Part shown: in pieces, positions 1 to 64,000 of the stretch
How the letters are laid out: each line of letters begins with the position of its first letter
Position numbering within the stretch: position 1 is the first letter of the stretch
Assembly: GCA_903838985.1 (NCBI GenBank)
Contig: CAIMAO010000002.1
Coordinates: 1,844 to 65,843 of the forward strand
Direction: 5' to 3'
Length of the DNA: 64,000 bases
Source: an uncultured bacterium
GTDB taxonomy: Bacteria; Patescibacteriota; Minisyncoccia; Phycocordibacterales; UBA9973
The notes under the pieces: model-generated
The model's input: the letters and a program-made list of their open reading frames with translations, nothing else
The model's database searches: none
Told to the model about the DNA's origin: nothing
Program-made: the position numbers and the translations under genes

Positions 1-1
1 A

Positions 2-217
2 ACTGTATCTAAAAAGGCAGTTGCGAGAAACTTATTACGCAGACGAGGAGATGCTGTTTTGAAGAAATATTTTAAGGACTTCCCTGTTAATTTGTTGGGA
101 GTGTTTGTTTTTGGTAAAAAAAGTATGGAAGTTTTTGGTGGTAGAAAAAATAAAAGCTATTCTCCAATAAATAATTTAGAAAATGAAATTAAAAATATTC
201 TCAACAAAATTAATTAA
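2..217 (+). CDS. rnpA: Ribonuclease P protein component (C-terminal part; gene starts upstream of window)
   Basis: Frame-2 translation ...[39 protein letters not shown]... resembles the RnpA basic helix region. Position immediately upstream of yidD-yidC-jag matches the conserved rpmH-rnpA-yidD-yidC-jag synteny. Confidence 0.65.
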
Positions 218-428
218 TTTTTATCAGAAATTTTTATCGCCTATTAAAAAAACCTTTATTTATATAGGTTTTTTAGGAAATAATTCTTGTGTATTTTATC
301 CTACCTGTTCAGAATATACAAAAGAAGCTGTGGAAAAACATGGTTTTTTAAAAGGTTTTTATTTAGGATTTTTACGAATTCTTCGTTGCCACCCATGGCA
401 AAAAAACCACATAGATCCAGTGAAATAA
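183..428 (+). CDS. yidD: Membrane protein insertion efficiency factor YidD
   Basis: 81 aa with the YidD hallmark ...FYPTCSEY... Sits between rnpA and yidC. The 5' end overlaps the rnpA end, so the true start may be internal. Confidence 0.8.
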
Positions 429-438
429 AAAAGAGAAT

Positions 439-523
439 AACTTTTTTGCCGGTACGGATTTTTTGAAGCTTAAAAAATCCTGAAATTCTCGCGCCGTCGC
501 GCTCGAAACCCCTTAAAAAGTTA
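439..523. repeat. ~85 bp intergenic repeat element, copy 1 (second copy at 1861..1944), nested in a locus-specific inverted repeat
   Basis: Near-identical to 1861..1944 apart from a one-T indel. Contains the hairpin ggattttttgaagcttaaaaaatcc and the GC-rich gcgccgtcgcgc segment. Flanked by the inverted pair agagaataacttttt / aaaaagttactctct. Confidence 0.85.
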
Positions 524-579
524 CTCTCTTTTTTATTTAGAAATTTTGATTTTTAAGCTTTTTCGTATAGAATGAAGAG

Positions 580-1317
580 ATGTTAATGTTATCAAGTATT
601 TGGAACACTATTTTATATGCGCCACTTTTAAATGCATTAGCATTTTTAGTTTCTATCATTCCAGGAGGTGATGTAGGTGTCGCTGTTATAATACTTACAC
701 TGTTTGTCAAAGCAGTGTTATTCCCTCTCTCTCAGCGCTCAATAGATAGTCAAATCAAAATGACCTTAATGGCCCCTGAGCTTAAAAAGATAAAAGATAG
801 CGGGGCAAGTAAAGAAGAACAAGCAAAACAAACATTTGAACTTTATAAACACCACAAAACCAACCCTTTTTCTGGTTGTCTTTTGGTTTTAATACAAATA
901 CCTATTATTTTTGCCCTTTATTACGTGTTTTATAAAGGCATAAACCTTGACGGTAGTCTTTTATACTCGTTTATACATGCTCCAGTACATATAAATATGA
1001 CATTTTTGGGTATTTTGGATATGAGTCAAAAAAGCCTTATTTTAGCAGTTTTGGCTGGTATTTCTCAGTATTTTCAAGCAAGTCTTATGCCTAAACCAGC
1101 AGTTTCAGGGGGCACAGGTGAGTCTTTTCAAGAGAATCTTACTAAAAGTATGCAAACCCAGATGAAGTATGTCTTTCCATTTATTATAGCCTTTATTGCA
1201 TATAGAGTTTCTGGTGCAGTTGCATTATATTGGATTACGAGTAATATATTTGCCATAGGGCAACAAATATACGCAAACAAGAAAAAACAGCTTGCCTTAG
1301 AAGCTATAAAGAAATAA
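580..1317 (+). CDS. yidC: Membrane protein insertase YidC/Oxa1 (short form)
   Basis: 245 aa, multiple TM helices. Position after yidD. Short YidC with a C-terminal basic tail, typical of Gram-positive and CPR organisms. Confidence 0.85.
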   Translation: MLMLSSIWNTILYAPLLNALAFLVSIIPGGDVGVAVIILTLFVKAVLFPLSQRSIDSQIKMTLMAPELKKIKDSGASKEEQAKQTFELYKHHKTNPFSGCLLVLIQIPIIFALYYVFYKGINLDGSLLYSFIHAPVHINMTFLGILDMSQKSLILAVLAGISQYFQASLMPKPAVSGGTGESFQENLTKSMQTQMKYVFPFIIAFIAYRVSGAVALYWITSNIFAIGQQIYANKKKQLALEAIKK

Positions 1318-1329
1318 ACCTTATATTTT

Positions 1330-1848
1330 ATGGATAAAACAGAAATACAGAATTTAATAAAGGAATTAATTGAAAAAACCACAATTTCTGTGGGTAAGGT
1401 TTCTGTCGATGAAGATAAGCCAGCCACACTTAAATCAAATGGAGATAAAACCACTTGGTTTTCAGTAGAAGTAAGTCAACCTCATTATTTTTGGGAACGT
1501 GGAGGTGAAGCTCTTTTTGCCTTAAATCACCTTGTTCGTAGGATTATAGAAAACAAACTTCACCCGATTTCTTCTGCCTTAGAAACAGAAGGAAAAAAGG
1601 AAGGTTTAGGAATCTTAATTGATATTAATGGTTTTCAAAAGAAACGTATAGAAAATATACACGCAATAGCTCACATGATGGCTGAAAGATCTAGATATTT
1701 TAAATCAAATATAGAAGTTGATCCAATGCCAGCTTTTGAACGCAGAATTGTTCATGAATTTTTATCTGATGCCACTGACCTTAAAACTGAATCACAAGGC
1801 GAAGGTCTTTCTCGTAGGGTTGTTATTAAGTATATAGGAAGTATTTAA
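1330..1848 (+). CDS. jag: Jag/KhpB-like RNA-binding protein (Jag_N, KH, R3H)
   Basis: 172 aa. C-terminal R3H-like ...RRIVHEFL...SESQGEG... motif. Conserved position after yidC. Confidence 0.75.
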   Translation: MDKTEIQNLIKELIEKTTISVGKVSVDEDKPATLKSNGDKTTWFSVEVSQPHYFWERGGEALFALNHLVRRIIENKLHPISSALETEGKKEGLGILIDINGFQKKRIENIHAIAHMMAERSRYFKSNIEVDPMPAFERRIVHEFLSDATDLKTESQGEGLSRRVVIKYIGSI

Positions 1849-1860
1849 AGCTAAAGAAAC

Positions 1861-1944
1861 AACTTTTTGCCGGTACGGATTTTTTGAAGCTTAAAAAATC
1901 CTGAAATTCTCGCGCCGTCGCGCTCGAAACCCCTTAAAAAGTTA
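1861..1944. repeat. ~85 bp intergenic repeat element, copy 2, nested in a locus-specific inverted repeat
   Basis: Same core as 439..523. Flanked by agctaaagaaacaactttt / aaaagttatttctttagct. Confidence 0.85.
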
Positions 1945-1957
1945 TTTCTTTAGCTTT

Positions 1958-3346
1958 CTATTTTAGTGAAAGTTCCCAAAGATAAGAATCTTTTTTGTTT
2001 AAGAAAAATAAGTAGTTTTGATTATCATCTAGACCAAGTTTTATAGCATCCACGTCTTCCCCTCCGTCTGTCGACGGGTCTGAAACAATTGTTGCGTTTC
2101 CGCTTTTTGCATCTATTTTCCAAATTACATCTGAAAAAGAAACTTCTCCTTGATACCAAGAATCAGGATAATTTCCGTTGTCTATATATTTTGGTACAGC
2201 ACAATATAACACATCGCTTGTGGTAGCCCAGACACATTTTTCTGGCAATGTTTTTACACCAGCAGAATAAGTATTTCTGGTATCTAGGCTTAAAATATTT
2301 AAAGATAAATTTTTGTCTCCATAAAGAACCATTTTCCCATCAGGGCTTGTGAGTGTAGTTAATCCCGCTATTCCTCCTAATATTTTACTAAAATCTTTTT
2401 TATTTGGATTGGTAGAATATGCGAAACCGAGAGCATAAGCAGAAGGTTTGGTGGTGAGTGTCACAACCTTATCATTAGGCCAAAGAGAAAGCCATTCTGT
2501 AAATGGTGAACTGAATATTTGAACTTTTGTGCTTGTTTGTAATGATGCTGTGACGCCTGCGACAGTGTCTCCTGTGTTAAACAAATAAAATACTTTTGAA
2601 GTGTCTGGAGAAATGCTTATATCTGTTATGTTTTCTGGCAAAAACGAACCCTTCACTTCACTTGTGCCTATTGAGTCTGCTCCCAAATATTCTTTTGGAA
2701 GAGCACCTAAAAATGTTTCTATTGTTTTATTATCTGCTTTTAAATATCGCATTATTACAGACCCTCCTTTATTACCAAAAAACGCTTCATATACTTTTGG
2801 TATTACAGTCGAAGAGAATTTTCTTTCATCTAATTTGTCTGCAAACGTTTGATAAATATTTCCTGTTGCTCTATTTACATATCTTATAGCGGGAACAAAT
2901 TCTGTTGGTGGTAAAACTGGTGCTGGTAATTTTTGTTTTTTATCTTTTGTTGTTGGTGTTTTTGTAATTGGAGTGGTTGTTGCGTCTGTTGTTGTAGGGG
3001 TGACTGGCGTAGTGTTTGGTGTGATGACTGGAACATCTTTAAATCTCTCTTTCATAAATATTCCAAAACCAGCGACTGGGAAACTAGAAACTTTTTTTAA
3101 TTTAGCAACAGATACCTCACTTTCTGTTGGTGGAATATAACCAGAAACATCTGTTGGTGTATTTGTGTCTGTTGGTGCTACTGTTTTATTTTTTCCAAAT
3201 GGTAAAAAGTTTGCAACGAAATTTATACTATCTCCTACCACACCTGTATTTGTGCTCGTTGGTTGATAAAGAGCAAAAACAGTAAAAATACCGATTATTA
3301 TTACTCCAAGGATTACTATTAATAAAATTACATTTCTTTTTGACAT
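1958..3346 (-). CDS. Hypothetical exported protein with N-terminal TM anchor and Thr/Pro-rich linker
   Basis: 462 aa ORF with an N-terminal hydrophobic helix and PTxT-rich low-complexity segments. It is the last gene of the long minus-strand cluster. Confidence 0.5.
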   Translation of the reverse strand: MSKRNVILLIVILGVIIIGIFTVFALYQPTSTNTGVVGDSINFVANFLPFGKNKTVAPTDTNTPTDVSGYIPPTESEVSVAKLKKVSSFPVAGFGIFMKERFKDVPVITPNTTPVTPTTTDATTTPITKTPTTKDKKQKLPAPVLPPTEFVPAIRYVNRATGNIYQTFADKLDERKFSSTVIPKVYEAFFGNKGGSVIMRYLKADNKTIETFLGALPKEYLGADSIGTSEVKGSFLPENITDISISPDTSKVFYLFNTGDTVAGVTASLQTSTKVQIFSSPFTEWLSLWPNDKVVTLTTKPSAYALGFAYSTNPNKKDFSKILGGIAGLTTLTSPDGKMVLYGDKNLSLNILSLDTRNTYSAGVKTLPEKCVWATTSDVLYCAVPKYIDNGNYPDSWYQGEVSFSDVIWKIDAKSGNATIVSDPSTDGGEDVDAIKLGLDDNQNYLFFLNKKDSYLWELSLK

Positions 3347-3350
3347 AAAA

Positions 3351-4700
3351 TTAAGAAGGCCATGTGACGAACGTTATTCTCTTTTTAAGATTTGGAGATA
3401 ATTCTCTAATTTTTGTAGAATAAGCAGAGTCTGTTCTCCCTTTCCCACCCTGGGTATCTATCATTAAATTGTTACCTAAATAAATCATTACATGTCCATT
3501 TTTGTCTCCATTGTCGCCAGGCTTCCATCCTATTAAGTCACCAGGATTTAGTTTTGTAAAATCAGCGGTTGATCCTGGAAAAGATTTAGCGTTTGCATTT
3601 GAAAAGATGTCAGTACTGCGATTGCCTGGTTTGGGTAATCCAGCACACACATATACTTGAGCGGCGAAAGAAGAACAATCGACATATATTTTCGAAGAGG
3701 TTGTGGTATTTCTCTTGTCTTGGCTATAGAGAGTTTTACCTACAAATGCTTTAGCTATTCCTGGAACAGCAGCTTTGCCACTGTTTCCGTTTCCATCATT
3801 TCCACTACAAGGAATATTGAAAGGACTCTTTTCGAGAGAGTTTTTACTTATTGGTACAAATGGCTCACTTGATTCACTACCCAAATCATCTATCACTATT
3901 GTTGCATCTGGTAGTTTCAGACAAACATTAAGTAAGTCTGGATTTACTGTGTTTAGTATTAAAAAGGCACCTAGCGCAATGACAAGCCCTAGTATCGCGT
4001 TTGTTATTGTCCCCTTTCCAGCTTCCTTAGAAGCCACTAGCTCGCTTGTGAGGTATTCTATTCCACCCACAGTGATCATTATCATGGCTAATACGGCTGC
4101 TATACCGAGCACTAGTTTTATTATTATTCTTAAATATACACCAAAAGCACAATTCTGAGCAGTATCAAAAGAACTTCCATCAGGATTACCATCCTTACCT
4201 AATCCTAAATCAGGCAATGGGGCAAGAGATTTGTACATTGTGTCGGTGTTTACTTTTTCTGGAGTTGGAGCTGGAGTTGGAGCTGTTTTTGTTTTTGGTA
4301 TGTTTAAATTTAAAGAATCAGCTACACCAACAGTCCCTTCTAAGTCCCAAGCAGATGCATCTATCTTTATAGAAGATGCAGAGGTTGTAAGAGTAACCGA
4401 ACATTCTTTTAAAACAAAATCACTATTTCCAGTTATTTTTGGTATTTGGCATTGGTTACCAGGAGTAAATTTTGTTAATGTTGTTTGTGACGCAGTAAAC
4501 ATGACAAATTCTCCTCCTGTTTTTGTGAAAAGAGTGGCTGTTATTTTTATTGGATCTCCAACTATTTTATTTGCTAAATCTGCCTTTATTACTAAGGGTT
4601 TTTCTTTGGTTTGAGCAACACTAAAAGAAACAAAAAAACTAAACACGAATATTGTTATAAAGGATAGAGTTATTATTTTTTTAAATATATTTGATTTCAT
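3351..4700 (-). CDS. Secreted cell-wall hydrolase with C-terminal NlpC/P60 domain and a central two-helix hydrophobic hairpin resembling TrbC/VirB2-type pilins
   Basis: Signal peptide. The hairpin is CAFGVYLRIIIKLVLGIAAVLAMIMITVGG...AILGLVIALGAFLILNTV. Papain-like Cys..His pair in DCSSFAAQVY ... GHVMIYLG, typical of NlpC/P60. Tightly coupled to the VirB4 operon. Confidence 0.6.
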   Translation of the reverse strand: MKSNIFKKIITLSFITIFVFSFFVSFSVAQTKEKPLVIKADLANKIVGDPIKITATLFTKTGGEFVMFTASQTTLTKFTPGNQCQIPKITGNSDFVLKECSVTLTTSASSIKIDASAWDLEGTVGVADSLNLNIPKTKTAPTPAPTPEKVNTDTMYKSLAPLPDLGLGKDGNPDGSSFDTAQNCAFGVYLRIIIKLVLGIAAVLAMIMITVGGIEYLTSELVASKEAGKGTITNAILGLVIALGAFLILNTVNPDLLNVCLKLPDATIVIDDLGSESSEPFVPISKNSLEKSPFNIPCSGNDGNGNSGKAAVPGIAKAFVGKTLYSQDKRNTTTSSKIYVDCSSFAAQVYVCAGLPKPGNRSTDIFSNANAKSFPGSTADFTKLNPGDLIGWKPGDNGDKNGHVMIYLGNNLMIDTQGGKGRTDSAYSTKIRELSPNLKKRITFVTWPS

Positions 4701-4705
4701 TTAAG

Positions 4706-5707
4706 TTAAAAACTAACGGTAATTTGTTTTGCCATTTCTTGGAAAAGGGTATTTATGTTATTAATATCTAAGCTTATTGTTGCATCTCCAGACTGTCCAG
4801 CTTCTGGTTTGACAGATAAAATGTTTTTAGGATTTGGGGCATCTATTTTGTTTCCATTTAAAGACCAACCAAAATCAAGATCCCCAGAATTTATGTTTTT
4901 AGGTGAGAAAAAATATGGTTCTGCGACAATAGTTTTTCCATTTGAATCTATTGAAAAGCCATCAGATAATGATGTTTCCCATTTTGTGCCTAGTGTTGGG
5001 TCGTTTTCATAAAATAATATTTTTGGGTCTATTGGTTGTAAGTTTATTTTACCAGAAGCATTAGTTCCACCAGAAATATCAGAGACCGCTACTTCAACAA
5101 CATTGTTTTTATCTAAATAACTGTTTTGAAATATAAAATAATTTTTACCCCAACCAGAAGAATCTATCTGATTATCATCATCTTTTTTCCAATCGTAAGA
5201 TAAATTAGTCACATCCACCTTACCATTCTGATTTATTATGTTTGGCATTGCTACCACTTTGTATTGTCCTTGGCTTGGAGCTAAAATCCTTCCTTTATAA
5301 AAAGGTGGGGCGTAGGTGTCATAGGCTTCCCAGAGCATATCCACATCAGCGGGTGTTATTGTGATATTTTTTGAGACTGTTTGTCCTTCTAATGTTTCTA
5401 TTGATACAGATAAAACAGTAGGAGTTCCCAAGCTACCCATTCTAAAAGAAAAAGATTTTTTACCTATTCCTTTACTTGTTTCTTGATTGTTTATCAACCA
5501 AGAGATGTTTGCCTTGTCTAAATCTGTAGAATGGCTACTTATTGTGGCACTTACATCTTGATTTGGATTGGGGTTTAGGGGTGAGATAGAAAGCACTATG
5601 TCTGTGCTACGTATTTGTGCAAAAGCAAAAGAACCCAAAAGGGCGACGGCAAGCATTAAAACTAAAATTAAATATTTCTTTCGCATACTATGTATATATT
5701 CTATCAC
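4706..5707 (-). CDS. Hypothetical secreted protein
   Basis: 333 aa with N-terminal signal peptide/TM. Overlaps the upstream VirB4 gene by 4 nt, suggesting translational coupling. Confidence 0.5.
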   Translation of the reverse strand: MIEYIHSMRKKYLILVLMLAVALLGSFAFAQIRSTDIVLSISPLNPNPNQDVSATISSHSTDLDKANISWLINNQETSKGIGKKSFSFRMGSLGTPTVLSVSIETLEGQTVSKNITITPADVDMLWEAYDTYAPPFYKGRILAPSQGQYKVVAMPNIINQNGKVDVTNLSYDWKKDDDNQIDSSGWGKNYFIFQNSYLDKNNVVEVAVSDISGGTNASGKINLQPIDPKILFYENDPTLGTKWETSLSDGFSIDSNGKTIVAEPYFFSPKNINSGDLDFGWSLNGNKIDAPNPKNILSVKPEAGQSGDATISLDINNINTLFQEMAKQITVSF

Positions 5708-7542
5708 TTTTCTTCTGCTTTTTCTAAGTCTTGTTTTGCTTTTTTGATAGACAATATTTGAGATGGGTCAGAAGTAATTATCTGGTCTTCTGTGTAAGAA
5801 GAAATGATTTTTATAGCCACGTGTTTTAATCCTGCGAAGAATATACCCTCCCCCACACCAGATTCCAAAAGTAAATACTTTTCTTCATCTGTAAGGTTGA
5901 ATGTTTTTTGTAATACATCAATGGTTGTCGGAGATTGTTTTAACAGAAGTTGTATAGAAGAGTTGGTGACGATAGGCACACCGTAGGGGGATTTCATAAA
6001 GTCTGCAGCGTCTTGGGTGATGGTTGAAAGTCCTAAATAGTATTTTCTACCTCTTTTGGCTATAGAGTACAAAAATGAGGCTGTGTCTTCGGATTTCATC
6101 ATCCACCAAGCTTCATCCACCACCAAGAGGCGTTTCTTTAGATTTTTTCTTACAGCTGTCCAGATGTAATGCATTACGATATACATAGCGACTGGTTTAA
6201 GTTCATCTTCCATGTCACGAACAGAAAAGACAACGAATTTTTTATTTATGTCTACATTTGATGGTCTATTTAAGAATGTAGACCAAGATCCTTTGGTGTA
6301 TTTAACCAATCTTTGTATGACTGAGTCACTCCCCTCCATACCACTCAAAACCATTTCAAAATCTGAAAGTAATGGTGGTTCAATGTTTGAAAAATCAGAG
6401 TCTGGTGTTATGTCTTTCATTGCATAAGTTTCTGAAATAGCACGATCAACCATTGAATCTTCTTCTGGTGTAAGTCCACCCAACATCAATCTAAATAAAC
6501 CAACTAAGTTTATTATATTTGACCTCAACACATCTTCTGTAGATTCATCTTCTCGTGGTATTGGTAAATCAAAAGGATTTATGTGGTGATCTGAAGAAAG
6601 AGAAATGTTGAAATATCTTCCACCCACAGCTTCTGCTAAATATTCATATTCCCTTTCAGGGTCTATGACAATGACGTCTACATCAAACATTAGGGATCTC
6701 AAAATTTCTAACTTTGTTGCATAACTTTTACCAGAACCAGATTTAGCGAATGTCACGGAATTGTAGTTTTCTAAAGAAAATCTGTCAAAAATAACTAGAG
6801 AAGAGTTATGTCTATTTACACCATAAAGTATTCCCATGTCTGAAGTTAAGTCAAAAGAGACGAATGGAAAGACGCTAGAAAGTGGTTCTGAATTTAATTT
6901 TTGGTGTATGTTTAATAAGTCAGTGCCAAGAGGCATAACACTTTTAAAACCTTCTTCTTGTTGGAAAAGTGCTGGTTTTATATAGATCAATCTGGATTCT
7001 AGTATTGATTTTATTTCATTCTCTATTTTGTAAAGTTCGAGTTCGTTGTCTGCATAAACAGTGATGTATATACTCACATCAAACATTTTTTCTTGTGCTT
7101 GTATTAAACTATCACGAAGACCTTCCAAATCTTGATATGCTGTGTCTAGCATTGGATCTCGCACCATCCCCCTTTTTTCACGCACACTTATTTGACTTTG
7201 AACTTCAGCAACTTTTTTCTGGAATTGTCTCAAAGCTAAAGATGTATCTATTGGATGAATAAATATCGAGACATCAAAAACTTTATCCAAATTTATTATT
7301 GGAGAAAACCAATTATCACTCAAAAATCTAGGATAAGAAATTATGAAAAAAGTACGGGCTATTTTATCACCTAGATTTATTGATTTTGATTCTATTTTTA
7401 AAGCAGAGGGAGCTATTATGTCTTGAAGTTCAAGTTTAGCAGACTCATATATTTCTTCTGGCAACACCGCTAAAACAGAAGCATTGGTTGCTTTGTTTTT
7501 TTCTAGTTTATTTTTTCCAAATAATTTATCTAATATTCCCAT
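5704..7542 (-). CDS. virB4: Type IV secretion / conjugative transfer ATPase, VirB4/TrbE/TraC family
   Basis: 612 aa. Walker A FAKSGSGKSY, Walker B LLVVDEAWWMM, and further VirB4 family motifs. Confidence 0.85.
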   Translation of the reverse strand: MGILDKLFGKNKLEKNKATNASVLAVLPEEIYESAKLELQDIIAPSALKIESKSINLGDKIARTFFIISYPRFLSDNWFSPIINLDKVFDVSIFIHPIDTSLALRQFQKKVAEVQSQISVREKRGMVRDPMLDTAYQDLEGLRDSLIQAQEKMFDVSIYITVYADNELELYKIENEIKSILESRLIYIKPALFQQEEGFKSVMPLGTDLLNIHQKLNSEPLSSVFPFVSFDLTSDMGILYGVNRHNSSLVIFDRFSLENYNSVTFAKSGSGKSYATKLEILRSLMFDVDVIVIDPEREYEYLAEAVGGRYFNISLSSDHHINPFDLPIPREDESTEDVLRSNIINLVGLFRLMLGGLTPEEDSMVDRAISETYAMKDITPDSDFSNIEPPLLSDFEMVLSGMEGSDSVIQRLVKYTKGSWSTFLNRPSNVDINKKFVVFSVRDMEDELKPVAMYIVMHYIWTAVRKNLKKRLLVVDEAWWMMKSEDTASFLYSIAKRGRKYYLGLSTITQDAADFMKSPYGVPIVTNSSIQLLLKQSPTTIDVLQKTFNLTDEEKYLLLESGVGEGIFFAGLKHVAIKIISSYTEDQIITSDPSQILSIKKAKQDLEKAEEK

Positions 7543-7570
7543 AATTTTGCTTTATAAACTTTATAACTTT

Positions 7571-8212
7571 TTACTTTTCCAACTCTATCTTACCCTCCAA
7601 TTCTCCTGGATTGAAAACTTTATAAAATACTTCCACAACTTCTTCTGTTCCAAGCTGAACTGATTTTATTCCACAACGTGAAAGTCCTTGTTGTATGACT
7701 CCTACCCTCTGGTCTAATTGTGATCTTTTTTCCTCGAAATCTAACTGATTTTTTAATTCTTCTTCCTTTTTGTTTCTTTTTGAAAATAAACCGTCAAATA
7801 TACCTGCTTTTGGTTTTAAGTTCACGTGTGTGTAAGGCACAACAACAAAAAAGTTTTTTGTCATTATACTGACAGATTCGGTGAAATTTTTTATAAATTC
7901 TATATATTCTTTTGTTTGTAATTTAAGTAATGGTTCACTTTGCACCTTCATTCTGTTTTCTAATAATAAAAGATAATGTCTTATGTCGAGTCTTCTAGAT
8001 TGAACGGAAATTTGTACAGAAAAATCAAGGGTATTTAAGAAATTTTGGAATTGTAGTATTGTGGCTCTTTGTTCATCTTCTGATTTTAGAGATAGGTTGA
8101 CTGAATTGGCAAGAACAATAGCTCGAAGGTCTCCACCTTTCAAGACGACAATACCATCACGGACTTCCTTGATTGGTACAAACTCTTGAGTTGCTTTTGC
8201 GTTTAATGCCAT
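7571..8212 (-). CDS. T4SS-associated soluble protein, possibly a split N-terminal domain of VirB4
   Basis: 213 aa with no TM helix. Begins ...VPIKEVRDGIVVLKGGDLRAIVLANSVNLSLKSEDEQ..., which resembles the N-terminal region of Gram-positive VirB4/TraE proteins. Lies directly upstream of the ATPase gene. Confidence 0.45.
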   Translation of the reverse strand: MALNAKATQEFVPIKEVRDGIVVLKGGDLRAIVLANSVNLSLKSEDEQRATILQFQNFLNTLDFSVQISVQSRRLDIRHYLLLLENRMKVQSEPLLKLQTKEYIEFIKNFTESVSIMTKNFFVVVPYTHVNLKPKAGIFDGLFSKRNKKEEELKNQLDFEEKRSQLDQRVGVIQQGLSRCGIKSVQLGTEEVVEVFYKVFNPGELEGKIELEK

Positions 8213-8216
8213 AATT

Positions 8217-8651
8217 TTAATTATTTTCTTCTTTTTTCATATCAAGCACATCCAGACTCCAAGCCAAATCTCGAAGTTTGCTTCCACTAAGCCTTGAACC
8301 ATTTTGCAAGGTTTCCTGTTTTAACACTGCTGCTGCTTTCATTTCTTCTTGTTCTTGTTTGTTTACTTTATTTAGATGTCTTTTCCAAATATAGAGTCTG
8401 TCGTGTGATGCGAATTTTATTCCAGCCTCAATCATATTTATAAAAGGTTTTCCGTTTGGGTGATAAAAAGTAAGTGCTCCAGAAAGACCAGCAATTAATA
8501 AAATAGGAATAGCCCCTATCCATATTCCTAATAATTTAAACAATGTATAGCATAGTCCTGCCCCGCCAGCCAAATAAGCAAACTCCTTAAAAGTAAAAGG
8601 GCCGAAAATTTTATCCTCTATTTCCAAAAATTGTGGTACTTTGAATTGCAT
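8217..8651 (-). CDS. PrgI/VirB3-like small membrane protein
   Basis: 144 aa. The N-terminal ...FLEIEDKIFGPFTFKEFAYLAGGAGL... is followed by two TM helices, matching PrgI-family (VirB3 analog) architecture. Lies immediately upstream of the VirB4-like genes. Confidence 0.55.
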   Translation of the reverse strand: MQFKVPQFLEIEDKIFGPFTFKEFAYLAGGAGLCYTLFKLLGIWIGAIPILLIAGLSGALTFYHPNGKPFINMIEAGIKFASHDRLYIWKRHLNKVNKQEQEEMKAAAVLKQETLQNGSRLSGSKLRDLAWSLDVLDMKKEENN

Positions 8652-8742
8652 AAATTAGTTTCTAGGCGCTCGTGACTAGATTCTAGTTAATTATAATATA
8701 TATTTACTCTAGAAACTAGAAACTAAAACTATTTTGAACTTC

Positions 8743-9384
8743 TTATTCTATAGGCATTCTGTATGGATCTACTTTTGGTAGTTTTGTTTTAGCGTCTTCT
8801 GTACTTTTTGTCATATTTCCAAGTGAATGATCTGTTTCTTTTGTTGTCGCCTGGAAAGAACCACCAAGTTTTTGGGACAAAATAGAAGGTGTTTCTTTAT
8901 TCATTGTTTGTATTGGTGTTGGGTTTTCTATTTTATTTAACAAGTTTTCCCTATTTTCAATAATTTCTCTATCTTTTACAGGAGCTTCTATTTTACTTTC
9001 ATCTTTTGGTTTTCTATTTTCAATAATTTTTACAAGCTCTTCACGAATTCTTTTGAAAACTTTTTCATTCATATCATTTACCAATTCATCAATTTTATTT
9101 TTAGGCATACCCAATCTTTTTTCTAACTCTTTTGGATATTCTTCTGGATTAATAAGCCCACAAAGCAGTAGTTCTGTTTCTGTTTCTAAGTCTTCTAGTT
9201 GCTCGTAGCTATATCCTTTTTCTGTTCGCATTCCCAAGATAGTTGATTTCCAATCAACAGCATCAATAGCCCTCCTACTATCTTCTGGAAGTTCCGCTTT
9301 AGCCTTTTCTATTTTTATTTGTAATAAATCTACGGTTGTATTCATAATATTTTTATATAACAAACTTATTTTTAATGTCTTCAA
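8743..9384 (-). CDS. Hypothetical acidic protein (paralog of 9353..9853)
   Basis: 213 aa ORF. The probable start is the internal Met MNTTVD... near 9345. Shares a motif pattern with the neighbouring ORF: AI..W..I ... ETxLLLxGL ... EYxK. Confidence 0.45.
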   Translation of the reverse strand: MKTLKISLLYKNIMNTTVDLLQIKIEKAKAELPEDSRRAIDAVDWKSTILGMRTEKGYSYEQLEDLETETELLLCGLINPEEYPKELEKRLGMPKNKIDELVNDMNEKVFKRIREELVKIIENRKPKDESKIEAPVKDREIIENRENLLNKIENPTPIQTMNKETPSILSQKLGGSFQATTKETDHSLGNMTKSTEDAKTKLPKVDPYRMPIE

Positions 9385-9853
9385 TTTTAGAATTATTATT
9401 TATAGTATTATCTTCTGTGTTCACAACATCGTCGTTAGAATCGTAACTTCTTTCAAGAAAAGCAGAATAATCGCCACCAGAGAGTATAAAATCAACTGTT
9501 TGTTCATAACCTATTTTTTTGTTTATTAGCTTATCTTCTGCTTGTTTTGATAATTGGTAATATATGGGATTAAAAATTTTCTGAGCAACAATTTTAGCAA
9601 TTTCTTCTGCTTCATTTTTGCCTACACCTACATTGTTTTCAATGTTTAAAACATAGGAATCTCCTTCTGTTAATCCTAATAACATTAGGGCTGTTTCTAG
9701 TTGGAAATCATTTAATTCATTATCAGTAAGTAAGTATTTTTTGCTAATTTCTTCTGTAATTTGTTCCCAACGAGAAGAATTAATTGCATCTTGTGATTCT
9801 TTTGGTAGATTTTTTATTTCCTCATTAAATTTTTGTTTTAATTTTTCAGTCAT
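9353..9853 (-). CDS. Hypothetical acidic protein (paralog of 8743..9384)
   Basis: 166 aa. Shows the same pattern: AINSSRWEQI...LETALMLLGLTEGDSY...KIFNPI. Confidence 0.45.
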   Translation of the reverse strand: MTEKLKQKFNEEIKNLPKESQDAINSSRWEQITEEISKKYLLTDNELNDFQLETALMLLGLTEGDSYVLNIENNVGVGKNEAEEIAKIVAQKIFNPIYYQLSKQAEDKLINKKIGYEQTVDFILSGGDYSAFLERSYDSNDDVVNTEDNTINNNSKIEDIKNKFVI

Positions 9854-9858
9854 ATTTT

Positions 9859-12525
9859 TTAATGTGATTTTTCACCACTATCTAATTTTACATCCATTAT
9901 AATTTTATGTGCAGCTTCTTTATCAGCAGCTGGACTGTGTTTAAATGGATGTAACAATGATTGTATTACATAAGTTTTATCACTTGAAATTTTATTTGCA
10001 TAAGCTGTTTTTATTTCTCTGTTTGCCTTTTCTATTTCATGGTGAGCGTCAGGAATATCGACTGTTTCTAAATTGTTTATTGATCTTCCTTTAGTTGTCT
10101 TATTATTTTGTTTTCCTGTACCATCTTTTGTATCGGTGAAATATATTGTTTTTGTCTGGCCTTTTTGCAACGAGGAATCTGTTAGATAGGTTGTTTCAAA
10201 AGAGAGATCTCCATCCTTAATTGCTTTTTTACGTGCCTTTAATTCTGCTACTTTATCATTTGCTTCTTTCTTTGCCATAACCTTGGCAGGATCATCAACA
10301 TCCATTGCCGTAGCAGCAGCCAAAGCAGCGGTCTTTTCAGCTCCATCTGGTAATTTACTTGCATCACTTATTGCTTCTTTCTTTGCTTTAACCAAATCTG
10401 GGTTTGTAGTTTCTTTTGAATTTAAATCAGCAGCGTTTTCTCTTGCTGCCTTGATTTGTTTATCAAGTGAATCAAGATCATGTGAGTAGTTATTAAGAAC
10501 ACCTTGCAGATCCCTTTCTGTATTATTTAGATTTTGTTTCAATGTTGAATTTTCTTTTAGTTCAAGATCTTTTGCTCTCTTTTGTTTCTTTGCAACCTGA
10601 TCAGATTTCATCTTTTCATATCCACCTTCTTTTGCCTTACCGACGTTCTTTAATCCTATGTCAGATAAACCTTTGCCAGCTATTTTTACACCTCTTGCGT
10701 CAAAGCTAGCTTTACTCAAAGTATTGCCAACATTAAGGGCACCAAATTTACCTTGCTTTGCTCTGTTGATTGCCCAGTCTGAACTAGCAATTTTTTCTCC
10801 AACTCTACCAAGTGTTGCTCTTCCCAACATAGCTGTGCCACCCGTAGCTGCACCTAGTGCCAATCCACCAACCATCTTTGCTGCACCCATTACAGCTTTA
10901 CCCATTTCACCAGAATATTCCACTGCAATTTTTTTAGCCTGTTGTAACAACATCATAATTAATACGAAAGGTATTATTATTGTTAGCAGTTGCTCTTTTG
11001 TACTTGTGGTATCGTTGTACGTCACAACGTGACCCAGGAATTCTGTGAAACGTATTATTATGTATAAAAAGAATATAAATATTGGAGCTAAGAATGCATT
11101 TTTTAATAAATTATCCCACCAAGTTTTGTGTCCAAACCCAGGTATTTCAAAAGGTAGAGTGTATGAAACAAAGGCAATAGGTGCAAAAATCATAGAAAGC
11201 CAGAGTGAAATTACTCTTGCAACGAAAAGCACTGCTACTGCAAAGAAAATATAACCAGTATAAAGTGTGACGGCTATAAGTAAAAGTGTAATAAACAAGA
11301 AAAATCCCAACCCTTTTTGTTTGTAAGTTTCCATAGCAATTCTTTGGGGGTTGAATTTTTCAATTATTCCTATTGAGATGGATTTTTGTCCTGCATTACC
11401 AGATGCAGAATCTTTTAAAGTTCCGTCTGCATTTTTAGCAGTTGCGTCTTTTGAAGTTATACTATTGTAAAATACTTTTGCTAGGATGTTTGATCCATCA
11501 ATGATTACTTGTGTGGTAAATAAACTAAAGTTTATAAAAAGAGCAACAATGACAACCACACCCACTAGTTTTTTGTTGTCTGTGACATTTAAGCCAAGTA
11601 TTGTTTTAATTGCTACATAAATAAGTGCAATTATGAAAAATATATTTGCGATATCTCGTATTGATGCCCAACCCTCTTTCACGAAATCATTACTATATGA
11701 AGAGCTGTTAGTTGCATAATATATGAAGAAATCAAGAAAGCCCCCTCCTATTTCAGCAACCCAAGAAGAAGCACTCCAAAGCGAATAAAATACTTGTGCG
11801 ACACAACCTGAAATTTTGGTAATTCCGCAATCAAAACTTTCAACAGCATCATCTCCCGAGGAAGAGGAAGAACTTACTGGGGCAATTGTAGGATCTGTGT
11901 CACTTTTTTTAGGAGTATGAAAGTCCTTTGTTTTAACAACATCTGGATTATTATATCCTCCAAATATTGTCATAGATACTGTATAATCTGTTTCGGGTTC
12001 TAATTGTATTGGCCAATCTAGAGTATTGATGTTAAATTTATTTTCTGGTTTCATCCCATTAAAAGTCCAACCCTTTAATGGAAGAGGCATTTTAGGGTCG
12101 TCTTTTGAAGTCCATTGCAAAGATGCTAAAGGCGTGCTTCCCGCGTCTACATTTTTTTTTCTTATTTCAAATAGAAATGATTTTCTTGTATCTGTTGGGT
12201 AGTCTCGTATATTGTTGTACATTTTATATGTTTGGGGTGCACTTGGAATGATATTTTCTGTTGCTGTTAAGCAGGTATCACACTTTGTGTTGTCTGAATC
12301 TAATATTATCCAAAAATTAAAATTTGCTGATGTCCCATATATTTGATCTACATCGATACGAGAAAGTCTGTCAAACATGTCTTTTGTGTTTACTGCTAGG
12401 GCTTTATTTGATTCTATCTTTACAGCTAGTTGTTTGTTGTTAATTTTAATATTAAATGAAAAAGGAACTACAAAAATAGATATTATAGCTAACAATATTG
12501 AAATTTTTAATAAGTTTTTTTTCAT
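9859..12525 (-). CDS. VirB6/TrbL-like polytopic membrane protein with large N-terminal extracellular domain and long charged C-terminal tail
   Basis: 888 aa. Signal/TM at the N-terminus, about 6–7 TM helices in the middle (residues ~300–520), and a Gly-rich segment followed by a K/E-rich coiled tail. This architecture is typical of T4SS VirB6 homologs. Confidence 0.55.
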   Translation of the reverse strand: MKKNLLKISILLAIISIFVVPFSFNIKINNKQLAVKIESNKALAVNTKDMFDRLSRIDVDQIYGTSANFNFWIILDSDNTKCDTCLTATENIIPSAPQTYKMYNNIRDYPTDTRKSFLFEIRKKNVDAGSTPLASLQWTSKDDPKMPLPLKGWTFNGMKPENKFNINTLDWPIQLEPETDYTVSMTIFGGYNNPDVVKTKDFHTPKKSDTDPTIAPVSSSSSSGDDAVESFDCGITKISGCVAQVFYSLWSASSWVAEIGGGFLDFFIYYATNSSSYSNDFVKEGWASIRDIANIFFIIALIYVAIKTILGLNVTDNKKLVGVVVIVALFINFSLFTTQVIIDGSNILAKVFYNSITSKDATAKNADGTLKDSASGNAGQKSISIGIIEKFNPQRIAMETYKQKGLGFFLFITLLLIAVTLYTGYIFFAVAVLFVARVISLWLSMIFAPIAFVSYTLPFEIPGFGHKTWWDNLLKNAFLAPIFIFFLYIIIRFTEFLGHVVTYNDTTSTKEQLLTIIIPFVLIMMLLQQAKKIAVEYSGEMGKAVMGAAKMVGGLALGAATGGTAMLGRATLGRVGEKIASSDWAINRAKQGKFGALNVGNTLSKASFDARGVKIAGKGLSDIGLKNVGKAKEGGYEKMKSDQVAKKQKRAKDLELKENSTLKQNLNNTERDLQGVLNNYSHDLDSLDKQIKAARENAADLNSKETTNPDLVKAKKEAISDASKLPDGAEKTAALAAATAMDVDDPAKVMAKKEANDKVAELKARKKAIKDGDLSFETTYLTDSSLQKGQTKTIYFTDTKDGTGKQNNKTTKGRSINNLETVDIPDAHHEIEKANREIKTAYANKISSDKTYVIQSLLHPFKHSPAADKEAAHKIIMDVKLDSGEKSH

Positions 12526-12550
12526 TTTCTACTTTACAACTCGCCTCGGA

Positions 12551-14140
12551 CTATTTTTTGAAATAATATTCATACGCAGAAGCATTTTTTAAATCTGCAC
12601 TCGTATCTCTGACATCTATTATTTTACCATTAAAATATTCATACACGGTTAATTTATTTCCTGAAAGTTGAAGTTGATAGGCTGCGACATCTGGCTTGCT
12701 GACACGTATTTCTTTTCCTTTGCTATTAACATAACCGAAATCTCTTGCGAAAGTATCTGCTAAACCCCAAGCAAAATTTTGTAAATTATCTCCTTCTCCA
12801 TATCCATACAATTTTGCAAAGGCTGTGTCTGCTGTTATTTGTCTTACGAAAACTGTTTCAATACCTTCGTGATAATGCACTACTGCATCTCCCGGTGGTG
12901 TGATGGTTTGTCCTAGTTTTAATGGCGTAGTGTCTATTATGCCTGTGCTTGTGTTTGTGTTTCCATTGTTGTTATTTCCATAATTATTTCCATTGAAATT
13001 GTTCTGATTATTTATATTATTTTGATTGTCACTATTACCATTGTTATTATTCTGATTATTATTCTCATTGTTTCCATTGTTGTTGTCTCCGGTGGTATCA
13101 CTACTTCCATCATTTCCACCTCCTAAAGTTTCGTTATAGTTTGTTGTGAAATCTAAAGCAGAACCAGTGAAAATAGTTTCATTACTTTTTCCTAAATTAT
13201 TTTTTGCTACAGCCCTGAATTGATATATTGTCTTTGGATTTAAACCAGATAAATTAAAACTAATATTGCCATAAAGATTAGAAAATTTTCCTATGTCATA
13301 AGTTGTTTTACCCACTTCTTTCCAAACGGTTGGTGCGGTAGTTGTGTTTTCAGCTTCTTTGTATTCAAAAGAGGTTGTGACAGTTTTAGTGGAGCAATAA
13401 TTACCAGTTATTTTAGCAGAATCGGAAGTTATCATGGTTGATCCACTTGTGTTGACTGTGGTGGTGTAGCAATCAGTATGAAATTTCTTGATTATACTGG
13501 TTCCCCCATATGCTATGCCTTCCTTGTTTGATATTATTGCACAATAATAGTAAGTAGTGTTTGGAGAAAGTCCAGTTATTTTTTGAGAAAAAGTTTGTGA
13601 TAATGTGCTAGAGTTTATTTTTGTTAATTTTAGATCTCCTGTTGAACCCATATTTGTGCCATAAATATCATTACAATATATTGGAGAAATATCTGCTTTT
13701 GAGTATCTGAAATATGCAGTGAGTGGAGATAATGTTGAACTCGAAGTTTTGTAGCCCCCTACACCATTTAATGTTGCACTAGTTTCACCCAAGTTTGTAG
13801 CCTCATTTGTTTGAACAAAAAAATTTTCTTTTGCTGAGGTGGCAGTGTCTTTTATATAGCAAGATTTGAGCACATAAGGTGCTGGATCTCCGCCAAACAT
13901 GTTGTTGTTGCAGTCTATGCCACCGGCTATATTGTATTGATACTTGAAGACATTGTTAGCACCATAAGCGACATCTTTTGATCCAGCAAAACTGCAATGA
14001 ACACCTTCAGTTGAGCAAAGAGTGTAGCCATTTGGTAAATTTGGACTAGTTGAATAATATGACCAAGAAATAAGTGGTATCAAGAATAAAGCTGTTATTA
14101 ATATTTTTATTGTATTCTTTTGCATTTTAATAAACTCCAA
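12551..14140 (-). CDS. Hypothetical secreted protein with Asn-rich low-complexity linker
   Basis: 529 aa, signal peptide, long N/G/Q-rich tract. Overlaps the upstream gene by 14 nt. Confidence 0.5.
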   Translation of the reverse strand: MEFIKMQKNTIKILITALFLIPLISWSYYSTSPNLPNGYTLCSTEGVHCSFAGSKDVAYGANNVFKYQYNIAGGIDCNNNMFGGDPAPYVLKSCYIKDTATSAKENFFVQTNEATNLGETSATLNGVGGYKTSSSTLSPLTAYFRYSKADISPIYCNDIYGTNMGSTGDLKLTKINSSTLSQTFSQKITGLSPNTTYYYCAIISNKEGIAYGGTSIIKKFHTDCYTTTVNTSGSTMITSDSAKITGNYCSTKTVTTSFEYKEAENTTTAPTVWKEVGKTTYDIGKFSNLYGNISFNLSGLNPKTIYQFRAVAKNNLGKSNETIFTGSALDFTTNYNETLGGGNDGSSDTTGDNNNGNNENNNQNNNNGNSDNQNNINNQNNFNGNNYGNNNNGNTNTSTGIIDTTPLKLGQTITPPGDAVVHYHEGIETVFVRQITADTAFAKLYGYGEGDNLQNFAWGLADTFARDFGYVNSKGKEIRVSKPDVAAYQLQLSGNKLTVYEYFNGKIIDVRDTSADLKNASAYEYYFKK

Positions 14141-17024
14141 TCATTGATTCAAACGGTCCACCACGTGCGTCACCATCTGTTTTTCTACTTCCTACTGATA
14201 TATATCTATACTTTGAATCAGATTTTACACCAAATATATCTTCTGCAAATTTTAATCTCTCTTGTCCACGAACTTCTATGTAGTCAAGACCACTTACATG
14301 TCCAGCAGAGAAAAATACAAAACTTAAGAAACCAGGGCCAAATACATCATATTCATTTTTAGGTGTTGTGTTTTTATCCCCACTGTTCCATGGATCTGGC
14401 AGCATGGAACCCTCTTTTGTATATTTTTCATTGTTGTAATCATAAAGTATAGAAAAAGGATAAGTCATTCTTTTGACAGAGTTTATGTTGTAGTTTTTCC
14501 AATCTCTTCCTGACACAGCCGTACCAGCTGAGGGGAAATTTTTTATGTTGTCTGGATTTTGTAAAAATGCTTCACAGCCAGATGGACCTTTTAATAGTGT
14601 TTTATATACATAATCTTTTTTATCTATGATTTGTTTCGTCAAACTATCAACACTGGCTATGTCATCTCCATTCACCATTTCAGCAGAAATATTTCCAAAT
14701 TTATTTATTTGTGTTTTTAGTGCAGTTTCATAATCATCTCCACCATTTGAATATGTTTCATTTAAATCATCAACAGATTTTTTTATGTCGCTTAACGTAT
14801 TTATTACATTTTTTAATGAAGAAATTTTATTTTGATTGTCTACTATCATTTGAGCATAACCAGGTAACTGGTTGTAATCTGTGATAGCTTCAGTAGTGAC
14901 TGACGGAAGAATACCTGGGCCTGAAAAATATGTCTTATTGATTATTTCTGCATATCTACTTAGAATTGTGTTCATGCCATTAACAAATCCACCATAACTT
15001 TCTGTATTTATAGCTGTTGAGTCATTTCCATTTTCATAGTCTGGCATCACTCCAGTAAACACATAAACTGCTGTTGCATAATATCCTCTAAGTTTTTCAG
15101 AATCATCAGGGCTATTAATAAGACTTGCAATATAACCTACTGCAACTCCGACAACTGCTCCGATTATTGTACCAACAACAGGAACAGCTGAACCTACAGC
15201 TGCACCTGTTGCCGCCGCTGTCCCTACTCCAAGCAAAGCAGCAACAGGCGCAGCAAGAGTCAATCCTGCAATCGCACCAGCAGCCATTGGCGCGATAGAT
15301 GTTATGGTGCCTAAGATAGCATCCATGTTTTTGTCTTTTAAGTCTTCTTTTGTTTCTGGGACAACTTTATTTAATGCTGCACTTAATACTTTTTGAGAAT
15401 CACCTTCCCATCCTGGATGTGGTCCTGGGATACAGTAATCTAGTTGATATATTGCGGGGATAAGTCCGTAGGCGTTAGATATTCCTGTTTTATCATCAAG
15501 TTTATAATTATTGCCGTCCGTTGTAGACATTAATTCTTTATTTTGTTGTGTAAGTTTGTCAGAATATGTTCTTTGTTCATCTATTAAAGCTTGGGTAAGG
15601 TCTGTACGAATATTAAAATCTGGATTTACAGAAAGCCAAGATGTTGTGAGTTGGGCTGGGGAGAAGTCTTGCTCTGTTTGGGTTCTGATTGTGTTGTTGT
15701 TTAAGGTGTCTGAGCTAGAGCCAGTTAAATCATCAGTGTTAATTTCAGAGAACCCCTTTTCCATAAGGCTGGAAGAGAATTGAGCCAGAAGAGCATTTGT
15801 GACTGCTTCTATTGCGTCATTTAGATCTTGGGCGCTTAACAGAGAATCTTTTGTGGTTGTCATTGTGCTTGTAGCTGCATCAGCTATCATTGATCCAGGT
15901 GTGACGTATTTCCATTGTTTGCAAAGTCTATATATATACATATATGGAAGATATGCTTCTCCAGTTTTTTCATTATAAGTAGCTTCACTACCTCCAGTAT
16001 TAGGATGGTTGCTTCTTTCTGTTAATGCTTTTTGGTTTTCTTCTTTTGTGACACCTTGTGGATCAACACAACGTTGATCTCCAAGAAAACCATTTGCTTG
16101 TGATAATGCATCATGATATTTGTCTGCGGTTGATTGGACTGTTCCTTGTAGTCTCTTTTGTAGTTCATTATCTGCCATTAATTTAAAACCGAGAGGATTG
16201 TTTGCTGGGCTCTGTGTCATAGCTGTCCAAGCGTCCCACCCACCTTGGCTGAAATCTTGTTGGAAGGTTGATGCAGAATATTCAGGATTAGTATCCTGTA
16301 TTAGTTTATCTAGAGAATAGGTAGCATTATCTTGGAATTTACTATTGAAAGCATTAGCTGTATTTTTTAGCCATTCTTTACCGAAAGGAGAACCAGAAGC
16401 TGTTATTTCTGTGCCAAACTGTAGCACTTCATTTTTAGCTATATCACCAAAGAATTTTGTAGGGTCTTGGATAAAAGCAGGGCTACCATTAAAGCCACTC
16501 TTTATCCAATTTACAGTGCTTACAGTAATTTTTTGTAAAAGCATTTTTGTCACGATACGTCCTATGGCTGCGGTGCAGGTAGAGTTGTCTTTGAGAGCAG
16601 AAATATCTTTTTTTGTATCTTGTGCTAACTTTTTTGTATCTCTTATGTTATCTGCCGCCGCTGTTCCTTCTATGTTAACATTGACAGAATCACTTAGACT
16701 AGTGTTGTTTTTTATAATGTCTTCGACTTTAGGGGTAATTGAATCTATTAAGTATTCAGTTCCTGCTGCTAACCCCCCTGATAGAATCATAGTTTTTGCA
16801 TTTCCCCCTTGTATTGCGTTACCAAGTGCTGCTACTGTTCCAGTGAATAATAATTTTGTGGTTAAGCTCGTGTCTCTACATTGAGGTAAAGAAGAAATAG
16901 AAAATGAATGACCCGAGATACTTTGAGCTTCTGCCTTTTTGGGTATAAAACCAAGAGGCATAGAAATAGTACTGACAATCAATATGAATGAAATTATAGA
17001 ATTTTTTAAATATTTCTTTTGCAT
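14127..17024 (-). CDS. Large secreted/membrane protein (965 aa) with a Gly/Ala-rich TM cluster
   Basis: Signal peptide. A hydrophobic Gly-zipper segment ...IAGLTLAAPVAALLGVGTAAATGAAVGSAVPVVGTIIGAVVGVAVGYIASL... Member of the T4SS-like operon. Confidence 0.5.
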   Translation of the reverse strand: MQKKYLKNSIISFILIVSTISMPLGFIPKKAEAQSISGHSFSISSLPQCRDTSLTTKLLFTGTVAALGNAIQGGNAKTMILSGGLAAGTEYLIDSITPKVEDIIKNNTSLSDSVNVNIEGTAAADNIRDTKKLAQDTKKDISALKDNSTCTAAIGRIVTKMLLQKITVSTVNWIKSGFNGSPAFIQDPTKFFGDIAKNEVLQFGTEITASGSPFGKEWLKNTANAFNSKFQDNATYSLDKLIQDTNPEYSASTFQQDFSQGGWDAWTAMTQSPANNPLGFKLMADNELQKRLQGTVQSTADKYHDALSQANGFLGDQRCVDPQGVTKEENQKALTERSNHPNTGGSEATYNEKTGEAYLPYMYIYRLCKQWKYVTPGSMIADAATSTMTTTKDSLLSAQDLNDAIEAVTNALLAQFSSSLMEKGFSEINTDDLTGSSSDTLNNNTIRTQTEQDFSPAQLTTSWLSVNPDFNIRTDLTQALIDEQRTYSDKLTQQNKELMSTTDGNNYKLDDKTGISNAYGLIPAIYQLDYCIPGPHPGWEGDSQKVLSAALNKVVPETKEDLKDKNMDAILGTITSIAPMAAGAIAGLTLAAPVAALLGVGTAAATGAAVGSAVPVVGTIIGAVVGVAVGYIASLINSPDDSEKLRGYYATAVYVFTGVMPDYENGNDSTAINTESYGGFVNGMNTILSRYAEIINKTYFSGPGILPSVTTEAITDYNQLPGYAQMIVDNQNKISSLKNVINTLSDIKKSVDDLNETYSNGGDDYETALKTQINKFGNISAEMVNGDDIASVDSLTKQIIDKKDYVYKTLLKGPSGCEAFLQNPDNIKNFPSAGTAVSGRDWKNYNINSVKRMTYPFSILYDYNNEKYTKEGSMLPDPWNSGDKNTTPKNEYDVFGPGFLSFVFFSAGHVSGLDYIEVRGQERLKFAEDIFGVKSDSKYRYISVGSRKTDGDARGGPFESMIGVY

Positions 17025-17069
17025 TTTACTTTAAGAACTTTAAAACTTTTTTACTCTTGTATTATATCA

Positions 17070-17999
17070 CTATTTTGTTAAAGCTGTCTCTAAATCTCCC
17101 ACTGCTGCTACTAAGTCATTACTATATTTTTGATATTGAGAAATACCAGAGAGTCCTACGACAGGATCATCCATAACTTTTTCCATATTTGAAACGCTTA
17201 TGCCTGTGTTGTTGGAACTATTTGCTATCCGTAAATGATAATCTGCCAATCCTTCTGGGACTTTAACATCTGTAATTATTTTTTTAGCAAAATCTTGATA
17301 TGCATTCGCTATAGCTATTAATTTAGCTGAAGAATTAGGATTATTTGCAGAATCTAAAGTAATTTTGTTACTGATGATATCCAACTCGTCTCCTATCCCA
17401 GCTGTTTGATAAGTTTTGAATATTTTTTTTATAGTATTGTAATATGCTTGTCTAGAAACAGCAGTGTCATTGTTGTCTAACTTTATATCTGAAGCTGTGT
17501 AACGATCAAGTAAGTTTGGGTTTGCTACTTTTTCACCCAAGGCACTTGAAAAACTATTTATGGCATTTTTGTCAACTTGTCCAGAAGATTTCATTGCACT
17601 GTAACTGACGAAGAACTCTCTAGCAAACTTGTCAGTTTCTGTCAGATTTTTATCATTTGCTGTTACACTTTCGTCTATATTTAATTCTTTCTTTCTGTTT
17701 TCTATATAGGTGGCATCAGGTGTATTGTTGAAAGTTATTTTTTTGTTTTTGTCTGTTCCCCAGAGGTCTTCTTCCCAATCAGGTATGCCGTCTCCATCAG
17801 AATCTTTTTGAATTAAGTCTGTGACAGATTGATTTGCTACTTTTAATGGAACAAGATTTTTTTTATTTGTTGTACTAAATATTTCTCCCCCTGAAGACAT
17901 AAAAAATATGACAAATATAATTACTCCCAAAACAACAAGAACGCTTAAGATTATTAAGAATTTTTTTGTTGGTAAATATTTTGAATATTTTTCTTTCAT
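17070..17999 (-). CDS. Membrane-anchored protein with thrombospondin-type-3-like Ca-binding motif
   Basis: 309 aa, N-terminal TM helix. Contains the motif DSDGDGIPDWEEDLWGTD. Confidence 0.45.
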   Translation of the reverse strand: MKEKYSKYLPTKKFLIILSVLVVLGVIIFVIFFMSSGGEIFSTTNKKNLVPLKVANQSVTDLIQKDSDGDGIPDWEEDLWGTDKNKKITFNNTPDATYIENRKKELNIDESVTANDKNLTETDKFAREFFVSYSAMKSSGQVDKNAINSFSSALGEKVANPNLLDRYTASDIKLDNNDTAVSRQAYYNTIKKIFKTYQTAGIGDELDIISNKITLDSANNPNSSAKLIAIANAYQDFAKKIITDVKVPEGLADYHLRIANSSNNTGISVSNMEKVMDDPVVGLSGISQYQKYSNDLVAAVGDLETALTK

Positions 18000-18011
18000 G
18001 ATTTTATATTT

Positions 18012-18410
18012 TTATTTTGAAGTTCCAAAAAGGGTTATTGTATTTAGGGAAACAGTAGCATAAGTAGGTGGGTTCCCTGGACGAACACAGTTTATAATTG
18101 TTCTTCCGGTGTATTTACCTAAAATTGATTTACCTGTTGTTGGAGTAGTTCTTGTTTTTGATACTACCGCCCAAGGTATAAAATAACTAGTTGGTGTTCC
18201 GGTAGGAGAACCCAAAGGGATTATTGTGATAGATTTACCTAAAACAGTACATTTGTATCCAGCCCATTCTTTTATTTCTATTTCCATTGCTTTGTCACTA
18301 ATTATTTTTCCACCAAAAAAGCCTCCGATAGAAGAAGCAGCAAAAACTATTCTAGTACCAACAAATACCAAAAAAATAATTAGCAGAATAAAAATTGTGC
18401 CTTTTTTCAC
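18012..18410 (-). CDS. Small exported protein, first gene of the cluster (possible pilin-like subunit)
   Basis: 132 aa with an N-terminal hydrophobic segment. Confidence 0.4.
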   Translation of the reverse strand: MKKGTIFILLIIFLVFVGTRIVFAASSIGGFFGGKIISDKAMEIEIKEWAGYKCTVLGKSITIIPLGSPTGTPTSYFIPWAVVSKTRTTPTTGKSILGKYTGRTIINCVRPGNPPTYATVSLNTITLFGTSK

Positions 18411-18445
18411 ACATATATTATATCAATATTAAAAAATAGATGCCA

Positions 18446-19318
18446 CTATTTTTTGTGAATATTTATGTTTTTAGAAATATTTATCCAATCTATAAGCGAA
18501 AGTTCCTCTGCTCTTTTGTTTCCTAATGTTTTTATAAGATTTTCATCTATGTAATTTGAGTTTTTAATTAGATTTTTTAGGTTTGAAGAGAGTTTTTTAC
18601 GTTTATGAGCAAAACCAGCACGGACCACTTCCCAAAAAAAGTCTTCATTTGCGTTGTTTTCTATGAAAGTTCTCCTAGAAATATTTTTTATTGCAATTAC
18701 TGCTGAATCTACAGCCGGTTCTGGTGAAAAATATCGTGATGGCACTTTTGTTATTAGTTTTGGTTCCCCATAGGCTTTTATTGAGATTGAAAGAATACTC
18801 TCCTTCCCATTACGTGCCACTATTCTTTTGGCTACTTCGTGTTGCACCATTAGAATCATCATTTCTGGCTGATTTTTTTCTGTTAAAAACTTTTTAAAAA
18901 TTGCACCAGTAATGTTGTATGGAATGTTTGCAATTATTTTATAATCAAAATCTGGATAGCCCTTTCTATTTTGAGCTTCCCGAGGGTCCCACCCGGTAAT
19001 CCGAGAAGGGCGCAGGGACGAAAAATTGGAAGAGATATCCAGATTTAAAATATCTTCTTCAAGCAAAATTAATTTTTTTTCAGTAATTTCTTTTGCAAAT
19101 TTTTCTTGAAGGAACTGAAATAAATTTTTATCTTTTTCAATCGCTATTATACAATTACTTTTTTCTAAAAGTTTTTCTGTTAATGCTCCCTTTCCTGGAC
19201 CAATTTCTAAAATAATATCGTCGGGTGATATTTCTCCGGCTTCAACAATTTTTTTAATCACTAAGTTTGATTTTAAAAAATTTTGGCCCAATGATTTTTT
19301 TGCTTTATGTATTTGCAT
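18446..19318 (-). CDS. rsmA: 16S rRNA (adenine1518-N6/adenine1519-N6)-dimethyltransferase RsmA/KsgA
   Basis: 290 aa. SAM-binding motif ILEIGPGKGALT, and IANIPYNIT matching the KsgA NxPY catalytic motif. The ORF stays intact across an inserted GC-rich element. Confidence 0.85.
   Translation of the reverse strand: MQIHKAKKSLGQNFLKSNLVIKKIVEAGEISPDDIILEIGPGKGALTEKLLEKSNCIIAIEKDKNLFQFLQEKFAKEITEKKLILLEEDILNLDISSNFSSLRPSRITGWDPREAQNRKGYPDFDYKIIANIPYNITGAIFKKFLTEKNQPEMMILMVQHEVAKRIVARNGKESILSISIKAYGEPKLITKVPSRYFSPEPAVDSAVIAIKNISRRTFIENNANEDFFWEVVRAGFAHKRKKLSSNLKNLIKNSNYIDENLIKTLGNKRAEELSLIDWINISKNINIHKK
18975..19025. repeat. GC-rich palindromic element (family 1) inserted in-frame within rsmA
   Basis: Core cccgagggtcccacccggtaatccgagaagggcgcagggacg is the reverse complement of the cores at 29448..29489 and 56287..56330. 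In the minus-strand reading frame it encodes ...SLRPSRITGWDPRE... Confidence 0.8.
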
Positions 19319-19322
19319 TTTT

Positions 19323-21455
19323 TTAAATATAAATTGTTTTTATTCCACCCTTCTCTCCTTCCTTTTCTATTATATCAACTGGTATGTCTCCAATGAAATC
19401 AGATAGTGCATTTATCTGTCGTGAGCCAAAGATGGTGCGGAAATTTGCAAAAGATAAAAATAATTTTTCTTTTGCGCGAGTGAGCGCAACGTAAAAAAGT
19501 CTTCGTTCTTCTTCTTTGTCTTCACCACTTTTTGCTTCATTTGATTTTTGATGAGGAAAGAGTCCATCTTCGAGTCCTGTGATAAAAACGTATTTAAATT
19601 CCAGACCTTTTGAAGCGTGAACTGTCATAAGCTTTACAGCATTTGTTTCATTTTTTTTATTTTCTGTAATCATTATTGAATCTTGGTCTGAAGCGAGTGA
19701 TGCATCTTCTAAAAGTTTTTCTATGCCCATTCCATTTTCCAAATTGTCATATTTTAAGGCCAAAGTTGCCAATTCCTTAATGTTTTCAAGCCTTTCTAGG
19801 TCTTCTTCCCCACCAGACAAAAGCTCTGTTTCTATGCCAGATTTTTTAACTGTAAATTTTATTACTTCAGACGCTTTTCCATTTTCTATTTTTTCTTTTA
19901 TTTCTTCTAACGTTTTATAAAAATTATCAACTTTGATTCTTACTTTTATTGGTAGACTTTCTTTTTCACCAGCAAAAATTTTTACAAGGGTCACTTTTCC
20001 TATTCCCCTTGTGGGGAAATTTATTATTCTTTTTATATCAGAAAGACTTTCAGGATTAAGTGCAGCACGAAGATACGCGAGTGTATCTTTTATTTCTTTT
20101 CTTTCAAAAAATTTTACACCAAGCACTTGATATGGGATGTTATATCTTAACATTGCTTCTTCTAACGCACGAGATTGAAAATTTGCTCGATACAAAATTG
20201 CTATGTCAGACAAAATATTTTTGGGTTCTTTTGCAAAACTAGTGATGCTTTTTCGAGCTGGTCTGGTTGAGCCCTTCGGACTTAATGAGGGCGACCCGAG
20301 GACCCGAGAAAAAGCATCGCTAGCTTTGCTATCTTGAAGCTCTAAAATTTTTATTGCGACGAAATCTGCTTCATCTCCCTCATCTAGCGCCTCATAGAAA
20401 CCGATTTTCTCCCCTACTCCATTTTTAGTAAACAAATTTTTATCTGGCCTATATTTGTTTTTCTTTATTATTTCATTTGCTGCCTCTAATATGTTTTGTG
20501 TTGATCTATAATTTTCTTCAAGTAAAACTATTTTTGCATTTGGGTAATCTTTTTCAAAACTTAAAATATTTTTTAAGTTTGCCCCACGCCAAGAATATAT
20601 ATTTTGATCCGCATCACCCACGACACAGATATTTTTATTTTTTTCAGAAAGCAAACGTGACATTAAATATTGTACTTCGTTCGTATCCTGATACTCATCA
20701 ATATGAATATATTGCCATTTATCTTGATACATTTCTCTTATTTCCTTGTTTTCCTTTAATAGTTTTGTTGCTTTTAAAAGTAAGTCGTCAAAATCTAATG
20801 AATTTTCTTTCATTTTTTTCTTTTCATAAATACTCCAAACTTGAGCCACTATTTTATTTAGATAGTTTCCACTACCACTTGGGCCATTGGCAATCTCTTC
20901 ATAATCTGCAAGATGTGTAAATTTACCTTTTTCTCGGCTGATTATATTTTTTATTTTTTTAGGATCATACTGTTTTGGGTCAACTCCTATTTCTTTTAAA
21001 GCTTCTTTTATAAGGGTTGTAGAGTCTGACTCATCTAAAATAGTGAAATGTCTAGTCAAACCCAATATTCTCGCATTTTCCTTTATAATATATACTCCCA
21101 ACGAGTGAAAAGTGCTAACAAACGGATGGCTGTTTACTTCGTTGGTAATGCTTTTTTGAATGGTCTGGCCGGGATAGGGACCCGGAGAACCGAGGACCTG
21201 AGAAAAAGCATTACCAACGAAGTTTACTTTTATTGCTTCCCTAATCCTCTCTTGCATTTCCTTTGCTGCTTTGTTTGTGAAAGTCACAGCTAAAATTTTC
21301 TCTGGAGCGACGCCATTTTTTATTAAATTTAGTATTCTATGTGTGATTGTTTTGGTCTTTCCTGCTCCAGCTCCTGCAACGATAAGAAGCGGCCCTTCCA
21401 TATGAATAGCCGCTTCTCTCTGTTTTTCATTTAGTCCTGACAGATGGTCTTCCAT
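19323..21455 (-). CDS. pcrA: ATP-dependent DNA helicase PcrA/UvrD (superfamily 1)
   Basis: 710 aa. Walker A AGAGAGKTKT. UvrD-family helicase motifs throughout. Carries two in-frame GC-rich element insertions. Confidence 0.9.
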   Translation of the reverse strand: MEDHLSGLNEKQREAAIHMEGPLLIVAGAGAGKTKTITHRILNLIKNGVAPEKILAVTFTNKAAKEMQERIREAIKVNFVGNAFSQVLGSPGPYPGQTIQKSITNEVNSHPFVSTFHSLGVYIIKENARILGLTRHFTILDESDSTTLIKEALKEIGVDPKQYDPKKIKNIISREKGKFTHLADYEEIANGPSGSGNYLNKIVAQVWSIYEKKKMKENSLDFDDLLLKATKLLKENKEIREMYQDKWQYIHIDEYQDTNEVQYLMSRLLSEKNKNICVVGDADQNIYSWRGANLKNILSFEKDYPNAKIVLLEENYRSTQNILEAANEIIKKNKYRPDKNLFTKNGVGEKIGFYEALDEGDEADFVAIKILELQDSKASDAFSRVLGSPSLSPKGSTRPARKSITSFAKEPKNILSDIAILYRANFQSRALEEAMLRYNIPYQVLGVKFFERKEIKDTLAYLRAALNPESLSDIKRIINFPTRGIGKVTLVKIFAGEKESLPIKVRIKVDNFYKTLEEIKEKIENGKASEVIKFTVKKSGIETELLSGGEEDLERLENIKELATLALKYDNLENGMGIEKLLEDASLASDQDSIMITENKKNETNAVKLMTVHASKGLEFKYVFITGLEDGLFPHQKSNEAKSGEDKEEERRLFYVALTRAKEKLFLSFANFRTIFGSRQINALSDFIGDIPVDIIEKEGEKGGIKTIYI
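20233..20329. repeat. GC-rich palindromic element (family 3), copy in pcrA, flanked by a 22-bp locus-specific inverted repeat
   Basis: Flanks gcaaaactagtgatgctttttc / gaaaaagcatcgctagctttgc. Core ggtctggttgagccc...gggcgacccgaggaccc. Encodes ...FSRVLGSPSLSPKGSTRPARKSITSF... in frame. Confidence 0.8.
21137..21222. repeat. GC-rich palindromic element (family 3), second copy in pcrA
   Basis: Flanks cttcgttggtaatgctttttt / gaaaaagcattaccaacgaag. Core gaatggtctggccgggatagggacccggagaaccgaggacctga. Encodes FVGNAF-SQVLGSPGPYPGQTIQ-KSITNE in frame. Confidence 0.8.
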
Positions 21456-21480
21456 CCATCAAATATAACACAGAATTCTT

Positions 21481-24375
21481 TTATAGTATTAAGTTACCTA
21501 ATAGGTTATTTTTTGCTGCGTCTAATAACGCTCTATCTATAAATTCTATATTTGTTTCTCCAAGACTAACAGGTGTTGGAGGTATCGGAGATAATTTTGT
21601 CACTTCTTGTATCTTGGTCATATAATCATATAAAGGTTGATCCATTGGAATTACTGGGTCAACTTTGACATTCTGAGTTAGAAAATCATGAGCATTGCCT
21701 TGATTAAGAACAGAATTAAATTCGTGTGCTGTTTCTATTCTTTCAGCAAAATCTGGGTTTAGTTTATTAAGTTGATCTTGCATAAAAGCTAAGTTGTGAC
21801 TTTGTAGATCATGCACGGCTTGGAGTTTTTCTATTGGTAAGTTATATGAAGCATTAACTTTTGCAATTATTGGATTGTTACTGAGCCATTCTTTATCTGC
21901 TGCATCATATGGTTTTGTTATATTATTATCTATTATTCCAGATTTTATTGATGCTTTTTCTGAAGCAGCATTTACTAACTCACTTTGATTAGCACCACTT
22001 ACATTACCTGTTCCTTTAATGTTTGCATTATCTATCAAGTTTGCATGGTCACTAGTTTCGGGTGTGTTTTCTAAGGCTGATGTGTAATGATGGATAGCTG
22101 GTTTATTATGTGCATATTCATAAACACTATTAAATCCACCAGATCCAGATTGTTTTCCTTCAAACATCTCTTGCACTTTTATATTTCCTGATCCTGGTGA
22201 ATCTGTTTCAAGTACATAAGCAGCGTTACCTTCTGTACCAGGAGCTCCCGTATCTTTCACCCATGTTTCTGTACCATCTGCTTTTATGTAACCATTTTCC
22301 CTTGCAATAATATCAGCTTTATGGCCTGACCATTCGTGAACTGCTGTTTTGTTTGTGAGATCTCCTTTGAATCCAAATTTATCTGGGTGCATTTCAAGTT
22401 GTCTTCTGAAAGCTCCTTCTATTCCTCTCTGGTCAACTGTAGCCGCTTTTAGATCATCTGGGTTCACTGATGGACCAGTTGGTTTTACGGGTTCTATAAT
22501 TCCAGGCCCCTTAGGTCCATTTCCTTCCCCAGGAATAGCTCCTCCACCACCTTTGTGTGGTGTTTCTGGATTCAAAATTCCTCCTCCATGTGGAAAGATT
22601 CCAAGCATGGTTGGGCCAGCAACCCAATCAGTCATCATTTGAGCACCTTTTCCGGCAAGAAGACCTGCTACAACAGTGCCAAGAACGTTGTTCGCTATAA
22701 AGTATTTTTTATTTCTACGAATTTTATCTGCATATTTGTCGCATAATTCAATATTTTTATCAGCAATTTTTTGAAGAATTTTTTCTTTTTCAGTTGGGTC
22801 GGTTTCCCCCCTAGCAAGTTGTAAAAGATGTGTCATTTCTTCAGAATTTAAAGCTTCATTTTGTTGTTCTTGTGTTGTACGTGCGCTATCTTTTTCATAG
22901 GCTCTTCTCGCCAATGGTTGGATAATTTTCTTTGAAATTTGGTATCCCAAGACACCTCCACCAAGACTGCGTATCATCTTATATCCAATAAATGCTGCAC
23001 CACTAGCCGCCGCCGCCACGGCAGCTGGAAGCAAGAAAGCAGTAGTACCTCCTACCATTGCAGCACCCAGAGCCCATTTGGTTCCTCTTCCCATTTTTGC
23101 ATACCCTTGAAAGATCTTACTTTCTATCCCTCTTTTAAAGATATTTTTAACATGATCCCATCCTGTTGGATTTACAGCATGAGAAGTAGAGACCTTTGCA
23201 TCTTGATAACGAATTGATTCTGTTTGTATCATTGAGAGTGCAAAAAGTTCGGCATCTTGAACTTTTTCTTTGAAGTCATCGTGATCACGAAACTGTTCTA
23301 TGTTTTTTAGTTGATTTTCTAGATTTGCAACTTTGAGTTCACGAAGTAGTGGATGATAAGCATTATCTATCAGTCTTATCTCTTTTTCTATGTCTTTAAC
23401 TTGTTGATCATATTTTGCTTTAACTGTAGAAATATCTGCATTTGGGTTGTCTCGTGCATCTTTGTATTCTTGTTTGATTCTAGCTACTCTATCTTTCAAA
23501 GAAAACATCTCATTTCTTTTTCCAGATACGTTTACAGCTGCGGCGATTTCTCTGTCAGAATGTTTTTGTTTTAGTTCAAGAAGCGCTCTTTCTTGAGCCA
23601 CTTTTTGTTCTTCTGGAGTTTTATTAAAATAAGCAGCTGGATTATATTTACAGAAAATTTCTGCAGCATTTAAAAGTTGTTCACGTGAATATTGCTCTTT
23701 ACTTTCTTTAGTTTCATTTTTAACAATTGCGTTTGTTGTAGGAATAGCATTTTTTTGAATACTCTGAACAGGATTTTTTTCTTTTTCTTCTTCTTTAACG
23801 ATAGGCTTTACTTCTTCTTGTTTTTCTTGAGATGGTACTCTTTTTGCCATTTCTTCTTTTATTTCAGCATCACTCAATCCCATCTTTTTAAGTTCTTCTA
23901 TAAGTTTTTCATTTTCCTTACTAAGATTGTTAAGTTTCTCATCAAGAATTCCTAATTCAGCTTTAGTTTCTTTTATCTCTTTCATCACATCTTCTATTTT
24001 TTTTGCTTTAACATCTTCTCCAACATCCTTCTTTTCTGGTGCATCTTTTTTTTTCCAAGCAATATTACCCTCACTTGCTAATTCTTGAGATGTTTTTAGT
24101 TTACCCTGTGATTCGTTTGTTAATTCTAAGCTCTTTTCAAGTTCCATAATTTCTTTTTCAATTAGGCTTTTATCTCCTACATAATCAGTACTTTTAAAAG
24201 ATTTTTCTAATTCAGCAATTCTCTGACGTATATCACTCGTTTTTATGTTTTCCTGTTTTTCTTTATTATCTAATGGTTTGGATCCATAAACAATTCCCTG
24301 TTTGTCTTTGTCTGTTATTTTATAATATTCTGAAAAAGTTTCTATCTTGCCTCCTGTATTTTTTGAGTCTTCCAT
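21481..24375 (-). CDS. Large coiled-coil membrane protein (964 aa)
   Basis: The N-terminal ~400 aa are K/E-rich coiled coil. A TM segment follows (...GAAMVGGTTAFLLPAAVAAAASGAAFIGY...), then a Gly/Pro-rich linker and a C-terminal extracytoplasmic domain. No confident family assignment. Confidence 0.5.
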   Translation of the reverse strand: MEDSKNTGGKIETFSEYYKITDKDKQGIVYGSKPLDNKEKQENIKTSDIRQRIAELEKSFKSTDYVGDKSLIEKEIMELEKSLELTNESQGKLKTSQELASEGNIAWKKKDAPEKKDVGEDVKAKKIEDVMKEIKETKAELGILDEKLNNLSKENEKLIEELKKMGLSDAEIKEEMAKRVPSQEKQEEVKPIVKEEEKEKNPVQSIQKNAIPTTNAIVKNETKESKEQYSREQLLNAAEIFCKYNPAAYFNKTPEEQKVAQERALLELKQKHSDREIAAAVNVSGKRNEMFSLKDRVARIKQEYKDARDNPNADISTVKAKYDQQVKDIEKEIRLIDNAYHPLLRELKVANLENQLKNIEQFRDHDDFKEKVQDAELFALSMIQTESIRYQDAKVSTSHAVNPTGWDHVKNIFKRGIESKIFQGYAKMGRGTKWALGAAMVGGTTAFLLPAAVAAAASGAAFIGYKMIRSLGGGVLGYQISKKIIQPLARRAYEKDSARTTQEQQNEALNSEEMTHLLQLARGETDPTEKEKILQKIADKNIELCDKYADKIRRNKKYFIANNVLGTVVAGLLAGKGAQMMTDWVAGPTMLGIFPHGGGILNPETPHKGGGGAIPGEGNGPKGPGIIEPVKPTGPSVNPDDLKAATVDQRGIEGAFRRQLEMHPDKFGFKGDLTNKTAVHEWSGHKADIIARENGYIKADGTETWVKDTGAPGTEGNAAYVLETDSPGSGNIKVQEMFEGKQSGSGGFNSVYEYAHNKPAIHHYTSALENTPETSDHANLIDNANIKGTGNVSGANQSELVNAASEKASIKSGIIDNNITKPYDAADKEWLSNNPIIAKVNASYNLPIEKLQAVHDLQSHNLAFMQDQLNKLNPDFAERIETAHEFNSVLNQGNAHDFLTQNVKVDPVIPMDQPLYDYMTKIQEVTKLSPIPPTPVSLGETNIEFIDRALLDAAKNNLLGNLIL

Positions 24376-24391
24376 AAAATTTTATAATTAT

Positions 24392-24700
24392 TTACTTTGC
24401 TAAAAGTAATGATTTATAGGTTGCAACCTCTTCTTTTACGAGGTCTTCATAGTTTGGGATTTCCTTTTTTATAAAGCTTGATATTGCTTCTGTATTTTCT
24501 GGATCATTTTTTAGCATTTCTGAAAGTTCTGTTTGTTTATCGTCACTCAAACTTTCCATTATTCTAATCCAGACACCCCTCGTCGTCACATATGCTGCAT
24601 CGTCTAAGATACTTTGTTTTATTTCTGGTTCAATGTCTTCAAGGCCGAGCTCTTTAAATAAATTCATTCCTAAAAATTTTTCTATTGTTTCTTTGTCCAT
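24392..24700 (-). CDS. Small acidic hypothetical protein
   Basis: 102 aa ORF, co-directional and tightly spaced with its neighbours. Confidence 0.4.
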   Translation of the reverse strand: MDKETIEKFLGMNLFKELGLEDIEPEIKQSILDDAAYVTTRGVWIRIMESLSDDKQTELSEMLKNDPENTEAISSFIKKEIPNYEDLVKEEVATYKSLLLAK

Positions 24701-24767
24701 GATTTTTATGTTTAAAAGTTAATTTTTAATAATTTTATTATGCTACTTTTATAAAAAATACGCAATT

Positions 24768-25832
24768 TTAGATATTTTTTAAGTCTTTTTCTAATAGATC
24801 TATTTTGTTTGTTAATTTCCCTTTTTCTATATTAATTTTGTTTGTTTCTTCTATGTTTGATCTTAATTTAGCAAGCGTCTCAGCTATCATTTTTTGTCTT
24901 TCTGCCTCGCTTATAACTTCTTTTTTTTCAATTCCACCCATCTTTTCCTCTATTTTTTCTGTTAGGTTTTTTATAGCTTCATCTGTACTTGTTTGTGGGC
25001 TGGTAGTAATTATCTTTTCTTCTTGTTGTGTAGTTGGTGTTTCTTTTTGGGGGATTGTTTCTATGACTTCTTCTGTCTTTTCATTAGAAGAACCACTTAA
25101 TGCTCTTCCTATCATCTCTTTTGCTTCTTCATCGCTTATTGTGTTTTCTGGTTGGACTGGCTGTGAAGTGTTTTCATTTACTTTTTCTTCAACCTTATCT
25201 AGTTGTTTTTCAGCAGCTTCTTCAGTTTTTCTTCCAAAATCCCAATCAGTAGAATCTTGTTCTTTGGGTGTATTTCCGAAATCCCATGAAGTATTTACCC
25301 CTTCTTCATTTTTTGGATTATATGTTTTAGCTTCCTCTTGTTCGTTTTTTTGTTCTGTTTGTGTTTCTTCTCTAGGTGTTTCTGTTTTACTTTCATTAAA
25401 CTTTTTTAATACTTCTTCTAGGTATGGTTTTGCTTTTTCCTCTAACAAAGCGACCCCTTCTTTGTAAGTTAACTTTGATCCCTCTATTGTGTTGAAATCA
25501 AGAGAAGTCACTGTGTATCTATCGTTAGCTTGCAACACCATTTGAAAACCATTTATAGAAAACATCGGAATATATCCAATTGTCTGATTTTTTTCTTCGT
25601 GAACAGGGAAGATAATACCTTTTCTTTTTTCTATTGTTCCAAAAGCATTGTCTATTTCTTCTAATGTGGAATTGTCTATTTCTTTATCAAGAGCATTTTT
25701 TAAAACTCTTTTGTCTACATTTCCAATCAAAAACCATTTGAAAGGGTTTTTCTTCTTATCTAATTCTAGCTGAAGTTTAGCTAGTTGCTCTTTTTTTTGG
25801 TTTATTAATAATGTTGTATTTTCGTTTTCCAT
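24768..25832 (-). CDS. Hypothetical E/K-rich protein
   Basis: 354 aa ORF with charged low complexity. The large antisense ORF 24805..25467 is likely a shadow of it. Confidence 0.45.
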   Translation of the reverse strand: MENENTTLLINQKKEQLAKLQLELDKKKNPFKWFLIGNVDKRVLKNALDKEIDNSTLEEIDNAFGTIEKRKGIIFPVHEEKNQTIGYIPMFSINGFQMVLQANDRYTVTSLDFNTIEGSKLTYKEGVALLEEKAKPYLEEVLKKFNESKTETPREETQTEQKNEQEEAKTYNPKNEEGVNTSWDFGNTPKEQDSTDWDFGRKTEEAAEKQLDKVEEKVNENTSQPVQPENTISDEEAKEMIGRALSGSSNEKTEEVIETIPQKETPTTQQEEKIITTSPQTSTDEAIKNLTEKIEEKMGGIEKKEVISEAERQKMIAETLAKLRSNIEETNKINIEKGKLTNKIDLLEKDLKNI

Positions 25833-25887
25833 ATTAATCTTTTGTTATTATAAATTATACAATATTTGATAATCTTAAACAAAGCTT

Positions 25888-27978
25888 TTATATTTTTACA
25901 GAATACAAGGCTTGCTCTTTTTGTTCCTTTGATACGTCAAAGTTGTTGAGAATTTGTTCTGCTGCAAGTATTGAAGCTTGTTGATCTCTAGTTAACCTAT
26001 ATGTATCTTGATATGCAAGGGATCCAAGTAACTTACTTGCACTGTCTGTGATCTTAGTTTCTCCAATATCTTTAGCATAGAATTTTTTTTGAATTAGTTT
26101 CTTTATCTGTTCCCAGACTTTATCATCAAGGTCTGTTTTTATTGGAACATTTTTTTCTGTTGGGTGTTTTTTAATATAATTATCACGAATTATTTTATGG
26201 GTTGTAATGTTTTCTAAAGAAATTTTATATTTTTCTATTCTTGGATGAATAAATTCAAGCATGCTTTCAAGTTGTGCAGTGGTAAATTGATGATTATTTC
26301 TTGAATCCCCTTCCATTTCTATGCCAATAGAAAAGTAATTTACTTTATTCTTGTCATTAAAATCACTTTTACCTGCATGCCCTAAAACATAATTATCGTT
26401 ATTAAACAAATGTCTTGTTCCATCTTTTAATATTAAAACATGAGAAGATCTTCCTGTGGTTGTATCTTCAAATTCCTTAATAATTTGATTTGGATCTCCA
26501 TAGTTTCCAGTATGGTGTAAGACTATTACTGATTTTTCATTTACAGCCGGTTTTTTTGTTATAGAGTCCAAGGTATAATTTGGTGTGTAATGTTCAAACT
26601 CCTTGTATTTATTTTTGTATTCATAAGGTGAAATACGTCCATTATTAATGAGGACTAGTGCTATACCACCATCAGGATTACGTCTTAAATGTTCTGCTAT
26701 CTGTTTTTCTGTTAAAATATTATCCTTGTTTTTGTTCCACATTGGAAGATTGTATGATCCATTGTCGAGAAGATATACTGTTATTTCTGTACCCTTATTT
26801 TCTTTTTGTAATCTTTCATATATTTTAAATATATCAGCGAAACTTCCATTTACTTGTAGCTGTTTATTGCCACAAACCATAATTACTTTTCCACCCTCTA
26901 GTGTACCAAAATGAGTGCATTCATTGGGTTTAATTTTTGTTATGTTCTTGTTGTAGGTTACTCCTATTGGGAAAGGTATTTGTTGACCTTTCTCATTTGT
27001 TGTAAGTGGCACCATCCTCATTGCCTGATCATGATAAGCTAGATTGATTGTTCCATCAGGATTTAATTTAAAATTGAGTGGAATTTCATAAGTTTCTGAC
27101 ACAAGCCAATTATCATCAAAATCTTTATAGTGTCCGGCTTTTATTGTTCTTGTTAGCTTGTTGTATCCTATTACTGGTATGTCTCCTATTTTTTCTTGTG
27201 TTCTTTCTGTGTGTCCTTTTAATTCTGTTTTAAAATCAGAGAATTTTTGGAATTTTTTAAATAAATTTGTTGTAATCCCAGCTGCGGAATCAATTTTGGT
27301 GTAGTTTTCTCTGTCATTTATTATTTTAAATTGAGGTGGAGTTTTGTCAGATAAATCAAAAACGGAAGTGCAATAATATCCAGATTTATAATCAATTTTT
27401 TGTTCACCCAAGAAGTCGTAAGTAGTTCTTTCTCCATTTATTATTTCTTTGTATATTGAATCGATTCCTACTATATTAGGATCATCAGTATCTATCTTTT
27501 CAATATGTCTTTCTTTCCAGTTGTTAAACATATCTATATATTTTTGAGGTGTAGCCACATAAGATAAAACTAAAAAAGATGCTACACCAACAGGCAAGTA
27601 AATATATTTAGCCATTTTCTTTTCCAGTTTAGTTTTTGCTTTTTTTATATATTTTTTTAAAAAAAGAACTGAAGGATTATTTTTATTTTCTTTTTCTGGT
27701 ATTTCTTCTATTTTTTCTTCAAATATTTTAGTATTCTCTTCTTCTATATTTTCAATGTTTTCTGATACTAATTCTTCTATATTTTCAATATCTTTTTCTA
27801 TTGTTCCACTGATAATTTCTTTTTGTTCAGCAGCTTTCTGTTTTTCTATCTCTTCAAGTTGAGCTATCTCTTTTATAAGTTCATCCATTTCTTTCTCTAA
27901 TCTTGCAATTTCAATCTCTTCTTCAGTTTTAGCTGAGGACTCTATTGTTCCTAAATTAGGTATATTTTCTTGCTTCAT
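25888..27978 (-). CDS. Membrane-anchored protein with C-terminal N-acetylmuramoyl-L-alanine amidase (Amidase_2/PGRP) domain
   Basis: 696 aa. N-terminal coiled coil, TM helix (YIYLPVGVASFLVLSYVA). C-terminal ...VIVLHHTGNYGD...VLGHAGKSDF...FSIGIEMEG...TTAQLESM... matches the Amidase_2 zinc-amidase pattern. Confidence 0.6.
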   Translation of the reverse strand: MKQENIPNLGTIESSAKTEEEIEIARLEKEMDELIKEIAQLEEIEKQKAAEQKEIISGTIEKDIENIEELVSENIENIEEENTKIFEEKIEEIPEKENKNNPSVLFLKKYIKKAKTKLEKKMAKYIYLPVGVASFLVLSYVATPQKYIDMFNNWKERHIEKIDTDDPNIVGIDSIYKEIINGERTTYDFLGEQKIDYKSGYYCTSVFDLSDKTPPQFKIINDRENYTKIDSAAGITTNLFKKFQKFSDFKTELKGHTERTQEKIGDIPVIGYNKLTRTIKAGHYKDFDDNWLVSETYEIPLNFKLNPDGTINLAYHDQAMRMVPLTTNEKGQQIPFPIGVTYNKNITKIKPNECTHFGTLEGGKVIMVCGNKQLQVNGSFADIFKIYERLQKENKGTEITVYLLDNGSYNLPMWNKNKDNILTEKQIAEHLRRNPDGGIALVLINNGRISPYEYKNKYKEFEHYTPNYTLDSITKKPAVNEKSVIVLHHTGNYGDPNQIIKEFEDTTTGRSSHVLILKDGTRHLFNNDNYVLGHAGKSDFNDKNKVNYFSIGIEMEGDSRNNHQFTTAQLESMLEFIHPRIEKYKISLENITTHKIIRDNYIKKHPTEKNVPIKTDLDDKVWEQIKKLIQKKFYAKDIGETKITDSASKLLGSLAYQDTYRLTRDQQASILAAEQILNNFDVSKEQKEQALYSVKI

Positions 27979-28351
27979 GTTGTTTTTTATTATAAAACCT
28001 CTAGCTTTTAATTCCTAATTTTTAGGTGGAAATTAAGGAAAATACCTACATATTATATAATCTTTAAAGCATTTGTCAACTTAGTTTTCCACACTTAAGG
28101 TGGACTTGAGCCATGAAGTGAGCTACCCTTAATATAGTGCTGAACAGAAGTATGGAATAAACTGGCTGATTTACAGAAAAGATAGTAACCATCGTGAGAA
28201 CCTTATCCGCTATATTGCGGTACAGTACAATTTAGGTCGTCCTGTGTTTCACCCTTATTTTAAAAGGGTAAAAAAGGAAATCTCTCGATAATTAATTTGT
28301 TTTATAAAACCTCAATTTAAAATATTCAGTTCTATTCTGACGTTTTCCCTA

Positions 28352-29422
28352 TTGTCTGGGGCGTTTTTTGCGCCTCTGACCACCAACGCTAGTTTCTTGT
28401 CTTCTATCCTAGGGACGGATGCATCGGCAAGTAATGTCGACTCTCTAAACTCTACTCAATCTCTTAAAAACTCTCAAAACATGGCACTCCTGCAAGCAGA
28501 CGTTTCCCCTATTTCTGCCTCAGATGATAAAAGTAAAGATGGTGATGTTAGTGATGATTCCGACATTAATATTTTATCTGAAAACGCTCTTCTCCCTTCT
28601 ACTAGTCATAAGAGTGTTGGAGATGATACTGATGCTGGAGACTCCTATTCTGATCAAATAAGTGTTTATGTGATAAGAAAAGGCGACTCCATTACACAAA
28701 TAGCTGATATGTTTGGTGTTTCTACAAAAACAATTCTAGCAGCTAACAATATGAAAAAGGGTGACAAGCTTGTAGAGGGCAATGTGCTCTTTATTTTGCC
28801 TGTTTCTGGTCTAGAACATACCATAACCAAAGGACAAACCTTGAAAAGTATAGCTAAAATATACAAAATAGATGCCATAGATATAGCTCAATTTAACGGC
28901 ATTACTGAAGATACAAAGCTTGTTGTTGGAGATAAAATATTGATTCCAGGTGCTGATATGATAGATGAAGGTGGTGATAAACCAGCTTCAAACTTAAGTA
29001 GTGCTGCGGCTAAAGATAAAAACTATTACGATACACACAAAGTTAGAAGTCTCTCTGGTTACTTTATAAATCCAGTTCCTACTGGTCGCAAGACTCAAGG
29101 TTTGCATGGTCCAGGACATCGTGGTATAGATATCGGAGCACCGACAGGCACACCTATTTATGCTTCTGCTGGTGGAACGGTTATTCTTGCAAACACAGGC
29201 TGGAGTGGAGGTTATGGAAATATGGCTATAATCCAGCACGCAAATGGTACAAAGACACTCTATGGTCATATGTCTAAACTTGCTACATACACAGGAGATA
29301 CTGTTAAACAAGGTGAAGTAATAGGTTATGTGGGTTCTACAGGCCATTCCACCGGGCCACACTTACACTTTGAAGTATTCAATGCTAAAAACCCAGGCTC
29401 TGATTGGTCTTGGGCAAACTAA
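28352..29422 (+). CDS. LysM-domain M23 family metallopeptidase (peptidoglycan endopeptidase)
   Basis: Two LysM repeats (YVIRKGDSITQIADMFGVS..., HTITKGQTLKSIAKIYKID...). M23 motifs HRGIDIGAPTGTPIYA and GHSTGPHLHFEV. Confidence 0.85.
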   Translation: MSGAFFAPLTTNASFLSSILGTDASASNVDSLNSTQSLKNSQNMALLQADVSPISASDDKSKDGDVSDDSDINILSENALLPSTSHKSVGDDTDAGDSYSDQISVYVIRKGDSITQIADMFGVSTKTILAANNMKKGDKLVEGNVLFILPVSGLEHTITKGQTLKSIAKIYKIDAIDIAQFNGITEDTKLVVGDKILIPGADMIDEGGDKPASNLSSAAAKDKNYYDTHKVRSLSGYFINPVPTGRKTQGLHGPGHRGIDIGAPTGTPIYASAGGTVILANTGWSGGYGNMAIIQHANGTKTLYGHMSKLATYTGDTVKQGEVIGYVGSTGHSTGPHLHFEVFNAKNPGSDWSWAN

Positions 29423-29429
29423 AAAAACA

Positions 29430-29508
29430 AAAAGCACAAAATTTTTCGTCCTGCGCCCTTCCCGGATTACCGGGTGGGACCCTCGGACAGAAAAAATTTT
29501 GTGCTTTT
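29430..29508. repeat. GC-rich palindromic element (family 1) nested in an 18-bp inverted repeat; probable terminator hairpin after the M23 peptidase gene
   Basis: Flanks aaaagcacaaaatttttc / gaaaaaattttgtgctttt. Core gtcctgcgcccttcccggattaccgggtgggaccctcggaca. Confidence 0.8.
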
Positions 29509-29708
29509 TGTTTATAATTTTCTCCTAAAAACTAGAGCTTAGTTAAATAAAAGAGAGCACGACCTTGACTTATGTCTATCAAGGAAAGGAGAGAGATTTG
29601 TACTCTCTCCTATTTATACCAAGAATAACTCTTGATAATTTTTAAGCTCTAGTTTTTAAAAGAAAATAATTTCTCGCAATAGCCCAACAAAATTAATTTT
29701 GTTGGGCT

Positions 29709-29773
29709 AACAACGAGGTCAAACAGATTTTATTTGTTTGACCAGTATTTATGTTAACCCTAACCCGTTGTGC
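29709..29773. repeat. 65-bp structured direct repeat, copy 1 (3' of cassette 1)
   Basis: Identical to 31057..31121. Predicted fold: outer stem caacgagg/cccgttg enclosing hairpin tcaaacag-attttatt-tgtttga. Confidence 0.85.
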
Positions 29774-29990
29774 TTTCTCAGCGTGGAGGCTCTGCTTCCT
29801 CTTGGCTCACCATTTTAAAGAAAATGGTGACAAACTTTTTACCCGTCCTTTTATTCCTATGGATTTTTAGGAAACATTTTTCACCAGATGTGAAAAATGA
29901 ATGTACTGTTGCGGTGTTCCGCTTTTGTCTGGAGAGGTAAACAGTTTTACCTCGAGGTTTTACACCCAGACTGCACCCATCTCTCCTTAA

Positions 29991-30323
29991 TTACCCTAAG
30001 GTAACTAAGAGCCACTTGATAGTGGCACCTTCTGGTAAGGTCGAACAACCTTCCGGAAGGCGAGGCCCGACATACTGGCCTACAAGAGCTTTGTCATCTT
30101 TTTTAAGGACGACATTTACTCTGTTTGCCGGCACGTCTACTCCCAAGACATTACTGAACACATTAGCTGTGTCAGCATGTCCGACTGCTGACATAGCGTC
30201 AGTAGCGAGAGTCTTAGCCTGCTCTAAAGAGATTTCCTCAACATGAATATCTATCGGAAAGACAGAAATCATATTGAGGGAGATCGCGTTCAAAATAAAC
30301 ATGAACGTTTTCTCCTCTAGCAA
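29991..30323 (-). CDS. Hypothetical protein in GC-rich cassette 1 (110 aa)
   Basis: ORF with ~45% GC against a ~33% background. ...ISLEQAKTLATDAMSAVGHADTANVFSNVLGVDVPANRVNVVLKKDDKALVGQYVGPRLPEG... It may resemble the DUF1874/STIV-B116-like family, but this is unverified. Confidence 0.5.
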   Translation of the reverse strand: MLEEKTFMFILNAISLNMISVFPIDIHVEEISLEQAKTLATDAMSAVGHADTANVFSNVLGVDVPANRVNVVLKKDDKALVGQYVGPRLPEGCSTLPEGATIKWLLVTLG

Positions 30324-30484
30324 CTACTATCTCCTCAACTTCCTCGCAGTCACACTACGATTTATATGAGTATTTAAGTTACTAGCTCTGTTGATTTTAA
30401 AGGTTGATCAACTAACCGCTTCCAACTCACTTGAGTCAGAAGTATATCCCGCAGAAACCACTGCGTTGCTAGGGTTTTTAATTT

Positions 30485-30856
30485 TTAGTCTGTGTAACGA
30501 TTAATTCTGATCATTACATCATCTGGCATATCAGCCAGTTTAATTTCCGCGCGGAATCCCCTTGGGTCGCTATAAAAGGAAGATAAAATAATTTTTTCCC
30601 CTAAAGAATATAAAATTAAATATTCTTTATTTTCCAACACCTGAGATTCTACTTTTCCTCCTTCTCCCGTATAAAAAAAAGAGAAATCTTTGCAATACTT
30701 TATTTGTATTGTAAACATAGTATCTAATTCCCACATTTTTTTTTCATGGAATTCTTTCCATGAAATATCCAAAGGGAGGTTTTTAAAACCAAGACCAAAT
30801 CTTTTCAGATTTGTCTCGAAATCGAAAGCATCCATTAATTTTTGGAATATACTCAT
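30485..30856 (-). CDS. Hypothetical protein in cassette 1 (123 aa)
   Basis: ORF preceded (on the minus strand) by a strong SD ggtgaggagg and by the shared leader repeat. Confidence 0.45.
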   Translation of the reverse strand: MSIFQKLMDAFDFETNLKRFGLGFKNLPLDISWKEFHEKKMWELDTMFTIQIKYCKDFSFFYTGEGGKVESQVLENKEYLILYSLGEKIILSSFYSDPRGFRAEIKLADMPDDVMIRINRYTD

Positions 30857-30900
30857 TTTTTCCTCCTCACCATTTTACGTCCGTGAGGTAGACATTTGTT

Positions 30901-31010
30901 TTTTATGATTAGTCAGTTGTTTAAAAGTAGTTAAATAACCACACTTAAACAACTAACCAACCACAAGTAAAAAATGAAATTTACTCTCTTCTATTTAATT
31001 TTCAAAAAAC
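30901..31010 (-). promoter_or_regulatory. Shared ~110-bp 5' leader/promoter repeat, copy 1 (upstream of 30485..30856)
   Basis: About 85% identical to 34631..34746 (ttttatgat...gtttaaaagtagttaRaataaccacRcttaaacaactaaccaac...aatgaaRttt..ctct.ttc.atttaattttcaaaaaac). Both copies sit 27–44 bp upstream of a minus-strand start codon with a GGAGG-type SD. Confidence 0.6.
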
Positions 31011-31056
31011 TCGCAATGAATTTTCCATTTAATTAACCCAATCAAATGAAAAACTC

Positions 31057-31121
31057 AACAACGAGGTCAAACAGATTTTATTTGTTTGACCAGTATTTAT
31101 GTTAACCCTAACCCGTTGTGC
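31057..31121. repeat. 65-bp structured direct repeat, copy 2 (3' of cassette 2)
   Basis: Identical to 29709..29773. Confidence 0.85.
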
Positions 31122-31467
31122 CTTACGGCAGATGAGGACACAAAATTTTTATTGTAATTTTATGTTTATCCTCACGCCAAATAAATTTGACTTCCTCTTT
31201 GTTTTATCGGTAGGCATCCGACTAGTTATAAGGTCACAATCCACTTATGTAAACTCTCGGTCTACTTCTGCTAAAAGCCTAACACTCACACCTTGTCACC
31301 AACCGTATGGTATTGTGAGATGGTACATTTGTGTATTTTATGTCTATAATGTTTTCCTTACGGACGAAAAAGAATTATAGACCACGTGCACAACCAGAGA
31401 CCTCCTTATTTTTTTGATAATAATTCAATTATGGGTCTGGTAGCCCAAAAATTGTCGTTAATTAATT

Positions 31468-32841
31468 TTAGAGTTTGTTTACACCAACTCCGCCCGTACT
31501 GATCGCAAGATCAGTCAGAACTTTATTTGTACACTCAACTACAAAGGCATGCATTTTTGTACCTGTAAAATCCTTCATAGTTAAGTTTATTTTATCGTCC
31601 CCATCAGTAATAATAACGAGCTCGGGACGATAGGTGGAACCTGCTTTTATTATTTCTTCGATCCTTTGTTGCGCCAGCTTCGCGCATCCCGAGATATCTG
31701 TACTTCCACCTGAATAGTTTTTCTCGGTAAAGTGCTTGATTAACTCCTTAGCTTCAGTTGGGGTAGAGGAGTGATGTTCCTCCTTCAATGTAGTATCGAA
31801 GAGCCTTACATAAAGCTCAGCCTCTCCCTCAATCACCGCTTTTAAACGATTTATGAGGATTCCACCAGCCTTAAATATTCTCTGGCCAGATCCCATTGAT
31901 CCGGAGCAGTCTATAATAATATAAAGGAGCTGCTTCTTTTCAATGGTCGTCACTCTCTCTCTTACCATACTAGAATGAGTGACAATTCTGTATGTCCGAT
32001 AAGTGCTCGGTAGCGCCCATTCGGATTTTATCAACTTATTCATTTCGCCCGTGTGCGCTATTGGGCGGTTCCGGACACTATCACCGGCCGGATCCGGTTC
32101 TTGTTTTTTACTCTTACGCACTTGCATGCGCGTAAGTTTATCTAGATTTCTTGAAATCTGGAGCATAATCTCCTTACCTTTCAAAAAATCTTCCGCAAGT
32201 TTCATTTTTTGGAGACCGTCATCTCCTTTTCCTTCACTCGCTCCCGAACCAGTGTCCTGGTCAGGATCAAGCAGTTGTTTTTCATCTTTGGATAAAGAAT
32301 CAACTTCATCCATAAGATTATTCAGCTGCTCGCCGACTTTTTCTGACTGATCATTGTCGGTAAATATTGGTAACGGCTCTCCGGCCTCTCCACCACCTTG
32401 TCCACCTTGCTTTTTTGACAAAAGTTTCAGTAGACTCATGGCTTGTTCAAGTGGAGAACTACCAGGGAAACAATTAAGATCAATTGTCTGCAAAAAATCG
32501 CAAACGTTTTGATGATACCTCATCTGTTCCCGAGTTCTACCTTCGATTGCTTCAAACCGACTCTTGGTTGATACTTCAGTCTTTGATTTTTTATCGCGAC
32601 GGAGGTATTTCCAATTACCGGAAGTGTCGGCAGCAGGTAAAGTTTCCTCAACATTTTTCCTTACAACTTGTTGATAGGATGATGGAGGATTTACCTGACC
32701 GCCAGCAGCCAAATTACATAAGTCCGCGACTAAGTCCCTTGAAAAGGATTTAACGCCAACCTTATCTCCAACTTCCCGCATTTCTTCCGCACTAGGCGAA
32801 AGATAAGTTACGGGAGGAGAAGTTCGAAATGTAAATTGCAT
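31468..32841 (-). CDS. VWA-domain protein, CoxE-like (von Willebrand factor A with MIDAS motif)
   Basis: 457 aa. C-terminal VWA with ...LLYIIIDCSGSMGSGQ... (DxSxS MIDAS) and ...VIITDGDD.... The N-terminal ~250 aa is charged/low complexity, as in CoxE-family partners of MoxR ATPases. GC-rich. Confidence 0.75.
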   Translation of the reverse strand: MQFTFRTSPPVTYLSPSAEEMREVGDKVGVKSFSRDLVADLCNLAAGGQVNPPSSYQQVVRKNVEETLPAADTSGNWKYLRRDKKSKTEVSTKSRFEAIEGRTREQMRYHQNVCDFLQTIDLNCFPGSSPLEQAMSLLKLLSKKQGGQGGGEAGEPLPIFTDNDQSEKVGEQLNNLMDEVDSLSKDEKQLLDPDQDTGSGASEGKGDDGLQKMKLAEDFLKGKEIMLQISRNLDKLTRMQVRKSKKQEPDPAGDSVRNRPIAHTGEMNKLIKSEWALPSTYRTYRIVTHSSMVRERVTTIEKKQLLYIIIDCSGSMGSGQRIFKAGGILINRLKAVIEGEAELYVRLFDTTLKEEHHSSTPTEAKELIKHFTEKNYSGGSTDISGCAKLAQQRIEEIIKAGSTYRPELVIITDGDDKINLTMKDFTGTKMHAFVVECTNKVLTDLAISTGGVGVNKL

Positions 32842-32864
32842 GTGTTTTCTCCTTCTCGCGATTT

Positions 32865-33938
32865 TTATATGCGGGTATTTTCAAGTGCCAGTTTTTGAGT
32901 CTCGGAGGTTTTCTCCGAAACTGTGTCTCTTAATTTTTTACGACGGTCAGACAAACCGTCGGTTACTTTTAGTGATGAAATTTCATCATTAAGAGCTACT
33001 AATTTTTTTGCCACTTGTAATAATTTGATTGGAGATGTTGCGTTTACTCTTGACTCATTTAATAACTCGCCGAATTTTGTCTCGGCAAGAGAAAGATTTT
33101 TTTCAGCAGCAGCTCTCTCCATCGCAGTCTCAAGGTCTTTGCTGATTGTTTCTGCAAGACCTTCAAGTCCAGGCAGAAACCGTAAATCAGTAAGGTCCTG
33201 TTTCTCTACTTTTTCACCACCACGCAGTGTAGCGGCAGTTTGACAGATCTGAAAGGAATGGACTGCTGTACGAGGGCTCACAAAATTGCCCTCAGCAGTT
33301 GCTTTTGCTAAAATCTCTGCGAGAACGGCCTTAAAGCCGTTAAGAATCGGACCGTTTAACCGACCGGCGACTTTTTCAAACATCTTCAAATAAGAGGACG
33401 CTGAATAATCTTTCCATTTCAAGTTTAATTGAAGCGGAAAGCGCTCAATAAGAGCATGTGCCGCTGGGCCTAAACCAGAAATTTCCTGAGGTTCTTTATT
33501 TGTTAAGCAAATTATTAGCTCGGTTCTCATTTTAAATCTCTGCGAACCGTTTCTTAATTCCTTAGCAGTCAAAACGTCTTTTAGAGCTAGAAGCACCGAC
33601 GCCGGAGCATCAAATAATTCTTCGAATACTGCTATCCGAGAATTTAAAAAAGATTTCTCTGGATAGTATTCAAGAATTTTATCTTCCTCTAATTTTTTGA
33701 AGTTCAATCCTCCGAAGAGACGGCTTTCATCCATCCCTTCACCAAAAAATTGGTAGAAGGTATCAGAATCGAGATTCAAACCATCAATAACTGCCTTTGT
33801 CATCTCAGATTTGGCGTGTCCGCCCGGTCCGAAGATGATAATGTTTTTTTTACTTGTGAAAGCAAGTGCAAAAATACGCACTACCTCGTCGACAAACACA
33901 AACGAGGTTTCAAGAATATTTTTAATTTTCTCTAACAT
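32865..33938 (-). CDS. MoxR-like AAA+ ATPase (CoxD-like)
   Basis: 357 aa. Walker A IIIFGPGGHAKSE. Divergent Walker B and sensor region ...IAVFEELFDAPASVLLALKDVLTAKE.... ...ELIICLTNKEPQE...ALIERF..., aligning with the MoxR ...LATQNP...LDRF... region. Adjacent to the VWA gene. Confidence 0.75.
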   Translation of the reverse strand: MLEKIKNILETSFVFVDEVVRIFALAFTSKKNIIIFGPGGHAKSEMTKAVIDGLNLDSDTFYQFFGEGMDESRLFGGLNFKKLEEDKILEYYPEKSFLNSRIAVFEELFDAPASVLLALKDVLTAKELRNGSQRFKMRTELIICLTNKEPQEISGLGPAAHALIERFPLQLNLKWKDYSASSYLKMFEKVAGRLNGPILNGFKAVLAEILAKATAEGNFVSPRTAVHSFQICQTAATLRGGEKVEKQDLTDLRFLPGLEGLAETISKDLETAMERAAAEKNLSLAETKFGELLNESRVNATSPIKLLQVAKKLVALNDEISSLKVTDGLSDRRKKLRDTVSEKTSETQKLALENTRI

Positions 33939-34135
33939 TTTTACTCCTGCCCATTTAACGCCGGGACCAGCAATTGATTTGAGTTTGAGCGCTTTATTTC
34001 CGCTTCATTAAGGGCGGCAATAAACCTGGCACTCCTCGCTGTCTTGTTGGTAGCGAATAACCCAGGAGTCATGTGTGCTTACTCACACATGTCCTGAAAA
34101 TGATTTTCATTTTTGTGTTGAGTAAGCAACATTTT

Positions 34136-34603
34136 TTACCAGGGACAAGTCTCAGTTTCGGTGCCTGGTATCACCGGTTCGCTACCCCAAATGAGTGCGT
34201 GTTCACTCCAAAACTTTCTGGAGTTTTGGGTAGCTTTCCGATCCCAGGGCTCTGGTTCAGCCAATTCGCCAATGAAGGCGGTAACCAAAATAAAAGTCCC
34301 GGGCTGTTCATCAGCAGTCTTCAGAATGACTACCACCGACGAGCTTGGTTCGGGTTGGCGATTTTTAACAAATCGCGTTAATCCAAACCGTTTGGGCCGT
34401 TGTGCAAATACAATTACATCGTCAGGCCCAGTGACGACACAAGTTGATTCACCTATGATTCGGTCAAACCTGACTTCCTCAACGATGAAAGTTCTTCCTT
34501 TTGAATTAATTTTTTCTAGCGCCTCGGGAAGAACGTCGAGGACACTAGCATGAAGATGTGATTGATAACGATCAACCACATCTTCACCACTTTTTAGCTT
34601 CAT
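34136..34603 (-). CDS. Hypothetical protein, first gene of the MoxR-VWA cassette (155 aa)
   Basis: GC-rich ORF with SD aaggaga. Preceded by leader repeat copy 2. No family recognised. Confidence 0.5.
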   Translation of the reverse strand: MKLKSGEDVVDRYQSHLHASVLDVLPEALEKINSKGRTFIVEEVRFDRIIGESTCVVTGPDDVIVFAQRPKRFGLTRFVKNRQPEPSSSVVVILKTADEQPGTFILVTAFIGELAEPEPWDRKATQNSRKFWSEHALIWGSEPVIPGTETETCPW

Positions 34604-34630
34604 TTTTCTCCTTTCTCCACTTCTGTGGAG

Positions 34631-34746
34631 TTTTATGATGAAAGTTGGTTAGTTATTTAAAAGTAGTTAGAATAACCACGCTTAAACAACTAACCAACTA
34701 TATTATTTGGAAATAATGAATTTTTTCTATTCAATTTTCAAAAAAC
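34631..34746 (-). promoter_or_regulatory. Shared 5' leader/promoter repeat, copy 2 (upstream of 34136..34603)
   Basis: See 30901..31010. Confidence 0.6.
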
Positions 34747-35349
34747 ATATCCTTACTACAAAACAGGCCTCTCTCCTTTTTGTACTTTCATTGTTTTCTC
34801 CTTTTAAAACAATGAACTCCTTCGTAAAGACATTTCAGATCACAAAAGTGGGTTAAGCTCTTATGGTCTGCCTATGTCTTTGCCATTCTTTATTACCCTG
34901 TACTAAGTTTTTAATTTAGTAGTGGTGAATGACTCTTACACGGTTGTGAATTTATCTGTGTTTTTGGTTTCGGTTTGCGGCTTTCACCAAAATCCACAAT
35001 TCACGGTGCAAACAGATTTCAAAAGATTGTCTCTCATCCCACTCCCTCCTTTTTCCTAGCTTACCGGCCTAGGTGCCGCCTCATCGATTATTCAGGATTT
35101 ACCCTGAGCGTAGTCGAAGGGTCAGAGGTGGGTATCAATCTTCTGCTATCTCCTTTAATGAACCTTGCCCGTTCTCTCTTGAGGCGGGTCTTAACTTATC
35201 TGCAAATAGTATAGCATAATAGAAATGTTTTGTCAATGAAACAGAAAAGAAAGTTTGTAAAGGCTAAAAAAGCCTTATTTATCAATATAAAATAGTTATC
35301 CACTTTGTCATATTTGTGTGGCAAAAGCATTCATGTTAAGATTGTTAAT

Positions 35350-36117
35350 ATGAATGAAGAAAACATTTTAATCCAAGCGGGTCTTTCAGAGGAGCAATCC
35401 TTGGCTTATCAATCTTTATTGGATAAAGGGCCTCAAAGGGCTAGTGATCTTGCAAAATGGACTGGGATAAAACGTGGGCTTATCTATAAAGTATTAGAAC
35501 AATTAGAATCTATGGGTTTGGTGTCTAAAAATGGTGGTGTGGGAACTGTGGCCATCTTCTCCCCCGCCCATCCTAGTCTTTTACTTTCAAATATAGAACG
35601 TAAGGAAAAAGAGATTGCTTTGACTAAAGAAATGCTTGTAAGCTCCATTGGTTCTTTGTCTTCAAAATTTAATTTGATTACTGGCAAACCCAATGTGCAG
35701 TTTTTTGAAGGAGAAGAAGGAGTTAAGAAAGTATTAGATGATACATTAAATGTTCCTAAGTATACAGAGATATACACTTATGCTGATCTTGAAGCTATTT
35801 TGAAATATATTCCAAATATAAACCAGGTGTATTCAGATCGTAGAGAAAAATTAGGCATAAAGAAAAAAGGGCTACTTTTAGATAGTCCTAAGGTGCGTGA
35901 ATTGATAAAAAGCTATCACACCGAGACTACGGATACAAAATTGATACAATATAATGTTTCAGAATTTGAAACGATAATGCAGATTTATGAGAATAAGATT
36001 TCTTATATAACTCTGAAAGAAAACTCGATGATTGGAGTAATTATTGAAGACCCATTTATTTATAAGATGCACAAAAATATTTTTGAGCATCTTTGGAATA
36101 TTACTCCTTCTCTTTAA
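35350..36117 (+). CDS. TrmB-family transcriptional regulator
   Basis: ORF 35305..36117. The likely start is MNEENIL at 35350. N-terminal winged HTH ...LSEEQSLAYQSLLDKGPQRASDLAKWTGIKRGLIYKVLEQLESMGLV... is typical of TrmB. Confidence 0.6.
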   Translation: MNEENILIQAGLSEEQSLAYQSLLDKGPQRASDLAKWTGIKRGLIYKVLEQLESMGLVSKNGGVGTVAIFSPAHPSLLLSNIERKEKEIALTKEMLVSSIGSLSSKFNLITGKPNVQFFEGEEGVKKVLDDTLNVPKYTEIYTYADLEAILKYIPNINQVYSDRREKLGIKKKGLLLDSPKVRELIKSYHTETTDTKLIQYNVSEFETIMQIYENKISYITLKENSMIGVIIEDPFIYKMHKNIFEHLWNITPSL

Positions 36118-39104
36118 ATATTTTTTTCAAAAACAGAAAACCACATCTTTTCTTTTTTATCAAAGAAATATCTAGTTAAAACATAATTTTCTGGGATACC
36201 TTTTGTTATTAATTCTTCTTGTGAATTTCCATTATGTATTAAGATATTTTCCGTATTTTCTTTTTGTAAAAATTTATTTATTATTTCTTCTTTAGATAAA
36301 TCTTTTGATGCCCAATGTTTTTTAGGATCACTCTCTAATGACAAGCTTGGTTCTCCTGCAAATTCGTATGATTTATCTGCCACAAAACCAGATTCTATAT
36401 AATAAGATGCTATTGGTTGACGGCTTGAACAATCAGCGTGCACAATCTGTCTTTTCATTAATGGTTCTATTGTCACTTGGAAGAAGGCTGTTCCAATTTT
36501 TGAGTTACAATAGATCGGATCAACATTAAATGATCCAAAATATGCGGAACCATCTTGTTTATAATCTACTCTATCAAAGGCTATAATTTTTTGGCCTTTT
36601 TTAAGAAACATAAAATCTGTCTCGGTGTATCCAGTATCAATTTTTTCTTGCCAAGATTTAAGGACAGCTTGTCTCAATTTTTCTTCAGGATAATTTTGTT
36701 CTATTATTTTGCGCATCTCTGAGATTTCCTCTTTTGTAACTTGATCTGATGAATAAGAATGGTTCATCTTGAGATCTATAAAGTTTTCAAAACCTAAGTC
36801 TGGGTTTTCTTTTTTGGCTATTTTAAATAAATTTTTAAATAAATCTACATCAGCTTTTGTGTTTTCCAAAGATTCTAAGAATTTTTCTTGCGAGAATTCT
36901 CCTTTTTCTACTTCTTCATTTTGTTTAATTAAAAGATCCCTTCCTCTTATTAAAAGATTTTCCTTTATTTTATTTATAAGTTCTGGGGATGGTGGTAATT
37001 TATAAGTTTTGTTTATTAATTCTTCAACATCATTAACAGCATCAATATATTCCCCGTATTTTGCAAATATAATTTTTGCTGTGTCTTCAGGTAATTTTTC
37101 TCCCAATTCTAAAATTTTATCTCCCATTTCGTTATTACCAGACATGGACAAGAAAGATCTGAGAAAAGTATTATTTTCTTCACTATTATTTTTTTTGAGG
37201 ATGATCTCTAATTTTTCGAAAGTTTCTTTACTGGAGGTAGATAAAAATTTTAGGAAGTATATCTGTTCTTTTAAAAAAAGATCTTCTGTTTTTATGTTTA
37301 ATCTATCATTTATGTAATTTTTTATTTCTGGCGTGTGTAAAATTTTTATTAGATGAGAAAAATCATCATTTCCAAATGGATTGAACTCTTTTTCTGTAGT
37401 GAAGCCGTCATAATTTTTTATGGGTAGGGTGTTTTTTCTAGAGCTATCTATCTCTATTATTTCTTTTATTACAGATTTAAGATTTTTAATAGATATTTTT
37501 TTAACAATTTCTATTACTTCTAATATCTTATCATTGTATTCTTTGTAATATGGTTCATTCAATTCATAAGTTTTCTGTTTTTCTGATTCCCAATTTTTAA
37601 TGTGAAAATTTTTGAGCTTACCTGCCATAATTTTAATTCTTTGTATTGGGGTAAGACTTTCTTCTTTTTCCCCTTCTGCACTTTCTTTTTTTAGAGAGAA
37701 AGAAGTATAGTCTTTTATGTCCATTGCCAACTGGCTCATTATTTTAAAAAGGCCATCATTATATTTTTCTTTTTTATAAGTTAGCCACTCTTCACCAAGA
37801 TATTTTTGTTTTTCTATAAAAATATTATCAAAATTTTTATCTATATAATCAAAAATTTCCTTAGTTTTGTTGTAATTTTCTTGTTCTATTTTTGTTGTGA
37901 CATAATTTTCGTTTGTTTTAATTTTTTCTTCTATTTTATATAACCCCTGTATGTTTTCTTTGAGTTTAGTTAAATTTTCTTTTTCTAAAACAGAATTCAA
38001 ACTAACTTCTTCTGGTTTTATGTTATCTAAATAATCAACAATATTACCGACATTGTTGTAAAAATGAGGGCTGTTTTTATTTTCGGAGTTATTTAGATAT
38101 TCAAGAGAAGAATTTAGCTTTTTTATTTCTTCGAAAGGTAAATTATTTTCTTTTGTAACCCTTTTTTCTTTTTGTTTTGGCTTTTTTATTAATGCAATAG
38201 GTATGAGATTTTCTTTCAAAACAATATTTTCATAATCTTTTGAAACGTTTGTATAGTAAATATTTTCTAATTGTGGAATAATTATGTTTTCCTTAGAAAA
38301 GGAATCATTTTCTAAAGAAATTTTTAACCTTACATCTTCTTCATCGTTATAAATATTTTCTTCTTCATAATCTTCAATTGAATCAATTTCTTCAAAGTTA
38401 TTAAGATTATTAGAAAAATTTATTATTTTTTTTAATTCAAAATCAGCTACGAAAGAAACAATTGGTATTTTTTCCTCATCTCTTACTTTTTGTATAAAAT
38501 TTATTGTGTCTTTAAACGCAACGTGTGCCCAAGATCCATCACCATAAGACCTTATCGCCACATTGGATAATGTTTTTATAACACTAATTTTTTTTGATTC
38601 TGATAATGTTTTTATTTTTTCAGCGATTTTCCCCAAACCATCTTTAGAATTAAAAGACAAATCATAAGCAATTTCTCCGGACATATCTGCTACATTTCTT
38701 AATTTATATGTTTCGTTTATTTCAGAAGAAAGTATTAATTTTTGTATATAATCAATATTTATATTTTCAAATATGTTTGGAGATTTATTAAAAAAAGTTT
38801 CATATAAATTTTCATAAAACTTTTGAACCTTTTCTTTATTATAGTTTTTATCAAAAATAATATTTTTACAAAAAGAAGTAAGTTTTTCTCCAAAAATGAT
38901 TGTTAAGTCTTTCATTTCTGGTGTTATATATCTTCCACTTCCGGTTAAAGAGCCTATTTTTACTTCTACTGAATCAAGAAAAGTACTCTCGTAATCATTT
39001 TTGTAAAAGCTTTGGATAAAATTTTCAACCCAAATAGTAAATTTCTTTTTAGTTTTTTCAAAATCTTCTTTTTTATTTTCTTTCGGTCCTTGGTCAAATT
39101 TCAT
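36114..39104 (-). CDS. Very large K/E/N-rich hypothetical protein (996 aa)
   Basis: Long low-complexity ORF. The C-terminal ~200 aa are more globular (...GSAYFGSFNVDPIYCNSKIGTAFFQVTIEPL...). No family assigned. Confidence 0.5.
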   Translation of the reverse strand: MKFDQGPKENKKEDFEKTKKKFTIWVENFIQSFYKNDYESTFLDSVEVKIGSLTGSGRYITPEMKDLTIIFGEKLTSFCKNIIFDKNYNKEKVQKFYENLYETFFNKSPNIFENINIDYIQKLILSSEINETYKLRNVADMSGEIAYDLSFNSKDGLGKIAEKIKTLSESKKISVIKTLSNVAIRSYGDGSWAHVAFKDTINFIQKVRDEEKIPIVSFVADFELKKIINFSNNLNNFEEIDSIEDYEEENIYNDEEDVRLKISLENDSFSKENIIIPQLENIYYTNVSKDYENIVLKENLIPIALIKKPKQKEKRVTKENNLPFEEIKKLNSSLEYLNNSENKNSPHFYNNVGNIVDYLDNIKPEEVSLNSVLEKENLTKLKENIQGLYKIEEKIKTNENYVTTKIEQENYNKTKEIFDYIDKNFDNIFIEKQKYLGEEWLTYKKEKYNDGLFKIMSQLAMDIKDYTSFSLKKESAEGEKEESLTPIQRIKIMAGKLKNFHIKNWESEKQKTYELNEPYYKEYNDKILEVIEIVKKISIKNLKSVIKEIIEIDSSRKNTLPIKNYDGFTTEKEFNPFGNDDFSHLIKILHTPEIKNYINDRLNIKTEDLFLKEQIYFLKFLSTSSKETFEKLEIILKKNNSEENNTFLRSFLSMSGNNEMGDKILELGEKLPEDTAKIIFAKYGEYIDAVNDVEELINKTYKLPPSPELINKIKENLLIRGRDLLIKQNEEVEKGEFSQEKFLESLENTKADVDLFKNLFKIAKKENPDLGFENFIDLKMNHSYSSDQVTKEEISEMRKIIEQNYPEEKLRQAVLKSWQEKIDTGYTETDFMFLKKGQKIIAFDRVDYKQDGSAYFGSFNVDPIYCNSKIGTAFFQVTIEPLMKRQIVHADCSSRQPIASYYIESGFVADKSYEFAGEPSLSLESDPKKHWASKDLSKEEIINKFLQKENTENILIHNGNSQEELITKGIPENYVLTRYFFDKKEKMWFSVFEKNI

Positions 39105-39147
39105 ATAAAAATATTATGTCAAGAAATTTTAATTTTGTCTAGTCCGT

Positions 39148-39873
39148 TTAAATTCCTGCTAGTGTTATTGCACTATATAGAACGAGTACTCCTAAAACCG
39201 TGGCGAAGGTGGTCCAGATTGTTGGATGACTGTGATGACTTTCTGGTAAAAGATCTGAAGCTCCAATATACAAAAAGAAGCCTGTAAATATAGCTAAAAT
39301 TATTCCTAGAGTTGATTCTGAAACAGTAAAGAACATTGTAGAAACGACTCCGAGCACAGGAGCTATCGCATCAACTAGAAGCCATTTGAAAGCTTGTGTG
39401 CGTGTGCCAGAGTTTTTCAATATCATATTGACTGTATTTATTCCATCTGAAAAATCATGCACAAGCACAGCGATGGCAACGATAGATCCTACAACACTTG
39501 ATACTTGAAAAGCGAGTCCTATTGCCATTCCGTCCAAGAAACTGTGTATAGATAAACTTCCCGCCCCCAATATTCCCCTTTCAGCTAACATATGTTCTTC
39601 GTGTTCATGTGTGCCGTGTGAGTGGAAAAATACAAATCTATCTAAAATCATATAGACAATAAAGCCTAGTGCAGCGATTGAAGTAATTAGATTTATATTG
39701 TAATTTTGTTTTCCTAATTCTAATGCTTCAGGTAATAAATCAAAAAAAGCGACGCCTATCACAGCACCAGCTGAAAATCCCAATATCAAATGTAGCTTGT
39801 CTTTAAAGCGTAAAGCGAACATTCCACCTAAAAATGTGGAAACTAGCGTTGCTATACTTATCACTATTATCAT
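39148..39873 (-). CDS. zupT: ZIP family zinc transporter (ZupT-like)
   Basis: 241 aa, 8 TM helices. His-rich loop HSHGTHEHEEH and the HDFSDGI metal-binding motif. Confidence 0.8.
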   Translation of the reverse strand: MIIVISIATLVSTFLGGMFALRFKDKLHLILGFSAGAVIGVAFFDLLPEALELGKQNYNINLITSIAALGFIVYMILDRFVFFHSHGTHEHEEHMLAERGILGAGSLSIHSFLDGMAIGLAFQVSSVVGSIVAIAVLVHDFSDGINTVNMILKNSGTRTQAFKWLLVDAIAPVLGVVSTMFFTVSESTLGIILAIFTGFFLYIGASDLLPESHHSHPTIWTTFATVLGVLVLYSAITLAGI

Positions 39874-39874
39874 G

Positions 39875-39945
39875 TGCGGGATGGGAGAATCGAACTCCCA
39901 ACCACAGTTTGGAAAACTGTTATTTTACCATTAAACTAATCCCGC
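39875..39945 (-). tRNA. tRNA-Gly (anticodon UCC)
   Basis: Cloverleaf on minus strand: acceptor gcgggat/atcccgc, anticodon stem acagt/actgt with loop tttccaa, T-arm gggag-ttcgatt-ctccc. Confidence 0.8.
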
Positions 39946-39965
39946 TTAATTTAAATATCGAAGGG

Positions 39966-40036
39966 TCGGGCTGCTGGGAATCGAACCCAGTCTAAACGCT
40001 CCCAAAGCGCTTGTACTACCGGTATACTACAGCCCG
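39966..40036 (-). tRNA. tRNA-Pro (anticodon UGG)
   Basis: Acceptor cgggctg/cagcccg, anticodon loop tttggga, T-arm ctggg-ttcgatt-cccag. Confidence 0.8.
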
Positions 40037-40073
40037 TTAAATTTATTAAATTATAAAATATCTTTACCGACTA

Positions 40074-40128
40074 AAGTCTAAACGCTCTCACCATGAAGGC
40101 GCTTGTACTACCGGTATACTACAGCCCG
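40074..40128 (-). pseudogene. Truncated duplicate of tRNA-Pro (5' half through anticodon stem; no T-arm)
   Basis: Matches the tRNA-Pro 5' half exactly (cgggctgtagtataccggtagtacaagcgc). The anticodon loop is replaced by cttcatggtga and there is no T-arm or acceptor 3' strand. Confidence 0.55.
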
Positions 40129-40154
40129 AAACATATTTGAACTTCATAAGTATA

Positions 40155-40565
40155 TTACAAAATAAGATCTTCCACAACTTTTATTTTTGCTTTCTTGTTT
40201 TTTATATCTAAAAACACAACCAATAAATCGACTTGCCATTCTTTATCCTCAGGGACGTTTTTATTTAAAAGATAGGTTTGTATTGTCCGTGACATTCTTT
40301 TCATTTTCCAAGGATGCATATTATCTTCAGGTTTGTAATTATCTAGGGTTTCATGTGTAACGTTAGCTAAAGTTTCACGAGAAACACTCTTAACTTCAAT
40401 AAAATATAGCTTATTTCCCTTTTCAGCTACAATATCTAGTTCTCCCCATTTTCTAGTGTAATTTCGTTCTATAATAACGAAATTGTGTTTCACGAGAAAC
40501 TTTATGGCTATATTTTCCCCAATTTCCCCTATTTTTTGTGTTTCTGAGGTAAAAACCTTAGGCAT
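40155..40565 (-). CDS. yraN: YraN-family (UPF0102) predicted endonuclease
   Basis: 136 aa. ...GEIGENIAIKFL...IIERNYTRKWGELDIVA...YFIEVKS... matches the YraN pattern. Confidence 0.7.
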   Translation of the reverse strand: MPKVFTSETQKIGEIGENIAIKFLVKHNFVIIERNYTRKWGELDIVAEKGNKLYFIEVKSVSRETLANVTHETLDNYKPEDNMHPWKMKRMSRTIQTYLLNKNVPEDKEWQVDLLVVFLDIKNKKAKIKVVEDLIL

Positions 40566-40593
40566 AATCTATGTTTTTGTTTATTTTGTAAAT

Positions 40594-40623
40594 GTTTCAT
40601 AAGAAACGTGTTTCACGTGAAAC
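40594..40623. promoter_or_regulatory. Tandem palindromes gtttcataagaaac / gtttcacgtgaaac upstream of yraN (candidate operator)
   Basis: Three further copies of gtttcacgagaaac lie at 40372, 40487 and 41352. The function is unknown. Confidence 0.3.
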
Positions 40624-40836
40624 AAATAGCTTAATTTTATGTCTTTTATTAAAATATCCTTATTTTACAACGTATTTTATATAAAAATGGCCTTAAAGAC
40701 AAAATTTTATTGTGTCCTTTATAAACATTACCAACATAGTTATCCACATTTATCCACAAAATCCTTATAAATAAAGATGAAATTAAAAACAAATAAAGGA
40801 CAATTATAGTTTTGTCTTAGATCTTTCTTTTTTGTG

Positions 40837-40908
40837 TGCACCCGGAGGGATTCGAACCCCCAACAACTGCTTCGAAGGCAGGTATGATATCCATTTCACT
40901 ACGGGTGC
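40837..40908 (-). tRNA. tRNA-Arg (anticodon UCG)
   Basis: Acceptor gcacccg/cgggtgc, anticodon loop cttcgaa (the stem has one C·U mismatch), T-arm ggggg-ttcgaat-ccctc. Confidence 0.7.
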
Positions 40909-41022
40909 AAGGATATTAATTATACTCCTATAAATACTAATTATCAAAATTGCAATATTTTTTATAAAATACTATAATTGAAATGTTATCGGCAATTAGG
41001 TCATTTTTATAAAAATAATACT

Positions 41023-41093
41023 GCGGTTATGGTTTAGTGGTAGAACACGTCCTTGCCAAGGATGAGACGGGAGTTCGATTCTCCCTAGCCGCA
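41023..41093 (+). tRNA. tRNA-Gly (anticodon GCC)
   Basis: gcggttatggtttagtggtagaacacgtccttgccaaggatgagacgggagttcgattctccctagccgca. Anticodon loop ttgccaa. Confidence 0.85.
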
Positions 41094-41100
41094 CAGAATA

Positions 41101-42698
41101 TAGTGAATCTAATAGAAGAGAAAAACTTAATAAACAAGATTCCAAAAGAAGTTTCATTTGTAACGGACACGCTTGAAAAGGGTGGTTTTGAGGCATACCT
41201 TGTAGGTGGTTGCGTGCGTGATTTACTAATGGACAGGGAACCAAAAGATTGGGACATAACAACTAATGCGAAACCAGATCAGATTATCGGACTTTTTGAA
41301 AAAACTGTTTATGAGAATGATTTTGGCACTGTAATGGTTATTCAAGAAGATGTTTCACGAGAAACATTACGTCAAATAGAGGTTACGCCATATAGAGTTG
41401 AAGCAAAATATACTGATTTTAGACATCCTGATGAAATAAAGTTCAGTGATAATATAGAAGATGATCTTAAGAGACGTGATTTTACCATAAACGCCTTGGC
41501 TCTAAATTCTAAAGGACATATGATAGACATGTTTGATGGCTTAAAGGACATTAAAGACAAGATGTTAAAAGCAGTAGGGGAACCAGATGATCGTTTTCAA
41601 GAGGATGCACTTAGAATGTTGCGCGCTGTGCGTATTGCTTTACAACTTGGTTTTTCTGTGTCTTATGAAAGTAGTGAAAGTATTTTAAAAAATTCTGATT
41701 TGATAAAAAAAATATCACCAGAAAGAATTCGTGACGAATTTTCAAAAATAATAATGTCTGCGAATCCATCTGTCGGAATTGTAATGTTGCAAAAATTTGG
41801 TTTATTAAAAAATATAATTCCTGAGCTTGAAGAGGGAATTGATTGTGAACAATCGGGTGAACATATTTATGATGTTTGGAATCATTTACTACATGCACTG
41901 CAACATGCTGCTGACAAAGATTGGTCATTTGAAGTAAGAATAGCAGCGTTATTTCATGATATTGGAAAACCTAGATCTAGGAGGGCTGCAGAAAAAACTT
42001 CGCCTGATACTTTTTCTCAGGTCCTCGGGTCGCCCGCACAAAATTCTAAAAAAGAGCGGGCTCAACCAGACCATTCGCAAAAGTATACAGGCGAAGTTTT
42101 TTTGAAAAAGAAATACACATTCTATGGGCATGAAGTGATAGGAGAGAGAATGACAAAAAAAATATTGGAGCGTTTAAAATTTTCCAAAAAAGAAACAGAA
42201 TTAATTTTAAAACTTATTCGCAATCATATGTTTTTCTCTGACACAGAACTTATAACTCTTTCTGCCGTGCGAAGAATCATTGCGAAAGTTGGAGCAGAAA
42301 ATATTTGGTTGTTAATGAATGTTCGTGAGTGTGACAGAGTAGGTATGAAGAAGAAAGAAGCACCATATCGTTTGCGTAAATATTTTGCAATGATAGAAGA
42401 AGCCTTGCACGACCCCATATCTGTCGGACAGCTTAAGATTGATGGAGAATTTATGATAAAAAATCTTGGTATAAAGCCAGGCCCTAGAATGGGATGGATT
42501 TTGCACGCATTGCTTGAAGAAGTTCTCGATGATTCAAGTAAAAATACAGAAGAGCATCTTTCAGAATTAGTGAAATCACTCAATATGCTCGGAGATGAAG
42601 AGTTGAGAACATTGGGTGAAAGAGGGAAAGAAAAAAAGGAAGAATTAGAAGAGCAAGAAGTAGAAAAATTACATTCTAAACATGGAGTTAGGAAATAA
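41101..42698 (+). CDS. cca: CCA-adding tRNA nucleotidyltransferase (polyA polymerase family with HD domain)
   Basis: NTase motif LVGGCVRDLLM...DWDI, HD domain ...LFHDIGK.... The ORF as listed (41037) would overlap the tRNA-Gly, so the real start is probably the GTG near 41101 or further downstream. Contains an in-frame GC-rich element. Confidence 0.8.
41994..42112. repeat. GC-rich palindromic element (family 3) inserted in-frame in cca, flanked by a ~20-bp locus-specific inverted repeat
   Basis: Flanks acttcgcctgatactttttctc / gcaaaagtatacaggcgaagttttt. Core aggtcctcgggtcgcccgc...gggctcaaccagacc is the reverse complement of the pcrA copies. Encodes ...FSQVLGSPAQNSKKERAQPDHSQ... Confidence 0.8.
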
Positions 42699-42724
42699 TT
42701 ATTTTTGATTTATAATAAATATAT

Positions 42725-44254
42725 ATGAATATGAGAATAGGACTTGAAAACTCAAAGAATAACAATAAAGAAGAAGAACCAAGGATGTCTCTTTTGGATC
42801 AAAAATCAGGTGTTGTTCAAAGAATAACAGAAGAATATCCTAAAGGAATTATAAATAATAATTTTGATAATATTGTTGACCCAAACAGGAAAAAGACGGC
42901 GATTGATATTCCAGCACTTGGCCCTAATTCTACTAAAGAAGATTTTTTTCACTGGGTAGCAAAAGAAACCGGAGTTGATTTTTTTCTTTTAAGTAGAAAA
43001 TCAGAAGAGATTGAAAATTCTGAGGAGGAGAAAAAAATAGAGGATATATATAAAAAACTAAATGCAGCTTATCAACAAGCAAAAGTATTTTTGAAAGATG
43101 TTTTAAAATATAAAGAAGAGCAAATCAAAACAGAGCCCAGTGTTTTAAAAAATGAAAAAGATTTAATTAAACTTTTTGAAAATACAAGGATGTTTAAAGG
43201 GAAAACAGATACATTGAGTCAATCAATAAAATATTGTCGTATGCTTAAAACAGCATTGGCAACCTATGAAGCGACAAAACACGATGCTAGATTATTAGAA
43301 AAAATTACAAGATTAGTAGAAGAATTATTAATTTCTAATGACACAGAAAACCCCGACAAAAAACCGCTTGTTTTTTTAGGTAGTCATGATTATCCAAACA
43401 CAAAAGCAATGTTTTCAGACAAAGATGGCTCTTCTTTTGAGTGTATGGTTTCTTTACGATCTAAAGAATTTAATGGAGTTGTGTTGCGTCTACTTACTAG
43501 ACCAGAATCAAATGCAGAAAATGCACTTAAGGACGGAATAGGTATTCGAATAACTGTTAATAAAAAAGAAGCGTTAATATTAATACCAATTTTATATAAG
43601 TGGCTTATAGAAAAAATGAATATAGGTATTGCTGACATTGAAAATAAATTTTATTTTGAAGAAAATGAGGAAAAGGAATTAGAAAAAGTGTTGAAAGATG
43701 TAACAGATGAAATAAACAAAAAAAGAAAAGATTTATCTGAGGATTCTTCTGAACAGGAAGGAGGATTTGTTTTGTCAGAAGAAAAACATAATAGTGCTTC
43801 TGCTGGTGATTTTAAAACATTGGTTATAAAAGGTAATTTACAATTTTCTGAAGATGAAACCTTAAATTCTAAATCTATTTCTAGCCACGCTAGACAATTT
43901 GAGATTCAACTTGTTCCTCAAGATGATAAAAATGAAGAAGGTGAAAATAATCATTATATTTATGATGTCAAAAAATATATAATTGCTATTACTAGGCTAG
44001 ATGGTTGGTGCTCTAAAGAAGCTTTTGATGAATTTATAAGAGATGCAGCTATAAAATCTGGATTAGAATCAGAAAAAATAAGATATTTTTTGGTTGATAA
44101 ACATAAAGCGCCTATTGTTGAAATTATAAAAGAGGGGAAAGACAATAAAAAACAGAAAGCAGTTTATGTTGCATTTTCAGTTTATGAAAGATGGAAAAAA
44201 GCAAGTTTAATAAGCGAAGACTCATTTAAAATAGTTGAAGCTGCAAGAAAGTAA
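42725..44254 (+). CDS. Hypothetical protein, possible RelA/SpoT-like (Pol-beta superfamily) nucleotidyltransferase domain
   Basis: 509 aa. The central segment LGSHDYPNTKAMFSDKDGSSFECMVSLRSKEFNGVVLRLLTR...LKDGIGIRITV resembles the GRVKSFxSVxxKh ... DLxGxRhh pattern of (p)ppGpp-synthetase-like NTases. This assignment is weak. Confidence 0.4.
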   Translation: MNMRIGLENSKNNNKEEEPRMSLLDQKSGVVQRITEEYPKGIINNNFDNIVDPNRKKTAIDIPALGPNSTKEDFFHWVAKETGVDFFLLSRKSEEIENSEEEKKIEDIYKKLNAAYQQAKVFLKDVLKYKEEQIKTEPSVLKNEKDLIKLFENTRMFKGKTDTLSQSIKYCRMLKTALATYEATKHDARLLEKITRLVEELLISNDTENPDKKPLVFLGSHDYPNTKAMFSDKDGSSFECMVSLRSKEFNGVVLRLLTRPESNAENALKDGIGIRITVNKKEALILIPILYKWLIEKMNIGIADIENKFYFEENEEKELEKVLKDVTDEINKKRKDLSEDSSEQEGGFVLSEEKHNSASAGDFKTLVIKGNLQFSEDETLNSKSISSHARQFEIQLVPQDDKNEEGENNHYIYDVKKYIIAITRLDGWCSKEAFDEFIRDAAIKSGLESEKIRYFLVDKHKAPIVEIIKEGKDNKKQKAVYVAFSVYERWKKASLISEDSFKIVEAARK

Positions 44255-44255
44255 T

Positions 44256-44552
44256 TTATTCCGTAGTTTCACTTATTGAAAAATCGGCGAAGTCATTTTT
44301 TGGTTCTTGCCAGGTGATAGAAAAATTTTCTACTGGAGAAAAAAGAGGGAAGAGATAGGGTCCACGTTTTAATTTACTCATAAATATATCTAGATACTTT
44401 TCTTCTCCTTCAGCAATAACTTTGATACTACCGTCACTTTTGAAAAAGGTTATGCCTTTGAGGCCTAATCTGTTTGCATTGTCATTTATCCACAACATAT
44501 ATTCGTGGTCTAAATTCTTACCTGACATTGTACATTCGATGCATTTAATCAT
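44256..44552 (-). CDS. Acylphosphatase-like protein
   Basis: 98 aa. ...GKNLDHEYMLWINDNANRLGLKGITFFKSDGSIKVIAEGEE... fits the acylphosphatase fold pattern. Tentative. Confidence 0.45.
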   Translation of the reverse strand: MIKCIECTMSGKNLDHEYMLWINDNANRLGLKGITFFKSDGSIKVIAEGEEKYLDIFMSKLKRGPYLFPLFSPVENFSITWQEPKNDFADFSISETTE

Positions 44553-44637
44553 GGTTTAATAATAACACTAATAATAGATTATGCTAGAAAAATAAAACCC
44601 TGAAAATTTTTCAGGGTTTGTGGGTTTAGAAATTGTT

Positions 44638-45012
44638 CTAACTAGGCATGGTCCGTGTTGAGGCAATAAATTCTCCGTATTCTCCAAGATAAGGAAACCC
44701 GGCGTCCTTAGGACATTTTATGAAAATATCTAAAATCATATTATTTTCACGAATGTCTAAACAAATGTTGCAATTTTCTTTTTTAGAGAAATCACAACTC
44801 ATAACTATGTCCTTTTTTAAAATAATTTTACCAATAAATTTATCTTTATAACTAAAAGTAATTATTGGTGGATTTTTTTTAAAAAAGTCATCATCCATTT
44901 CTTCTTCTGGAGGAAAGTCATCAGGACAATGAGAAACAAGGTGACATTCGCCCTTTATGAAACCCAAAGGGGATTTTTTGATTGATTTAATGAATTTTTT
45001 GAATGTTTTCAT
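44638..45012 (-). CDS. Hypothetical Cys-containing protein (124 aa)
   Basis: ORF only. Confidence 0.35.
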   Translation of the reverse strand: MKTFKKFIKSIKKSPLGFIKGECHLVSHCPDDFPPEEEMDDDFFKKNPPIITFSYKDKFIGKIILKKDIVMSCDFSKKENCNICLDIRENNMILDIFIKCPKDAGFPYLGEYGEFIASTRTMPS

Positions 45013-45129
45013 TGCATTTCCTTTTTTGTTGTTGAAAGAATATTTCTCGTACTTTACAAAATTGATAAAAAGTAGTCAAATAAATTGATAATTTGTGTTA
45101 ATTGTAAAAATTTGTTATGTTTATAACAT

Positions 45130-45768
45130 ATGATAAAAGTAGGTGAAAAAATTGAAGAAATAATAAAAGGAGACCATGAAGCCCTTTTTTGTTTATCGCG
45201 AGGAATACTTAATCTTTCAAGTTATTCTAGAGGAATTCATGATGCTGTAGAAAAAGCGACAAAAAAAGAGGTAAAATTGGCGACTATTATAATGGCACTG
45301 TCTAGATTAAAAAGAAAAATTGTTGGAACGACGCCATTATTGCAAGAAGTTGTGGTCGATGGCATGACAGTAAAAACACCACTTGCAGAAGTTGTGTTTG
45401 AGAAGACATCTACCACTATTTCTAGGCTTCCCATAGTTCAAAAAAATATAAAACCAAAAAGCGATGAATGGTTTAGTTTCTCTCAAAATTCTAAAGCCAT
45501 AATAATTATTTGTAGTGAATCTAGGATAGATGCTGTGACAAATTGTATGGGGGTCGTTCCACTTTTAGTATTGAAAGATCTGACAGCTATCGGGCTATCT
45601 ATCAATGCACGATATCATTCTAGGCCAAACATAACTTTTTCTTTGTTGCATAAAATAGCAGAGAGAGAAATTCCACTAGCGGAAATATTTACGACAAGAG
45701 ACGAGATGATGTTTATTTTTGAAACAAAATATTTATCTCAAGTTGTTGAGATCTTTCAAAAAGATTAG
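45130..45768 (+). CDS. Hypothetical protein (212 aa)
   Basis: ORF upstream of murI. No family recognised. Confidence 0.45.
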   Translation: MIKVGEKIEEIIKGDHEALFCLSRGILNLSSYSRGIHDAVEKATKKEVKLATIIMALSRLKRKIVGTTPLLQEVVVDGMTVKTPLAEVVFEKTSTTISRLPIVQKNIKPKSDEWFSFSQNSKAIIIICSESRIDAVTNCMGVVPLLVLKDLTAIGLSINARYHSRPNITFSLLHKIAEREIPLAEIFTTRDEMMFIFETKYLSQVVEIFQKD

Positions 45769-45791
45769 AAATGTAATATAAAAATAAATTT

Positions 45792-46586
45792 ATGAAAATT
45801 GGGATTTTTGATTCGGGATTAGGCGGACTGATTATTGCGAAAGCAATAAGAAAGGAAATGCCGAAATATGATTTTGTATATTTGGGAGACACAAAGAGAG
45901 TTCCTTATGGTAATCGTTCTCATGAAACTGTTTTTGGATTTACAAGGGAAGCGGTGGAATATTTATTTAAAAAAGAAAATTGTGCAATCGTCATCATTGC
46001 TTGCAATACAGCTTCGGCTCGAGCACTTCGAAAAATACAACAAGAATATTTGCCAAAAAATTTTCCTGATAGAAAAGTTTTGGGTGTATTAATCCCGACA
46101 GTTGAAGAAGTTGCGAGTTATAAAAGAGTGGGAGTGATAGGCACTACGGGAACAATTGCTTCTAATACTTTTCCTATTGAAATAAAAAAAATAAATAAAA
46201 GTACAAAAGTTTTTCAAAATCCTGCACCCATGCTCGTGCCACTTGCAGAAGAAGGGGAGAAGAAATTAGCGATTGGTTTTATTAAAAAATATTTAAAACC
46301 TTTTTCTTCTAAAAAAATAGAAGCATTAATTTTGGGATGTACACACTACCCATTTTATAAAAAAGAAATAAGGAAAATTTTACCAAAAAATGTGAGAGTG
46401 TTTTCTCAAGATGAAATAATTCCTAAAAAATTAAAAACCTATTTATCAAAACATACAGAAATTGCTAAAAAACTTTCTCAAAAAGGTGAAGCCAAATTGC
46501 TTGTTACAGATATGACTAAAAATGTAGAAAAATTATCTAAAAAATGGTTTGGGGAAAATACTAAGGTGAAATTAGTGAATATTTGA
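45792..46586 (+). CDS. murI: Glutamate racemase
   Basis: MKIGIFDSGLGGL..., IIACNTASA, LGCTHYP motifs. Confidence 0.85.
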   Translation: MKIGIFDSGLGGLIIAKAIRKEMPKYDFVYLGDTKRVPYGNRSHETVFGFTREAVEYLFKKENCAIVIIACNTASARALRKIQQEYLPKNFPDRKVLGVLIPTVEEVASYKRVGVIGTTGTIASNTFPIEIKKINKSTKVFQNPAPMLVPLAEEGEKKLAIGFIKKYLKPFSSKKIEALILGCTHYPFYKKEIRKILPKNVRVFSQDEIIPKKLKTYLSKHTEIAKKLSQKGEAKLLVTDMTKNVEKLSKKWFGENTKVKLVNI

Positions 46587-46591
46587 TATAT

Positions 46592-47032
46592 TTATACTTT
46601 TATTTCTTTCCAAACGATATTGATTGTATTAAAGAATTTTTTTGTGAAAGAAACAGCTTTTTTTGAATTGAATGGTTTACAAGTATAACAATCAAGAGTA
46701 ATTAAGTGAGGATCTCCATTTCGAGCAGGGTAGGTGTAAAAGCTTGCGCCAGAGGTTTTCCAGTGTTGCCACGCACCATAGCCATCTTCGTGGGCTGTAT
46801 AAACAAACGGTTCTCTCATTGCAGTCATTCCAACTATTTTTGTAAGTTGTTTTAAATATTCTGAAATGATTGATTTATCTTCAATAAAATCTTTTGTTGT
46901 TGCTTCAACAATAATTCTTTGACGAATAAGATTGGGGGACAAATTTTTCCAACGGTTATTCATATTTTTTACTATACACAAAGAAGTTTGACTTATCAAA
47001 AAAGTCAATGTATTATATACATAAGTAAACAA
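46592..47032 (-). CDS. speH: Pyruvoyl-dependent S-adenosylmethionine decarboxylase-like proenzyme (SpeH type)
   Basis: 146 aa. ...SGASFYTYPARNGDPHLITLDCYTC... resembles the ESHxSIHTWPE...DVFTCG processing region of prokaryotic AdoMetDC. Confidence 0.55.
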   Translation of the reverse strand: MFTYVYNTLTFLISQTSLCIVKNMNNRWKNLSPNLIRQRIIVEATTKDFIEDKSIISEYLKQLTKIVGMTAMREPFVYTAHEDGYGAWQHWKTSGASFYTYPARNGDPHLITLDCYTCKPFNSKKAVSFTKKFFNTINIVWKEIKV

Positions 47033-47043
47033 AAAGTTTACTT

Positions 47044-47883
47044 ATGTATATGAATTTTAATATCAAAAAAGGAATAGAAGAATTTATTATTTTGGTTTTA
47101 TCAAAAGAATCTTTATCTACAATTTTACTTTTACAAAAAATACAAAATGAACTTTCTTGTACAAAACAGGGATTTTATAAAGCTCTTCGTAATTTAAAAA
47201 AACAAGAGATTGTAGTGATTCATTCAAAAAAAGTATCTTTATCTTATACGTGGGTTAAAAAACAGTCAGATTTCTTTAATTCTTTGTTTTATAAATATAC
47301 AAATAAAAATAATATTCTTAGTGCAGATTTTTTATTCCTTGGGAACAAAGATTCGATTACATATAAATTTACTAATGTAAGTATGGCAGATGCATTTTGG
47401 ATACATGCATTAAATATATTAAATCAAAAAATTAAAGAAGATGAACCTATGTGTATTTATAATCCACATGAATGGTTTTTGTTGGTACGTAGTGAAAGTG
47501 AGAAAGCATTGTTTGAAAATATGGAACAAGTAAAAAGAAAATTTGTAGTTCTTGTCGACAATAAAATGCTGCTCGATCTTTCGGTAAAAAAATATTTTAA
47601 TTTTAAAACGAATTATTATTATATTTCAGAAAAGAAAATTTTTAAAAAAAATAATTATTATTTAAACTTAATCGGAGATTATTGTATTGAAGTTTGGATT
47701 GATAAAAAAATATCAAATTTAATTGATGATTTTTATAAAAAAACTTTAATATTTGATGATCAAGCAAAAAATGCTTTTAAAAAAATAATAGAAATTAAAG
47801 GAAAGAATAAATTTGTTATTTCAAAAAATACAGAACGAAGTAAAAAATTCAGAAAGATATTTAAAAAGTTTTTTATTATTTAA
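47044..47883 (+). CDS. Hypothetical K/N-rich protein (279 aa)
   Basis: ORF only. Confidence 0.4.
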   Translation: MYMNFNIKKGIEEFIILVLSKESLSTILLLQKIQNELSCTKQGFYKALRNLKKQEIVVIHSKKVSLSYTWVKKQSDFFNSLFYKYTNKNNILSADFLFLGNKDSITYKFTNVSMADAFWIHALNILNQKIKEDEPMCIYNPHEWFLLVRSESEKALFENMEQVKRKFVVLVDNKMLLDLSVKKYFNFKTNYYYISEKKIFKKNNYYLNLIGDYCIEVWIDKKISNLIDDFYKKTLIFDDQAKNAFKKIIEIKGKNKFVISKNTERSKKFRKIFKKFFII

Positions 47884-47891
47884 ATTTTAGG

Positions 47892-48662
47892 CTAGTTAAT
47901 CTCTAAAAAAATAGGGCAGTGGTCGGAGCCATAATAGTCGGTGAGCATGCCTGTGTCTTTTACTTTTGAAACAACCTTTGAATCTACAAAAAAGTAATCG
48001 AGACGCCATCCGACATTTCTATCTCTCGAGCGAGTTTTTTGATCCCAATATGTATACATTTCTTTTTTGTTTGGATAAAGTTTTCTGAAAATATCAATGA
48101 AATTATTTTTTATTACTTTATCAATCCAAGCACGTTCTATAGGCAAGAAACCCGTATTCTCTTCATTTGCTTTTGGGTGTGTTAGATCTATCGGTGTGTG
48201 AGCTGTATTCACATCTCCACAAAAAATAACATTTTCGCCACTCTTCCTAAGTTTCAAAATAAATTTTAAAAATGCATCGTAAAATTCTAATTTATATTTT
48301 AGGCGATGTGGACCTTGCCCACCGTTTGGGAAATATCCAGTTATGATTGTAAATTTTTTTAATTTTATACCCAACAATCTTCCTTCGGTATCAAGACTCT
48401 TTATTCCCATTCCATAAAAAACTTCTCGTGGTTTTTCTTTGGTGTAAATTGCCACACCACTGTATCCTTTTCTTTCTTGTGAATGTGAGAAGAAAGAATA
48501 ATAACCAGAAACTTCTTTTGTTTCTTTTGTGAGTTGGTCGGGGTGAGCCTTCGTTTCTTGTAGGCAGACTACGTCTGGACTATATTTTTTAAAGAGTGGC
48601 TCAAAATAACCCTGTTTCACAGTAGCTCGTAACCCATTTGTGTTCCATGAAATTATTTTCAT
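47892..48662 (-). CDS. xth: Exodeoxyribonuclease III
   Basis: 256 aa. MKIISWNTNGLRA... start, C-terminal ...WRLDYFFVD...GSDHCPI..., matching the EEP nuclease family. Confidence 0.85.
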   Translation of the reverse strand: MKIISWNTNGLRATVKQGYFEPLFKKYSPDVVCLQETKAHPDQLTKETKEVSGYYSFFSHSQERKGYSGVAIYTKEKPREVFYGMGIKSLDTEGRLLGIKLKKFTIITGYFPNGGQGPHRLKYKLEFYDAFLKFILKLRKSGENVIFCGDVNTAHTPIDLTHPKANEENTGFLPIERAWIDKVIKNNFIDIFRKLYPNKKEMYTYWDQKTRSRDRNVGWRLDYFFVDSKVVSKVKDTGMLTDYYGSDHCPIFLEIN

Positions 48663-48679
48663 AATGTTTATATTAACAT

Positions 48680-48790
48680 AAACTTGTGAAACTAATGTTT
48701 TTTCACCACGAAAATCTTTTGCTAAAGATTTTCTCTGTCCGTCGCCGTCGCTCCTACCAAGGGTTCAAAAACATTAGTTTCACAAGTTTA
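48680..48790. repeat. Perfect 23-bp inverted repeats (aaacttgtgaaactaatgttttt / aaaaacattagtttcacaagttt) enclosing a 65-bp segment, between xerC stop and xth start
   Basis: The enclosed segment carries an AT hairpin (gaaaatcttttgctaaagattttc) plus gtccgtcgccgtcgctcc, the same architecture as the yidD/jag repeat. It overlaps the xerC stop codon and is likely a terminator or MITE-like element. Confidence 0.75.
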
Positions 48791-49705
48791 TTTGCGGCTA
48801 TGAAATTTCTTATGCACTTCCAGTAATTGTTTGTCAGTAATGTGTGTATAAATTTGAGTTGTAGAGATATTTGAATGTCCGAGCATCATTTGCACACTCC
48901 TTATGTCTGCACCGTTTTGCAGTAAATCAGTTGCGAAGGAATGACGGATGATATGTGGTGTCACTTTTTTTGATATGCCTGCTTTTATCGCGTAATATTT
49001 TACAATACGTTCAAGTGAACGGGGTGTTAATCGTGTGGCTTTGCTTTTTGATATTTTTGAAAGTTGAATGAACATCGCTTCTTCCATATCTTTCCTTTTT
49101 GCTAAATATTCCTTAATTGCTTTTTTTGCGGTATCAGATAAAAAAACTACACGCACTTTTTCTCCTTTTCCTCTGATAGAAAATTCGCCTTTTGATAAAT
49201 CTAAATCTTTATTTAATGAAGAAAGTTCTGATACACGAAGTCCTGTAGAAAAAAATAATTCAAGGATTGCTTTGTCTCGAAGATTTTTTAAATCAGTTCC
49301 ATTTGGGCCGGAGAGAAGCCTACCCAATTCTTCTCCTGTAATTAAATCTAAACTCCTTTCTTTTATTTTTGCTAATTCTATTCTATCAGGGGAGAGGGCA
49401 GAGATTTCACGTTTGATTAAATATTTTAAAAAAACACGAAGTGCAATCAAATAATAATTTTGAGTATTTTTTTTCATCGTTGCACTTATTTGTCCTCGTA
49501 CTTTTGTGCCGGATTGTCTGTTTAAAAAAAGTCTGAATTCTCGCACTTTTTCATCTGTGATATCTTTTATTTTTTCTGTTTTACTAAATTTAAAAAAGCG
49601 AGTTAAATACCTTTCATAATTTTCTACAGTTTTTAAACTTGAACCTTTTTCAATTTCTAGATATTCCAGAAATTCTCTTTTGTATTTTTCTATCTCAGAC
49701 GCCAT
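48788..49705 (-). CDS. xerC: Tyrosine site-specific recombinase XerC/XerD
   Basis: 305 aa. C-terminal ...RHSFATDLLQNGADIRSVQMMLGHSNISTTQIYTHI... with the catalytic R..H..R..Y signature. Confidence 0.85.
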   Translation of the reverse strand: MASEIEKYKREFLEYLEIEKGSSLKTVENYERYLTRFFKFSKTEKIKDITDEKVREFRLFLNRQSGTKVRGQISATMKKNTQNYYLIALRVFLKYLIKREISALSPDRIELAKIKERSLDLITGEELGRLLSGPNGTDLKNLRDKAILELFFSTGLRVSELSSLNKDLDLSKGEFSIRGKGEKVRVVFLSDTAKKAIKEYLAKRKDMEEAMFIQLSKISKSKATRLTPRSLERIVKYYAIKAGISKKVTPHIIRHSFATDLLQNGADIRSVQMMLGHSNISTTQIYTHITDKQLLEVHKKFHSRK

Positions 49706-49792
49706 TTATATATTTTAGCATAAATACAAAATATTGTGCGACATATACACATAGATCTTGCAATTTTGTTGGCTTTATGCTAAGATATAAAC

Positions 49793-50056
49793 ATGTTAAC
49801 AACAAAGAAAAAGCAAACAGTTATAAAGAAAAATCAGATTCATGATAAGGATACGGGCTCTTCTGCTGTACAAGTGGCTATTTTGTCTACACAAATAGAT
49901 GAATTAGCAAAACATTTAAAGAAACATAAAAAAGATAATAATTCTCGCCGTGGACTTATCAAAATGGTTGCAGACAGACGCACACATTTGAAATATTTAG
50001 AAAGAAAAGATAAGACTCAATACAATGCAGTAATGAAGAAAATGAGTTTAGCATAA
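49793..50056 (+). CDS. rpsO: 30S ribosomal protein S15
   Basis: 87 aa. ...HLKKHKKDNNSRRGLIKMVADRRTHLKYL... Confidence 0.9.
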   Translation: MLTTKKKQTVIKKNQIHDKDTGSSAVQVAILSTQIDELAKHLKKHKKDNNSRRGLIKMVADRRTHLKYLERKDKTQYNAVMKKMSLA

Positions 50057-50121
50057 TCTACATTCCCCCATCTGGGGGAATTGTTGTTTATGCCTTTTTC
50101 TTTTCATGATATAATTTATAT

Positions 50122-50628
50122 ATGACAGTAATAAAAAATAAAGAACAAAGAGTTGGGGTTTTTATTGATACACAAAATCTGTATCATTCGGCTCGTAACT
50201 TATACAACGCACGAGTAAACTTTGGTGCAGTTTTAAAAGAGGCAGTAGCAGGAAGAAAACTTGTTCGTGCTGTGGCGTATGTCATTACATCTGAAGCAGG
50301 TGATGAGAAAAACTTTTTTGAAGCGTTAGAAAAATTAGGCATTGAAACAAAAACAAAAGATTTACAGGTGTATGGTGGTTTCAAAAAAGGAGATTGGGAT
50401 GTCGGTCTTGCTGTAGATGCTATTAAATTTGCTCCAAAACTTGATGCTGTGGTGCTCGTGGCCGGTGATGGTGATTATGTGCCTATGGTTGAGTATATTC
50501 AGAGTATGGGCACACAGGTGGAAGCTATTTCTTTTGGTAAATCAACTTCTGGTAAACTTCGTGAATCAGTTGATGATTTTATAGATCTTTCATTGAACCC
50601 TAGAAAATATTTAATGGGGGGAAAGTGA
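50122..50628 (+). CDS. NYN/LabA-like (DUF88) PIN-domain protein
   Basis: 168 aa. ...GVFIDTQNLYHSAR... and ...LVAGDGDYVPMVEYIQSMG... are typical of LabA/NYN domains. Inserted between rpsO and pnp. Confidence 0.7.
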   Translation: MTVIKNKEQRVGVFIDTQNLYHSARNLYNARVNFGAVLKEAVAGRKLVRAVAYVITSEAGDEKNFFEALEKLGIETKTKDLQVYGGFKKGDWDVGLAVDAIKFAPKLDAVVLVAGDGDYVPMVEYIQSMGTQVEAISFGKSTSGKLRESVDDFIDLSLNPRKYLMGGK

Positions 50629-50717
50629 AATTTTATTAGTTAATCGGTTCGCGTTCGGACAAAAAGTAGTGTTCTATAAATATAGGAACAATACTGTAGT
50701 CTGGACACGAACTCAAA

Positions 50718-50795
50718 GTTTTCTTGTAAAAAATTTTTGAAACTGCGCCCTCGGAGTCATAAAGACAGGGGACCCACACGTTTCTTAAATTTTTT
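50718..50795. repeat. GC-rich palindromic element (family 2) within a locus-specific hairpin, between NYN gene and pnp
   Basis: Core ctgcgccctcggagtcataaagacaggggacccaca, similar to 54318..54358. Flanks aaaaatttttgaaa / tttcttaaatttttt. Confidence 0.75.
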
Positions 50796-50810
50796 ACAGG
50801 AAAACTAAGT

Positions 50811-52940
50811 ATGATTATGCAAAAAAAAGAGTATACAGTAGAAATTGGTGGTAAAACGATGACCGCTATTTTCTCAGATTTAGCAGAGCAAGCACATGGT
50901 TCTGTAATTTTAAAATATGGAGACACAATAGTGCTGGCAACAGCTTGTATGTCTAAGGACAAACAAGCTGGTTTAGGTTTCTTCAATTTAACAGTGGATT
51001 ATATAGAAAAATTCTATGCTGCTGGAAAAATTTTAGGATCAAGATTTATGCACAGGGAGGGCAGACCTTCAGAAGATGCAATCTTGGCTTGTAGGGTAAT
51101 AGATAGGACACTTCGTCCATTATTTGATCAATCAATGCGTCATGCGGTGCAAGTCATTACTACTGTCATATCACTAGGAGAAGAAGATCCTACAATATTA
51201 GCTGTAAATGCTGCTTCACTCGCTATCTTGGTGTCAGATATACCTTGGGCAGGACCAGTGGGTGCTGTGCGTATTGGTAAATACGATGATGATAGTTTAA
51301 AAATAAATCCTGCACAAAATCTACGCTTGGATGATACGAAATATAAGTTTGATTTAACTATTTGTGGTAAAAATGGAAATATAAATATGATAGAAGCTTC
51401 TGCACACCAGACGAAAGAAGAAGAACTTGAAGAAGCATTCAAAAGAGCAAGTGAAGAAATAACCAAGCTAGAAAATTTCCAAAAAGGTATTGCTGTAGAG
51501 ATAGGCAAAGCAAAAAGAGTCATAGAAAAAGAAAAAATAAGTGAAGAATCATTAAAATTATTTAATGAAAATATTTTACCAAAAATGGAAGAAGCTATTT
51601 TTGCTGGAACAGGAAAAGCAAAGATAGATGAGCTTCATAGTATTTGGAATAAAATGGTTAAAGATTATTATACTGAAAAAAATACTGAAAGAGCTGATTT
51701 TACCCCAGAAGATAATATTTTTGATGATACAGAAAATGATATTTTACACAAAAAAGCCATAGACGATAATAAACGTGCTGATGGCAGAGCTATGGACGGT
51801 CTTCGAGATCTTTATGCACAAGCTGGAGGGCTTTCTCCTATATTGCATGGTTCTGGAATATTCTACCGTGGAGGAACACACGTGCTTTCTGTGCTTACAT
51901 TGGGTGGCCCAGAGGAAAGACTCTTAGTAGATGGAATGCAAACGAAAGCTGAAAAAAGATTTATGCATTATTATAATTTTCCACCATATTCGAGTGGAGA
52001 AGTTGGCCGAATAGGCACTACAAATCGTAGAGAAGTAGGACATGGAGCACTTGCAGAAAAAGCTCTCGCTATGGTTTTACCAAGTGTTGAGGATTTTCCA
52101 TATACTATGAGAATAGTTTCTGAATCGATGGCTTCTAATGGTTCTACTTCACAAGCTTCTATCTGTGCTTCTGTTTTGGCTCTGATGGATGGAGGTGTTC
52201 CTATAAAAGCACCTGTGGCTGGTATTGCCATGGGACTCATGTATGAAAATGATGACAAATATAAAATTTTGACTGATATACAAGGTCCTGAAGATCACCA
52301 TGGAGATATGGATTTCAAAGTTGCAGGAACGAGAGATGGTGTCACGGCCATTCAGCTTGATGTGAAAGTGGAAGGTGTGCCAATAAAGATATTAGGTGAA
52401 GCAATGAGGCAATCAAAACAAGCTAGACTTTCTATTTTAGACAGAATTGAAAAAGAAATTCCAAAACCTAGAGCAGAAATTTCTCCTAATGCACCAAAGA
52501 TTTTAATTATAAAAATTAATCCAGAAAAAATTGGTTTGGTAATAGGTAGCGGAGGAAAGACTATTAAAGAGATTAAAGAAAAAACTGGCGCAGAAATAAC
52601 TATTGAAGATGATGGAACAGTATTTTTGACTGGTAAAGAAGATGCGCCAGAAAAAGCTAAAACAATAATAGAAGAAATGACTCACGAATTTAAAGCTGGT
52701 GAAACAATGAAAGGTGAAGTTGTAAAGCTTGCAGATTTTGGAGTATTTGTCAGACTCAATCCATTTACTGATGGTATGGTTCATATTTCTGAGATGGCCC
52801 CATTCCGTGTTGAGCGAGTTAGCGATATAATAAGAGAGGGAACTATTGTCCCAGTAAAAATTATAAATGTTGATAAAGAAAGAGGTAAAATTAGTTTATC
52901 AATAAAAGAAGCAGATCCAAATTTTTTCAAAAAACCTTAA
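50811..52940 (+). CDS. pnp: Polyribonucleotide nucleotidyltransferase (PNPase)
   Basis: 709 aa. Two RNase PH domains, KH (IGSGGKTIKEIKEKTGAEITIEDDG) and S1 (GETMKGEVVKLADFGVFVRL) at the C-terminus. Confidence 0.9.
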   Translation: MIMQKKEYTVEIGGKTMTAIFSDLAEQAHGSVILKYGDTIVLATACMSKDKQAGLGFFNLTVDYIEKFYAAGKILGSRFMHREGRPSEDAILACRVIDRTLRPLFDQSMRHAVQVITTVISLGEEDPTILAVNAASLAILVSDIPWAGPVGAVRIGKYDDDSLKINPAQNLRLDDTKYKFDLTICGKNGNINMIEASAHQTKEEELEEAFKRASEEITKLENFQKGIAVEIGKAKRVIEKEKISEESLKLFNENILPKMEEAIFAGTGKAKIDELHSIWNKMVKDYYTEKNTERADFTPEDNIFDDTENDILHKKAIDDNKRADGRAMDGLRDLYAQAGGLSPILHGSGIFYRGGTHVLSVLTLGGPEERLLVDGMQTKAEKRFMHYYNFPPYSSGEVGRIGTTNRREVGHGALAEKALAMVLPSVEDFPYTMRIVSESMASNGSTSQASICASVLALMDGGVPIKAPVAGIAMGLMYENDDKYKILTDIQGPEDHHGDMDFKVAGTRDGVTAIQLDVKVEGVPIKILGEAMRQSKQARLSILDRIEKEIPKPRAEISPNAPKILIIKINPEKIGLVIGSGGKTIKEIKEKTGAEITIEDDGTVFLTGKEDAPEKAKTIIEEMTHEFKAGETMKGEVVKLADFGVFVRLNPFTDGMVHISEMAPFRVERVSDIIREGTIVPVKIINVDKERGKISLSIKEADPNFFKKP

Positions 52941-52949
52941 AAGTTTAAA

Positions 52950-53864
52950 ATGGAAAAAGATAATAAATTAAAAAACAAAAATGTAAAAACTTACACCAGT
53001 GATATGGTGCAGGCTATTGAAAGTGACAAAGGCGGTTTGATAAAAAAAATAATTCACGAAGAAGAAGCGCACGAAGCTGAAAAAGTGAATTTGTCTCCTA
53101 GCTCTAAAAGAAATAGGTTATTTATGTTAATTAGCTTCTTGTTAATATTTTTAGCTTTTATAATTTTGTTATTTTTAGCTTTTTCAAGTAAAAATTTAAA
53201 CACTGTTCCTGTCGCTCAACAATTCACTTCAATTATCTTTGCAGATCAGACGGATTTCAAAGCCATTGATGGACTTAATAAAGATCAAATATTCTCTACT
53301 ATCTTAAATCAAGTTGCTAATACTGACATAAAAGCAGGTGGGGTAGAAGGTATTTATCTTACAGAAAATAAAAAGGTAATAGGCTTCAAAGAATTTATTA
53401 CATTACTCAAAACAAATTTCTCAATGGATCAAATAAATTTGGTCAGTGATAATTTTTTGCTCGGCGCATTGAATAGTGTTGCGAAACCAGTCGCTTCTAC
53501 TGACGGCTCTACACTCCCAACAGATAAAAATACAAAAACCCTAGATAAGGGTTTATTTATCTTATTGAAAGTTCGTTCATTTACAGATATTTTTCCTGTG
53601 ATGCAAGTTTGGGAAGATAAAATGCTGTATGATCTTTCTTCACTTTTCAAAGTAAATATTTCTCCTGATACAAATTATCTTTTCACCAAAGATTGGGAAG
53701 ATGGTGTCGTGTCAAATAAGAATGCGAGAATTTTAAGAGACAAAAATGGAAATATCGTTTTGATGTATGTTTTCTTAAATGATTCATCATTGCTTATCAC
53801 AAATTCCGAAGCAGCTACAAATGAAGTAATTTTGCGCCTCAATTCTAGCCAGATAAAGAAATAA
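52950..53864 (+). CDS. Hypothetical membrane-anchored protein (304 aa)
   Basis: One TM helix (LFMLISFLLIFLAFIILLFLAF). No family recognised. Confidence 0.45.
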   Translation: MEKDNKLKNKNVKTYTSDMVQAIESDKGGLIKKIIHEEEAHEAEKVNLSPSSKRNRLFMLISFLLIFLAFIILLFLAFSSKNLNTVPVAQQFTSIIFADQTDFKAIDGLNKDQIFSTILNQVANTDIKAGGVEGIYLTENKKVIGFKEFITLLKTNFSMDQINLVSDNFLLGALNSVAKPVASTDGSTLPTDKNTKTLDKGLFILLKVRSFTDIFPVMQVWEDKMLYDLSSLFKVNISPDTNYLFTKDWEDGVVSNKNARILRDKNGNIVLMYVFLNDSSLLITNSEAATNEVILRLNSSQIKK

Positions 53865-53914
53865 AAATTGTTTAAAATATTTGCCTTTTTTAGTGGAAGT
53901 GATAGTATTTTATT

Positions 53915-54271
53915 ATGTTAGATAAAAAGAAAATTAAAGAAAAATTAGAAAAGGAGCGAGATATCTTGCTCGGGCAACTTCGTGATATTGGAAAATTAAA
54001 CCCAGAGACAAATGAGTGGGAAGCAATTCCAGAAGAAAGACTTTCAAAAGAAACCGATCAAAATGATATGGCAGATAGATTTGAAGATTTCGAATCTAGG
54101 AGCATAATGATAAAAGCTTTGGAATCAAGGATCAATAATGTTTTGTCTGCAATGAAAGGATTGAATAGGGAATCTTTCGGTAAATGTGAAGTTTGTAAAA
54201 AGAATATTGAGATGGATAGAATGGAAGTTAATCCTGCTGCGCGCACTTGTAAAAAACATTTGAATGGGTAG
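53915..54271 (+). CDS. dksA: DksA/TraR-family C4-type zinc finger protein
   Basis: 118 aa. N-terminal coiled coil. C-terminal CEVCKKNIEMDRMEVNPAARTCKKH zinc finger. Confidence 0.7.
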   Translation: MLDKKKIKEKLEKERDILLGQLRDIGKLNPETNEWEAIPEERLSKETDQNDMADRFEDFESRSIMIKALESRINNVLSAMKGLNRESFGKCEVCKKNIEMDRMEVNPAARTCKKHLNG

Positions 54272-54298
54272 TTTTGTTTAATTTTTATTATGTAAAAT

Positions 54299-54378
54299 CA
54301 CAAAACTTAAAATTTTTGCGCCTTCGCCCTCGGAGTCAGAAGGACAGGGGACCCACGACGCTAAAAATCTTAAGTTTT
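54299..54378. repeat. GC-rich palindromic element (family 2) within a 17-bp inverted repeat, downstream of dksA
   Basis: Flanks caaaacttaaaattttt / aaaaatcttaagttttg. Core gcgccttcgccctcggagtcagaaggacaggggacccacgacgc. Confidence 0.75.
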
Positions 54379-54400
54379 GTGATTTAAAATTACCATAATT

Positions 54401-55966
54401 ATGAGTTTCGCGAGAGTTTATTCGGCACAAGTAAACTTGCTTTCTGGACAAATCGTAACCATCGAGGTTGATTTGTCACGTGGTTTGCATGCTTTTAATA
54501 TAGTCGGCTTGCCAGATAAAGCTGTGGGTGAATCGAAAGACAGAGTGAGCGGTGCTATTAAAAATTCTGGTTTTAAATCTCCAAAAGCTAAAAATCAAAA
54601 AATAGTTGTTTCTCTTTCACCGGCTGATCTTAAAAAAGAAGGGCCATTTTTTGATCTTGCAATTGCGCTTTCTTATCTTCTCGCTTCAGATGAATTAAAA
54701 TTTGATCCAAGTAAAAAGATTTTTTTAGGAGAGCTTGGTCTTGATGGAACATTGCGAAGCATAAGGGGTGCATTGCCACTCGTGATGGAAGCAAAGAAAG
54801 CAGGATTTGAAGAAGTTTATTTACCAAAAGAAAATGCAATTGAAGCAGCGCTCGTCGAAGGTATAAAAATATTTGGAGCAAGTAGTTTGAAAGAAGTCGT
54901 AGAGCATTTAGATGAAGTCAAAGTAAAAGCTGAGAATAAAGAAGAATATGAAAAAAGAAAAAAAATAGTAGTTCAACCCAAAACAAAAATAATTTATAAA
55001 AAAGAAAAAAGTGGCGCAGATTTTTCTGATATTAAGGGACAAGAAGGTGCAAAAAGAGGACTTGAAATAGCAGCAGCCGGTGGACACAACATCGCTATGT
55101 ATGGGCCACCAGGCACAGGCAAGACGATGCTTGCCAGAGCATTCTCACAACTTTTGCCAGATTTAGATATTGAAGAAGTTTTAGAAATTACAGGGATACA
55201 TTCTGTGGCAGGAGCGACACAAGGCGAACTCGTTTCTTCTCCACCATTCCGCAGCCCACATCACACATCTTCTTATGTATCTATTATAGGTGGAGGAACA
55301 TATCCAAAACCAGGGGAAGTGACACTCGCGCACAAAGGTGTCCTATTTTTAGATGAATTTCCAGAATTTGAAAAGAGAGTTTTGGAATCTTTACGACAAC
55401 CACTCGAAGACAATATTGTTTGTATTTCTCGTGCGAAAGGCACAGCCACTTTTCCATCTAATTTTATTTTAGTTGCAGCGATGAATCCTTGTCCTTGTGG
55501 CAATGCTGGCAATAAACAAAAAGCTTGTATCTGTAAGCCTTCAGATTTAGATAGATATAAAAGAAAATTATCTGGACCTATAATGGACAGAGTGGATCTT
55601 TGGGTATCTGTTGGTAATGTTGATTATAAAAAGTTGAGCGAAGAGGGAACAGGAGAAAAAAGTGAAAAGATAAAACAGAGAATAATCAATGCAAGAGGGA
55701 TTCAAGCAGAAAGATTTAAAAAACTTGGTAAAAATATTAAAACAAATAGTGAGATGAATGCCAAAGATTTGACTACTATAGTGAAGTTGAAAGATGAAGT
55801 GAGAAATTTATTAGATAATAGTGCAGAACATTTAGCTTTGTCTGCTCGGGCATATCATAGAGTCATAAAGATAGCCCGCACAATAGCGGACTTAGAAAAT
55901 TCTCTTGAAATAAATTCAAATCACATTTTAGAAGCTATTCAATATAGGCCGAAGGTGAATAATTAG
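54401..55966 (+). CDS. comM: Mg-chelatase-like AAA+ protein YifB/ComM
   Basis: 521 aa. N-terminal Lon-like domain, Walker A MYGPPGTGKTM, Walker B VLFLDEFPEF, C-terminal ChlI-like domain. Confidence 0.85.
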   Translation: MSFARVYSAQVNLLSGQIVTIEVDLSRGLHAFNIVGLPDKAVGESKDRVSGAIKNSGFKSPKAKNQKIVVSLSPADLKKEGPFFDLAIALSYLLASDELKFDPSKKIFLGELGLDGTLRSIRGALPLVMEAKKAGFEEVYLPKENAIEAALVEGIKIFGASSLKEVVEHLDEVKVKAENKEEYEKRKKIVVQPKTKIIYKKEKSGADFSDIKGQEGAKRGLEIAAAGGHNIAMYGPPGTGKTMLARAFSQLLPDLDIEEVLEITGIHSVAGATQGELVSSPPFRSPHHTSSYVSIIGGGTYPKPGEVTLAHKGVLFLDEFPEFEKRVLESLRQPLEDNIVCISRAKGTATFPSNFILVAAMNPCPCGNAGNKQKACICKPSDLDRYKRKLSGPIMDRVDLWVSVGNVDYKKLSEEGTGEKSEKIKQRIINARGIQAERFKKLGKNIKTNSEMNAKDLTTIVKLKDEVRNLLDNSAEHLALSARAYHRVIKIARTIADLENSLEINSNHILEAIQYRPKVNN

Positions 55967-56064
55967 TTATCCACAGTTTTGTTTGTTGACAGTGAACGCT
56001 CGTTCACTTATACTATAAACATAAGTTTTAGGTCATTTATTAACAATATTAATTAATAATTTTT

Positions 56065-56259
56065 ATGTCACAAAAACAATATTTGAAGACTATTGAAAGA
56101 GAGATACAAAGAATTAATAGAATCATTGATTTCAAGATAGTTCGTGGAGAAGAATATTCACGAGAAGCTCGAGATCATAAACTTCTTTTAAAGAAAGTAC
56201 GTTTTTATAATAGACAAGGTTTCTTTAGACGTTTATTTCCCAGCATTCTTTCATTCTAA
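56065..56259 (+). CDS. Small hypothetical protein (64 aa)
   Basis: ORF only. Followed by a palindromic element. Confidence 0.3.
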   Translation: MSQKQYLKTIEREIQRINRIIDFKIVRGEEYSREARDHKLLLKKVRFYNRQGFFRRLFPSILSF

Positions 56260-56269
56260 ATGTCGTTTC

Positions 56270-56350
56270 ATTTCTTTAAATTTTTTGTCCCTGCGTCCTT
56301 CTCGGAATACCGAGTGGGACCCTCGGGAAGCAAAAAATTCAAAGAAATTA
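56270..56350. repeat. GC-rich palindromic element (family 1) upstream of lexA
   Basis: Core gtccctgcgtccttctcggaataccgagtgggaccctcggga. Flanks ctttaaattttttg / caaaaaattcaaag. Confidence 0.8.
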
Positions 56351-56357
56351 TACTCAA

Positions 56358-56924
56358 ATGAAAAATATTTATCAAACAAAAATAGAAAATTTTTACTCAA
56401 AAAATAAAAGGATGCCGAGTTATTCTGAAATGATGGAACTCTTTGGTTTCAAATCTAAAAATGCGATTTTTAAAATTGTTAATAAACTTATTGAAGCAGG
56501 GGTAGTGGCAAAAGATCATTTAGGAAGATTAGTTCCTACAGAATCTTTTGGAGAAATACCAATGCTTGGTTTTGTGACGGCTGGGCTACCAGCTACTGTG
56601 GAAGAAGAGATGACTGACACTGTTAACTTAGATGATTTTTTAATTGGTAAAAAAGAATACACATATATGTTGGAAGTTGACGGAGATTCTATGATAGATG
56701 CACATATAGAGCGTGGGGATATGGTGCTCGTAGAGAAAGCCAATCAAGCGAAAGATATGCAGATAGTCATTGCTGAAATAGATGGAGAATTTACAATGAA
56801 ATATTTCCGCAAGGTTGGGAATAAATCTTGGCTCGAACCTGCTAATAAAAACTATAAACCAATTTATCCTACACAAAGCTTGAATGTCATAGCTGTGCTT
56901 AAAGCTGTAGTGAGGAAATACTAA
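56358..56924 (+). CDS. lexA: LexA repressor
   Basis: 188 aa. N-terminal wHTH. C-terminal S24 peptidase with ...GDSMIDAHIERGDMVLVEK... and the catalytic Ser/Lys context. Confidence 0.8.
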   Translation: MKNIYQTKIENFYSKNKRMPSYSEMMELFGFKSKNAIFKIVNKLIEAGVVAKDHLGRLVPTESFGEIPMLGFVTAGLPATVEEEMTDTVNLDDFLIGKKEYTYMLEVDGDSMIDAHIERGDMVLVEKANQAKDMQIVIAEIDGEFTMKYFRKVGNKSWLEPANKNYKPIYPTQSLNVIAVLKAVVRKY

Positions 56925-56937
56925 ATAGATAAAACAA

Positions 56938-56964
56938 AAACACCCCTTGCAGGGTGTTTTTTTA
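56938..56964. terminator. Bidirectional rho-independent terminator between lexA and hup
   Basis: aaaaacaccccttgcagggtgttttttt: a GC stem with A-run and T-run on either side. Confidence 0.7.
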
Positions 56965-56994
56965 GAGTCAATTCTTTTCGCGCGAAAGGAATTT

Positions 56995-57267
56995 TTATGA
57001 AACTGCGTCCTTTAGGGCTTTTGCAGCTCTAAATTTTGGAACTTTCTTTGCAGCTACTTTGACTTGTTCTCCAGTTTTTGGATTACGAGCCATTCTAGCA
57101 GCACGTCCTTTTACGGAAAAGATTCCGAAGCCAGCTATTGATACTTCTCCACCCTTTTTCATGGTGCTTACGATAGCATCAAAGATTCCATCTACGATTT
57201 CCTCAGCTTGTACTTTTGTACCACCGAGTTTACCGTGTACTAATTCAGCTAATGCTTGTTTGTTCAT
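56995..57267 (-). CDS. hup: DNA-binding protein HU
   Basis: MNKQALAELV...GFGIFSVKGRAARMARNPKTGEQVKVAAKKVPKFRAAKALKDAV. The ORF extends to 57327, but the HU alignment begins at MNKQ. Confidence 0.85.
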   Translation of the reverse strand: MNKQALAELVHGKLGGTKVQAEEIVDGIFDAIVSTMKKGGEVSIAGFGIFSVKGRAARMARNPKTGEQVKVAAKKVPKFRAAKALKDAVS

Positions 57268-57401
57268 ATCTTTTAAAAGGTTATTTTTATAATTCTTTCG
57301 ACCTTGTCCTGCCGTAGCAGTAGACATTACTTATATAATTACTACCTATATATTATATATCAAGGGTTTTTTAAGGGCAACCCCGTAGGTGCAACTGTTA
57401 A

Positions 57402-58931
57402 TTATCTAGCGTATTCTATTATTCTAGTCTCACGAATCATTGTGACTTTGATTTCACCAGGATATTTTAATTCTTGTTCTATTTTTACAGCAATATCATG
57501 AGCCATAAGTTTTGCCTCAGCGTCAGAAACTTTCTCAGGAGTGACGAATATACGTATTTCACGTCCAGCTTGTAATGCATATGATTTTTCAACACCATCA
57601 AATCCATTTACCAATGCTTCAAGTTCTTGCAATCTCTTTAAATAATTTTCTACAGAGTCACGTCGCGCTCCAGGACGGCCACCAGAGATAGAGTCAGCTG
57701 TCTGAACTATGATTGATTCTATTGTTTCATAAGGATAATCTTCATGGTGTGACTTCATTGCTGTGATGATGCGTTCATCTGCACCAAATTTCTGCAATAT
57801 TCTCATACCTATTTCAATATGTGTGCCTTGGACTTCATGATCAAGTGCTTTACCTATGTCATGTACTAATGCGCCAGCTTTAGCTATGGCAACATCTGCT
57901 CCTAGTTCTTCTGCAATCATTCCTGCGATGTGTGCCATCTCTATGGAGTGTTGAAGAACATTTTGTCCATAACTTGTGCGGAAATATAATCGTCCGATAA
58001 TGGCCACTATGCGTGGATCAAAATTAAATATTCCACATTCATAGACAGCTTGTTCTCCTTTTTCTTTAATTATTTTATTTATTTCCTCTTTTGCTTTTTC
58101 TATTAGTTCTTCTATTTTAGCTGGTTGGATACGTCCATCTAAAATCAAATTTTCAAGGGCAAGACGAGCGACTTGTCTTCTGATAGGGTCAAATGAAGAA
58201 ATGATTATTGAACCAGGTGTGTCATCTACTATGAGCTCAACTCCGGAGGCTCTTTCAAAAGCCCTTATATTTCGGCCTTCTTTTCCGATAACCTTACCTT
58301 TTATCTCATTATTTGGAATACTTACTATTGTTGTCATCAACTCTGAAGCTGTGCTTGAAGCAAGACGTTGAATAGAAGTAGCCAAAATGTCTTTTGCTCT
58401 TCTGTCTAATTTTTCTTCGTTAGTATTTTCAAGTTTTTGTATTCTAACCAAAATATCTTCTTCATACTTCTTTTCAATATCGTGCATTAATTCTTCTTTA
58501 GCTGCTTCTTCTGTCAACCTTGAAACTCTTTCAAGCTCAATTCTTTTTTCGTTTTCTATAGCTAATACTTTTTCTTGAATTTTCTTTACTTCTTCTACTT
58601 TTGATTTAATGTTTTCAGCTTCTTTATTTATTTCTACTTGTCTAACGTCTAAAAACTCATCTTTTTTGATAAGTCTTTTTTCTGTTTCCTTAAATTCTTG
58701 TTCGTGTTTTTTTTCTTCTTCTTTTAACTCAGCAAGTCTTTTTTCCGCTTTGTTTTTTGCTTCGTCTGTTATCTTTTGTGCTTCTTCTTTAGCACCGACC
58801 AACATTTGTTTGATATCTATTTCTATAGATTTCCTTTTACCTAATGCCACTATCACACGAAGATAGTATCCTATACCTACACCTAAAAGGAGTACAACGA
58901 CTCCGATTATTATTGTTATTAATGAGCTCAT
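57402..58931 (-). CDS. rny: Ribonuclease Y
   Basis: 509 aa. N-terminal TM, long coiled coil, KH domain (...GKVIGKEGRNIRAFE...) and HD domain (...LVHDIGKAL...). Confidence 0.85.
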   Translation of the reverse strand: MSSLITIIIGVVVLLLGVGIGYYLRVIVALGKRKSIEIDIKQMLVGAKEEAQKITDEAKNKAEKRLAELKEEEKKHEQEFKETEKRLIKKDEFLDVRQVEINKEAENIKSKVEEVKKIQEKVLAIENEKRIELERVSRLTEEAAKEELMHDIEKKYEEDILVRIQKLENTNEEKLDRRAKDILATSIQRLASSTASELMTTIVSIPNNEIKGKVIGKEGRNIRAFERASGVELIVDDTPGSIIISSFDPIRRQVARLALENLILDGRIQPAKIEELIEKAKEEINKIIKEKGEQAVYECGIFNFDPRIVAIIGRLYFRTSYGQNVLQHSIEMAHIAGMIAEELGADVAIAKAGALVHDIGKALDHEVQGTHIEIGMRILQKFGADERIITAMKSHHEDYPYETIESIIVQTADSISGGRPGARRDSVENYLKRLQELEALVNGFDGVEKSYALQAGREIRIFVTPEKVSDAEAKLMAHDIAVKIEQELKYPGEIKVTMIRETRIIEYAR

Positions 58932-59430
58932 AAGCCTTTGTCGGCTTACAAAAACAAGCCACTATACTTGCAGTTTTGCTTTAATGCAAAAGATATGATT
59001 AACCCCGCCTAGGCGTGGGAGATTTTCTCTGATGTTTTTATCTTGCAACAACATATATGGGATATTTCTATAAACCAATTTAAAATAAATTTTTAAAAGT
59101 CAACATTAATAATATAACAAATTATATCGTTATTGTCTATCTATTGCTTTTTATATCAAAAATGTGTTATAATGTTTTTGGAGACTATTATATAATTGTT
59201 GTTTCTATTTTCTAATTTTTTTTGGGAGTTTTTGTATGGGAAAGAGTAAAAAAGAATCTACTGACAATGAAGAAAAAGGATTCTACAACCCAAAAGATTT
59301 GGCTTGGTGGGCTAGATCGAGGCCAGATGGCACTAATCGTAATTATGGTTCAACTGCGAACTTTGCTTGTCTCCAAAGAACAAAAAGGAGGGGGGTTGCC
59401 AGTAGAACCTAGTTAAAAGTTTTTAAAACA

Positions 59431-59463
59431 AAAGCCCCAGACGTTTAGCGTCTGGGGCTTTAA
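59431..59463. terminator. Bidirectional rho-independent terminator downstream of clpP
   Basis: aaagccccagacgtttagcgtctggggcttta. Confidence 0.7.
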
Positions 59464-59472
59464 TCATTTTAT

Positions 59473-60072
59473 TTAAGCTTTTGAAGCAGGTGTTTTGGAT
59501 TTGGTGACTATTTCATCAACAATTCCGTATTTTTTAGCTTCGTCTGCATCCATAAAGAAGTCTCTTTCTACATCTTTTTCTATTTGAGATAAAGGTTTTC
59601 CTGTATTTTTAGCTAAAATTTTATTTAAACTATCTCTTGTTTTTAAAATATGTTTTGCTGAAATTGCTATATCTGTGGCTTGACCTTCTACTCCACCTAG
59701 AGGTTGATGAATCATTACTTCAGCGTTTGGAAGAATGAAGCGTTTGCCTTTTTTGCCTGCTGATAGGATAAGAGCGGCACCTGAAGCTGCGAGTCCTACG
59801 CAAAAAGTAGAAACATCTGGACGCACATGGCTCATGGTGTCTACTATTGCGAGAGTGGACGTGACAGATCCACCAGGGGAGTTTATATAAAGCGAAATAT
59901 CTTTTTTTGCATCTTCAGATTCGAGGAAAAGAAGCTGAGCGATGACAATATTTGCCACATTGTCATCTATTGGTCCTGCTAAAAATACTATTCTTTCTCT
60001 CAAGAGACGAGAATATATGTCATAAGCTCTTTCTCCAAATTGTGATTTTTCTATTACGGTTGGTATTAACAT
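59473..60072 (-). CDS. clpP: ATP-dependent Clp protease proteolytic subunit
   Basis: 199 aa. ...[10 protein letters not shown]...MIHQPLGG... catalytic Ser/His context. Confidence 0.9.
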
Positions 60073-60080
60073 ATTTTTAA

Positions 60081-61178
60081 TTATACTTGATTTTCTAAGA
60101 ATTGGAAAACTTTTTCATTAGTAAGAACATTTTCTGCGTGCATTTGAGCTCTTTCAGGATCTGCATCTTTGTAATGTTCCAATATTTGAGCGACTTCGAG
60201 GGCTACTTGTTCTTTATCTGCTTCAATTTTTTCTTTTTTAGCAATTTCATTTAAAACAAGAGCAAGTTTTGCTTTCTTTTCTGCATCATTTCTGAATTCT
60301 TTTTTCAAATCTTCTATTGTTTTATTTAAATGTTTCAGATAATCTTCAAATTTTAAGCCCATTTGTGTTATATCTGATTCCATCCTGTATAAAATTTTAT
60401 TTAATTCTACTTCAATTAAGATTTCAGGCATCTCAACTTTTAAATCATCAATTATTTTTTCAACAATTTTTAATCTAGTTTTTTCTTTTAATTGATTTTC
60501 TTTTTCTAGTTTTATATTTTCTTTTAATTTTTCTGTGAAGTCTTTTACATCTTTGAAGGGTCCTAATGCCTGAACAAAATCATCATTAAATTCTGGTAAT
60601 TCTGCTTCTTTTACTTCCTCTTTTTTCTCTTCGTGATTATGATCGTGTTCTTCGCCTTCTTTGTGAATGTGTTCAGCTTCTTCTGCCATGTGGATTTTTG
60701 GAGCACGAGATTTTCTTATATCCATAATAGTATCTTCAACTTCTTTTTCTGTTGGCTCTGTGTTTTTATCTTCTTCTTTTACTTCTGAAATGATTTTTTT
60801 AGAAATTTGTTTGTAATCAGGAAGTTGCATTTCTGGAATAGTTGCTGTTTTTATTTTAAAACCTAATGGGTTTTTGCGGGCAATTTTTGTAATGGAAATT
60901 TCTGGACGACTTATGGCATCTATCTTTTCTTCTTCTAAAATTTTTGGGTAGTGTTCACTTAATGCCATTTCCGCCATTTCTTCTAATATTTGTGCTTCAG
61001 GTATTTTAGAAATGAGAATATTTTCAGGAACTTTTCCTTTTCTAAAACCATCTATTTCTATATGTTCACCTATCTTTTTTAAGGCTTTATTGAAATAAGT
61101 TTCAAAAACATCAGCTTCTATTTCTCCTTCGATTTCTACTTCACTTTTTGGTAATTTTTTTATAGTTATTTTAGACAT
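60081..61178 (-). CDS. tig: Trigger factor (short form)
   Basis: 365 aa. N-terminal ribosome-binding domain pattern ...FRKGKVP.... Conserved tig-clpP synteny. Confidence 0.8.
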
Positions 61179-61310
61179 ATAGCTATATTATATTTATCAT
61201 CGCTTTTTGTCAAAAATCATAAAAAAATAATGCTTTTTCACGGCTCGCACTCTAACCTGAATTTGGTTAACTAATTTAAAGTAGTGTATGCCGAAAAAAG
61301 CATTATTTTT

Positions 61311-61493
61311 TTATTTTATTGTAGATTCTACAGCACTAGAATTTTGATTATCTTGAGCCTTTTTTATATCTTTTATTTTTCCATAGAAAAGATATATTCC
61401 ACCAATAATTAGAATTATAATAATAACTATTGAACCAAAAAGTGCGCCGTTTGACTTTTTATCTGCTTCCATAGTTTTTATTCCTACTCGCAA
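61311..61493 (-). CDS. Small membrane protein (60 aa)
   Basis: ORF with a single TM helix (SIVIIIILIIGGIYLFY). Confidence 0.35.
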   Translation of the reverse strand: MRVGIKTMEADKKSNGALFGSIVIIIILIIGGIYLFYGKIKDIKKAQDNQNSSAVESTIK

Positions 61494-61526
61494 GAGTAGA
61501 TTAATTTTTAATATAACTTAGTTTAA

Positions 61527-63539
61527 TTATATCAACAAAGCAACGATAAGCAATGCAACAATGTTTAGAATTTTTATCATTGGGTTGATAGCAGGACCAG
61601 CTGTGTCTTTGTAAGGGTCTCCGACTGTGTCACCTGTGACAGCCGCTTTATGGGCTTCACTTCCTTTGCCTCCAAAATTACCACTTTCAATATATTTTTT
61701 TGCATTATCCCAAGCACCACCACCAGATGTCATTGATATTGCAACAAACAAACCTGTGATGATTGAGCCAACGAGAAGTCCTCCTAGAACTATTAAACCA
61801 TTTTCTCTTCCGAAAATTAGAACTACTAAAATAGGAGAAAGTACTGGAATTAAAGCAGGCAAGATCATTTGTTTGATTGCTGCACCAGTAATGATTGAAA
61901 CAGCTTTGGCATAATCTGGTTTTGCTGTGCCTTCCATAATTCCTTTTATTTCTCTAAATTGTCTGCGAATTTCTTCTACTACCTTTCCAGCAGTTTTACC
62001 CACAGCTTCCATACATAGTGCACCAAAGTAATATGGTAAAAGTCCACCTAAGAACAAACCGACTATTACATATGGATTACTTAATTCGAAAGAAATAGTT
62101 TTTCCAGCTTTTACAATTTCTTCAGTGTAAGAGGCGAAGAGAACAAGAGCAGCAAGTCCAGCGGAACCAATAGCATAACCTTTTGTGACAGCTTTCGTTG
62201 TGTTTCCTACAGCATCGAGTGGATCTGTAACATCACGAACTTCTTTTGGAAGCTCTGCCATTTCAGCTATACCTCCAGCATTGTCGGTGATAGGTCCATA
62301 AGCATCTATTGCAACAATGATACCAGTCATTGAAAGCATAGACATTGCAGCGACAGCTATACCATAAAGTCCACCGAAATAATAACTAACTAATATTCCT
62401 AAAACGATTGTAATTAATGGCCAAGCTGTAGCTTTCATTGAGATAGCTAAACCTTGAATAACATTTGTTCCGTGACCAGAGACAGATGCTTCAGCAATTG
62501 ATTTTACGGGAGCATATTTTGTAGAAGTGAAATATTCTGTGATAACGACAAGTGCTCCTGTGACAAATAGACCAGCAAGTGAACAGATAAACAAATCCAT
62601 TACTTCATATTTACCATTTCCAGTCATAAGCATTTTTGTGACAGGGTAGAAACTAACAGCGGCAATTATTCCAGAAGCGATAAGTCCTTTATATAAAGCA
62701 CCCATTATATTTTGAGTTTTACCCAAACGTACGAACCAAGTACCGATGATAGATGCAAATATCGCGATACCACCTATCACTAGTGGATAAAGAATTGCAT
62801 TTTCAAATCCAGCAAAAAGAAGAGAGCCTAAAAGCATTGTCGCGACAGATGTGACAGCATAAGTTTCAAACAAATCAGCAGCCATACCAGCACAGTCTCC
62901 CACGTTATCTCCCACGTTATCGGCTATTACTCCTGGGTTTCTTGGATCATCTTCTGGGATTCCTGCTTCAAGTTTACCTACAAGATCAGCACCGACATCA
63001 GCAGCTTTTGTAAAAATTCCTCCACCTAGTCTAGCAAAAACAGAAATAAGTGATGCGCCAAAACCGAGTCCGACTAAAGCACCGACATCTTGAGTGATTG
63101 CATAAAAAGCAGTGACACCAAGTAATGCAAGTCCGACTACTAAAAGTCCGGTGACTGTGCCACCCTTGAAAGCTAAAGATAATGCATCGTTTATTCCACC
63201 TCGTGCAGCTTCTGTTGTTCGCACGTTTGCTCTGACTGAAACATTCATGCCTATGTATCCTGCGAGTGCAGAGAAAAATGCTCCAACCAAAAATCCTAAA
63301 GCCATAGTCCAGCCGAGTTTTGGTATAAAACCAATAATCAAAAATAGAACTGCGGCTATCATTCCTATCGTTTTGTATTGTTTATTTAAATAAGCACCAG
63401 CACCTTCTTGGATAGCTTTAGCAATTTCTTGCATTCTTTCATTTCCGGCACTCTTTTTTAATATTGACTTAGCTAAAAACAAACCATAAACGATAGCGAT
63501 CACAGAACTAATAATTGCAAACAATAAAAATTGATTCAT
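61527..63539 (-). CDS. hppA: Membrane-bound proton-translocating pyrophosphatase (H+-PPase)
   Basis: 670 aa. ~15 TM helices. Motifs [36 protein letters not shown]. Confidence 0.9.
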
Positions 63540-63586
63540 ATATTTTTATATGACCCCTCGATAAACTCGGGGCAAGTTAATAATAA

Positions 63587-64000
63587 TTATTTTTCTTCTT
63601 CTATTATATCAGCAGAGCTGACTTCTTTTCCATTACCTTTTATGTCTATTCTCCAACCAGTAAGTTTTGCAGCTAAGCGAACATTTTGGCCACCTTTTCC
63701 TATTGCTAATGAGAGTTGATCATCTGCGACTTCTATTGTAGCTTTATGTTCATGTTCATCTATATTGATAGAAAGTACTTTTGCTGGAGAAAGGGAATTT
63801 GGAATAAATTGTTTTGGATCTTCTGACCAAGGAATGATATCTATCTTTTCACCCAAAAGTTCTTGAGTAATTGTGTTAACACGAGTACCTTTTTGTCCGA
63901 CACAAGAACCGACAGGGTCAATGTGTTCATCGTTTGAATGCACAGCTATCTTTGAACGAGAACCAGCTTCTCTAGCAATTGATTTTATCTCTACTGTTCC
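63587..64000 (-). CDS. nusA: Transcription termination/antitermination factor NusA (C-terminal part; gene continues beyond window end)
   Basis: ...[45 protein letters not shown]... KH-domain region of NusA. The reading frame is open to position 64000. Confidence 0.8.

Follow-up and report, generated by a model that had tools for sequence, protein, structure and literature searches.

The closest described counterparts of the core of this locus are the CoxD-CoxE / MoxR-vWA remodelling pairs and the ternary conflict systems of vWA-MoxR type (Kaur et al. 2020, PMC7159879), with which it shares a bpMoxR ATPase beside a CoxE-type vWA protein, an intact MIDAS motif and a conserved third protein. In contrast to those systems, the third protein here has a single domain and 155 aa in place of a VMAP, iSTAND or beta-propeller architecture, fused effector domains are absent, and structured RNAs, undescribed for those systems, occur throughout the operon. 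The protein encoded in the unit added behind this core resembles the AcrIII-1/Crn2 ring nucleases (DUF1874; Athukoralage et al., bioRxiv 10.1101/778746) in family, catalytic His and approximate size, and its nearest relatives are likewise in phage contigs, but its gene is chromosomal in Patescibacteria and paired with an orphan ORF. As a whole, the added unit is similar to phage morons in being small and of foreign composition, in having a promoter-like 5' end of its own and a 3' end rich in hairpins, in its position beside a conserved gene block and in carrying a counter-defence-type gene; it differs in that it is not in a prophage and that its 5' and 3' signals appear to be copied from the neighbouring operon, not brought by the cargo. 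Integron cassettes and their attC sites are comparable in that a structured repeat of ~65 nt comes after each of the co-oriented units and that slot content varies between genomes, but intI, attI and Pc are missing here, the unit includes a promoter-like leader of its own, and the repeat (designated R68) is present in two copies without attC dyad architecture, while the repeats of relatives flank core genes. REP/BIME hairpins and operon hammerheads are also structured elements 3' of genes, as are the 40-76-nt elements of this locus and its relatives within one transcription block, and type III hammerheads were found at the same junctions in two related loci (L004 and L032; weaker in L026); R68, a putative RNA element, however matches no known family and, as seen in the 64-kb window, is repeated within the locus only.

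The window, which is the whole analysed stretch of 64 kb from a 218-kb contig, contains the core genes on the minus strand in the order p155 (34136..34603), MoxR-type AAA+ ATPase (32865..33938; PF20030 bpMoxR, E = 7.7e-17; AAA_5) and CoxE-type VWA protein (31468..32841; MIDAS motif DCSGS, no domain assigned to the N-terminal 300 aa), divergent from a TrmB-like winged-helix regulator on the plus strand (35305..36117; PF01978, E = 3.8e-12). The conserved 155-aa protein p155 has a possible RelE/BECR-like RNase fold, and phage homologs of it exist. MoxR was 68-82% identical in 10 genomes (nine MAGs of Patescibacteria and a contig that was binned as Methanosarcinales) and 54-82% identical across the related loci. 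A TrmB homolog adjoined the module in L005, L006, L009-L012, L026 and L028, a distant homolog with a faint match was located by the module in L030, and the large protein encoded next to it had a homolog in several related loci. Since the order of TrmB and p155-MoxR-VWA recurs over related loci in many Patescibacteria, p155-MoxR-VWA is a conserved syntenic locus and no exchangeable module. The modular cassettes of the initial annotation therefore hold for the added unit, which is absent in relatives and occupies a variable slot, but not for the second cassette, which corresponds to this locus.

The region 29520-35300 had been described as a foreign island in which GC rises to ~45% from 29.5 kb. 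Its GC content was 39.5% against 33.1% in the rest of the window, about the richest 5.8-kb stretch and ~2.7 sd above the mean (the maximum, 40.0%, starts at 28751); the rise is thus real, but 45% was reached at local peaks only and the onset lies near 28.0 kb, within an M23 peptidase gene. GC3 was 0.34-0.46 in four island genes compared with 0.16-0.29 in host genes, roughly a twofold difference, while that of p123 (0.29) was host-like. A compositionally foreign character is accordingly supported at synonymous sites. A promoter scan by consensus match gave 15 candidates, not above the 12.7 in shuffled sequences, and terminator-like hairpins numbered 15 against 4.8 expected. The best site of the scan was a sigma-70-type promoter candidate (35208..35236, minus strand; TTGACA-17-TATACT with upstream TG, 11/12 matches), and the same box was aligned beside TrmB in L006, L009, L010 and L011.

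Structured RNAs are predicted along the minus strand of the operon. The segment 34750..35205, a long 5' UTR or separate non-coding RNA of ~450 nt, was ORF-free, had no Rfam match and folded with z = -3.6; parts of it matched L011 (7743-8289) and L007 (142-308), with E about 1e-8, and its alignment contained a covarying stem (AAGACAU/AUGUCUU vs AGGACAU/AUGUCCU). The pre-MoxR leader RNA (33945..34130) consists of P0-P5 with a kissing-loop pseudoknot. In 11 loci, 90.9% of cells were paired compared with 70.6% in shuffles (0/500 reached the observed value), slid controls gave 35-46%, double changes were found at 31/45 pairs, and 22/29 pairs were compensatory in RNAalifold. No match was obtained with Rfam at E <= 1, and covariation supports this element as a new structured, pseudoknotted RNA motif. 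The structured 3' region of VWA (31200..31467), within which lies a conserved hairpin motif (31285-31319), was conserved with L032 over ~230 nt (fold z = -2.8), and its stem CUCACA/UGUGAG covaried in L032, L026, L007, L011 and L028. At the far end, a very stable stem stack (29425..29709) comprised a 13-bp hairpin (29680-29709) and two longer stems, one of 25 bp (29514-29541/29643-29670) and one of 22 bp that is perfectly paired (29425-29446/29492-29513), with a U-run after the latter. The fold z of 29423-29990 was -13.3, the arm mismatches of the stack were G.U only on the minus-strand RNA, and both long stems occurred once in the window. The 22-bp stem and U-run are likely to be the end of the transcription block, in common with the convergent M23 gene.

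Leader 2 (34631..34746, minus strand) carries the promoter-like box TTGAAAATTGAATAG and a 26-bp 5' RNA hairpin (34643-34699), and leader 1 (30901..31010, minus strand) is a copy of it with a 29-bp hairpin (~30904-30966). The two were identical in 94/122 columns, i.e. 77% with gaps counted and 90% over ungapped columns, for which the ~85% reported initially was a fair figure; cores of 48 nt and 22 nt were 94% and 95% identical, respectively. Only the box and the long imperfect hairpin (about 26-30 bp) were conserved between them. The hairpins folded better as sense than as antisense RNA in both leader 2 (-30.0 vs -21.7 kcal/mol; 3 G.U pairs) and leader 1 (-33.4 vs -11.8 kcal/mol; 6 G.U pairs). 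The strong Shine-Dalgarno sequences (SDs) noted earlier were found again, each abutted by a small hairpin (CUCCAC/GUGGAG at 34615-34630 in leader 2 and CCUCAC/GUGAGG at 30865-30888 in leader 1). An ortholog of leader 2 at the sequence level was identified in L033, as the p155 leader of another organism, and L003, L006, L008 and L011 kept the leader architecture with a different hairpin sequence; in L003 and L006 the fold of the sense RNA, which included G.U pairs, was far more stable than that of the antisense, and there was little or no asymmetry in L008 and L011. These comparisons indicate that the leader belongs to p155 itself as its promoter-like box and 5' RNA hairpin, and is not a cassette end. 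Because the hairpin core of leader 1 (94%) was visibly closer to leader 2 than leader 2 was to its ortholog in L033, leader 1 seems to be a later local copy made within the lineage.

R68 is a direct repeat of 68 nt with one mismatch (minus strand), of which R68a (31057..31124) lies at the junction of the VWA 3' region and the added unit and R68b (29709..29776) lies 3' of that unit. The perfect 65-nt part (31057-31121 and 29709-29773) confirmed the 65-bp repeat of the initial annotation as 100% identical, and the two copies were the only ones in the window, where the chance expectation is 0. The earlier description of a stem enclosing a hairpin also stood: a 7-bp outer stem surrounds two hairpins, a mini-hairpin of 4 bp and one of 9 bp, and folding energies of -17.4 (sense) and -20.1 kcal/mol (antisense) gave no strand asymmetry. 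A small hairpin precedes each copy on the 5' side with a different sequence (GCC-GUAA-GGC vs GCU-GAGAA-AGC). Homologs of R68 were found neither in any other related locus by sequence comparison nor in viral and JGI metagenome collections with two sub-patterns as queries. The copies bracket 1.28 kb of lineage-specific DNA, and two identical 65-nt repeats around such a segment are also precisely what recombination of a circular element with one chromosomal R68 would leave.

The added unit consists of p123 and a STIV B116 / DUF1874 protein gene, both on the minus strand. p123 (30485..30856) is an orphan ORF with a strong SD; a search of 5.8 billion proteins returned only itself, and that of 1.84 billion representatives one weak match to a repeat protein (E = 1.4e-4). 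The second gene (29991..30302) belongs to the AcrIII-1/Crn2 ring-nuclease family (PF08960, E = 1.4e-13; PADLOC call Csx16; PDB matches 2j6b, 2x4i, 2j85 and 6scf), and its product keeps a His aligned to the catalytic H47 of SIRV1 gp29 and the RLPEG motif. The closest relatives were phage proteins, with homologs 43-59% identical in phage contigs, three of them of 164-459 kb. The gene coordinates given initially were correct except that this gene probably starts at ATG 30302 (103 aa) and not at TTG 30323. No CRISPR array or cas gene was found among the called genes, in the repeats of 27-38 kb or in the Rfam scan of the window. Comparison of related genomes, proposed in the initial annotation, showed that p123 and the B116-like gene are absent from all examined loci of other organisms, and that the slot 3' of VWA is occupied by a different gene in every genome examined.

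The same junctions in related loci carry other elements. Two type III hammerheads whose catalytic core is complete were found, one in L004 (44.5 bits) in the spacer that separates MoxR from VWA and one in L032 (39.3 bits) directly 3' of the accessory gene, at the equivalent of R68b, and in L026 a weaker hammerhead-like element (25.4 bits) separated the accessory gene from the VWA 3' region, at the equivalent of R68a; all three scores were under the Rfam gathering score. Stem II of the L026 element was read as containing the 40-nt repeat of that locus. A 62-nt repeat, 100% identical, followed both MoxR and VWA in L005, a 64-nt repeat, 80% identical, extended from the MoxR and VWA stop codons onward in L011, and further within-locus repeats 3' of core genes were present in L010 and L005 (76 nt). 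These repeats had neither sequence nor fold in common with R68. Similar arrangements evolved independently in several of the genomes.

The integron-like cassettes and attC-like sites of the initial annotation were not supported, with no adjacent integrase, a leader that is p155's own and a syntenic second cassette. R68 was not supported as attC on the grounds that no integrase adjoins it, that full-length dyad symmetry is missing, that the comparable repeats of L005 and L011 come after MoxR and VWA, and that hammerheads occupy the same junctions in L004, L026 and L032. It is nevertheless conceivable, though we regard it as unlikely, that R68 is an att- or attC-like DNA site at which a circular p123/ring-nuclease element recombined with chromosomal R68 through a recombinase encoded elsewhere. 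The lineage-specific segment is flanked exactly by the perfect repeat, both strands of R68 fold equally well, and its coding strand begins with GCACAAC and ends with CGTTGTT, loosely resembling the integron inverse core RYYYAAC (6/7) and core GTTRRRY (4/7); the variable slot and several short population contigs that terminate at R68 are also in its favour. Against it, a Xer-like protein (48788-49705), 14 kb from the region, is the sole tyrosine recombinase of the window, with no other integrase or recombinase nearer, the unit was present in all longer population contigs with no empty site seen, and R68 has just two copies in 64 kb, none in the viral and JGI metagenome collections with the two sub-patterns used, and no full-length dyad. 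A leader copied from the neighbouring operon is likewise unexpected for an outside cassette, and analogous repeats flank core MoxR and VWA in L005 and L011.

Three further explanations were weighed. That R68 belongs to an undescribed class of elements that cleave themselves or otherwise process RNA autonomously, its copies kept identical by strong sequence constraint, is suggested by hammerheads at equivalent positions in L026 and L032 and in the L004 spacer, by the compact three-stem fold of ribozyme-like size, by the small hairpin of differing sequence 5' of both copies and by 100% identity despite diverged leaders; R68, however, matched no Rfam ribozyme family even at E <= 10, lacks a CUGAUGA core and has no homologs in other loci, whose repeats differ in sequence and fold, so that this is rather improbable. 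If the entire unit had been duplicated in tandem long ago, with the genes of the second copy replaced later and the repeats now functionless relics, both shared ends in the same order and orientation would be accounted for. R68, however, is 100% identical although the leaders have diverged, a difference that speaks against a single old event unless selection or gene conversion acted; moreover, the interiors of the two units have nothing in common, the leaders retain only box and hairpin, and similar arrangements arose independently elsewhere, and we consider this origin very unlikely. Least credible is a prophage remnant with the added unit as a phage moron, an idea also raised in the initial annotation: phage homologs of p155 and the B116-like protein, the unit's own leader and 3' hairpins, and a terminase gene ~5 kb left of the island in strain variant L019 speak for it, but no phage structural, replication or integrase genes are in or beside the island, housekeeping genes stand on both sides, MoxR relatives were not found in IMG/VR or GenBank phages, and the core is syntenic with its large-protein and TrmB neighbours across many Patescibacteria.

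The reading we prefer, at about even confidence, is that both repeats are RNA-level expression or processing signals and that the added unit rides behind the MoxR-VWA operon. The 29.4-35.3 kb region would be one RNA-rich minus-strand transcription block of a Patescibacteria chromosome, its core the conserved p155-MoxR-VWA operon, divergent from the TrmB-like regulator and possibly co-regulated by it. The RNA elements of the operon would comprise ~450 nt of structured RNA behind a strong promoter, the p155 leader, the pseudoknotted MoxR leader and the structured 3' region. By a route that may have included local copying, the variable slot behind VWA would have been filled in this lineage by p123 and the AcrIII-1/Crn2-type ring nuclease, the unit gaining a copy of the p155 leader at its 5' end and becoming bracketed by two copies of the 65-nt 3'-junction element. 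Several points count against this reading: R68 folds without strand asymmetry and has no homolog in other loci, its two identical copies around lineage-specific DNA would also fit recombination of a circular element, a single simple duplication does not account for both R68 (100% identical) and the leaders (77-94%), the hammerhead scores are under the Rfam gathering score, and promoter candidates are not above shuffled sequences in number. Given the hammerheads and genome-specific repeats at the same junctions in relatives, R68 may act between units at the RNA level, as a structure for 3' ends, processing or insulation, and the leader copy would let the added genes share the transcription and translation control of p155 and the protection of its mRNA at the 5' end.

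A 68-nt direct repeat (R68) was found at 29709-29776 (copy R68b) and 31057-31124 (copy R68a) with one mismatch and 65 nt identical, which bears out the 3' repeat identity claimed in the initial annotation, and no other copy was present in the 64 kb, where none is expected by chance. The claimed similarity of the leaders was also reproduced: leader 1 (30901-31010), before the orphan gene p123, and leader 2 (34631-34746), before the gene of a 155-aa protein (p155), matched in 94 of 122 aligned columns, with cores of 48 nt (94%) and 22 nt (95%). Each leader contained an imperfect hairpin of 26-29 bp, followed by a short hairpin whose 3' arm abutted a strong Shine-Dalgarno sequence (SD), and R68 folded into an outer 7-bp stem around a mini-hairpin and a 9-bp hairpin. 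The GC content of the island was elevated (39.5% vs 33.1% for the remainder), by less than first reported, and the island was approximately the GC-richest 5.8-kb stretch in the window; the rise began at ~28 kb, within an M23 peptidase gene. GC3 was 0.34-0.46 in the genes of p155, the MoxR ATPase, the VWA protein and the B116-like protein (0.46 in the last), and 0.16-0.29 in host genes, with p123 host-like at 0.29.

The window is bacterial chromosome: it matched a segment of a 218-kb ENA metagenome scaffold exactly, and the region was flanked by genes for RNase P, YidC, PNPase, S15, ClpP, trigger factor, RNase Y and the CCA-adding enzyme. A type IV secretion-like cluster (1958-17024, minus strand) encoded PrgI-like and TraC-like proteins, a VirB4/TraG-type ATPase and an NlpC/P60 protein carrying a pilin-like domain; the cluster also encoded several very large proteins without a family. 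Positions 12611-16094 of L019, from a variant strain of this species, corresponded to the region left of window position 24951, and divergence began inside a 354-aa gene; the variant segment, which encodes a TAGT-domain protein and a large terminase, was phage-like, strain-variable and ~5 kb from the island.

By a scan of genomes for MoxR, ten loci were obtained with MoxR 68-82% identical, nine from Patescibacteria (Moranbacteria, Uhrbacteria, Saccharibacteria, Parcubacteria, Paceibacterota and unclassified) and one on a contig binned as Methanosarcinales. MoxR, the VWA protein and p155 occurred together in eight of them, the exceptions being L004, where p155 was not found, and L012, which was cut off within MoxR. 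The order was p155-MoxR-VWA in class A loci, and p155 followed VWA in class B loci (L005, L009 and L010). A divergent TrmB-like gene was present in six of the ten, often with a homolog of the window's 996-aa protein beyond it, and the same core was found in six further loci reached via p155 and VWA relatives, half of which had a TrmB-type neighbour (L026, L028 and, as a distant homolog, L030). The p155-MoxR-VWA operon had been described as an exchangeable cassette (cassette 2), which is contradicted by the recurrence of the same core and neighbours across Patescibacteria loci. In every host with comparable flanking genes, the module was 7-25 GC points above its flanks and GC3 was far higher (for example, 0.61 vs 0.20 in L012); because the module was GC-high in every host compared, the 'foreign' composition is a property of the module and not a sign of recent arrival here; it may reflect repeated transfer, biased gene conversion or selection. 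Accessory genes of ten relatives had no Pfam family and only one PHROG match, and the 200-aa accessory genes of L026 and L028 were unrelated to each other. Behind VWA in L028, a 70-nt stretch (10156-10226, plus strand) matched bacterial 23S rRNA 2136-2205 (43.5 bits, E = 8e-10) and overlapped the called 200-aa accessory gene on the opposite strand; what was called as a 'gene' there may in fact be an RNA element resembling rRNA.

MoxR was matched best in Pfam by bpMoxR (PF20030), and also by AAA_5. The VWA protein (361 relatives), of CoxE type in relatives, carried the MIDAS motif DxSxS (DCSGS in the window), and its model (pLDDT 85.7) gave structural matches for the C-terminal 150 aa only. The MoxR gene thus lay beside a MIDAS-bearing vWA gene, a pair shared with the vWA-MoxR ternary conflict systems, and the adjacency was conserved, whereas the third component differs: in those systems it is a VMAP, iSTAND, FtsH or beta-propeller protein bearing effector domains, and the third conserved gene here is p155. 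For p155, no family was found in Pfam, PADLOC or NCBIfam and no match of its structure model in BFVD; it matched phrog_23674, gave a weak RelE/BECR-like fold signal, and had 352 relatives, all of the source-named ones being from Patescibacteria; invariant Arg, His, Glu and Asp residues were noted. Homologs were also found in jumbo phages, lying among tRNA genes in both loci inspected, Cronobacter phage GAP32 (L001, 4986-5459) and Pseudomonas phage Astolliot (L002, 4941-5411), each ~42-43% identical; this placement hints at an RNA- or tRNA-related role of the family. The ATPase and its neighbour beside the GAP32 homolog were considered as counterparts of MoxR and VWA and were not homologous to the window proteins.

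In cassette 1, the add-on unit behind VWA, p123 was an orphan without homologs in either of two protein searches. The B116-like protein fell in PF08960 (DUF1874; 51.2 bits, cut-off 26), with PDB matches 2j6b, 2x4i, 2j85 and 6scf, and its SAVGHADTA aligned to NSIGHDST of 2x4i, the His being chain position 47. His H47 of SIRV1 gp29 is absolutely conserved and catalytic in AcrIII-1 / Crn2 ring nucleases (10.1101/778746). Judged by the Pfam match and this alignment, the B116-like protein is a member of the AcrIII-1 / Crn2 family, whose enzymes cleave cyclic tetra-adenylate, with the predicted catalytic His kept. Its closest relatives were on phage contigs (43-59% identical), three of them of 164-459 kb.

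Upstream of p155 in L003, L006, L008 and L011, a box (TTGACAATYGAATAG) was followed by a long hairpin of differing sequence, an SD and the ATG; in L007 the box was kept and the long hairpin was missing. In L033, from another organism (VWA 79% identical), the leader was alignable by sequence (TTTGAAAATTGAATAAA, then AGTTAGTTAGTTCTT/AAGAACTAACTAACT). In both window leaders and in L003 and L006, the G.U pairs of the hairpin lay on the sense strand, so that the fold of the sense RNA is far more stable than that of the antisense (-30.0 vs -21.7 kcal/mol for leader 2; -33.4 vs -11.8 kcal/mol for leader 1); the hairpins of L008 and L011 had little or no such asymmetry. Since layout and sequence are conserved before p155 and the asymmetry favours the sense strand, leader 2 is taken as the ancestral 5' region of p155, and it most likely acts as RNA. 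Leader 2 resembled leader 1 more closely than it resembled its own L033 ortholog, and the comparison points to a later within-lineage copy of leader 2, set before p123. Only the box (at 34713 in leader 2 and at 30978 in leader 1) and the hairpin were well conserved between the two leaders, which is what functional selection would give. An exact-pattern scan of IMG/VR for the leader returned nothing, and no convincing operator word was common to the three promoter regions.

The island had been interpreted as modular and foreign, with an integron-like or phage-moron origin; it is indeed modular, compositionally foreign and the bearer of an add-on unit, and the integron-like part of the interpretation did not hold. 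Integrons are recognized by an adjoining integrase gene, intI, and by promoterless cassettes driven from a common Pc. No intI adjoined the array, the sole tyrosine recombinase in the Pfam tables of the window (48788-49705) being 14 kb off; its N-terminal SAM domains were Xer-like and it sat among housekeeping genes. The copy of the p155 leader upstream of cassette 1, with its conserved TTGAAAATTRAATAG box (a promoter by consensus only), speaks against a promoterless cassette of integron type. The attC site is an imperfect palindrome R''-L''...L'-R' over its full length, with cores RYYYAAC / GTTRRRY. The ends of R68 (GCACAAC / GTTGTTG/A) matched these cores at 6/7 and 4/7 positions; the attC-like character proposed for the repeat was not supported by its three-stem interior, in which the 5' half was unpaired with the 3' half and a full-length palindrome was absent. 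A moron sits inside a phage or prophage as an autonomous unit that has a promoter and a terminator of its own and is atypical in composition. Such a setting was not recovered, the flanks being chromosomal housekeeping and cell-wall genes and MoxR having no relatives in IMG/VR or among GenBank phages; cassette 1 did carry a candidate promoter-like box and 3' hairpins, and GC3 was split between its genes. An intrinsic terminator is a G+C-rich hairpin with a U-run directly after it on the transcribed strand. The R68 hairpin was flagged in a terminator scan on the plus strand only; on the minus strand, UCGUUGUUGAGUUUUUC came after R68a and another hairpin after R68b. A clearer terminator than R68 was located at 29425-29513, and hairpin-plus-T sites were three times commoner than in shuffles. 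The add-on and the junction repeats are variants of known things, a moron-like unit with copied operon signals plus intercistronic RNA elements.

No homolog of R68 was found in related loci, including L032 (VWA 82% identical), which shared ~230 nt of the VWA 3' region with the window and then diverged. The search for further copies was likewise negative in viral IMG/VR (R68 hairpin pattern) and JGI metagenomes (20-mer), the sole 20-mer match, L031, being unrelated and due to chance. Other repeats were present at gene junctions of relatives: in L005, 62 nt (100% identical) at 11191-11252 and 12847-12908, after MoxR and after VWA, and 76 nt (89%) at 15386-15461 and 16684-16759, one copy following a p155-like gene and the other an accessory gene; in L011, 64 nt (80%) at 11067-11130 and 12574-12637, beginning at the MoxR and VWA stop codons; in L010, 40 nt (93%) at 9472-9511 and 14169-14208; and in L026, 40 nt in three copies. 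These within-locus repeats contained hairpins and had no sequence in common between genomes, and a single family comprising them and R68 was ruled out by comparison. A hammerhead ribozyme is a three-way junction with CUGANGA...GAAA...UH as its catalytic core. Type III hammerheads with a complete catalytic core were detected in the MoxR-VWA spacer of L004 (4196-4250, 44.5 bits) and directly after the accessory gene of L032 (3381-3435, 39.3 bits), and in L026 a weaker, hammerhead-like element (12558-12644, 25.4 bits) separated the accessory gene from the 3' region of VWA, all three scoring below the Rfam gathering score of 48.5; we read the long stem II of the last as containing the locus's own 40-nt repeat.

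R68 itself was rejected as a hammerhead, with no Rfam match at E <= 10 with flanks and no core in a pattern scan of the island. It matched no ribozyme family, and Rfam returned hairpin noise only for the island at E <= 1 and for R68 at E <= 10, and four tRNAs only for the whole window at gathering scores. R68 folded without strand asymmetry, which, like the missing ribozyme match, weighs against an RNA-level role; its own stems were the only RNA complementary to it inside the transcription block. Given the hammerheads and repeats of relatives at equivalent junctions, the positions of R68a and R68b correspond to sites where those relatives carry RNA-processing elements. This comparison makes a role of R68 at the RNA level, in insulation, processing or 3'-end formation, more likely than one as a recombination site. 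Site-specific or homologous integration of a circle at R68 would leave direct repeats bracketing lineage-specific DNA, as seen here, but with RNA-processing elements at the same positions in relatives, and with such repeats flanking core genes as well as add-ons, this origin appears unlikely. It is quite improbable that the MoxR-VWA-p155 loci form a new expression platform, in which accessory genes are plugged behind or between core genes and set apart by hammerheads or by short structured repeats private to each genome, with R68 as a new self-processing RNA class or an exchange recombination site. The favoured reading of R68, drawn by analogy, is an RNA-level junction element; its perfect identity, set against the diverged leaders, would need strong constraint or gene conversion. 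Just 5' of R68b (29787-29826, minus strand), GGUGAGCC was followed by the hairpin GAGG-AAGCAGAG-CCUC. In L012 (2786-2824), L003 (~1020-1050) and L006 (~9800-9825) this motif stood between the MoxR leader and p155, which gives the impression that small RNA modules are shuffled within these loci.

Further structured RNAs were found along the block. Beside TrmB, a near-consensus sigma-70 promoter (TTGACA-17-TATACT with TG), conserved in five loci, preceded ~450 nt of ORF-less structured RNA (34750-35236 with the promoter, minus strand; z = -3.6), partly conserved in L011 and L007; this RNA may be an ncRNA in its own right and not a 5' UTR. Before MoxR (~33945-34130, minus strand), a leader RNA of ~150 nt was conserved and aligned across 11 loci. 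It comprised helices P0-P5 and a kissing-loop pseudoknot: in nearly every locus the P0 loop of 6 nt was complementary to the P2 loop, L011 fitting less cleanly, and the two loops covaried (CCUACC:GGUAGG, CCUAUC:GAUAGG, CUUACU:AGUAAG and UCGACU:AGUCGG). In this alignment 90.9% of cells were paired (70.6% in shuffles, 35-46% in slid controls) and double changes occurred in 31 of 45 pairs, RNAalifold agreeing on the nested part; GGYGAUUC, ACCAAYAAGAC and GCGCUMAA were invariant, and no Rfam match was found. The MoxR leader RNA looks like a cis-regulatory element that either acts as a riboswitch or binds a protein. In L004, L005, L009 and L010, MoxR had a different leader, of class B. At the 3' end of VWA, a hairpin motif (31285-31319, within 31200-31467, minus strand) had a closing stem covarying in six loci (CUCACA/UGUGAG, CCCACA/UGUGGG, CCCCUA/UAGGGG and others) and UAC and GUGAYAAGG stretches that were conserved; upstream of it lay a mini-ORF, itself not conserved, and an SD-like GGAGG. 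The 3' end of the island was a stack of very stable stems, ending in a 22-bp stem with a U-run, and 29423-29990 (568 nt) folded at -217 kcal/mol vs -128 kcal/mol for shuffles (z = -13.3). Two adjoining long stems, one of 22 bp, perfect, and one of 25 bp, were present at 29425-29670, each enclosing further hairpins, and their arm mismatches were G.U only on the minus-strand RNA. The 22-bp stem and U-run probably end both the block and the convergent M23 gene. The purine-rich word RGGAGAGAG recurred in ncRNAs of the window and related loci, frequently at a hairpin base (window 35050, 34780 and 29612, minus strand; L026 8325, 8575 and 8690; also L007, L009, L010, L011 and L033).

If this reading is right, a gene unit can join an operon through copies of the RNA start and end signals of that operon, which would caution against calling integron-like cassettes from repeats alone. 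The operon is widespread in Patescibacteria and unusually dense in structured RNA, including a well-supported new pseudoknotted leader motif and hammerheads at junctions, and its interest may lie mostly in this RNA richness and in the junction repeats as possible new processing or exchange elements. RNA-level control would here be tied to a possible RNase and to a MoxR-VWA remodelling machine, in bacteria that cannot be cultured on their own. The presence of an AcrIII-1-type ring nuclease on a chromosome of this kind raises the question of a role for cyclic-oligoadenylate signalling there.

Follow-up and report, generated by a model that had tools for sequence, protein, structure and literature searches.

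Why should a short palindrome recur five times within about 1 kb of a bacterial chromosome, partly inside two unrelated genes whose products share a pentapeptide? In the stretch of DNA analyzed here (the window, 64 kb), GTTTCN4GAAAC (GTTTCNNNNGAAAC) has exactly five matches, at 40372, 40487, 40594, 40610, and 41352, against a mean of 0.06 and a maximum of 1 in dinucleotide-preserving shuffles of the window. The first-pass annotation had described five such palindromes within 1 kb (all fall at 40372-41365), some of them inside yraN and cca, and had put the chance expectation of a repeated exact 14-mer far below one; the clustering is confirmed, also when motif frequency is weighed against the dinucleotide bias of the 64 kb. 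The exact 14-mer GTTTCACGAGAAAC accounts for three copies (40372, 40487, and 41352). Two variants, with ATAA and ACGT centers, follow each other in tandem at 29-58 bp ahead of the yraN start codon, in agreement with that annotation. Its gene calls are likewise correct: yraN (40155-40565, minus strand; UPF0102 family, 136 aa), which hosts two to three embedded sites, matches PF02021 (E=2.8e-16), and cca (41103-42698, plus strand; CCA-adding enzyme/poly(A) polymerase family, HD domain) matches PF01743/PF12627/HD. The probable cca start is the GTG at 41103, because the listed ORF start at 41037 overlaps tRNA-Gly(GCC) (41023-41094, plus strand), which together with tRNA-Arg(TCG) (40836-40908, minus strand) lies inside the cluster. 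The flanks of the palindromes show no similarity between copies, so the repeated unit is the 14-16-bp word only.

Extending the ACGT copy by one flanking base per side yields a perfect 16-bp palindrome, TGTTTCACGTGAAACA (40609-40624). This site, which occupies the spacer between yraN and the tRNA gene 44 bp ahead of the yraN start codon, is identical, with 0 mismatches, to the consensus parS sequence TGTTTCAC-GTGAAACA (literature consensus: Jalal 2020; review Table 1), which the earlier reading of this DNA had not recognized in the word. The inverted-repeat form of parS, TGTT(N)CACGTGAAACA, is thus matched perfectly at 40609-40624 and with 1-2 mismatches at three other sites, namely, the exact 14-mer copies: TGTTTCACGAGAAACT (40486-40501, 2 mismatches), AGTTTCACGAGAAACA (40371-40386, 2 mismatches), and TGTTTCACGAGAAACA (41351-41366, 1 mismatch). 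As a 16-mer, the ATAA variant (TGTTTCATAAGAAACG, 40593-40608, 4 mismatches) is a degenerate parS-like site that abuts the core site directly, and a sixth, degenerate parS-derived module, GGTTTCATGTGTAACG (40347-40362, 4 mismatches), encodes V-T-H-E-T in yraN; the slot equivalent to it holds better sites in relatives (e.g., at +204 in L009 and L012).

Two positions of the 16-mer, G2 and A7, separate parS from the binding sites of Noc, a ParB paralog confined to Firmicutes (NBS, TATTTCCC-GGGAAATA; Jalal 2020). The intergenic slot of 80 related species carries the parS-specific bases (mirrored as T10 and C15) rather than the A2 and C7 of NBS, with G2 in 81/83 sites and A7 in 81/83, and its position weight matrix agrees with that of parS at all 16 positions of the consensus, 18 sites being perfect. 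Although they are 16-bp palindromes of the same family, the window sites differ from NBS both in these bases and in being clustered, where NBS are scattered around the chromosome; a Noc-binding site (consensus TATTTCCCGGGAAATA) was rejected on these two counts and on the organism, which belongs to the Patescibacteria. The three exact copies have A for T at position 10, the mirror of position 7, and this one-sided deviation affects a specificity position, so that they are probably weaker parS sites than 40609-40624. In two of the three a synonymous change could restore the consensus, yet it is not restored. We consider it highly likely that the five palindromes are chromosomal parS, the centromere-like loading sites of ParB, a protein that serves to separate daughter chromosomes, in the genome of an ultra-small, uncultivated member of the Patescibacteria (CPR) of the Nomurabacteria/Paceibacteria type.

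To compare the locus across species, we scanned the cluster and its surroundings (±10 kb of yraN) in 80 related Nomurabacteria/Paceibacteria species, 1.26 Mb of sequence. All 235 of 235 matches at ≤2 mismatches fell between -2.25 and +0.25 kb from the yraN start, and at ≤3 mismatches 424 lay within, versus 18 outside, a 2.8-kb cca-tRNA-yraN zone common to the 80 species, i.e., a 120-fold difference in density. Most of these species have 2-5 sites, and the core intergenic slot is filled at the same position in all 80. The remainder of the 64-kb window and the flanking loci L006-L008 contained no parS copies; few copies, clustered and origin-proximal as expected of parS, were found both in the window and in the loci scanned. 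A MITE/REP-like palindromic micro-repeat, mobile or self-propagating, which settles in tolerant protein loops and has no host function, would account for the differences in copy number between species and for the unrelated GC-rich hairpin micro-insertions that the same loops also hold in relatives. It would have to explain, however, why 0/235 close matches lie outside the zone in 1.26 Mb, why the intergenic copy is position-conserved in 80 species, why one slot that is not an insertion (yraN codons 22-27) is kept by synonymous codon choice, and why the copies have neither common flanks nor target duplications; we regard it as very improbable. A dispersed REP/MITE-like repeat was rejected, all window copies lying within 1 kb. 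The same confinement speaks against the restriction-modification site that had also been proposed, and the sequence does not match an Xer/dif-type site.

How two unrelated proteins came to share VSRET follows from the reading frames of the word. Of the three frames of a perfect parS, one is closed by a TGA stop, and the remaining two read xVSRET and xFHVKx; VSRET is common to YraN and Cca because it is parS translated in one of the two stop-free frames, a correspondence that had gone unnoticed. The first-pass annotation rightly reported VSRET in both proteins but missed that the second exact copy in yraN is read in another frame: 40372 encodes V-S-R-E-T (codons 61-65, where a variable stretch begins), and 40487 encodes K-F-L-V-K-H (codons 22-27), i.e., the xFHVKx frame with His replaced by Leu. 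Across 84 sequences, yraN codons 22-26 show strong synonymous bias (AAG, 93% vs 25% elsewhere; CTC, 74% vs 6%; GTG, 98% vs 18%; AAA, 100% vs 75%); judged from these frequencies, the synonymous codons are fixed so as to keep the DNA word. Some known parS sites also lie inside genes, for example, inside B. subtilis spo0J.

The cca site (41351-41366) supplies residues 84-88 of the protein, V-S-R-E-T, which belong to an insertion in a hairpin loop. Alignment to 6ibp, a CCA-adding enzyme of known structure, shows six additional residues in the window Cca, precisely VSRETL, and the hairpin loop comprises 9 residues in 6ibp, 15 here, and 15-77 in 74 species, in which it consists of 1-5 parS-encoded V-x-x-E-T modules, all in one frame. 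The suspicion that the gene-internal motif marks small insertions is therefore borne out for Cca. At least one module is present in 119/119 independent Cca homologues. An alignment-based AF2 model of the Cca head domain (a single-sequence model with pLDDT 35 was set aside) shows strands at 77-79 and 92-96 and no structure for residues 83-89 between them (mean pLDDT 78), and according to this model the VSRET of Cca sits in a flexible hairpin loop. The ortholog alignments around VSRET gave a comparable picture for YraN, in which the variable region spans 12-45 residues with 0-4 V-x-x-E-T modules in relatives, one frame always being used. YraN gave no matches to solved structures, so the status of its VSRET as an insertion relative to distant homologues is read solely from the Pfam coordinates, in which 101 residues correspond to 79 positions of the PF02021 profile, and from the interspecies length variation.

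Could the pentapeptide itself, as a modification or interaction site, have been selected in both proteins, with the likeness in DNA as a by-product? The identical VSRET in YraN and Cca would fit, but the best copy is noncoding, a different reading frame is used by the second copy in yraN, and the codons are fixed. A peptide-only control, V[SPTAI][RQHCK]ET, gave 220 occurrences in the zone versus 3 in 1.06 Mb outside, and within the zone Val is GTT in 212/220 (96%) and Glu is GAA in 219/220 (99.5%). Moreover, the base before the Val codon is T in 75/82 cca sites, and the middle residue of the Cca module varies freely (R/Q/H/C), tracking variation at the DNA center. We therefore hold selection on the peptide to be extremely improbable. 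Conservation at the DNA level is evident in site position, in synonymous codons, and in the peptide-defined control, and, as far as sequence comparison can tell, the palindromes are a non-random cluster of putative DNA-binding-protein sites selected as DNA; to that extent the protein-binding sites proposed earlier are upheld. With parS as the word, VSRET would be the passenger peptide of a DNA site, which explains the likeness of two unrelated proteins and makes this locus a telling case of protein sequence being shaped, and protein loops even being expanded, by an element that acts in cis.

The first-pass annotation had also raised a transcription-factor operator; the factor would be local, whether TrmB-like, LexA-like, or of another type, and control yraN, the tRNAs, and cca. 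In favor of it are the palindromic form of the sites, the two copies at 29-58 bp before the yraN start, and genes for a TrmB-like and a LexA-like S24 protein at distances of 4.5 kb and 15 kb, respectively. Most copies, however, are found 100-800 bp into coding sequence and have increased in number within a protein loop, no conserved regulator is encoded nearby (the TrmB gene is missing from the neighborhood in 3/4 relatives examined), and the 16-mer is identical to parS; we judge operators to be quite improbable. LexA normally autoregulates, and the Cheo-type box is GAAC-N4-GTTC, from which GTTTC-N4-GAAAC differs. A LexA/SOS operator was rejected, there being no copy upstream of the LexA-like gene (56358-56924), upstream of the UvrD gene, or anywhere in the window outside 40372-41365.

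If the word is parS, the cluster should be near the replication origin. The yraN-tRNA spacer (40566-40835, 78% AT) contains, besides the core parS, four DnaA-box-like 9-mers on the plus strand, arranged head-to-tail with ~10-bp spacing, two of them perfect: TTATAAACA (40719), TTACCAACA (40728), TTATCCACA (40740), and TTATCCACA (40750). This array (40719-40758), a candidate oriC core, is kept in 77 species, with a box at offset -21 in 66, at -12 in 34, and at +10 in 11; a perfect DnaA box is present in 69/80 species, and 70/72 perfect boxes share one orientation. It is bracketed by a conserved inverted repeat, TGTCCTTTA (40713-40721) and TAAAGGACA (40794-40802), and an Rfam search of the spacer returned no family besides tRNAs, including at the inverted repeat. 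As raw GC skew in the window tracks gene strand, skew was analyzed as strand-resolved GC3. Across the 80 species, the sign of the GC3 skew flips at the cluster, whatever the gene strand or the distance, as in an origin-type switch; the skew of the window itself is ambiguous, the plus strand being G3-rich also at 2-18 kb (opposite skew). Degenerate DnaA boxes also occur in the spacers flanking dnaA, which together with dnaN lies just left of the window, ~41 kb from the cluster. In E. coli, oriC is roughly 40 kb from dnaA. With 3-4 head-to-tail boxes, an AT-rich spacer, a skew switch, and ~41 kb to dnaA, the array resembles oriC arrays located away from dnaA, although it has fewer DnaA boxes than most characterized origins. 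Since the conserved DnaA-box array and the skew switch abut the cluster, we place the latter in the origin-proximal region, probably directly adjacent to oriC, and the sites look like an origin-adjacent centromere. Searchable literature yielded nothing on chromosome biology in this lineage, for which the locus provides a concrete candidate centromere, and probably an origin too, in a large uncultivated bacterial group.

Compared with chromosomal ParB-parS centromeres, such as the 10 parS sites of B. subtilis Spo0J, the cluster of 5 in Caulobacter crescentus, and the 2 sites of TGTTTCACGTGAAACA in Hyphomonas neptunium (reviews PMC7333895, PMC7022226; Jalal 2020), the window sites have the identical 16-bp inverted-repeat consensus and are likewise few and grouped near the origin, part of them deviating by 1-2 mismatches. 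They differ in being packed within 1 kb, in having no adjacent parB, and in that, here and in relatives, they lie in length-variable protein loops and are multiplied as in-frame V-x-x-E-T modules, no description of which turned up in the searchable literature. We take the element to be of a known kind, parS, described for the first time in this lineage and with an unusual embedding in protein loops. In Streptococcus pneumoniae (4 sites) and Staphylococcus aureus, ParB-parS operates without ParA, mainly by SMC loading (PMC7022226); the small origin-proximal cluster described here, with no parA near the sites (±10 kb, 80 relatives), resembles these systems as well.

We propose that a single canonical high-affinity parS (40609-40624) in the yraN-tRNA spacer would be flanked within 1 kb by four to five weaker sites inside the yraN and cca coding sequences, each 16-bp site being recognized by ParB dimers via their helix-turn-helix domains. 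The dimers would close as CTP-dependent clamps and slide to neighboring DNA to form a partition complex, which in turn would be transported by ParA, would load SMC in the region of the origin, or both; binding, clamp loading, spreading, and ParA/SMC involvement we infer by analogy (PMC7333895, PMC7022226). Gene-internal sites are maintained through selection on DNA, the VSRET-type frame occupying length-variable loops of Cca and the second YraN slot, and the FHVK-type frame occupying the first YraN slot within a conserved segment, where Leu (CTC) for His forces one parS mismatch. Site number would evolve by in-frame gain or loss of V-x-x-E-T modules in the loops. To the full reading, in which a centromere is written into the loops of Cca (1-5 modules) and YraN (0-4), its copy number evolves via loop indels, and the sites abut the true oriC, a conserved DnaA-box array ~41 kb from dnaA, we give about an even chance. 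Why parS sites cluster and vary in number is called open by the field (PMC7022226); parS number here visibly differs from species to species as modules are gained and lost in frame, which bears on the clustering question.

Where, then, is the reader of these sites? Neither parB nor parA turned up in the window or its ±10-kb extensions (-10 kb to +74 kb, ~84 kb; Pfam on 47 window ORFs, and gene lists), nor within ±10 kb of yraN in the 80 relatives (tblastn with Spo0J/Soj probes; ParB HMM at E≤10), the tblastn ParB probe having been validated on genuine ParB ORFs. Searching metagenomes for an AT-rich parB with a codon-biased GERRxRA DNA pattern recovered 121 genuine ParB ORFs, 0/121 of which could be assigned to this lineage by neighbor-gene identity or tetranucleotide similarity. 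On ParB/parS in Patescibacteria, CPR, Parcubacteria, or Saccharibacteria, the searchable literature yielded nothing relevant; partition genes in a TM7x paper were rejected as evidence for a CPR ParB, being those of the host. One explanation is that the lineage has lost parB and that the parS sequence is read by a noncanonical protein, either YraN or a divergent ParB-fold/HTH protein encoded elsewhere. This would agree with the missing parB/parA in ~84 kb here and in 1.26 Mb around the cluster in relatives, and with a chromosomal parB in only 26/135 o__Paceibacterales species (19%; PMC12704722, Dataset S1). YraN, for its part, is nuclease-like, highly conserved (75-87% identity among the best 120 of 2,705 homologues), and always adjoins the core site, which lies in the yraN promoter region; UPF0102 proteins, however, are not known to bind DNA in a sequence-specific manner. 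It is difficult to see what but a ParB-type helix-turn-helix would account for a parS match of the intergenic slot at 16/16 positions in 80 species, and parB need not adjoin parS. Other Paceibacteria orders, one of which may include this lineage, are 89-98% ParB-positive (chromosomal parB in 274/280 UBA9973, 118/132 UBA6257, and 81/84 Moranbacterales species; PMC12704722, Dataset S1). A noncanonical reader is thus improbable in our judgment, and canonical ParB remains the preferred one. Because chromosomal parB is patchy across Paceibacteria orders (19-98%; PMC12704722, Dataset S1), the conserved parS array would be a useful marker of which lineages truly retain a ParB-type system and of where a divergent reader might be sought.

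The 64-kb window contains exactly five copies of the palindrome GTTTCNNNNGAAAC (at 40372, 40487, 40594, 40610, and 41352), versus a mean of 0.06 in the shuffled window, confirming that the cluster of five reported by the first-pass annotation is non-random. Three of the five copies are the exact 14-mer GTTTCACGAGAAAC; the copy at 40609-40624, extended by one base on each side, is a perfect 16-bp palindrome, TGTTTCACGTGAAACA, from which the three exact copies differ by 1-2 mismatches. A degenerate sixth parS-like copy lies at 40347-40362, and no similarity was detected among the flanks of the copies in the window. The two genes concerned, yraN (UPF0102; 40155-40565, minus strand) and cca (41103-42698, plus strand), had been correctly named and are separated by genes for tRNA-Arg and tRNA-Gly.

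The sequence at 40609-40624 is TGTTTCAC-GTGAAACA, i.e., the consensus chromosomal parS (Jalal et al. 2020), the loading site of partition protein ParB. According to a review, this consensus recurs with minor variants in Bacillus, Caulobacter, Hyphomonas, Burkholderia, and others, most often as 2-22 sites in the origin domain; parS sites are typically origin-proximal. The related Noc site, TATTTCCC-GGGAAATA, differs from parS at two positions per half-site and is scattered over the chromosome, in Firmicutes only (Jalal et al. 2020); in contrast, the window sites have the parS bases. We interpret the window palindromes and their kin as a real and strongly selected element of a known kind, very probably an origin-proximal parS centromere served by ParB, apparently undescribed for this lineage within the literature searched. 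What sets it apart is that copies of the site have become part of, and have multiplied in frame within, flexible loops of two housekeeping proteins.

YraN and Cca have hundreds of homologs at 71-87% identity, labelled Nomurabacteria, Paceibacterota, Parcubacteria, or Minisyncoccia (i.e., CPR/Patescibacteria), and metagenome contigs, the longest of them 218 kb, carry the same locus. Walking out from the window edges, we found rpmH-rnpA-yidD-yidC-jag at the left edge and dnaA and dnaN just past it, placing the cluster ~41 kb from dnaA. A profile search of genome contigs with the YraN alignment yielded 80 loci, one per species, each with up to 10 kb of sequence on either side, which together make up 1.26 Mb. 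All 235 parS-like matches with ≤2 mismatches start between -2.25 and +0.25 kb from the yraN start, and matches with ≤3 mismatches are 120 times denser inside this cca-tRNA-yraN zone than outside. Most species carry 2-5 sites, distributed over four slots, of which one is the spacer upstream of yraN, two are within yraN (codons 22-27 and a variable stretch past codon 60), and one is in cca. A core parS is always present in the yraN promoter region of these relatives, and the position weight matrix of the spacer slot is the parS consensus, with 18 perfect sites. For a small protein of unknown function, YraN itself shows unusually high conservation, its best 120 homologs being 75-87% identical and nearly all equal in length.

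Selection on these sites acts at the DNA level. Across 84 sequences, codon choice in yraN codons 22-26 is fixed to the parS word when compared with the same amino acid elsewhere in the gene: Lys22 is AAG in 93% (25% elsewhere), Leu24 is CTC in 74% (6%), Val25 is GTG in 98% (18%), and Lys26 is AAA in 100% (75%). The T at site position 7 in the codon 22-27 slot is forced by the Leu codon. Moreover, a control set chosen by peptide alone, V[SPTAI][RQHCK]ET, occurs 220 times inside the zone versus 3 times in 1.06 Mb outside, and within the zone Val is GTT in 212/220 and Glu is GAA in 219/220. One frame of a perfect parS contains TGA and the remaining two read xVSRET or xFHVKx, which explains why two unrelated proteins share VSRET, as noted in the first pass, and why the other yraN copy encodes KFLVKH. 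Codon fixation thus contradicts reading VSRET as a protein-level motif.

The suggestion that VSRET marks small insertions holds for cca and the second yraN slot: what was inserted is the DNA site, of which the peptide is a by-product. Relative to 6ibp, a solved homologous CCA-adding enzyme structure, the window's Cca has six surplus residues, exactly VSRETL. In 74 relatives, 15-77 residues separate the GTV anchor from the EVT.[FY]R anchor, versus 9 in 6ibp, the surplus consisting of 1-5 V-x-x-E-T modules in the same frame, each encoded by a parS-like 16-mer; an independent set of 119 Cca homologs contains no loop lacking a module. An AF2 model built from an alignment (mean pLDDT 78) predicts Cca residues 83-89 to be a low-confidence loop without structure, flanked by strands 77-79 and 92-96. 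Analogously, the YraN stretch between EVK and EDNMHPW varies from 12 to 45 residues with 0-4 modules among the relatives; no indel was seen at either yraN site in a within-lineage alignment of the 120 closest homologs. GC-rich hairpin palindromes unrelated to parS also occur in-frame in the same Cca and YraN loops of relatives (L009, L047, L075, L079, L053, L078, L049, L012, L021, L034, and others), for example ACCTCACCCCAACCCTCTCCTTATAAAGGAGAGGGGG (TSPQPSPYKGEG), CTCCCCCTTAGCAAGGGGGAG (LILPLSKGE), and GCCCGCCAAAGCTTTAGCGTCGGCGGG (AKALASAG), and some are also present outside these loops. Short DNA palindromes seem to use both loops as landing pads. The HD domain of Cca has a second variable insert, also of low confidence (residues 288-343; window about 41964-42131), which aligns poorly among homologs and contains no parS-like word.

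A 2025 survey (PMC12704722, Dataset S1) counted chromosomal parB by GTDB order, in 274/280 species of UBA9973 (98%), 81/84 of Moranbacterales (96%), 118/132 of UBA6257 (89%), and 26/135 of Paceibacterales (19%). Neither ParB nor ParA was found in the window or its 10-kb extensions, nor within 10 kb of the cluster in any of the 80 relatives, and the lineage's ParB was not recovered from metagenomes despite a search; we regard the ParB probe as validated because 121/121 metagenome ORFs matched. These negative results favor a reader other than ParB, a live rival that we nevertheless judge improbable, given that the spacer slot matches the pan-bacterial parS consensus at 16/16 positions across 80 species. 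Such a match in sequence would be hard to explain without a ParB-type reader, and we therefore continue to regard ParB as the likely reader. The operator and micro-repeat candidates are contradicted by gene-internal location, zone confinement, and codon fixation: most copies lie deep inside genes, unlike a local transcription-factor operator; no copy is at the promoter of a LexA-like gene, as an SOS operator would be; and confinement to one zone, together with codon fixation, speaks against a dispersed micro-repeat.

The yraN-tRNA spacer (270 bp, 78% AT) holds four DnaA-box-like 9-mers, head-to-tail at 40719-40758, two of them perfect. The array (TTATAAACA, TTACCAACA, TTATCCACA, with or without the fourth box) is bracketed by the inverted repeat TGTCCTTTA/TAAAGGACA, the two together spanning 40713-40802, and a conserved AAAGACA lies beside it at 40695-40701; no Rfam family matches this element. 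The arrangement of boxes and inverted repeat is conserved in 77 species, and in the relatives (L013-L092) the equivalent array is about 100-250 bp upstream of yraN. The array, which lies about 41 kb from dnaA, is a candidate oriC core. Strand-split GC skew at the third codon position switches polarity at the cluster across the 80 species. The switch holds for all distance bins and whichever strand the genes are on, as would be expected of an origin. The window's own signal is less clean: its plus strand has a strong G3 excess to the right of the cluster, is close to neutral or even reversed at 18-35 kb, and returns to a G3 excess in the T4SS-like block at 2-18 kb. Alternatively, the origin may lie at dnaA, as the skew at 1958-18410, opposite to that expected for an origin at the cluster, and degenerate boxes flanking dnaA might suggest. 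In the dnaA-carrying flanking locus (L006), the spacers at 1485-1504 and 6-80 contain degenerate DnaA boxes only and no perfect one: two copies of TTATCAACA precede dnaA/rpmH, and the dnaA-dnaN spacer has four boxes. Because of these boxes and the less clean window skew, we lean only modestly toward oriC directly beside the parS cluster, which is origin-proximal under either placement. The 1958-18410 segment, with T4SS-like genes at 3351-8651 (VirB4/TraG-like, PrgI, pilin/NlpC), all on the minus strand, could be inverted or acquired, or a sign of an origin at dnaA.

Other loci were also noted. The tRNA-Pro gene (minus strand) has its 5' 30 nt repeated exactly (40007-40036 and 40099-40128), the second copy beginning 62 nt upstream of it. 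The duplicate could be what is left of a second tRNA, or else an att-like scar. Between zip and a LysM-M23 peptidase gene, a block at about 29400-39100 contains VWA/MoxR-like genes, a TrmB-like regulator, and a 996-aa protein without a Pfam match; it is probably an insertion, since it is missing at this position in three relatives (L009, L010, L012), and it is largely replaced in a fourth (L011). No ORF of ≥130 aa and no Rfam match was found at 29423-31467. Pfam matches in L012 (1-1023) show an intein, including a LAGLIDADG endonuclease domain, within the gene for S-adenosylmethionine synthetase. In L010 (7907-9363 and 12891-15762), cca, uvrD, and ksgA are broken into several ORFs, most likely reflecting long-read assembly frameshift errors rather than biology.

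Follow-up and report, generated by a model that had tools for sequence, protein, structure and literature searches.

The locus raises the question of what a GC-rich hairpin inside the gene for a CCA-adding enzyme is, how it could have come there and what keeps it. The window, i.e., the whole stretch of DNA that was analysed, was 64,000 nucleotides long, and the host of the repeat is a Nomurabacteria-like (CPR) bacterium. The cca gene (41103–42698, plus strand) was assigned from its open reading frame, Pfam and PDB matches and the orthologue consensus: the product contains PolyA_pol head, RNA-binding, HD and tRNA_NucTran2_2 domains (Pfam), and CCA-adding enzymes of the PDB matched it at E = 4e-51. 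The start codon is probably GTG 41103; the automatically assigned start at 41037 falls within tRNA-Gly (41023–41094).

The element had been placed at 41994–42112 by the initial annotation; it is real and lies there, its bounds being refined to 41992–42102 (111 nt). It is GC-rich, in frame with cca and free of stop codons, and it is located within the Pfam HD match, between the motifs HDIGKP and FYGHE; the peptide quoted earlier was found in this frame, so that the in-frame insertion inside the HD domain was borne out. Folding gave −48.7 kcal/mol, as against −23.8 ± 3.4 kcal/mol for shuffled sequences (z = −7.35; 0/200 shuffles as good). The inverted repeat at its ends, described as perfect over ~20 bp, is present and nearly perfect: the quoted arms acttcgcctgatactttt (18 nt) and aaaagtatacaggcgaagt (19 nt) pair with one bulged base, 22/23 positions are paired between 41992–42013 and 42080–42102, and an A-run and a T-run carry the pairing further outward.

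From the 5' end, the parts of the hairpin (all on the plus strand) were assigned as follows. Left arm of the outer stem, AAAAAACTTCGCCTGATACTTT, 41992–42013 (pairing, orthologue comparison): the inner part, tcgcctgatac, recurs in orthologous cca copies; the outer part, with the A-run, is found in the source genome only and overlaps the host codons Ala-Glu-Lys. 5' conserved core box, TTCTCAGGTCCTCGG, 42014–42028: identical in the three window copies of the family except at one R position, and invariant in orthologues. Apical module, 42029–42065 (fold, list of module variants): subtype GTCGCC...GGCTCAA, one among several interchangeable apical modules of the family, with an inner stem of GCCCGC (42032–42037) and GCGGGC (42056–42061) and an A-rich loop. 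3' conserved core box, CCAGACCA, 42066–42073 (fold, copy comparison): its GACC pairs with GGTC in the 5' box. Unpaired junction ttcgca, 42074–42079 (copy comparison): in the family, a 5' box with TCA goes with ttcRaa and one with TCG goes with (g)ctcRaa. Right arm, AAAGTATACAGGCGAAGTTTTTT, 42080–42102: complementary to 41992–42013 with one bulge. Most probably the insert is transcribed and translated together with cca; it would add about 34–37 residues, e.g., TFSQVLGSPAQNSK, to a surface loop of the HD domain between two helices.

Comparison with homologues indicated an insertion, not an ancestral part of the enzyme. Between HDIGKPQTF and GKVTFYEH the solved homologue 3WFP has about 4 residues, and the source Cca has 42 there; 14/81 orthologous cca alleles are short at the site (11–19 codons) and 67/81 carry a hairpin (23–78 codons), all 81 being open and in frame. 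An AlphaFold2 model of Cca (mean pLDDT 79.6) gave values below 50 for residues 293–344, flanked by helices 278–286 and 346–359; the loop that holds the insert is thus predicted to be disordered.

The conserved core TTCTCRGGTCCTCGG ... CCAGACCA is common to the cca copy and two copies in the gene for a PcrA/UvrD-type helicase (Pfam; 19323–21455, minus strand). The core GGTCCTCGGGTCGCCCGCAC had one further match in the window, in pcrA, with 0 expected by chance, and GGGCTCAACCAGACCA gave two exact matches; the kinship with the pcrA copies claimed earlier was thereby confirmed. Copy A (21136–21223, minus strand; sequence match, fold), the third family copy in the window, is located near the 5' end of pcrA, in frame after motif Ia, and has a perfect private stem of 21 bp, a short 'TTCTCCGGGTCCCTATCCCGG' apical module and the peptide FVGNAFSQVLGSPGPYPGQTIQKSITNEV. 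Copy B (20233–20329, minus strand; sequence match, fold) is in frame in mid-pcrA, has the apical subtype of the cca copy and reads as SDAFSRVLGSPSLSPKGSTRPARKSITS. Orthologues without copy A and orthologues without copy B exist. A protein identical to the window PcrA was found on 11 contigs from public assemblies, of which the three displayed came from three separate ENA assemblies. The cca core is the reverse complement of the pcrA cores, as the initial annotation had it, in window coordinates only: pcrA is on the minus strand, so that all three copies have one orientation and one reading frame relative to their host genes (FSQVLGSP, FSRVLGSP and FSQVLGSP). The three are short members of a multicopy family, designated F3, and are non-coding on their own.

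The 5' core box was used as the search pattern and recovered at least 119 loci, all matches being Patescibacteria MAGs. Among the matches listed, 94/120 copies (78%, intragenic) stand within long ORFs that continue across them, in either orientation and in all frames: 74 are sense (frames 54, 13 and 7) and 20 antisense, and 26 are outside long ORFs. The hairpins are 62–148 nt long. Host genes include pcrA, cca, polA, dnaE, ligA, uvrA, uvrB, ileS and leuS. No published account of such repeats was found in the CPR, Patescibacteria or Nomurabacteria literature.

The plan of F3 comprises an asymmetric conserved core (5' box, swappable apical module, 3' box), T-run/A-run junctions and a private outer stem of 14–25 bp, complementary within a copy and of its own sequence in every copy. 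Arm pairing had a median of 19 nt within copies and 6 nt with arms swapped between copies. For 60 copies, 80.5% of stem cells were paired (48.4% in shuffles), the covariation score was 0.715 (0.177; 0/500 shuffles as high), and 16/18 stem columns varied on both sides. The arms had been called unique to the locus. This holds in general, each member of the family having arms of its own; of the cca arms, however, about 12 bp on the inner side recur in orthologous copies, and only ~8 bp at the outer end are confined to the source genome. A reading of the arms as diverged terminal repeats of the element was rejected, similar arms being found mostly at orthologous sites, sometimes flipped. An intergenic subfamily, including two neighbouring copies at L087, is an exception in having similar imperfect arms; another is the pair of window copies at 423–538 and 1847–1957, whose arms agree over the inner ~10 nt. 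The outer 8 bp of the cca stem would be accounted for if one arm were host sequence and the other its inverted copy. For site A in pcrA, the orthologues that have no insert point to both arms as additional sequence. Comparison of arms across family copies gave no conserved terminal repeats. Direct repeats of at least 4 nt were present at the hairpin foot in 40% of copies and in 27% of mismatched controls; no target duplication of fixed length or sequence was seen there, TTC or TAAA flanks recurring in a subset.

The core, by contrast with the arms, is constant. In six orthologous cca alleles it was invariant at 18/18 and 13/13 positions, the host synonymous sites being 62% identical; conservation thus exceeds the neutral rate. 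The core also inverts in place: between the orthologous loci L041 and L100 it is reverse-complemented, the arms matching except for one indel of 1 nt and one of 2 nt in the right arm (mean column identity of the alignment 87%, with higher values in the flanks). The cca codon is an insertion hotspot: at least seven named core families and further unclassified hairpins were found at it, some nested, with nested or replaced cores in L128, L131, L141, L155 and L171. At least five other Nomurabacteria have recognisably the same hairpin in their cca genes; to judge from these alleles, the insertion in the source cca is not a recent one. That the family is dispersed and tolerated in housekeeping genes, as the initial annotation proposed, was borne out; given the hairpin in the other Nomurabacteria and the hotspot, mobility is shown for the family over evolutionary time and not for the cca copy itself.

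With a probability of about 0.66, the cca repeat is read as a member of F3, a non-autonomous family of GC-rich palindromes of Nomurabacteria/Paceibacterota, and as translated and selfish, its stem being kept paired by inverted-repeat template switching. The repeat would persist because nearly any open peptide is tolerated in the loop; in an essential gene, only in-frame, stop-free states would survive, and the insert may well be neutral for enzyme activity. Intramolecular template switching, or recombination between both arms, would keep the stem paired, extend it into flanking host codons and sometimes flip the core; of these, we infer template switching to be the process that keeps the stem. 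Template switching is documented as creating and maintaining perfect hairpins (PMC8794818) and as homogenising inverted-repeat arms and inverting spacers (PMC8604942); hairpins formed in this way differ from F3 in having no shared mobile core. New elements would land preferentially inside old hairpins, and the cca codon would thereby have become a hotspot where cores are nested or replaced; use of the hotspot may, however, reflect targeting and not mere tolerance. The core is far more conserved than expected of a decaying selfish relic, which points to ongoing conversion or transposition, or to another function. As conserved terminal repeats, a consistent target duplication and a candidate transposase are all lacking, this reading offers no mechanism for the mobile step.

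The hairpins may, at rather low odds, be mobile DNA of a new kind, lacking terminal repeats, target duplication and transposase. The stem of each locus would then be a landing pad; strand-specific template switching, or else single-strand recombination at the T-run/A-run junctions, would copy cores from pad to pad and flip them. If so, landing-pad exchange would keep cores identical across species, and the HD loop of cca, two loops of pcrA and the linker of polA would be sites of perpetual exchange.

A site for recombination or transposition by a single-strand DNA system, like integron attC, IS200/IS605 ends or REP/RAYT, was considered and is unlikely; it differs from the selfish translated repeat mainly in movement and maintenance. 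One strand would fold, an enzyme would recognise the core, the private stem would be a scaffold and copies would be renewed. The strand asymmetry of F3 speaks for it: arm mismatches were A.C in 77 cases and G.T in 19, the complementary strand was more stable by about 6 kcal/mol in 104/118 copies, and the asymmetry followed the orientation of the element and not of the gene, being reversed in the reverse-oriented alleles L145, L160 and L177. So do the invariance of the core across diverged orthologues and, among the matches listed, an excess of one orientation (74:20 within genes, 13:6 where copies stand between co-directional genes); GC skew tracks the coding strand, and replication-strand and gene-strand causes of this bias are therefore not separable. 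Neither the asymmetry nor the 74:20 bias is predicted if the palindrome acts purely as double-stranded DNA. In attC sites, as in F3, structure is conserved and much of the stem sequence is free, the hairpin is imperfect, and folding is strand-specific with non-Watson-Crick positions; attC sites, however, conserve the outer R/L boxes, whereas F3 conserves the centre and varies outside, and F3 has no cassettes, GTTRRRY core site or integron integrase, its copies being inside genes. REP/BIME elements with RAYT are likewise GC-rich palindromes of high copy number, conserved across species and thought to act as single-stranded hairpins; according to PMC3733652, REPs are 20–40 bp long, extragenic and tagged with GTAG or CGTC, whereas F3 hairpins are longer and mostly intragenic, and no such tag was seen by eye in the window copies or the copies listed. 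Against a single-strand system stands that no enzyme for it was identified in the window. Near the window copies, neither a transposase nor an integron integrase was found, the only recombinase being of the ordinary Xer type (48788–49705; XerC/D/A-like), which scored 137.6 bits with the integron integrase model (cut-off 265 bits). Two other hairpins bracket this gene, which could be coincidence given the hairpin density. No conserved cleavage tetranucleotide, R-box or consistent target duplication was seen in the copies, most of which look old and vertically inherited.

A functional RNA hairpin in the mRNA, i.e., a pause, decay or protein-binding site regulating cca and pcrA, would account for the very strong fold, the covarying stem, the nucleotide-level conservation of the core and the preference for the sense orientation; it is nevertheless improbable. 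In the common orientation it is the mRNA strand that folds more weakly (A.C where the antisense strand has G.T); the 20 antisense copies in ORFs among the matches listed, the flips in place, the 14/81 cca alleles without a hairpin and the unrelated cores in the rest are likewise at odds with such a role. No Rfam match rose above noise: a gathering scan of the window with Rfam 15 returned only four tRNAs, and a permissive scan of 41940–42170 only microRNA-hairpin noise (E = 0.3–8.5).

Compact and GC-rich, and standing in essential genes of an AT-rich genome, the hairpin also recalls the mobile GC-rich clusters of yeast mitochondria, which are a precedent for intervening or bypassed sequences. 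That the insert is absent from the protein, the RNA being cut and re-ligated or the ribosome bypassing it as happens with bypass elements in yeast mitochondria, deserves very little credence. Removal would lift the constraint on the frame, yet 94/94 genic copies are open and in frame, and so are 67/67 occupied cca alleles with their at least seven named core families. Moreover, the 5/5 copies tested out of the 26 non-ORF copies are located between complete, unrelated genes, with no split genes; matching take-off and landing codons were not found, nor was any ribozyme or intron match.

That the loop is an adaptive protein insertion, functional in the HD domain, is scarcely tenable: the motifs FSQVLGSP and AQPDHSQKH do recur in several orthologues, yet at the same codon the same DNA is read as FSQVLGSP, LSGPRFSG or NLSGPRFSGSLSQPDH in different frames and, flipped, as LARSGRDRDPEIRGP, unrelated families replace the insert, 14 alleles lack any, the loop is predicted to be disordered, and the same peptide stands in unrelated proteins.

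As a putative selfish translated repeat, F3 most resembles the Rickettsia palindromic elements (RPE): in-frame palindromic repeats of several families are known in Rickettsia, inserted at sites compatible with folding (PMC10969869). Both are hairpin repeats of several families (RPE ~100–150 bp) that stand in frame in unrelated housekeeping genes of small-genome bacteria and are read through (PMC10969869), the F3 lengths and the 94/120 copies in long ORFs given above being of this kind. F3 differs in its host (CPR, not Alphaproteobacteria), in its private ends and conserved inner core, in being read in several frames and both orientations where RPE has one conserved peptide frame, and in families that pile up at one codon and flip in place. 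All matches being Patescibacteria MAGs, membership of F3 in RPE by descent is very unlikely. We know of no sequence relationship between the two. MITEs (Correia, ERIC, Coxiella QMITE1/2) are likewise short multicopy elements without autonomy, are found both inside genes and between them and give occasional in-frame fusions (PMC5896051, PMC10969869); they have conserved terminal inverted repeats and target-site duplications, whereas the arms of F3 are unrelated between copies. The coding palindromes of Nematomorpha mitochondria are also long, perfect, locus-specific inverted repeats in functional genes (PMC6649704), but they share no mobile core and both their arms encode conserved protein; the arms of F3 flank a family core and encode dispensable loop residues.

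In-frame selfish DNA, best documented in Rickettsia, would hereby extend to CPR, whose tiny genomes are thought to be streamlined, with core genes of replication, repair and translation hit again and again in the same loops. Such inserts would inflate and diversify CPR proteins at predictable loops and so affect alignment, phylogeny, structure prediction and gene calling. With private covarying stems, a conserved core, flipping and strand asymmetry, the family offers a natural system for palindrome survival in essential genes and may show template switching shaping coding sequence. Within the 64-kb window, at least 14 such hairpins were counted.

The hairpin in the CCA-adding enzyme gene cca (plus strand) was delimited to 41992-42102 (111 nt), with its left arm at 41992-42013, its right arm at 42080-42102 and 22 of 23 positions paired; it is most likely a selfish palindromic repeat. 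RNA folding of 41985-42120 gave -48.7 kcal/mol (dinucleotide shuffles: -23.8 ± 3.4; z = -7.35; equally stable shuffles: 0 of 200). The inverted repeat, described as perfect in the initial annotation, does pair, but its quoted arms (18 and 19 nt) leave one bulged base; beyond them the stem is extended by an A-run and a T-run. The 20-nt core has one further match in the window (0 expected by chance), the 16-nt 3' box has two exact matches, and a third copy of the family, here F3, was found close to the 5' end of the helicase gene pcrA. Core and 3' box are shared by three window copies, which bears out the claim of one repeat family in cca and pcrA (copies A, 21136-21223, and B, 20233-20329). The cca core is the reverse complement of the pcrA copies, as had been noted, in window coordinates; relative to the host gene all three have the same orientation and frame, since pcrA lies on the minus strand. 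Their peptides read FSQVLGSP..., FSRVLGSP... and FSQVLGSP....

All F3 copies have the following layout: private left arm, short T-run, 5' box TTCTCRGGTCCTCGG, an apical module drawn from several interchangeable types, 3' box CCAGACCA, 5-7 unpaired bases, A-run, private right arm; total length 62-148 nt (median 93). Within a copy the arms pair over 9-40 nt (median 19, 91% identity), and arms exchanged between copies over only 6 nt. In a gapless alignment of 60 copies, stem cells held standard pairs in 80.5% of cases (shuffles 48.4%) and 386 had changed on both sides (shuffles 145); the covariation score was 0.715 against 0.177, was reached by 0 of 500 shuffles, and the paired fraction fell to 37-60% in slid registers. 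Because the arms are private and covary, they do not qualify as conserved terminal repeats. A consistent target duplication was looked for at F3 copies and none was found.

The host ORF encodes a class II CCA-adding enzyme (Pfam: PolyA_pol, RNA-binding, HD and tRNA_NucTran2_2 domains; E = 4e-51 against solved CCA-adding enzymes). Its mechanical start at 41037 overlaps tRNA-Gly(GCC) (41023-41094), which lies directly upstream, so the true start is probably GTG 41103, 9 nt past the tRNA. The hairpin falls between the invariant motifs HDIGKP and TFYGHE; 42 residues separate these motifs here, compared with about 4 in the solved homologue 3WFP. The stretch is open and extra relative to 3WFP, in agreement with the in-frame insertion in the HD region first proposed. 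An AlphaFold2 model built from 41 sequences (mean pLDDT 79.6) gave pLDDT <50 for residues 293-344, with confident helices (278-286 and 346-359) on either side. A comparison of orthologues (120 proteins, plus 80 loci found at the DNA level) showed the hairpin stretch to be the sole hypervariable segment, the rest of Cca being 75-87% identical; 14 of 81 alleles were short (11-19 codons at the site) and 67 long (23-78 codons), every long one open and in frame. The 3WFP spacing, the pLDDT and the orthologue comparison show the hairpin to be additional sequence within a loop that tolerates it. The identical pcrA protein with both inserts was found on 11 public-assembly contigs (the three shown come from three separate ENA assemblies), which makes an assembly artefact unlikely.

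This codon of cca is a hotspot: other genomes have different elements at precisely the same position. Some alleles carry F3 with the apical module of the cca hairpin, others F3 with the short module of pcrA copy A in a different reading frame, and three (L145, L160, L177) F3 in reverse orientation; five or more further named core families and several unclassified or single-allele cores were found there as well, together with double or nested elements (L171, L128, L131) and mosaics with a hairpin within remnants of another (L155, L141). Core families are scattered over the Cca similarity tree, and the closest relatives of the window Cca have different ones. Some short alleles (e.g. L195, L142), in which the outermost stem bases alone remain, look like deletion remnants. 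Both pcrA sites behave in the same way. The cca hairpin is orthologous to the copies in L121, L123, L125, L129 and L163; all six alleles have the same core boxes (18/18 and 13/13 positions unchanged), against 62% identity at synonymous third positions of the host gene, and the inner arm is recognisably common, with compensatory changes. Both arms of the window copy are rewritten at the outermost ~8 bp only. An adaptive peptide is a less likely reading, because frame, orientation and family all vary at this one codon and disorder is predicted for the loop.

A scan of one genome per species with TTCTCRGGTCCTCGG-N(8-38)-CCAGACCA gave at least 119 stretches, those listed all being Patescibacteria MAGs (a few evidently mislabelled); the source organism is itself a Nomurabacteria/Paceibacterota-type member of this group. 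Among the matches listed, 74 of 120 copies lie sense in a long ORF (three frames: 54, 13 and 7), 20 antisense and 26 outside any long ORF. Host genes include ileS, leuS, uvrA, uvrB, polA, dnaE and ligA, and one polA linker holds F3 in both orientations. Five non-ORF copies were tested as gene splitters and this was ruled out for all five, which lie between complete unrelated genes, e.g. tpiA|pgk and rpsB|tsf.

Two orthologous intergenic loci, L041:3960-4270 and L100:5230-5540, align at 87% mean column identity (flanks higher); their arms (~26 nt) are near-identical, differing by a 1-nt indel and a 2-nt indel in the right arm, and the core between them is reverse-complemented. It was therefore inverted in place; such flipping accounts for both orientations at the cca and polA sites. 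Strand asymmetry was examined in the 119 F3 copies listed (window and L001-L119) and in the cca alleles of L120-L199. On the TTCTCRGG strand the arm mismatches number A.C 77 and G.T 19, distributed along the arms; A.C exceeds G.T in 51 of the F3 copies listed and the reverse holds in 12. In 104 of 118 listed copies the complement of this strand gives the more stable fold, by 6 kcal/mol on average, and at the cca site the asymmetry tracks element orientation, not gene orientation. A purely double-stranded model leaves it unaccounted for, and the asymmetry of mismatches and folding suggests one particular single strand as the relevant folded form. A system of recombination sites acting as single strands, like those of attC, IS200 or REP, would account for this asymmetry, core conservation and orientation bias; it is nevertheless considered less likely than a selfish repeat, as no supporting enzyme, cleavage motif or duplication was found. 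A regulatory mRNA structure is also disfavoured: the common orientation puts the weaker-folding strand in the mRNA, some copies are antisense or flipped, and some alleles are empty or have unrelated replacements. Excision or bypass before the protein is less probable too, the reading frame being preserved in every genic copy among the matches listed.

As a selfish repeat, F3 would survive in essential genes solely as open in-frame states, in loops taking any peptide, where it would be translated and presumably neutral. Intramolecular template switching between the arms is proposed, since a private covarying stem and in-place core inversion are its known products; PMC8794818 describes it as making and maintaining perfect stems, and PMC8604942 as homogenising arms and inverting spacers. 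Rickettsia palindromic elements likewise lie in frame in genes and are tolerated in the same manner (PMC10969869); F3 differs from them in using more than one frame and is very unlikely to be such an element by descent. It lacks the conserved terminal repeats of MITEs and shows no consistent target duplication, and falls outside REP and integron attC by their criteria. No Rfam family matched the hairpin, and a full-text literature search for such elements in CPR bacteria gave no description. Proof that the stems serve as landing pads for core exchange, or of a dedicated single-strand enzyme, would make F3 more than a variation on a known kind.

The window contains at least 14 hairpins built on this general plan, of several core families. 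Those besides the three F3 copies number at least 11 and have a private perfect stem, T-run/A-run junctions and a conserved core of several other families: 423-538, 1847-1957, 18941-19053 (in frame in the rsmA/ksgA-type ORF 18446-19318), 29425-29513, 29514-29670, 48678-48791, 49703-49795, 50717-50806, 54279-54401, 56265-56353 and 61219-61314. The cores of 50717-50806 and 54279-54401 belong to the family at the cca hotspot of L155 and L189. Hairpins 423-538 and 1847-1957 share 96% identity across 90 nt, a stretch that takes in ~10 nt of inner arm; their outer arms (≥13 nt) are perfect, yet unrelated between the copies, which suggests that the outer stem arises quickly or at insertion. Hairpin 1847-1957 precisely occupies the gap separating two convergent stop codons. 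Window 29400-31500 has no long ORF and holds a 68-nt repeat, 99% identical, at 29709-29776 and 31057-31124; related palindromes TAACCAC.CTTAAACAACTAACCAAC lie at 30893-30976 and 34643-34699; no Rfam match was obtained for any of these. A Xer-type tyrosine recombinase gene (48788-49705, minus strand; best NCBIfam models XerD, XerC and XerA; under the integron-integrase cut-offs) has hairpins 48678-48791 and 49703-49795 on its two sides, which may be coincidence given the hairpin density.

In L087:4760-5345 two F3 copies flank a 114-aa membrane-protein gene, with ftsK before the first and recA after the second; both copies, and intergenic L002, L010, L028, L050, L094 and L101, have similar imperfect arms with recurring mismatches, in contrast to the private arms of genic copies. 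Whole-domain insertions were seen besides the hairpin insert in isoleucyl-tRNA synthetase (L078:1213-4821; His_Phos_1, residues 541-706) and leucyl-tRNA synthetase (L106:4206-7187; NUDIX, 410-531). The PcrA orthologue P0181 (1045 aa) has Pfam PF14890, which we take to be an intein-type domain; if so, PcrA in this clade would host both inteins and hairpin repeats.
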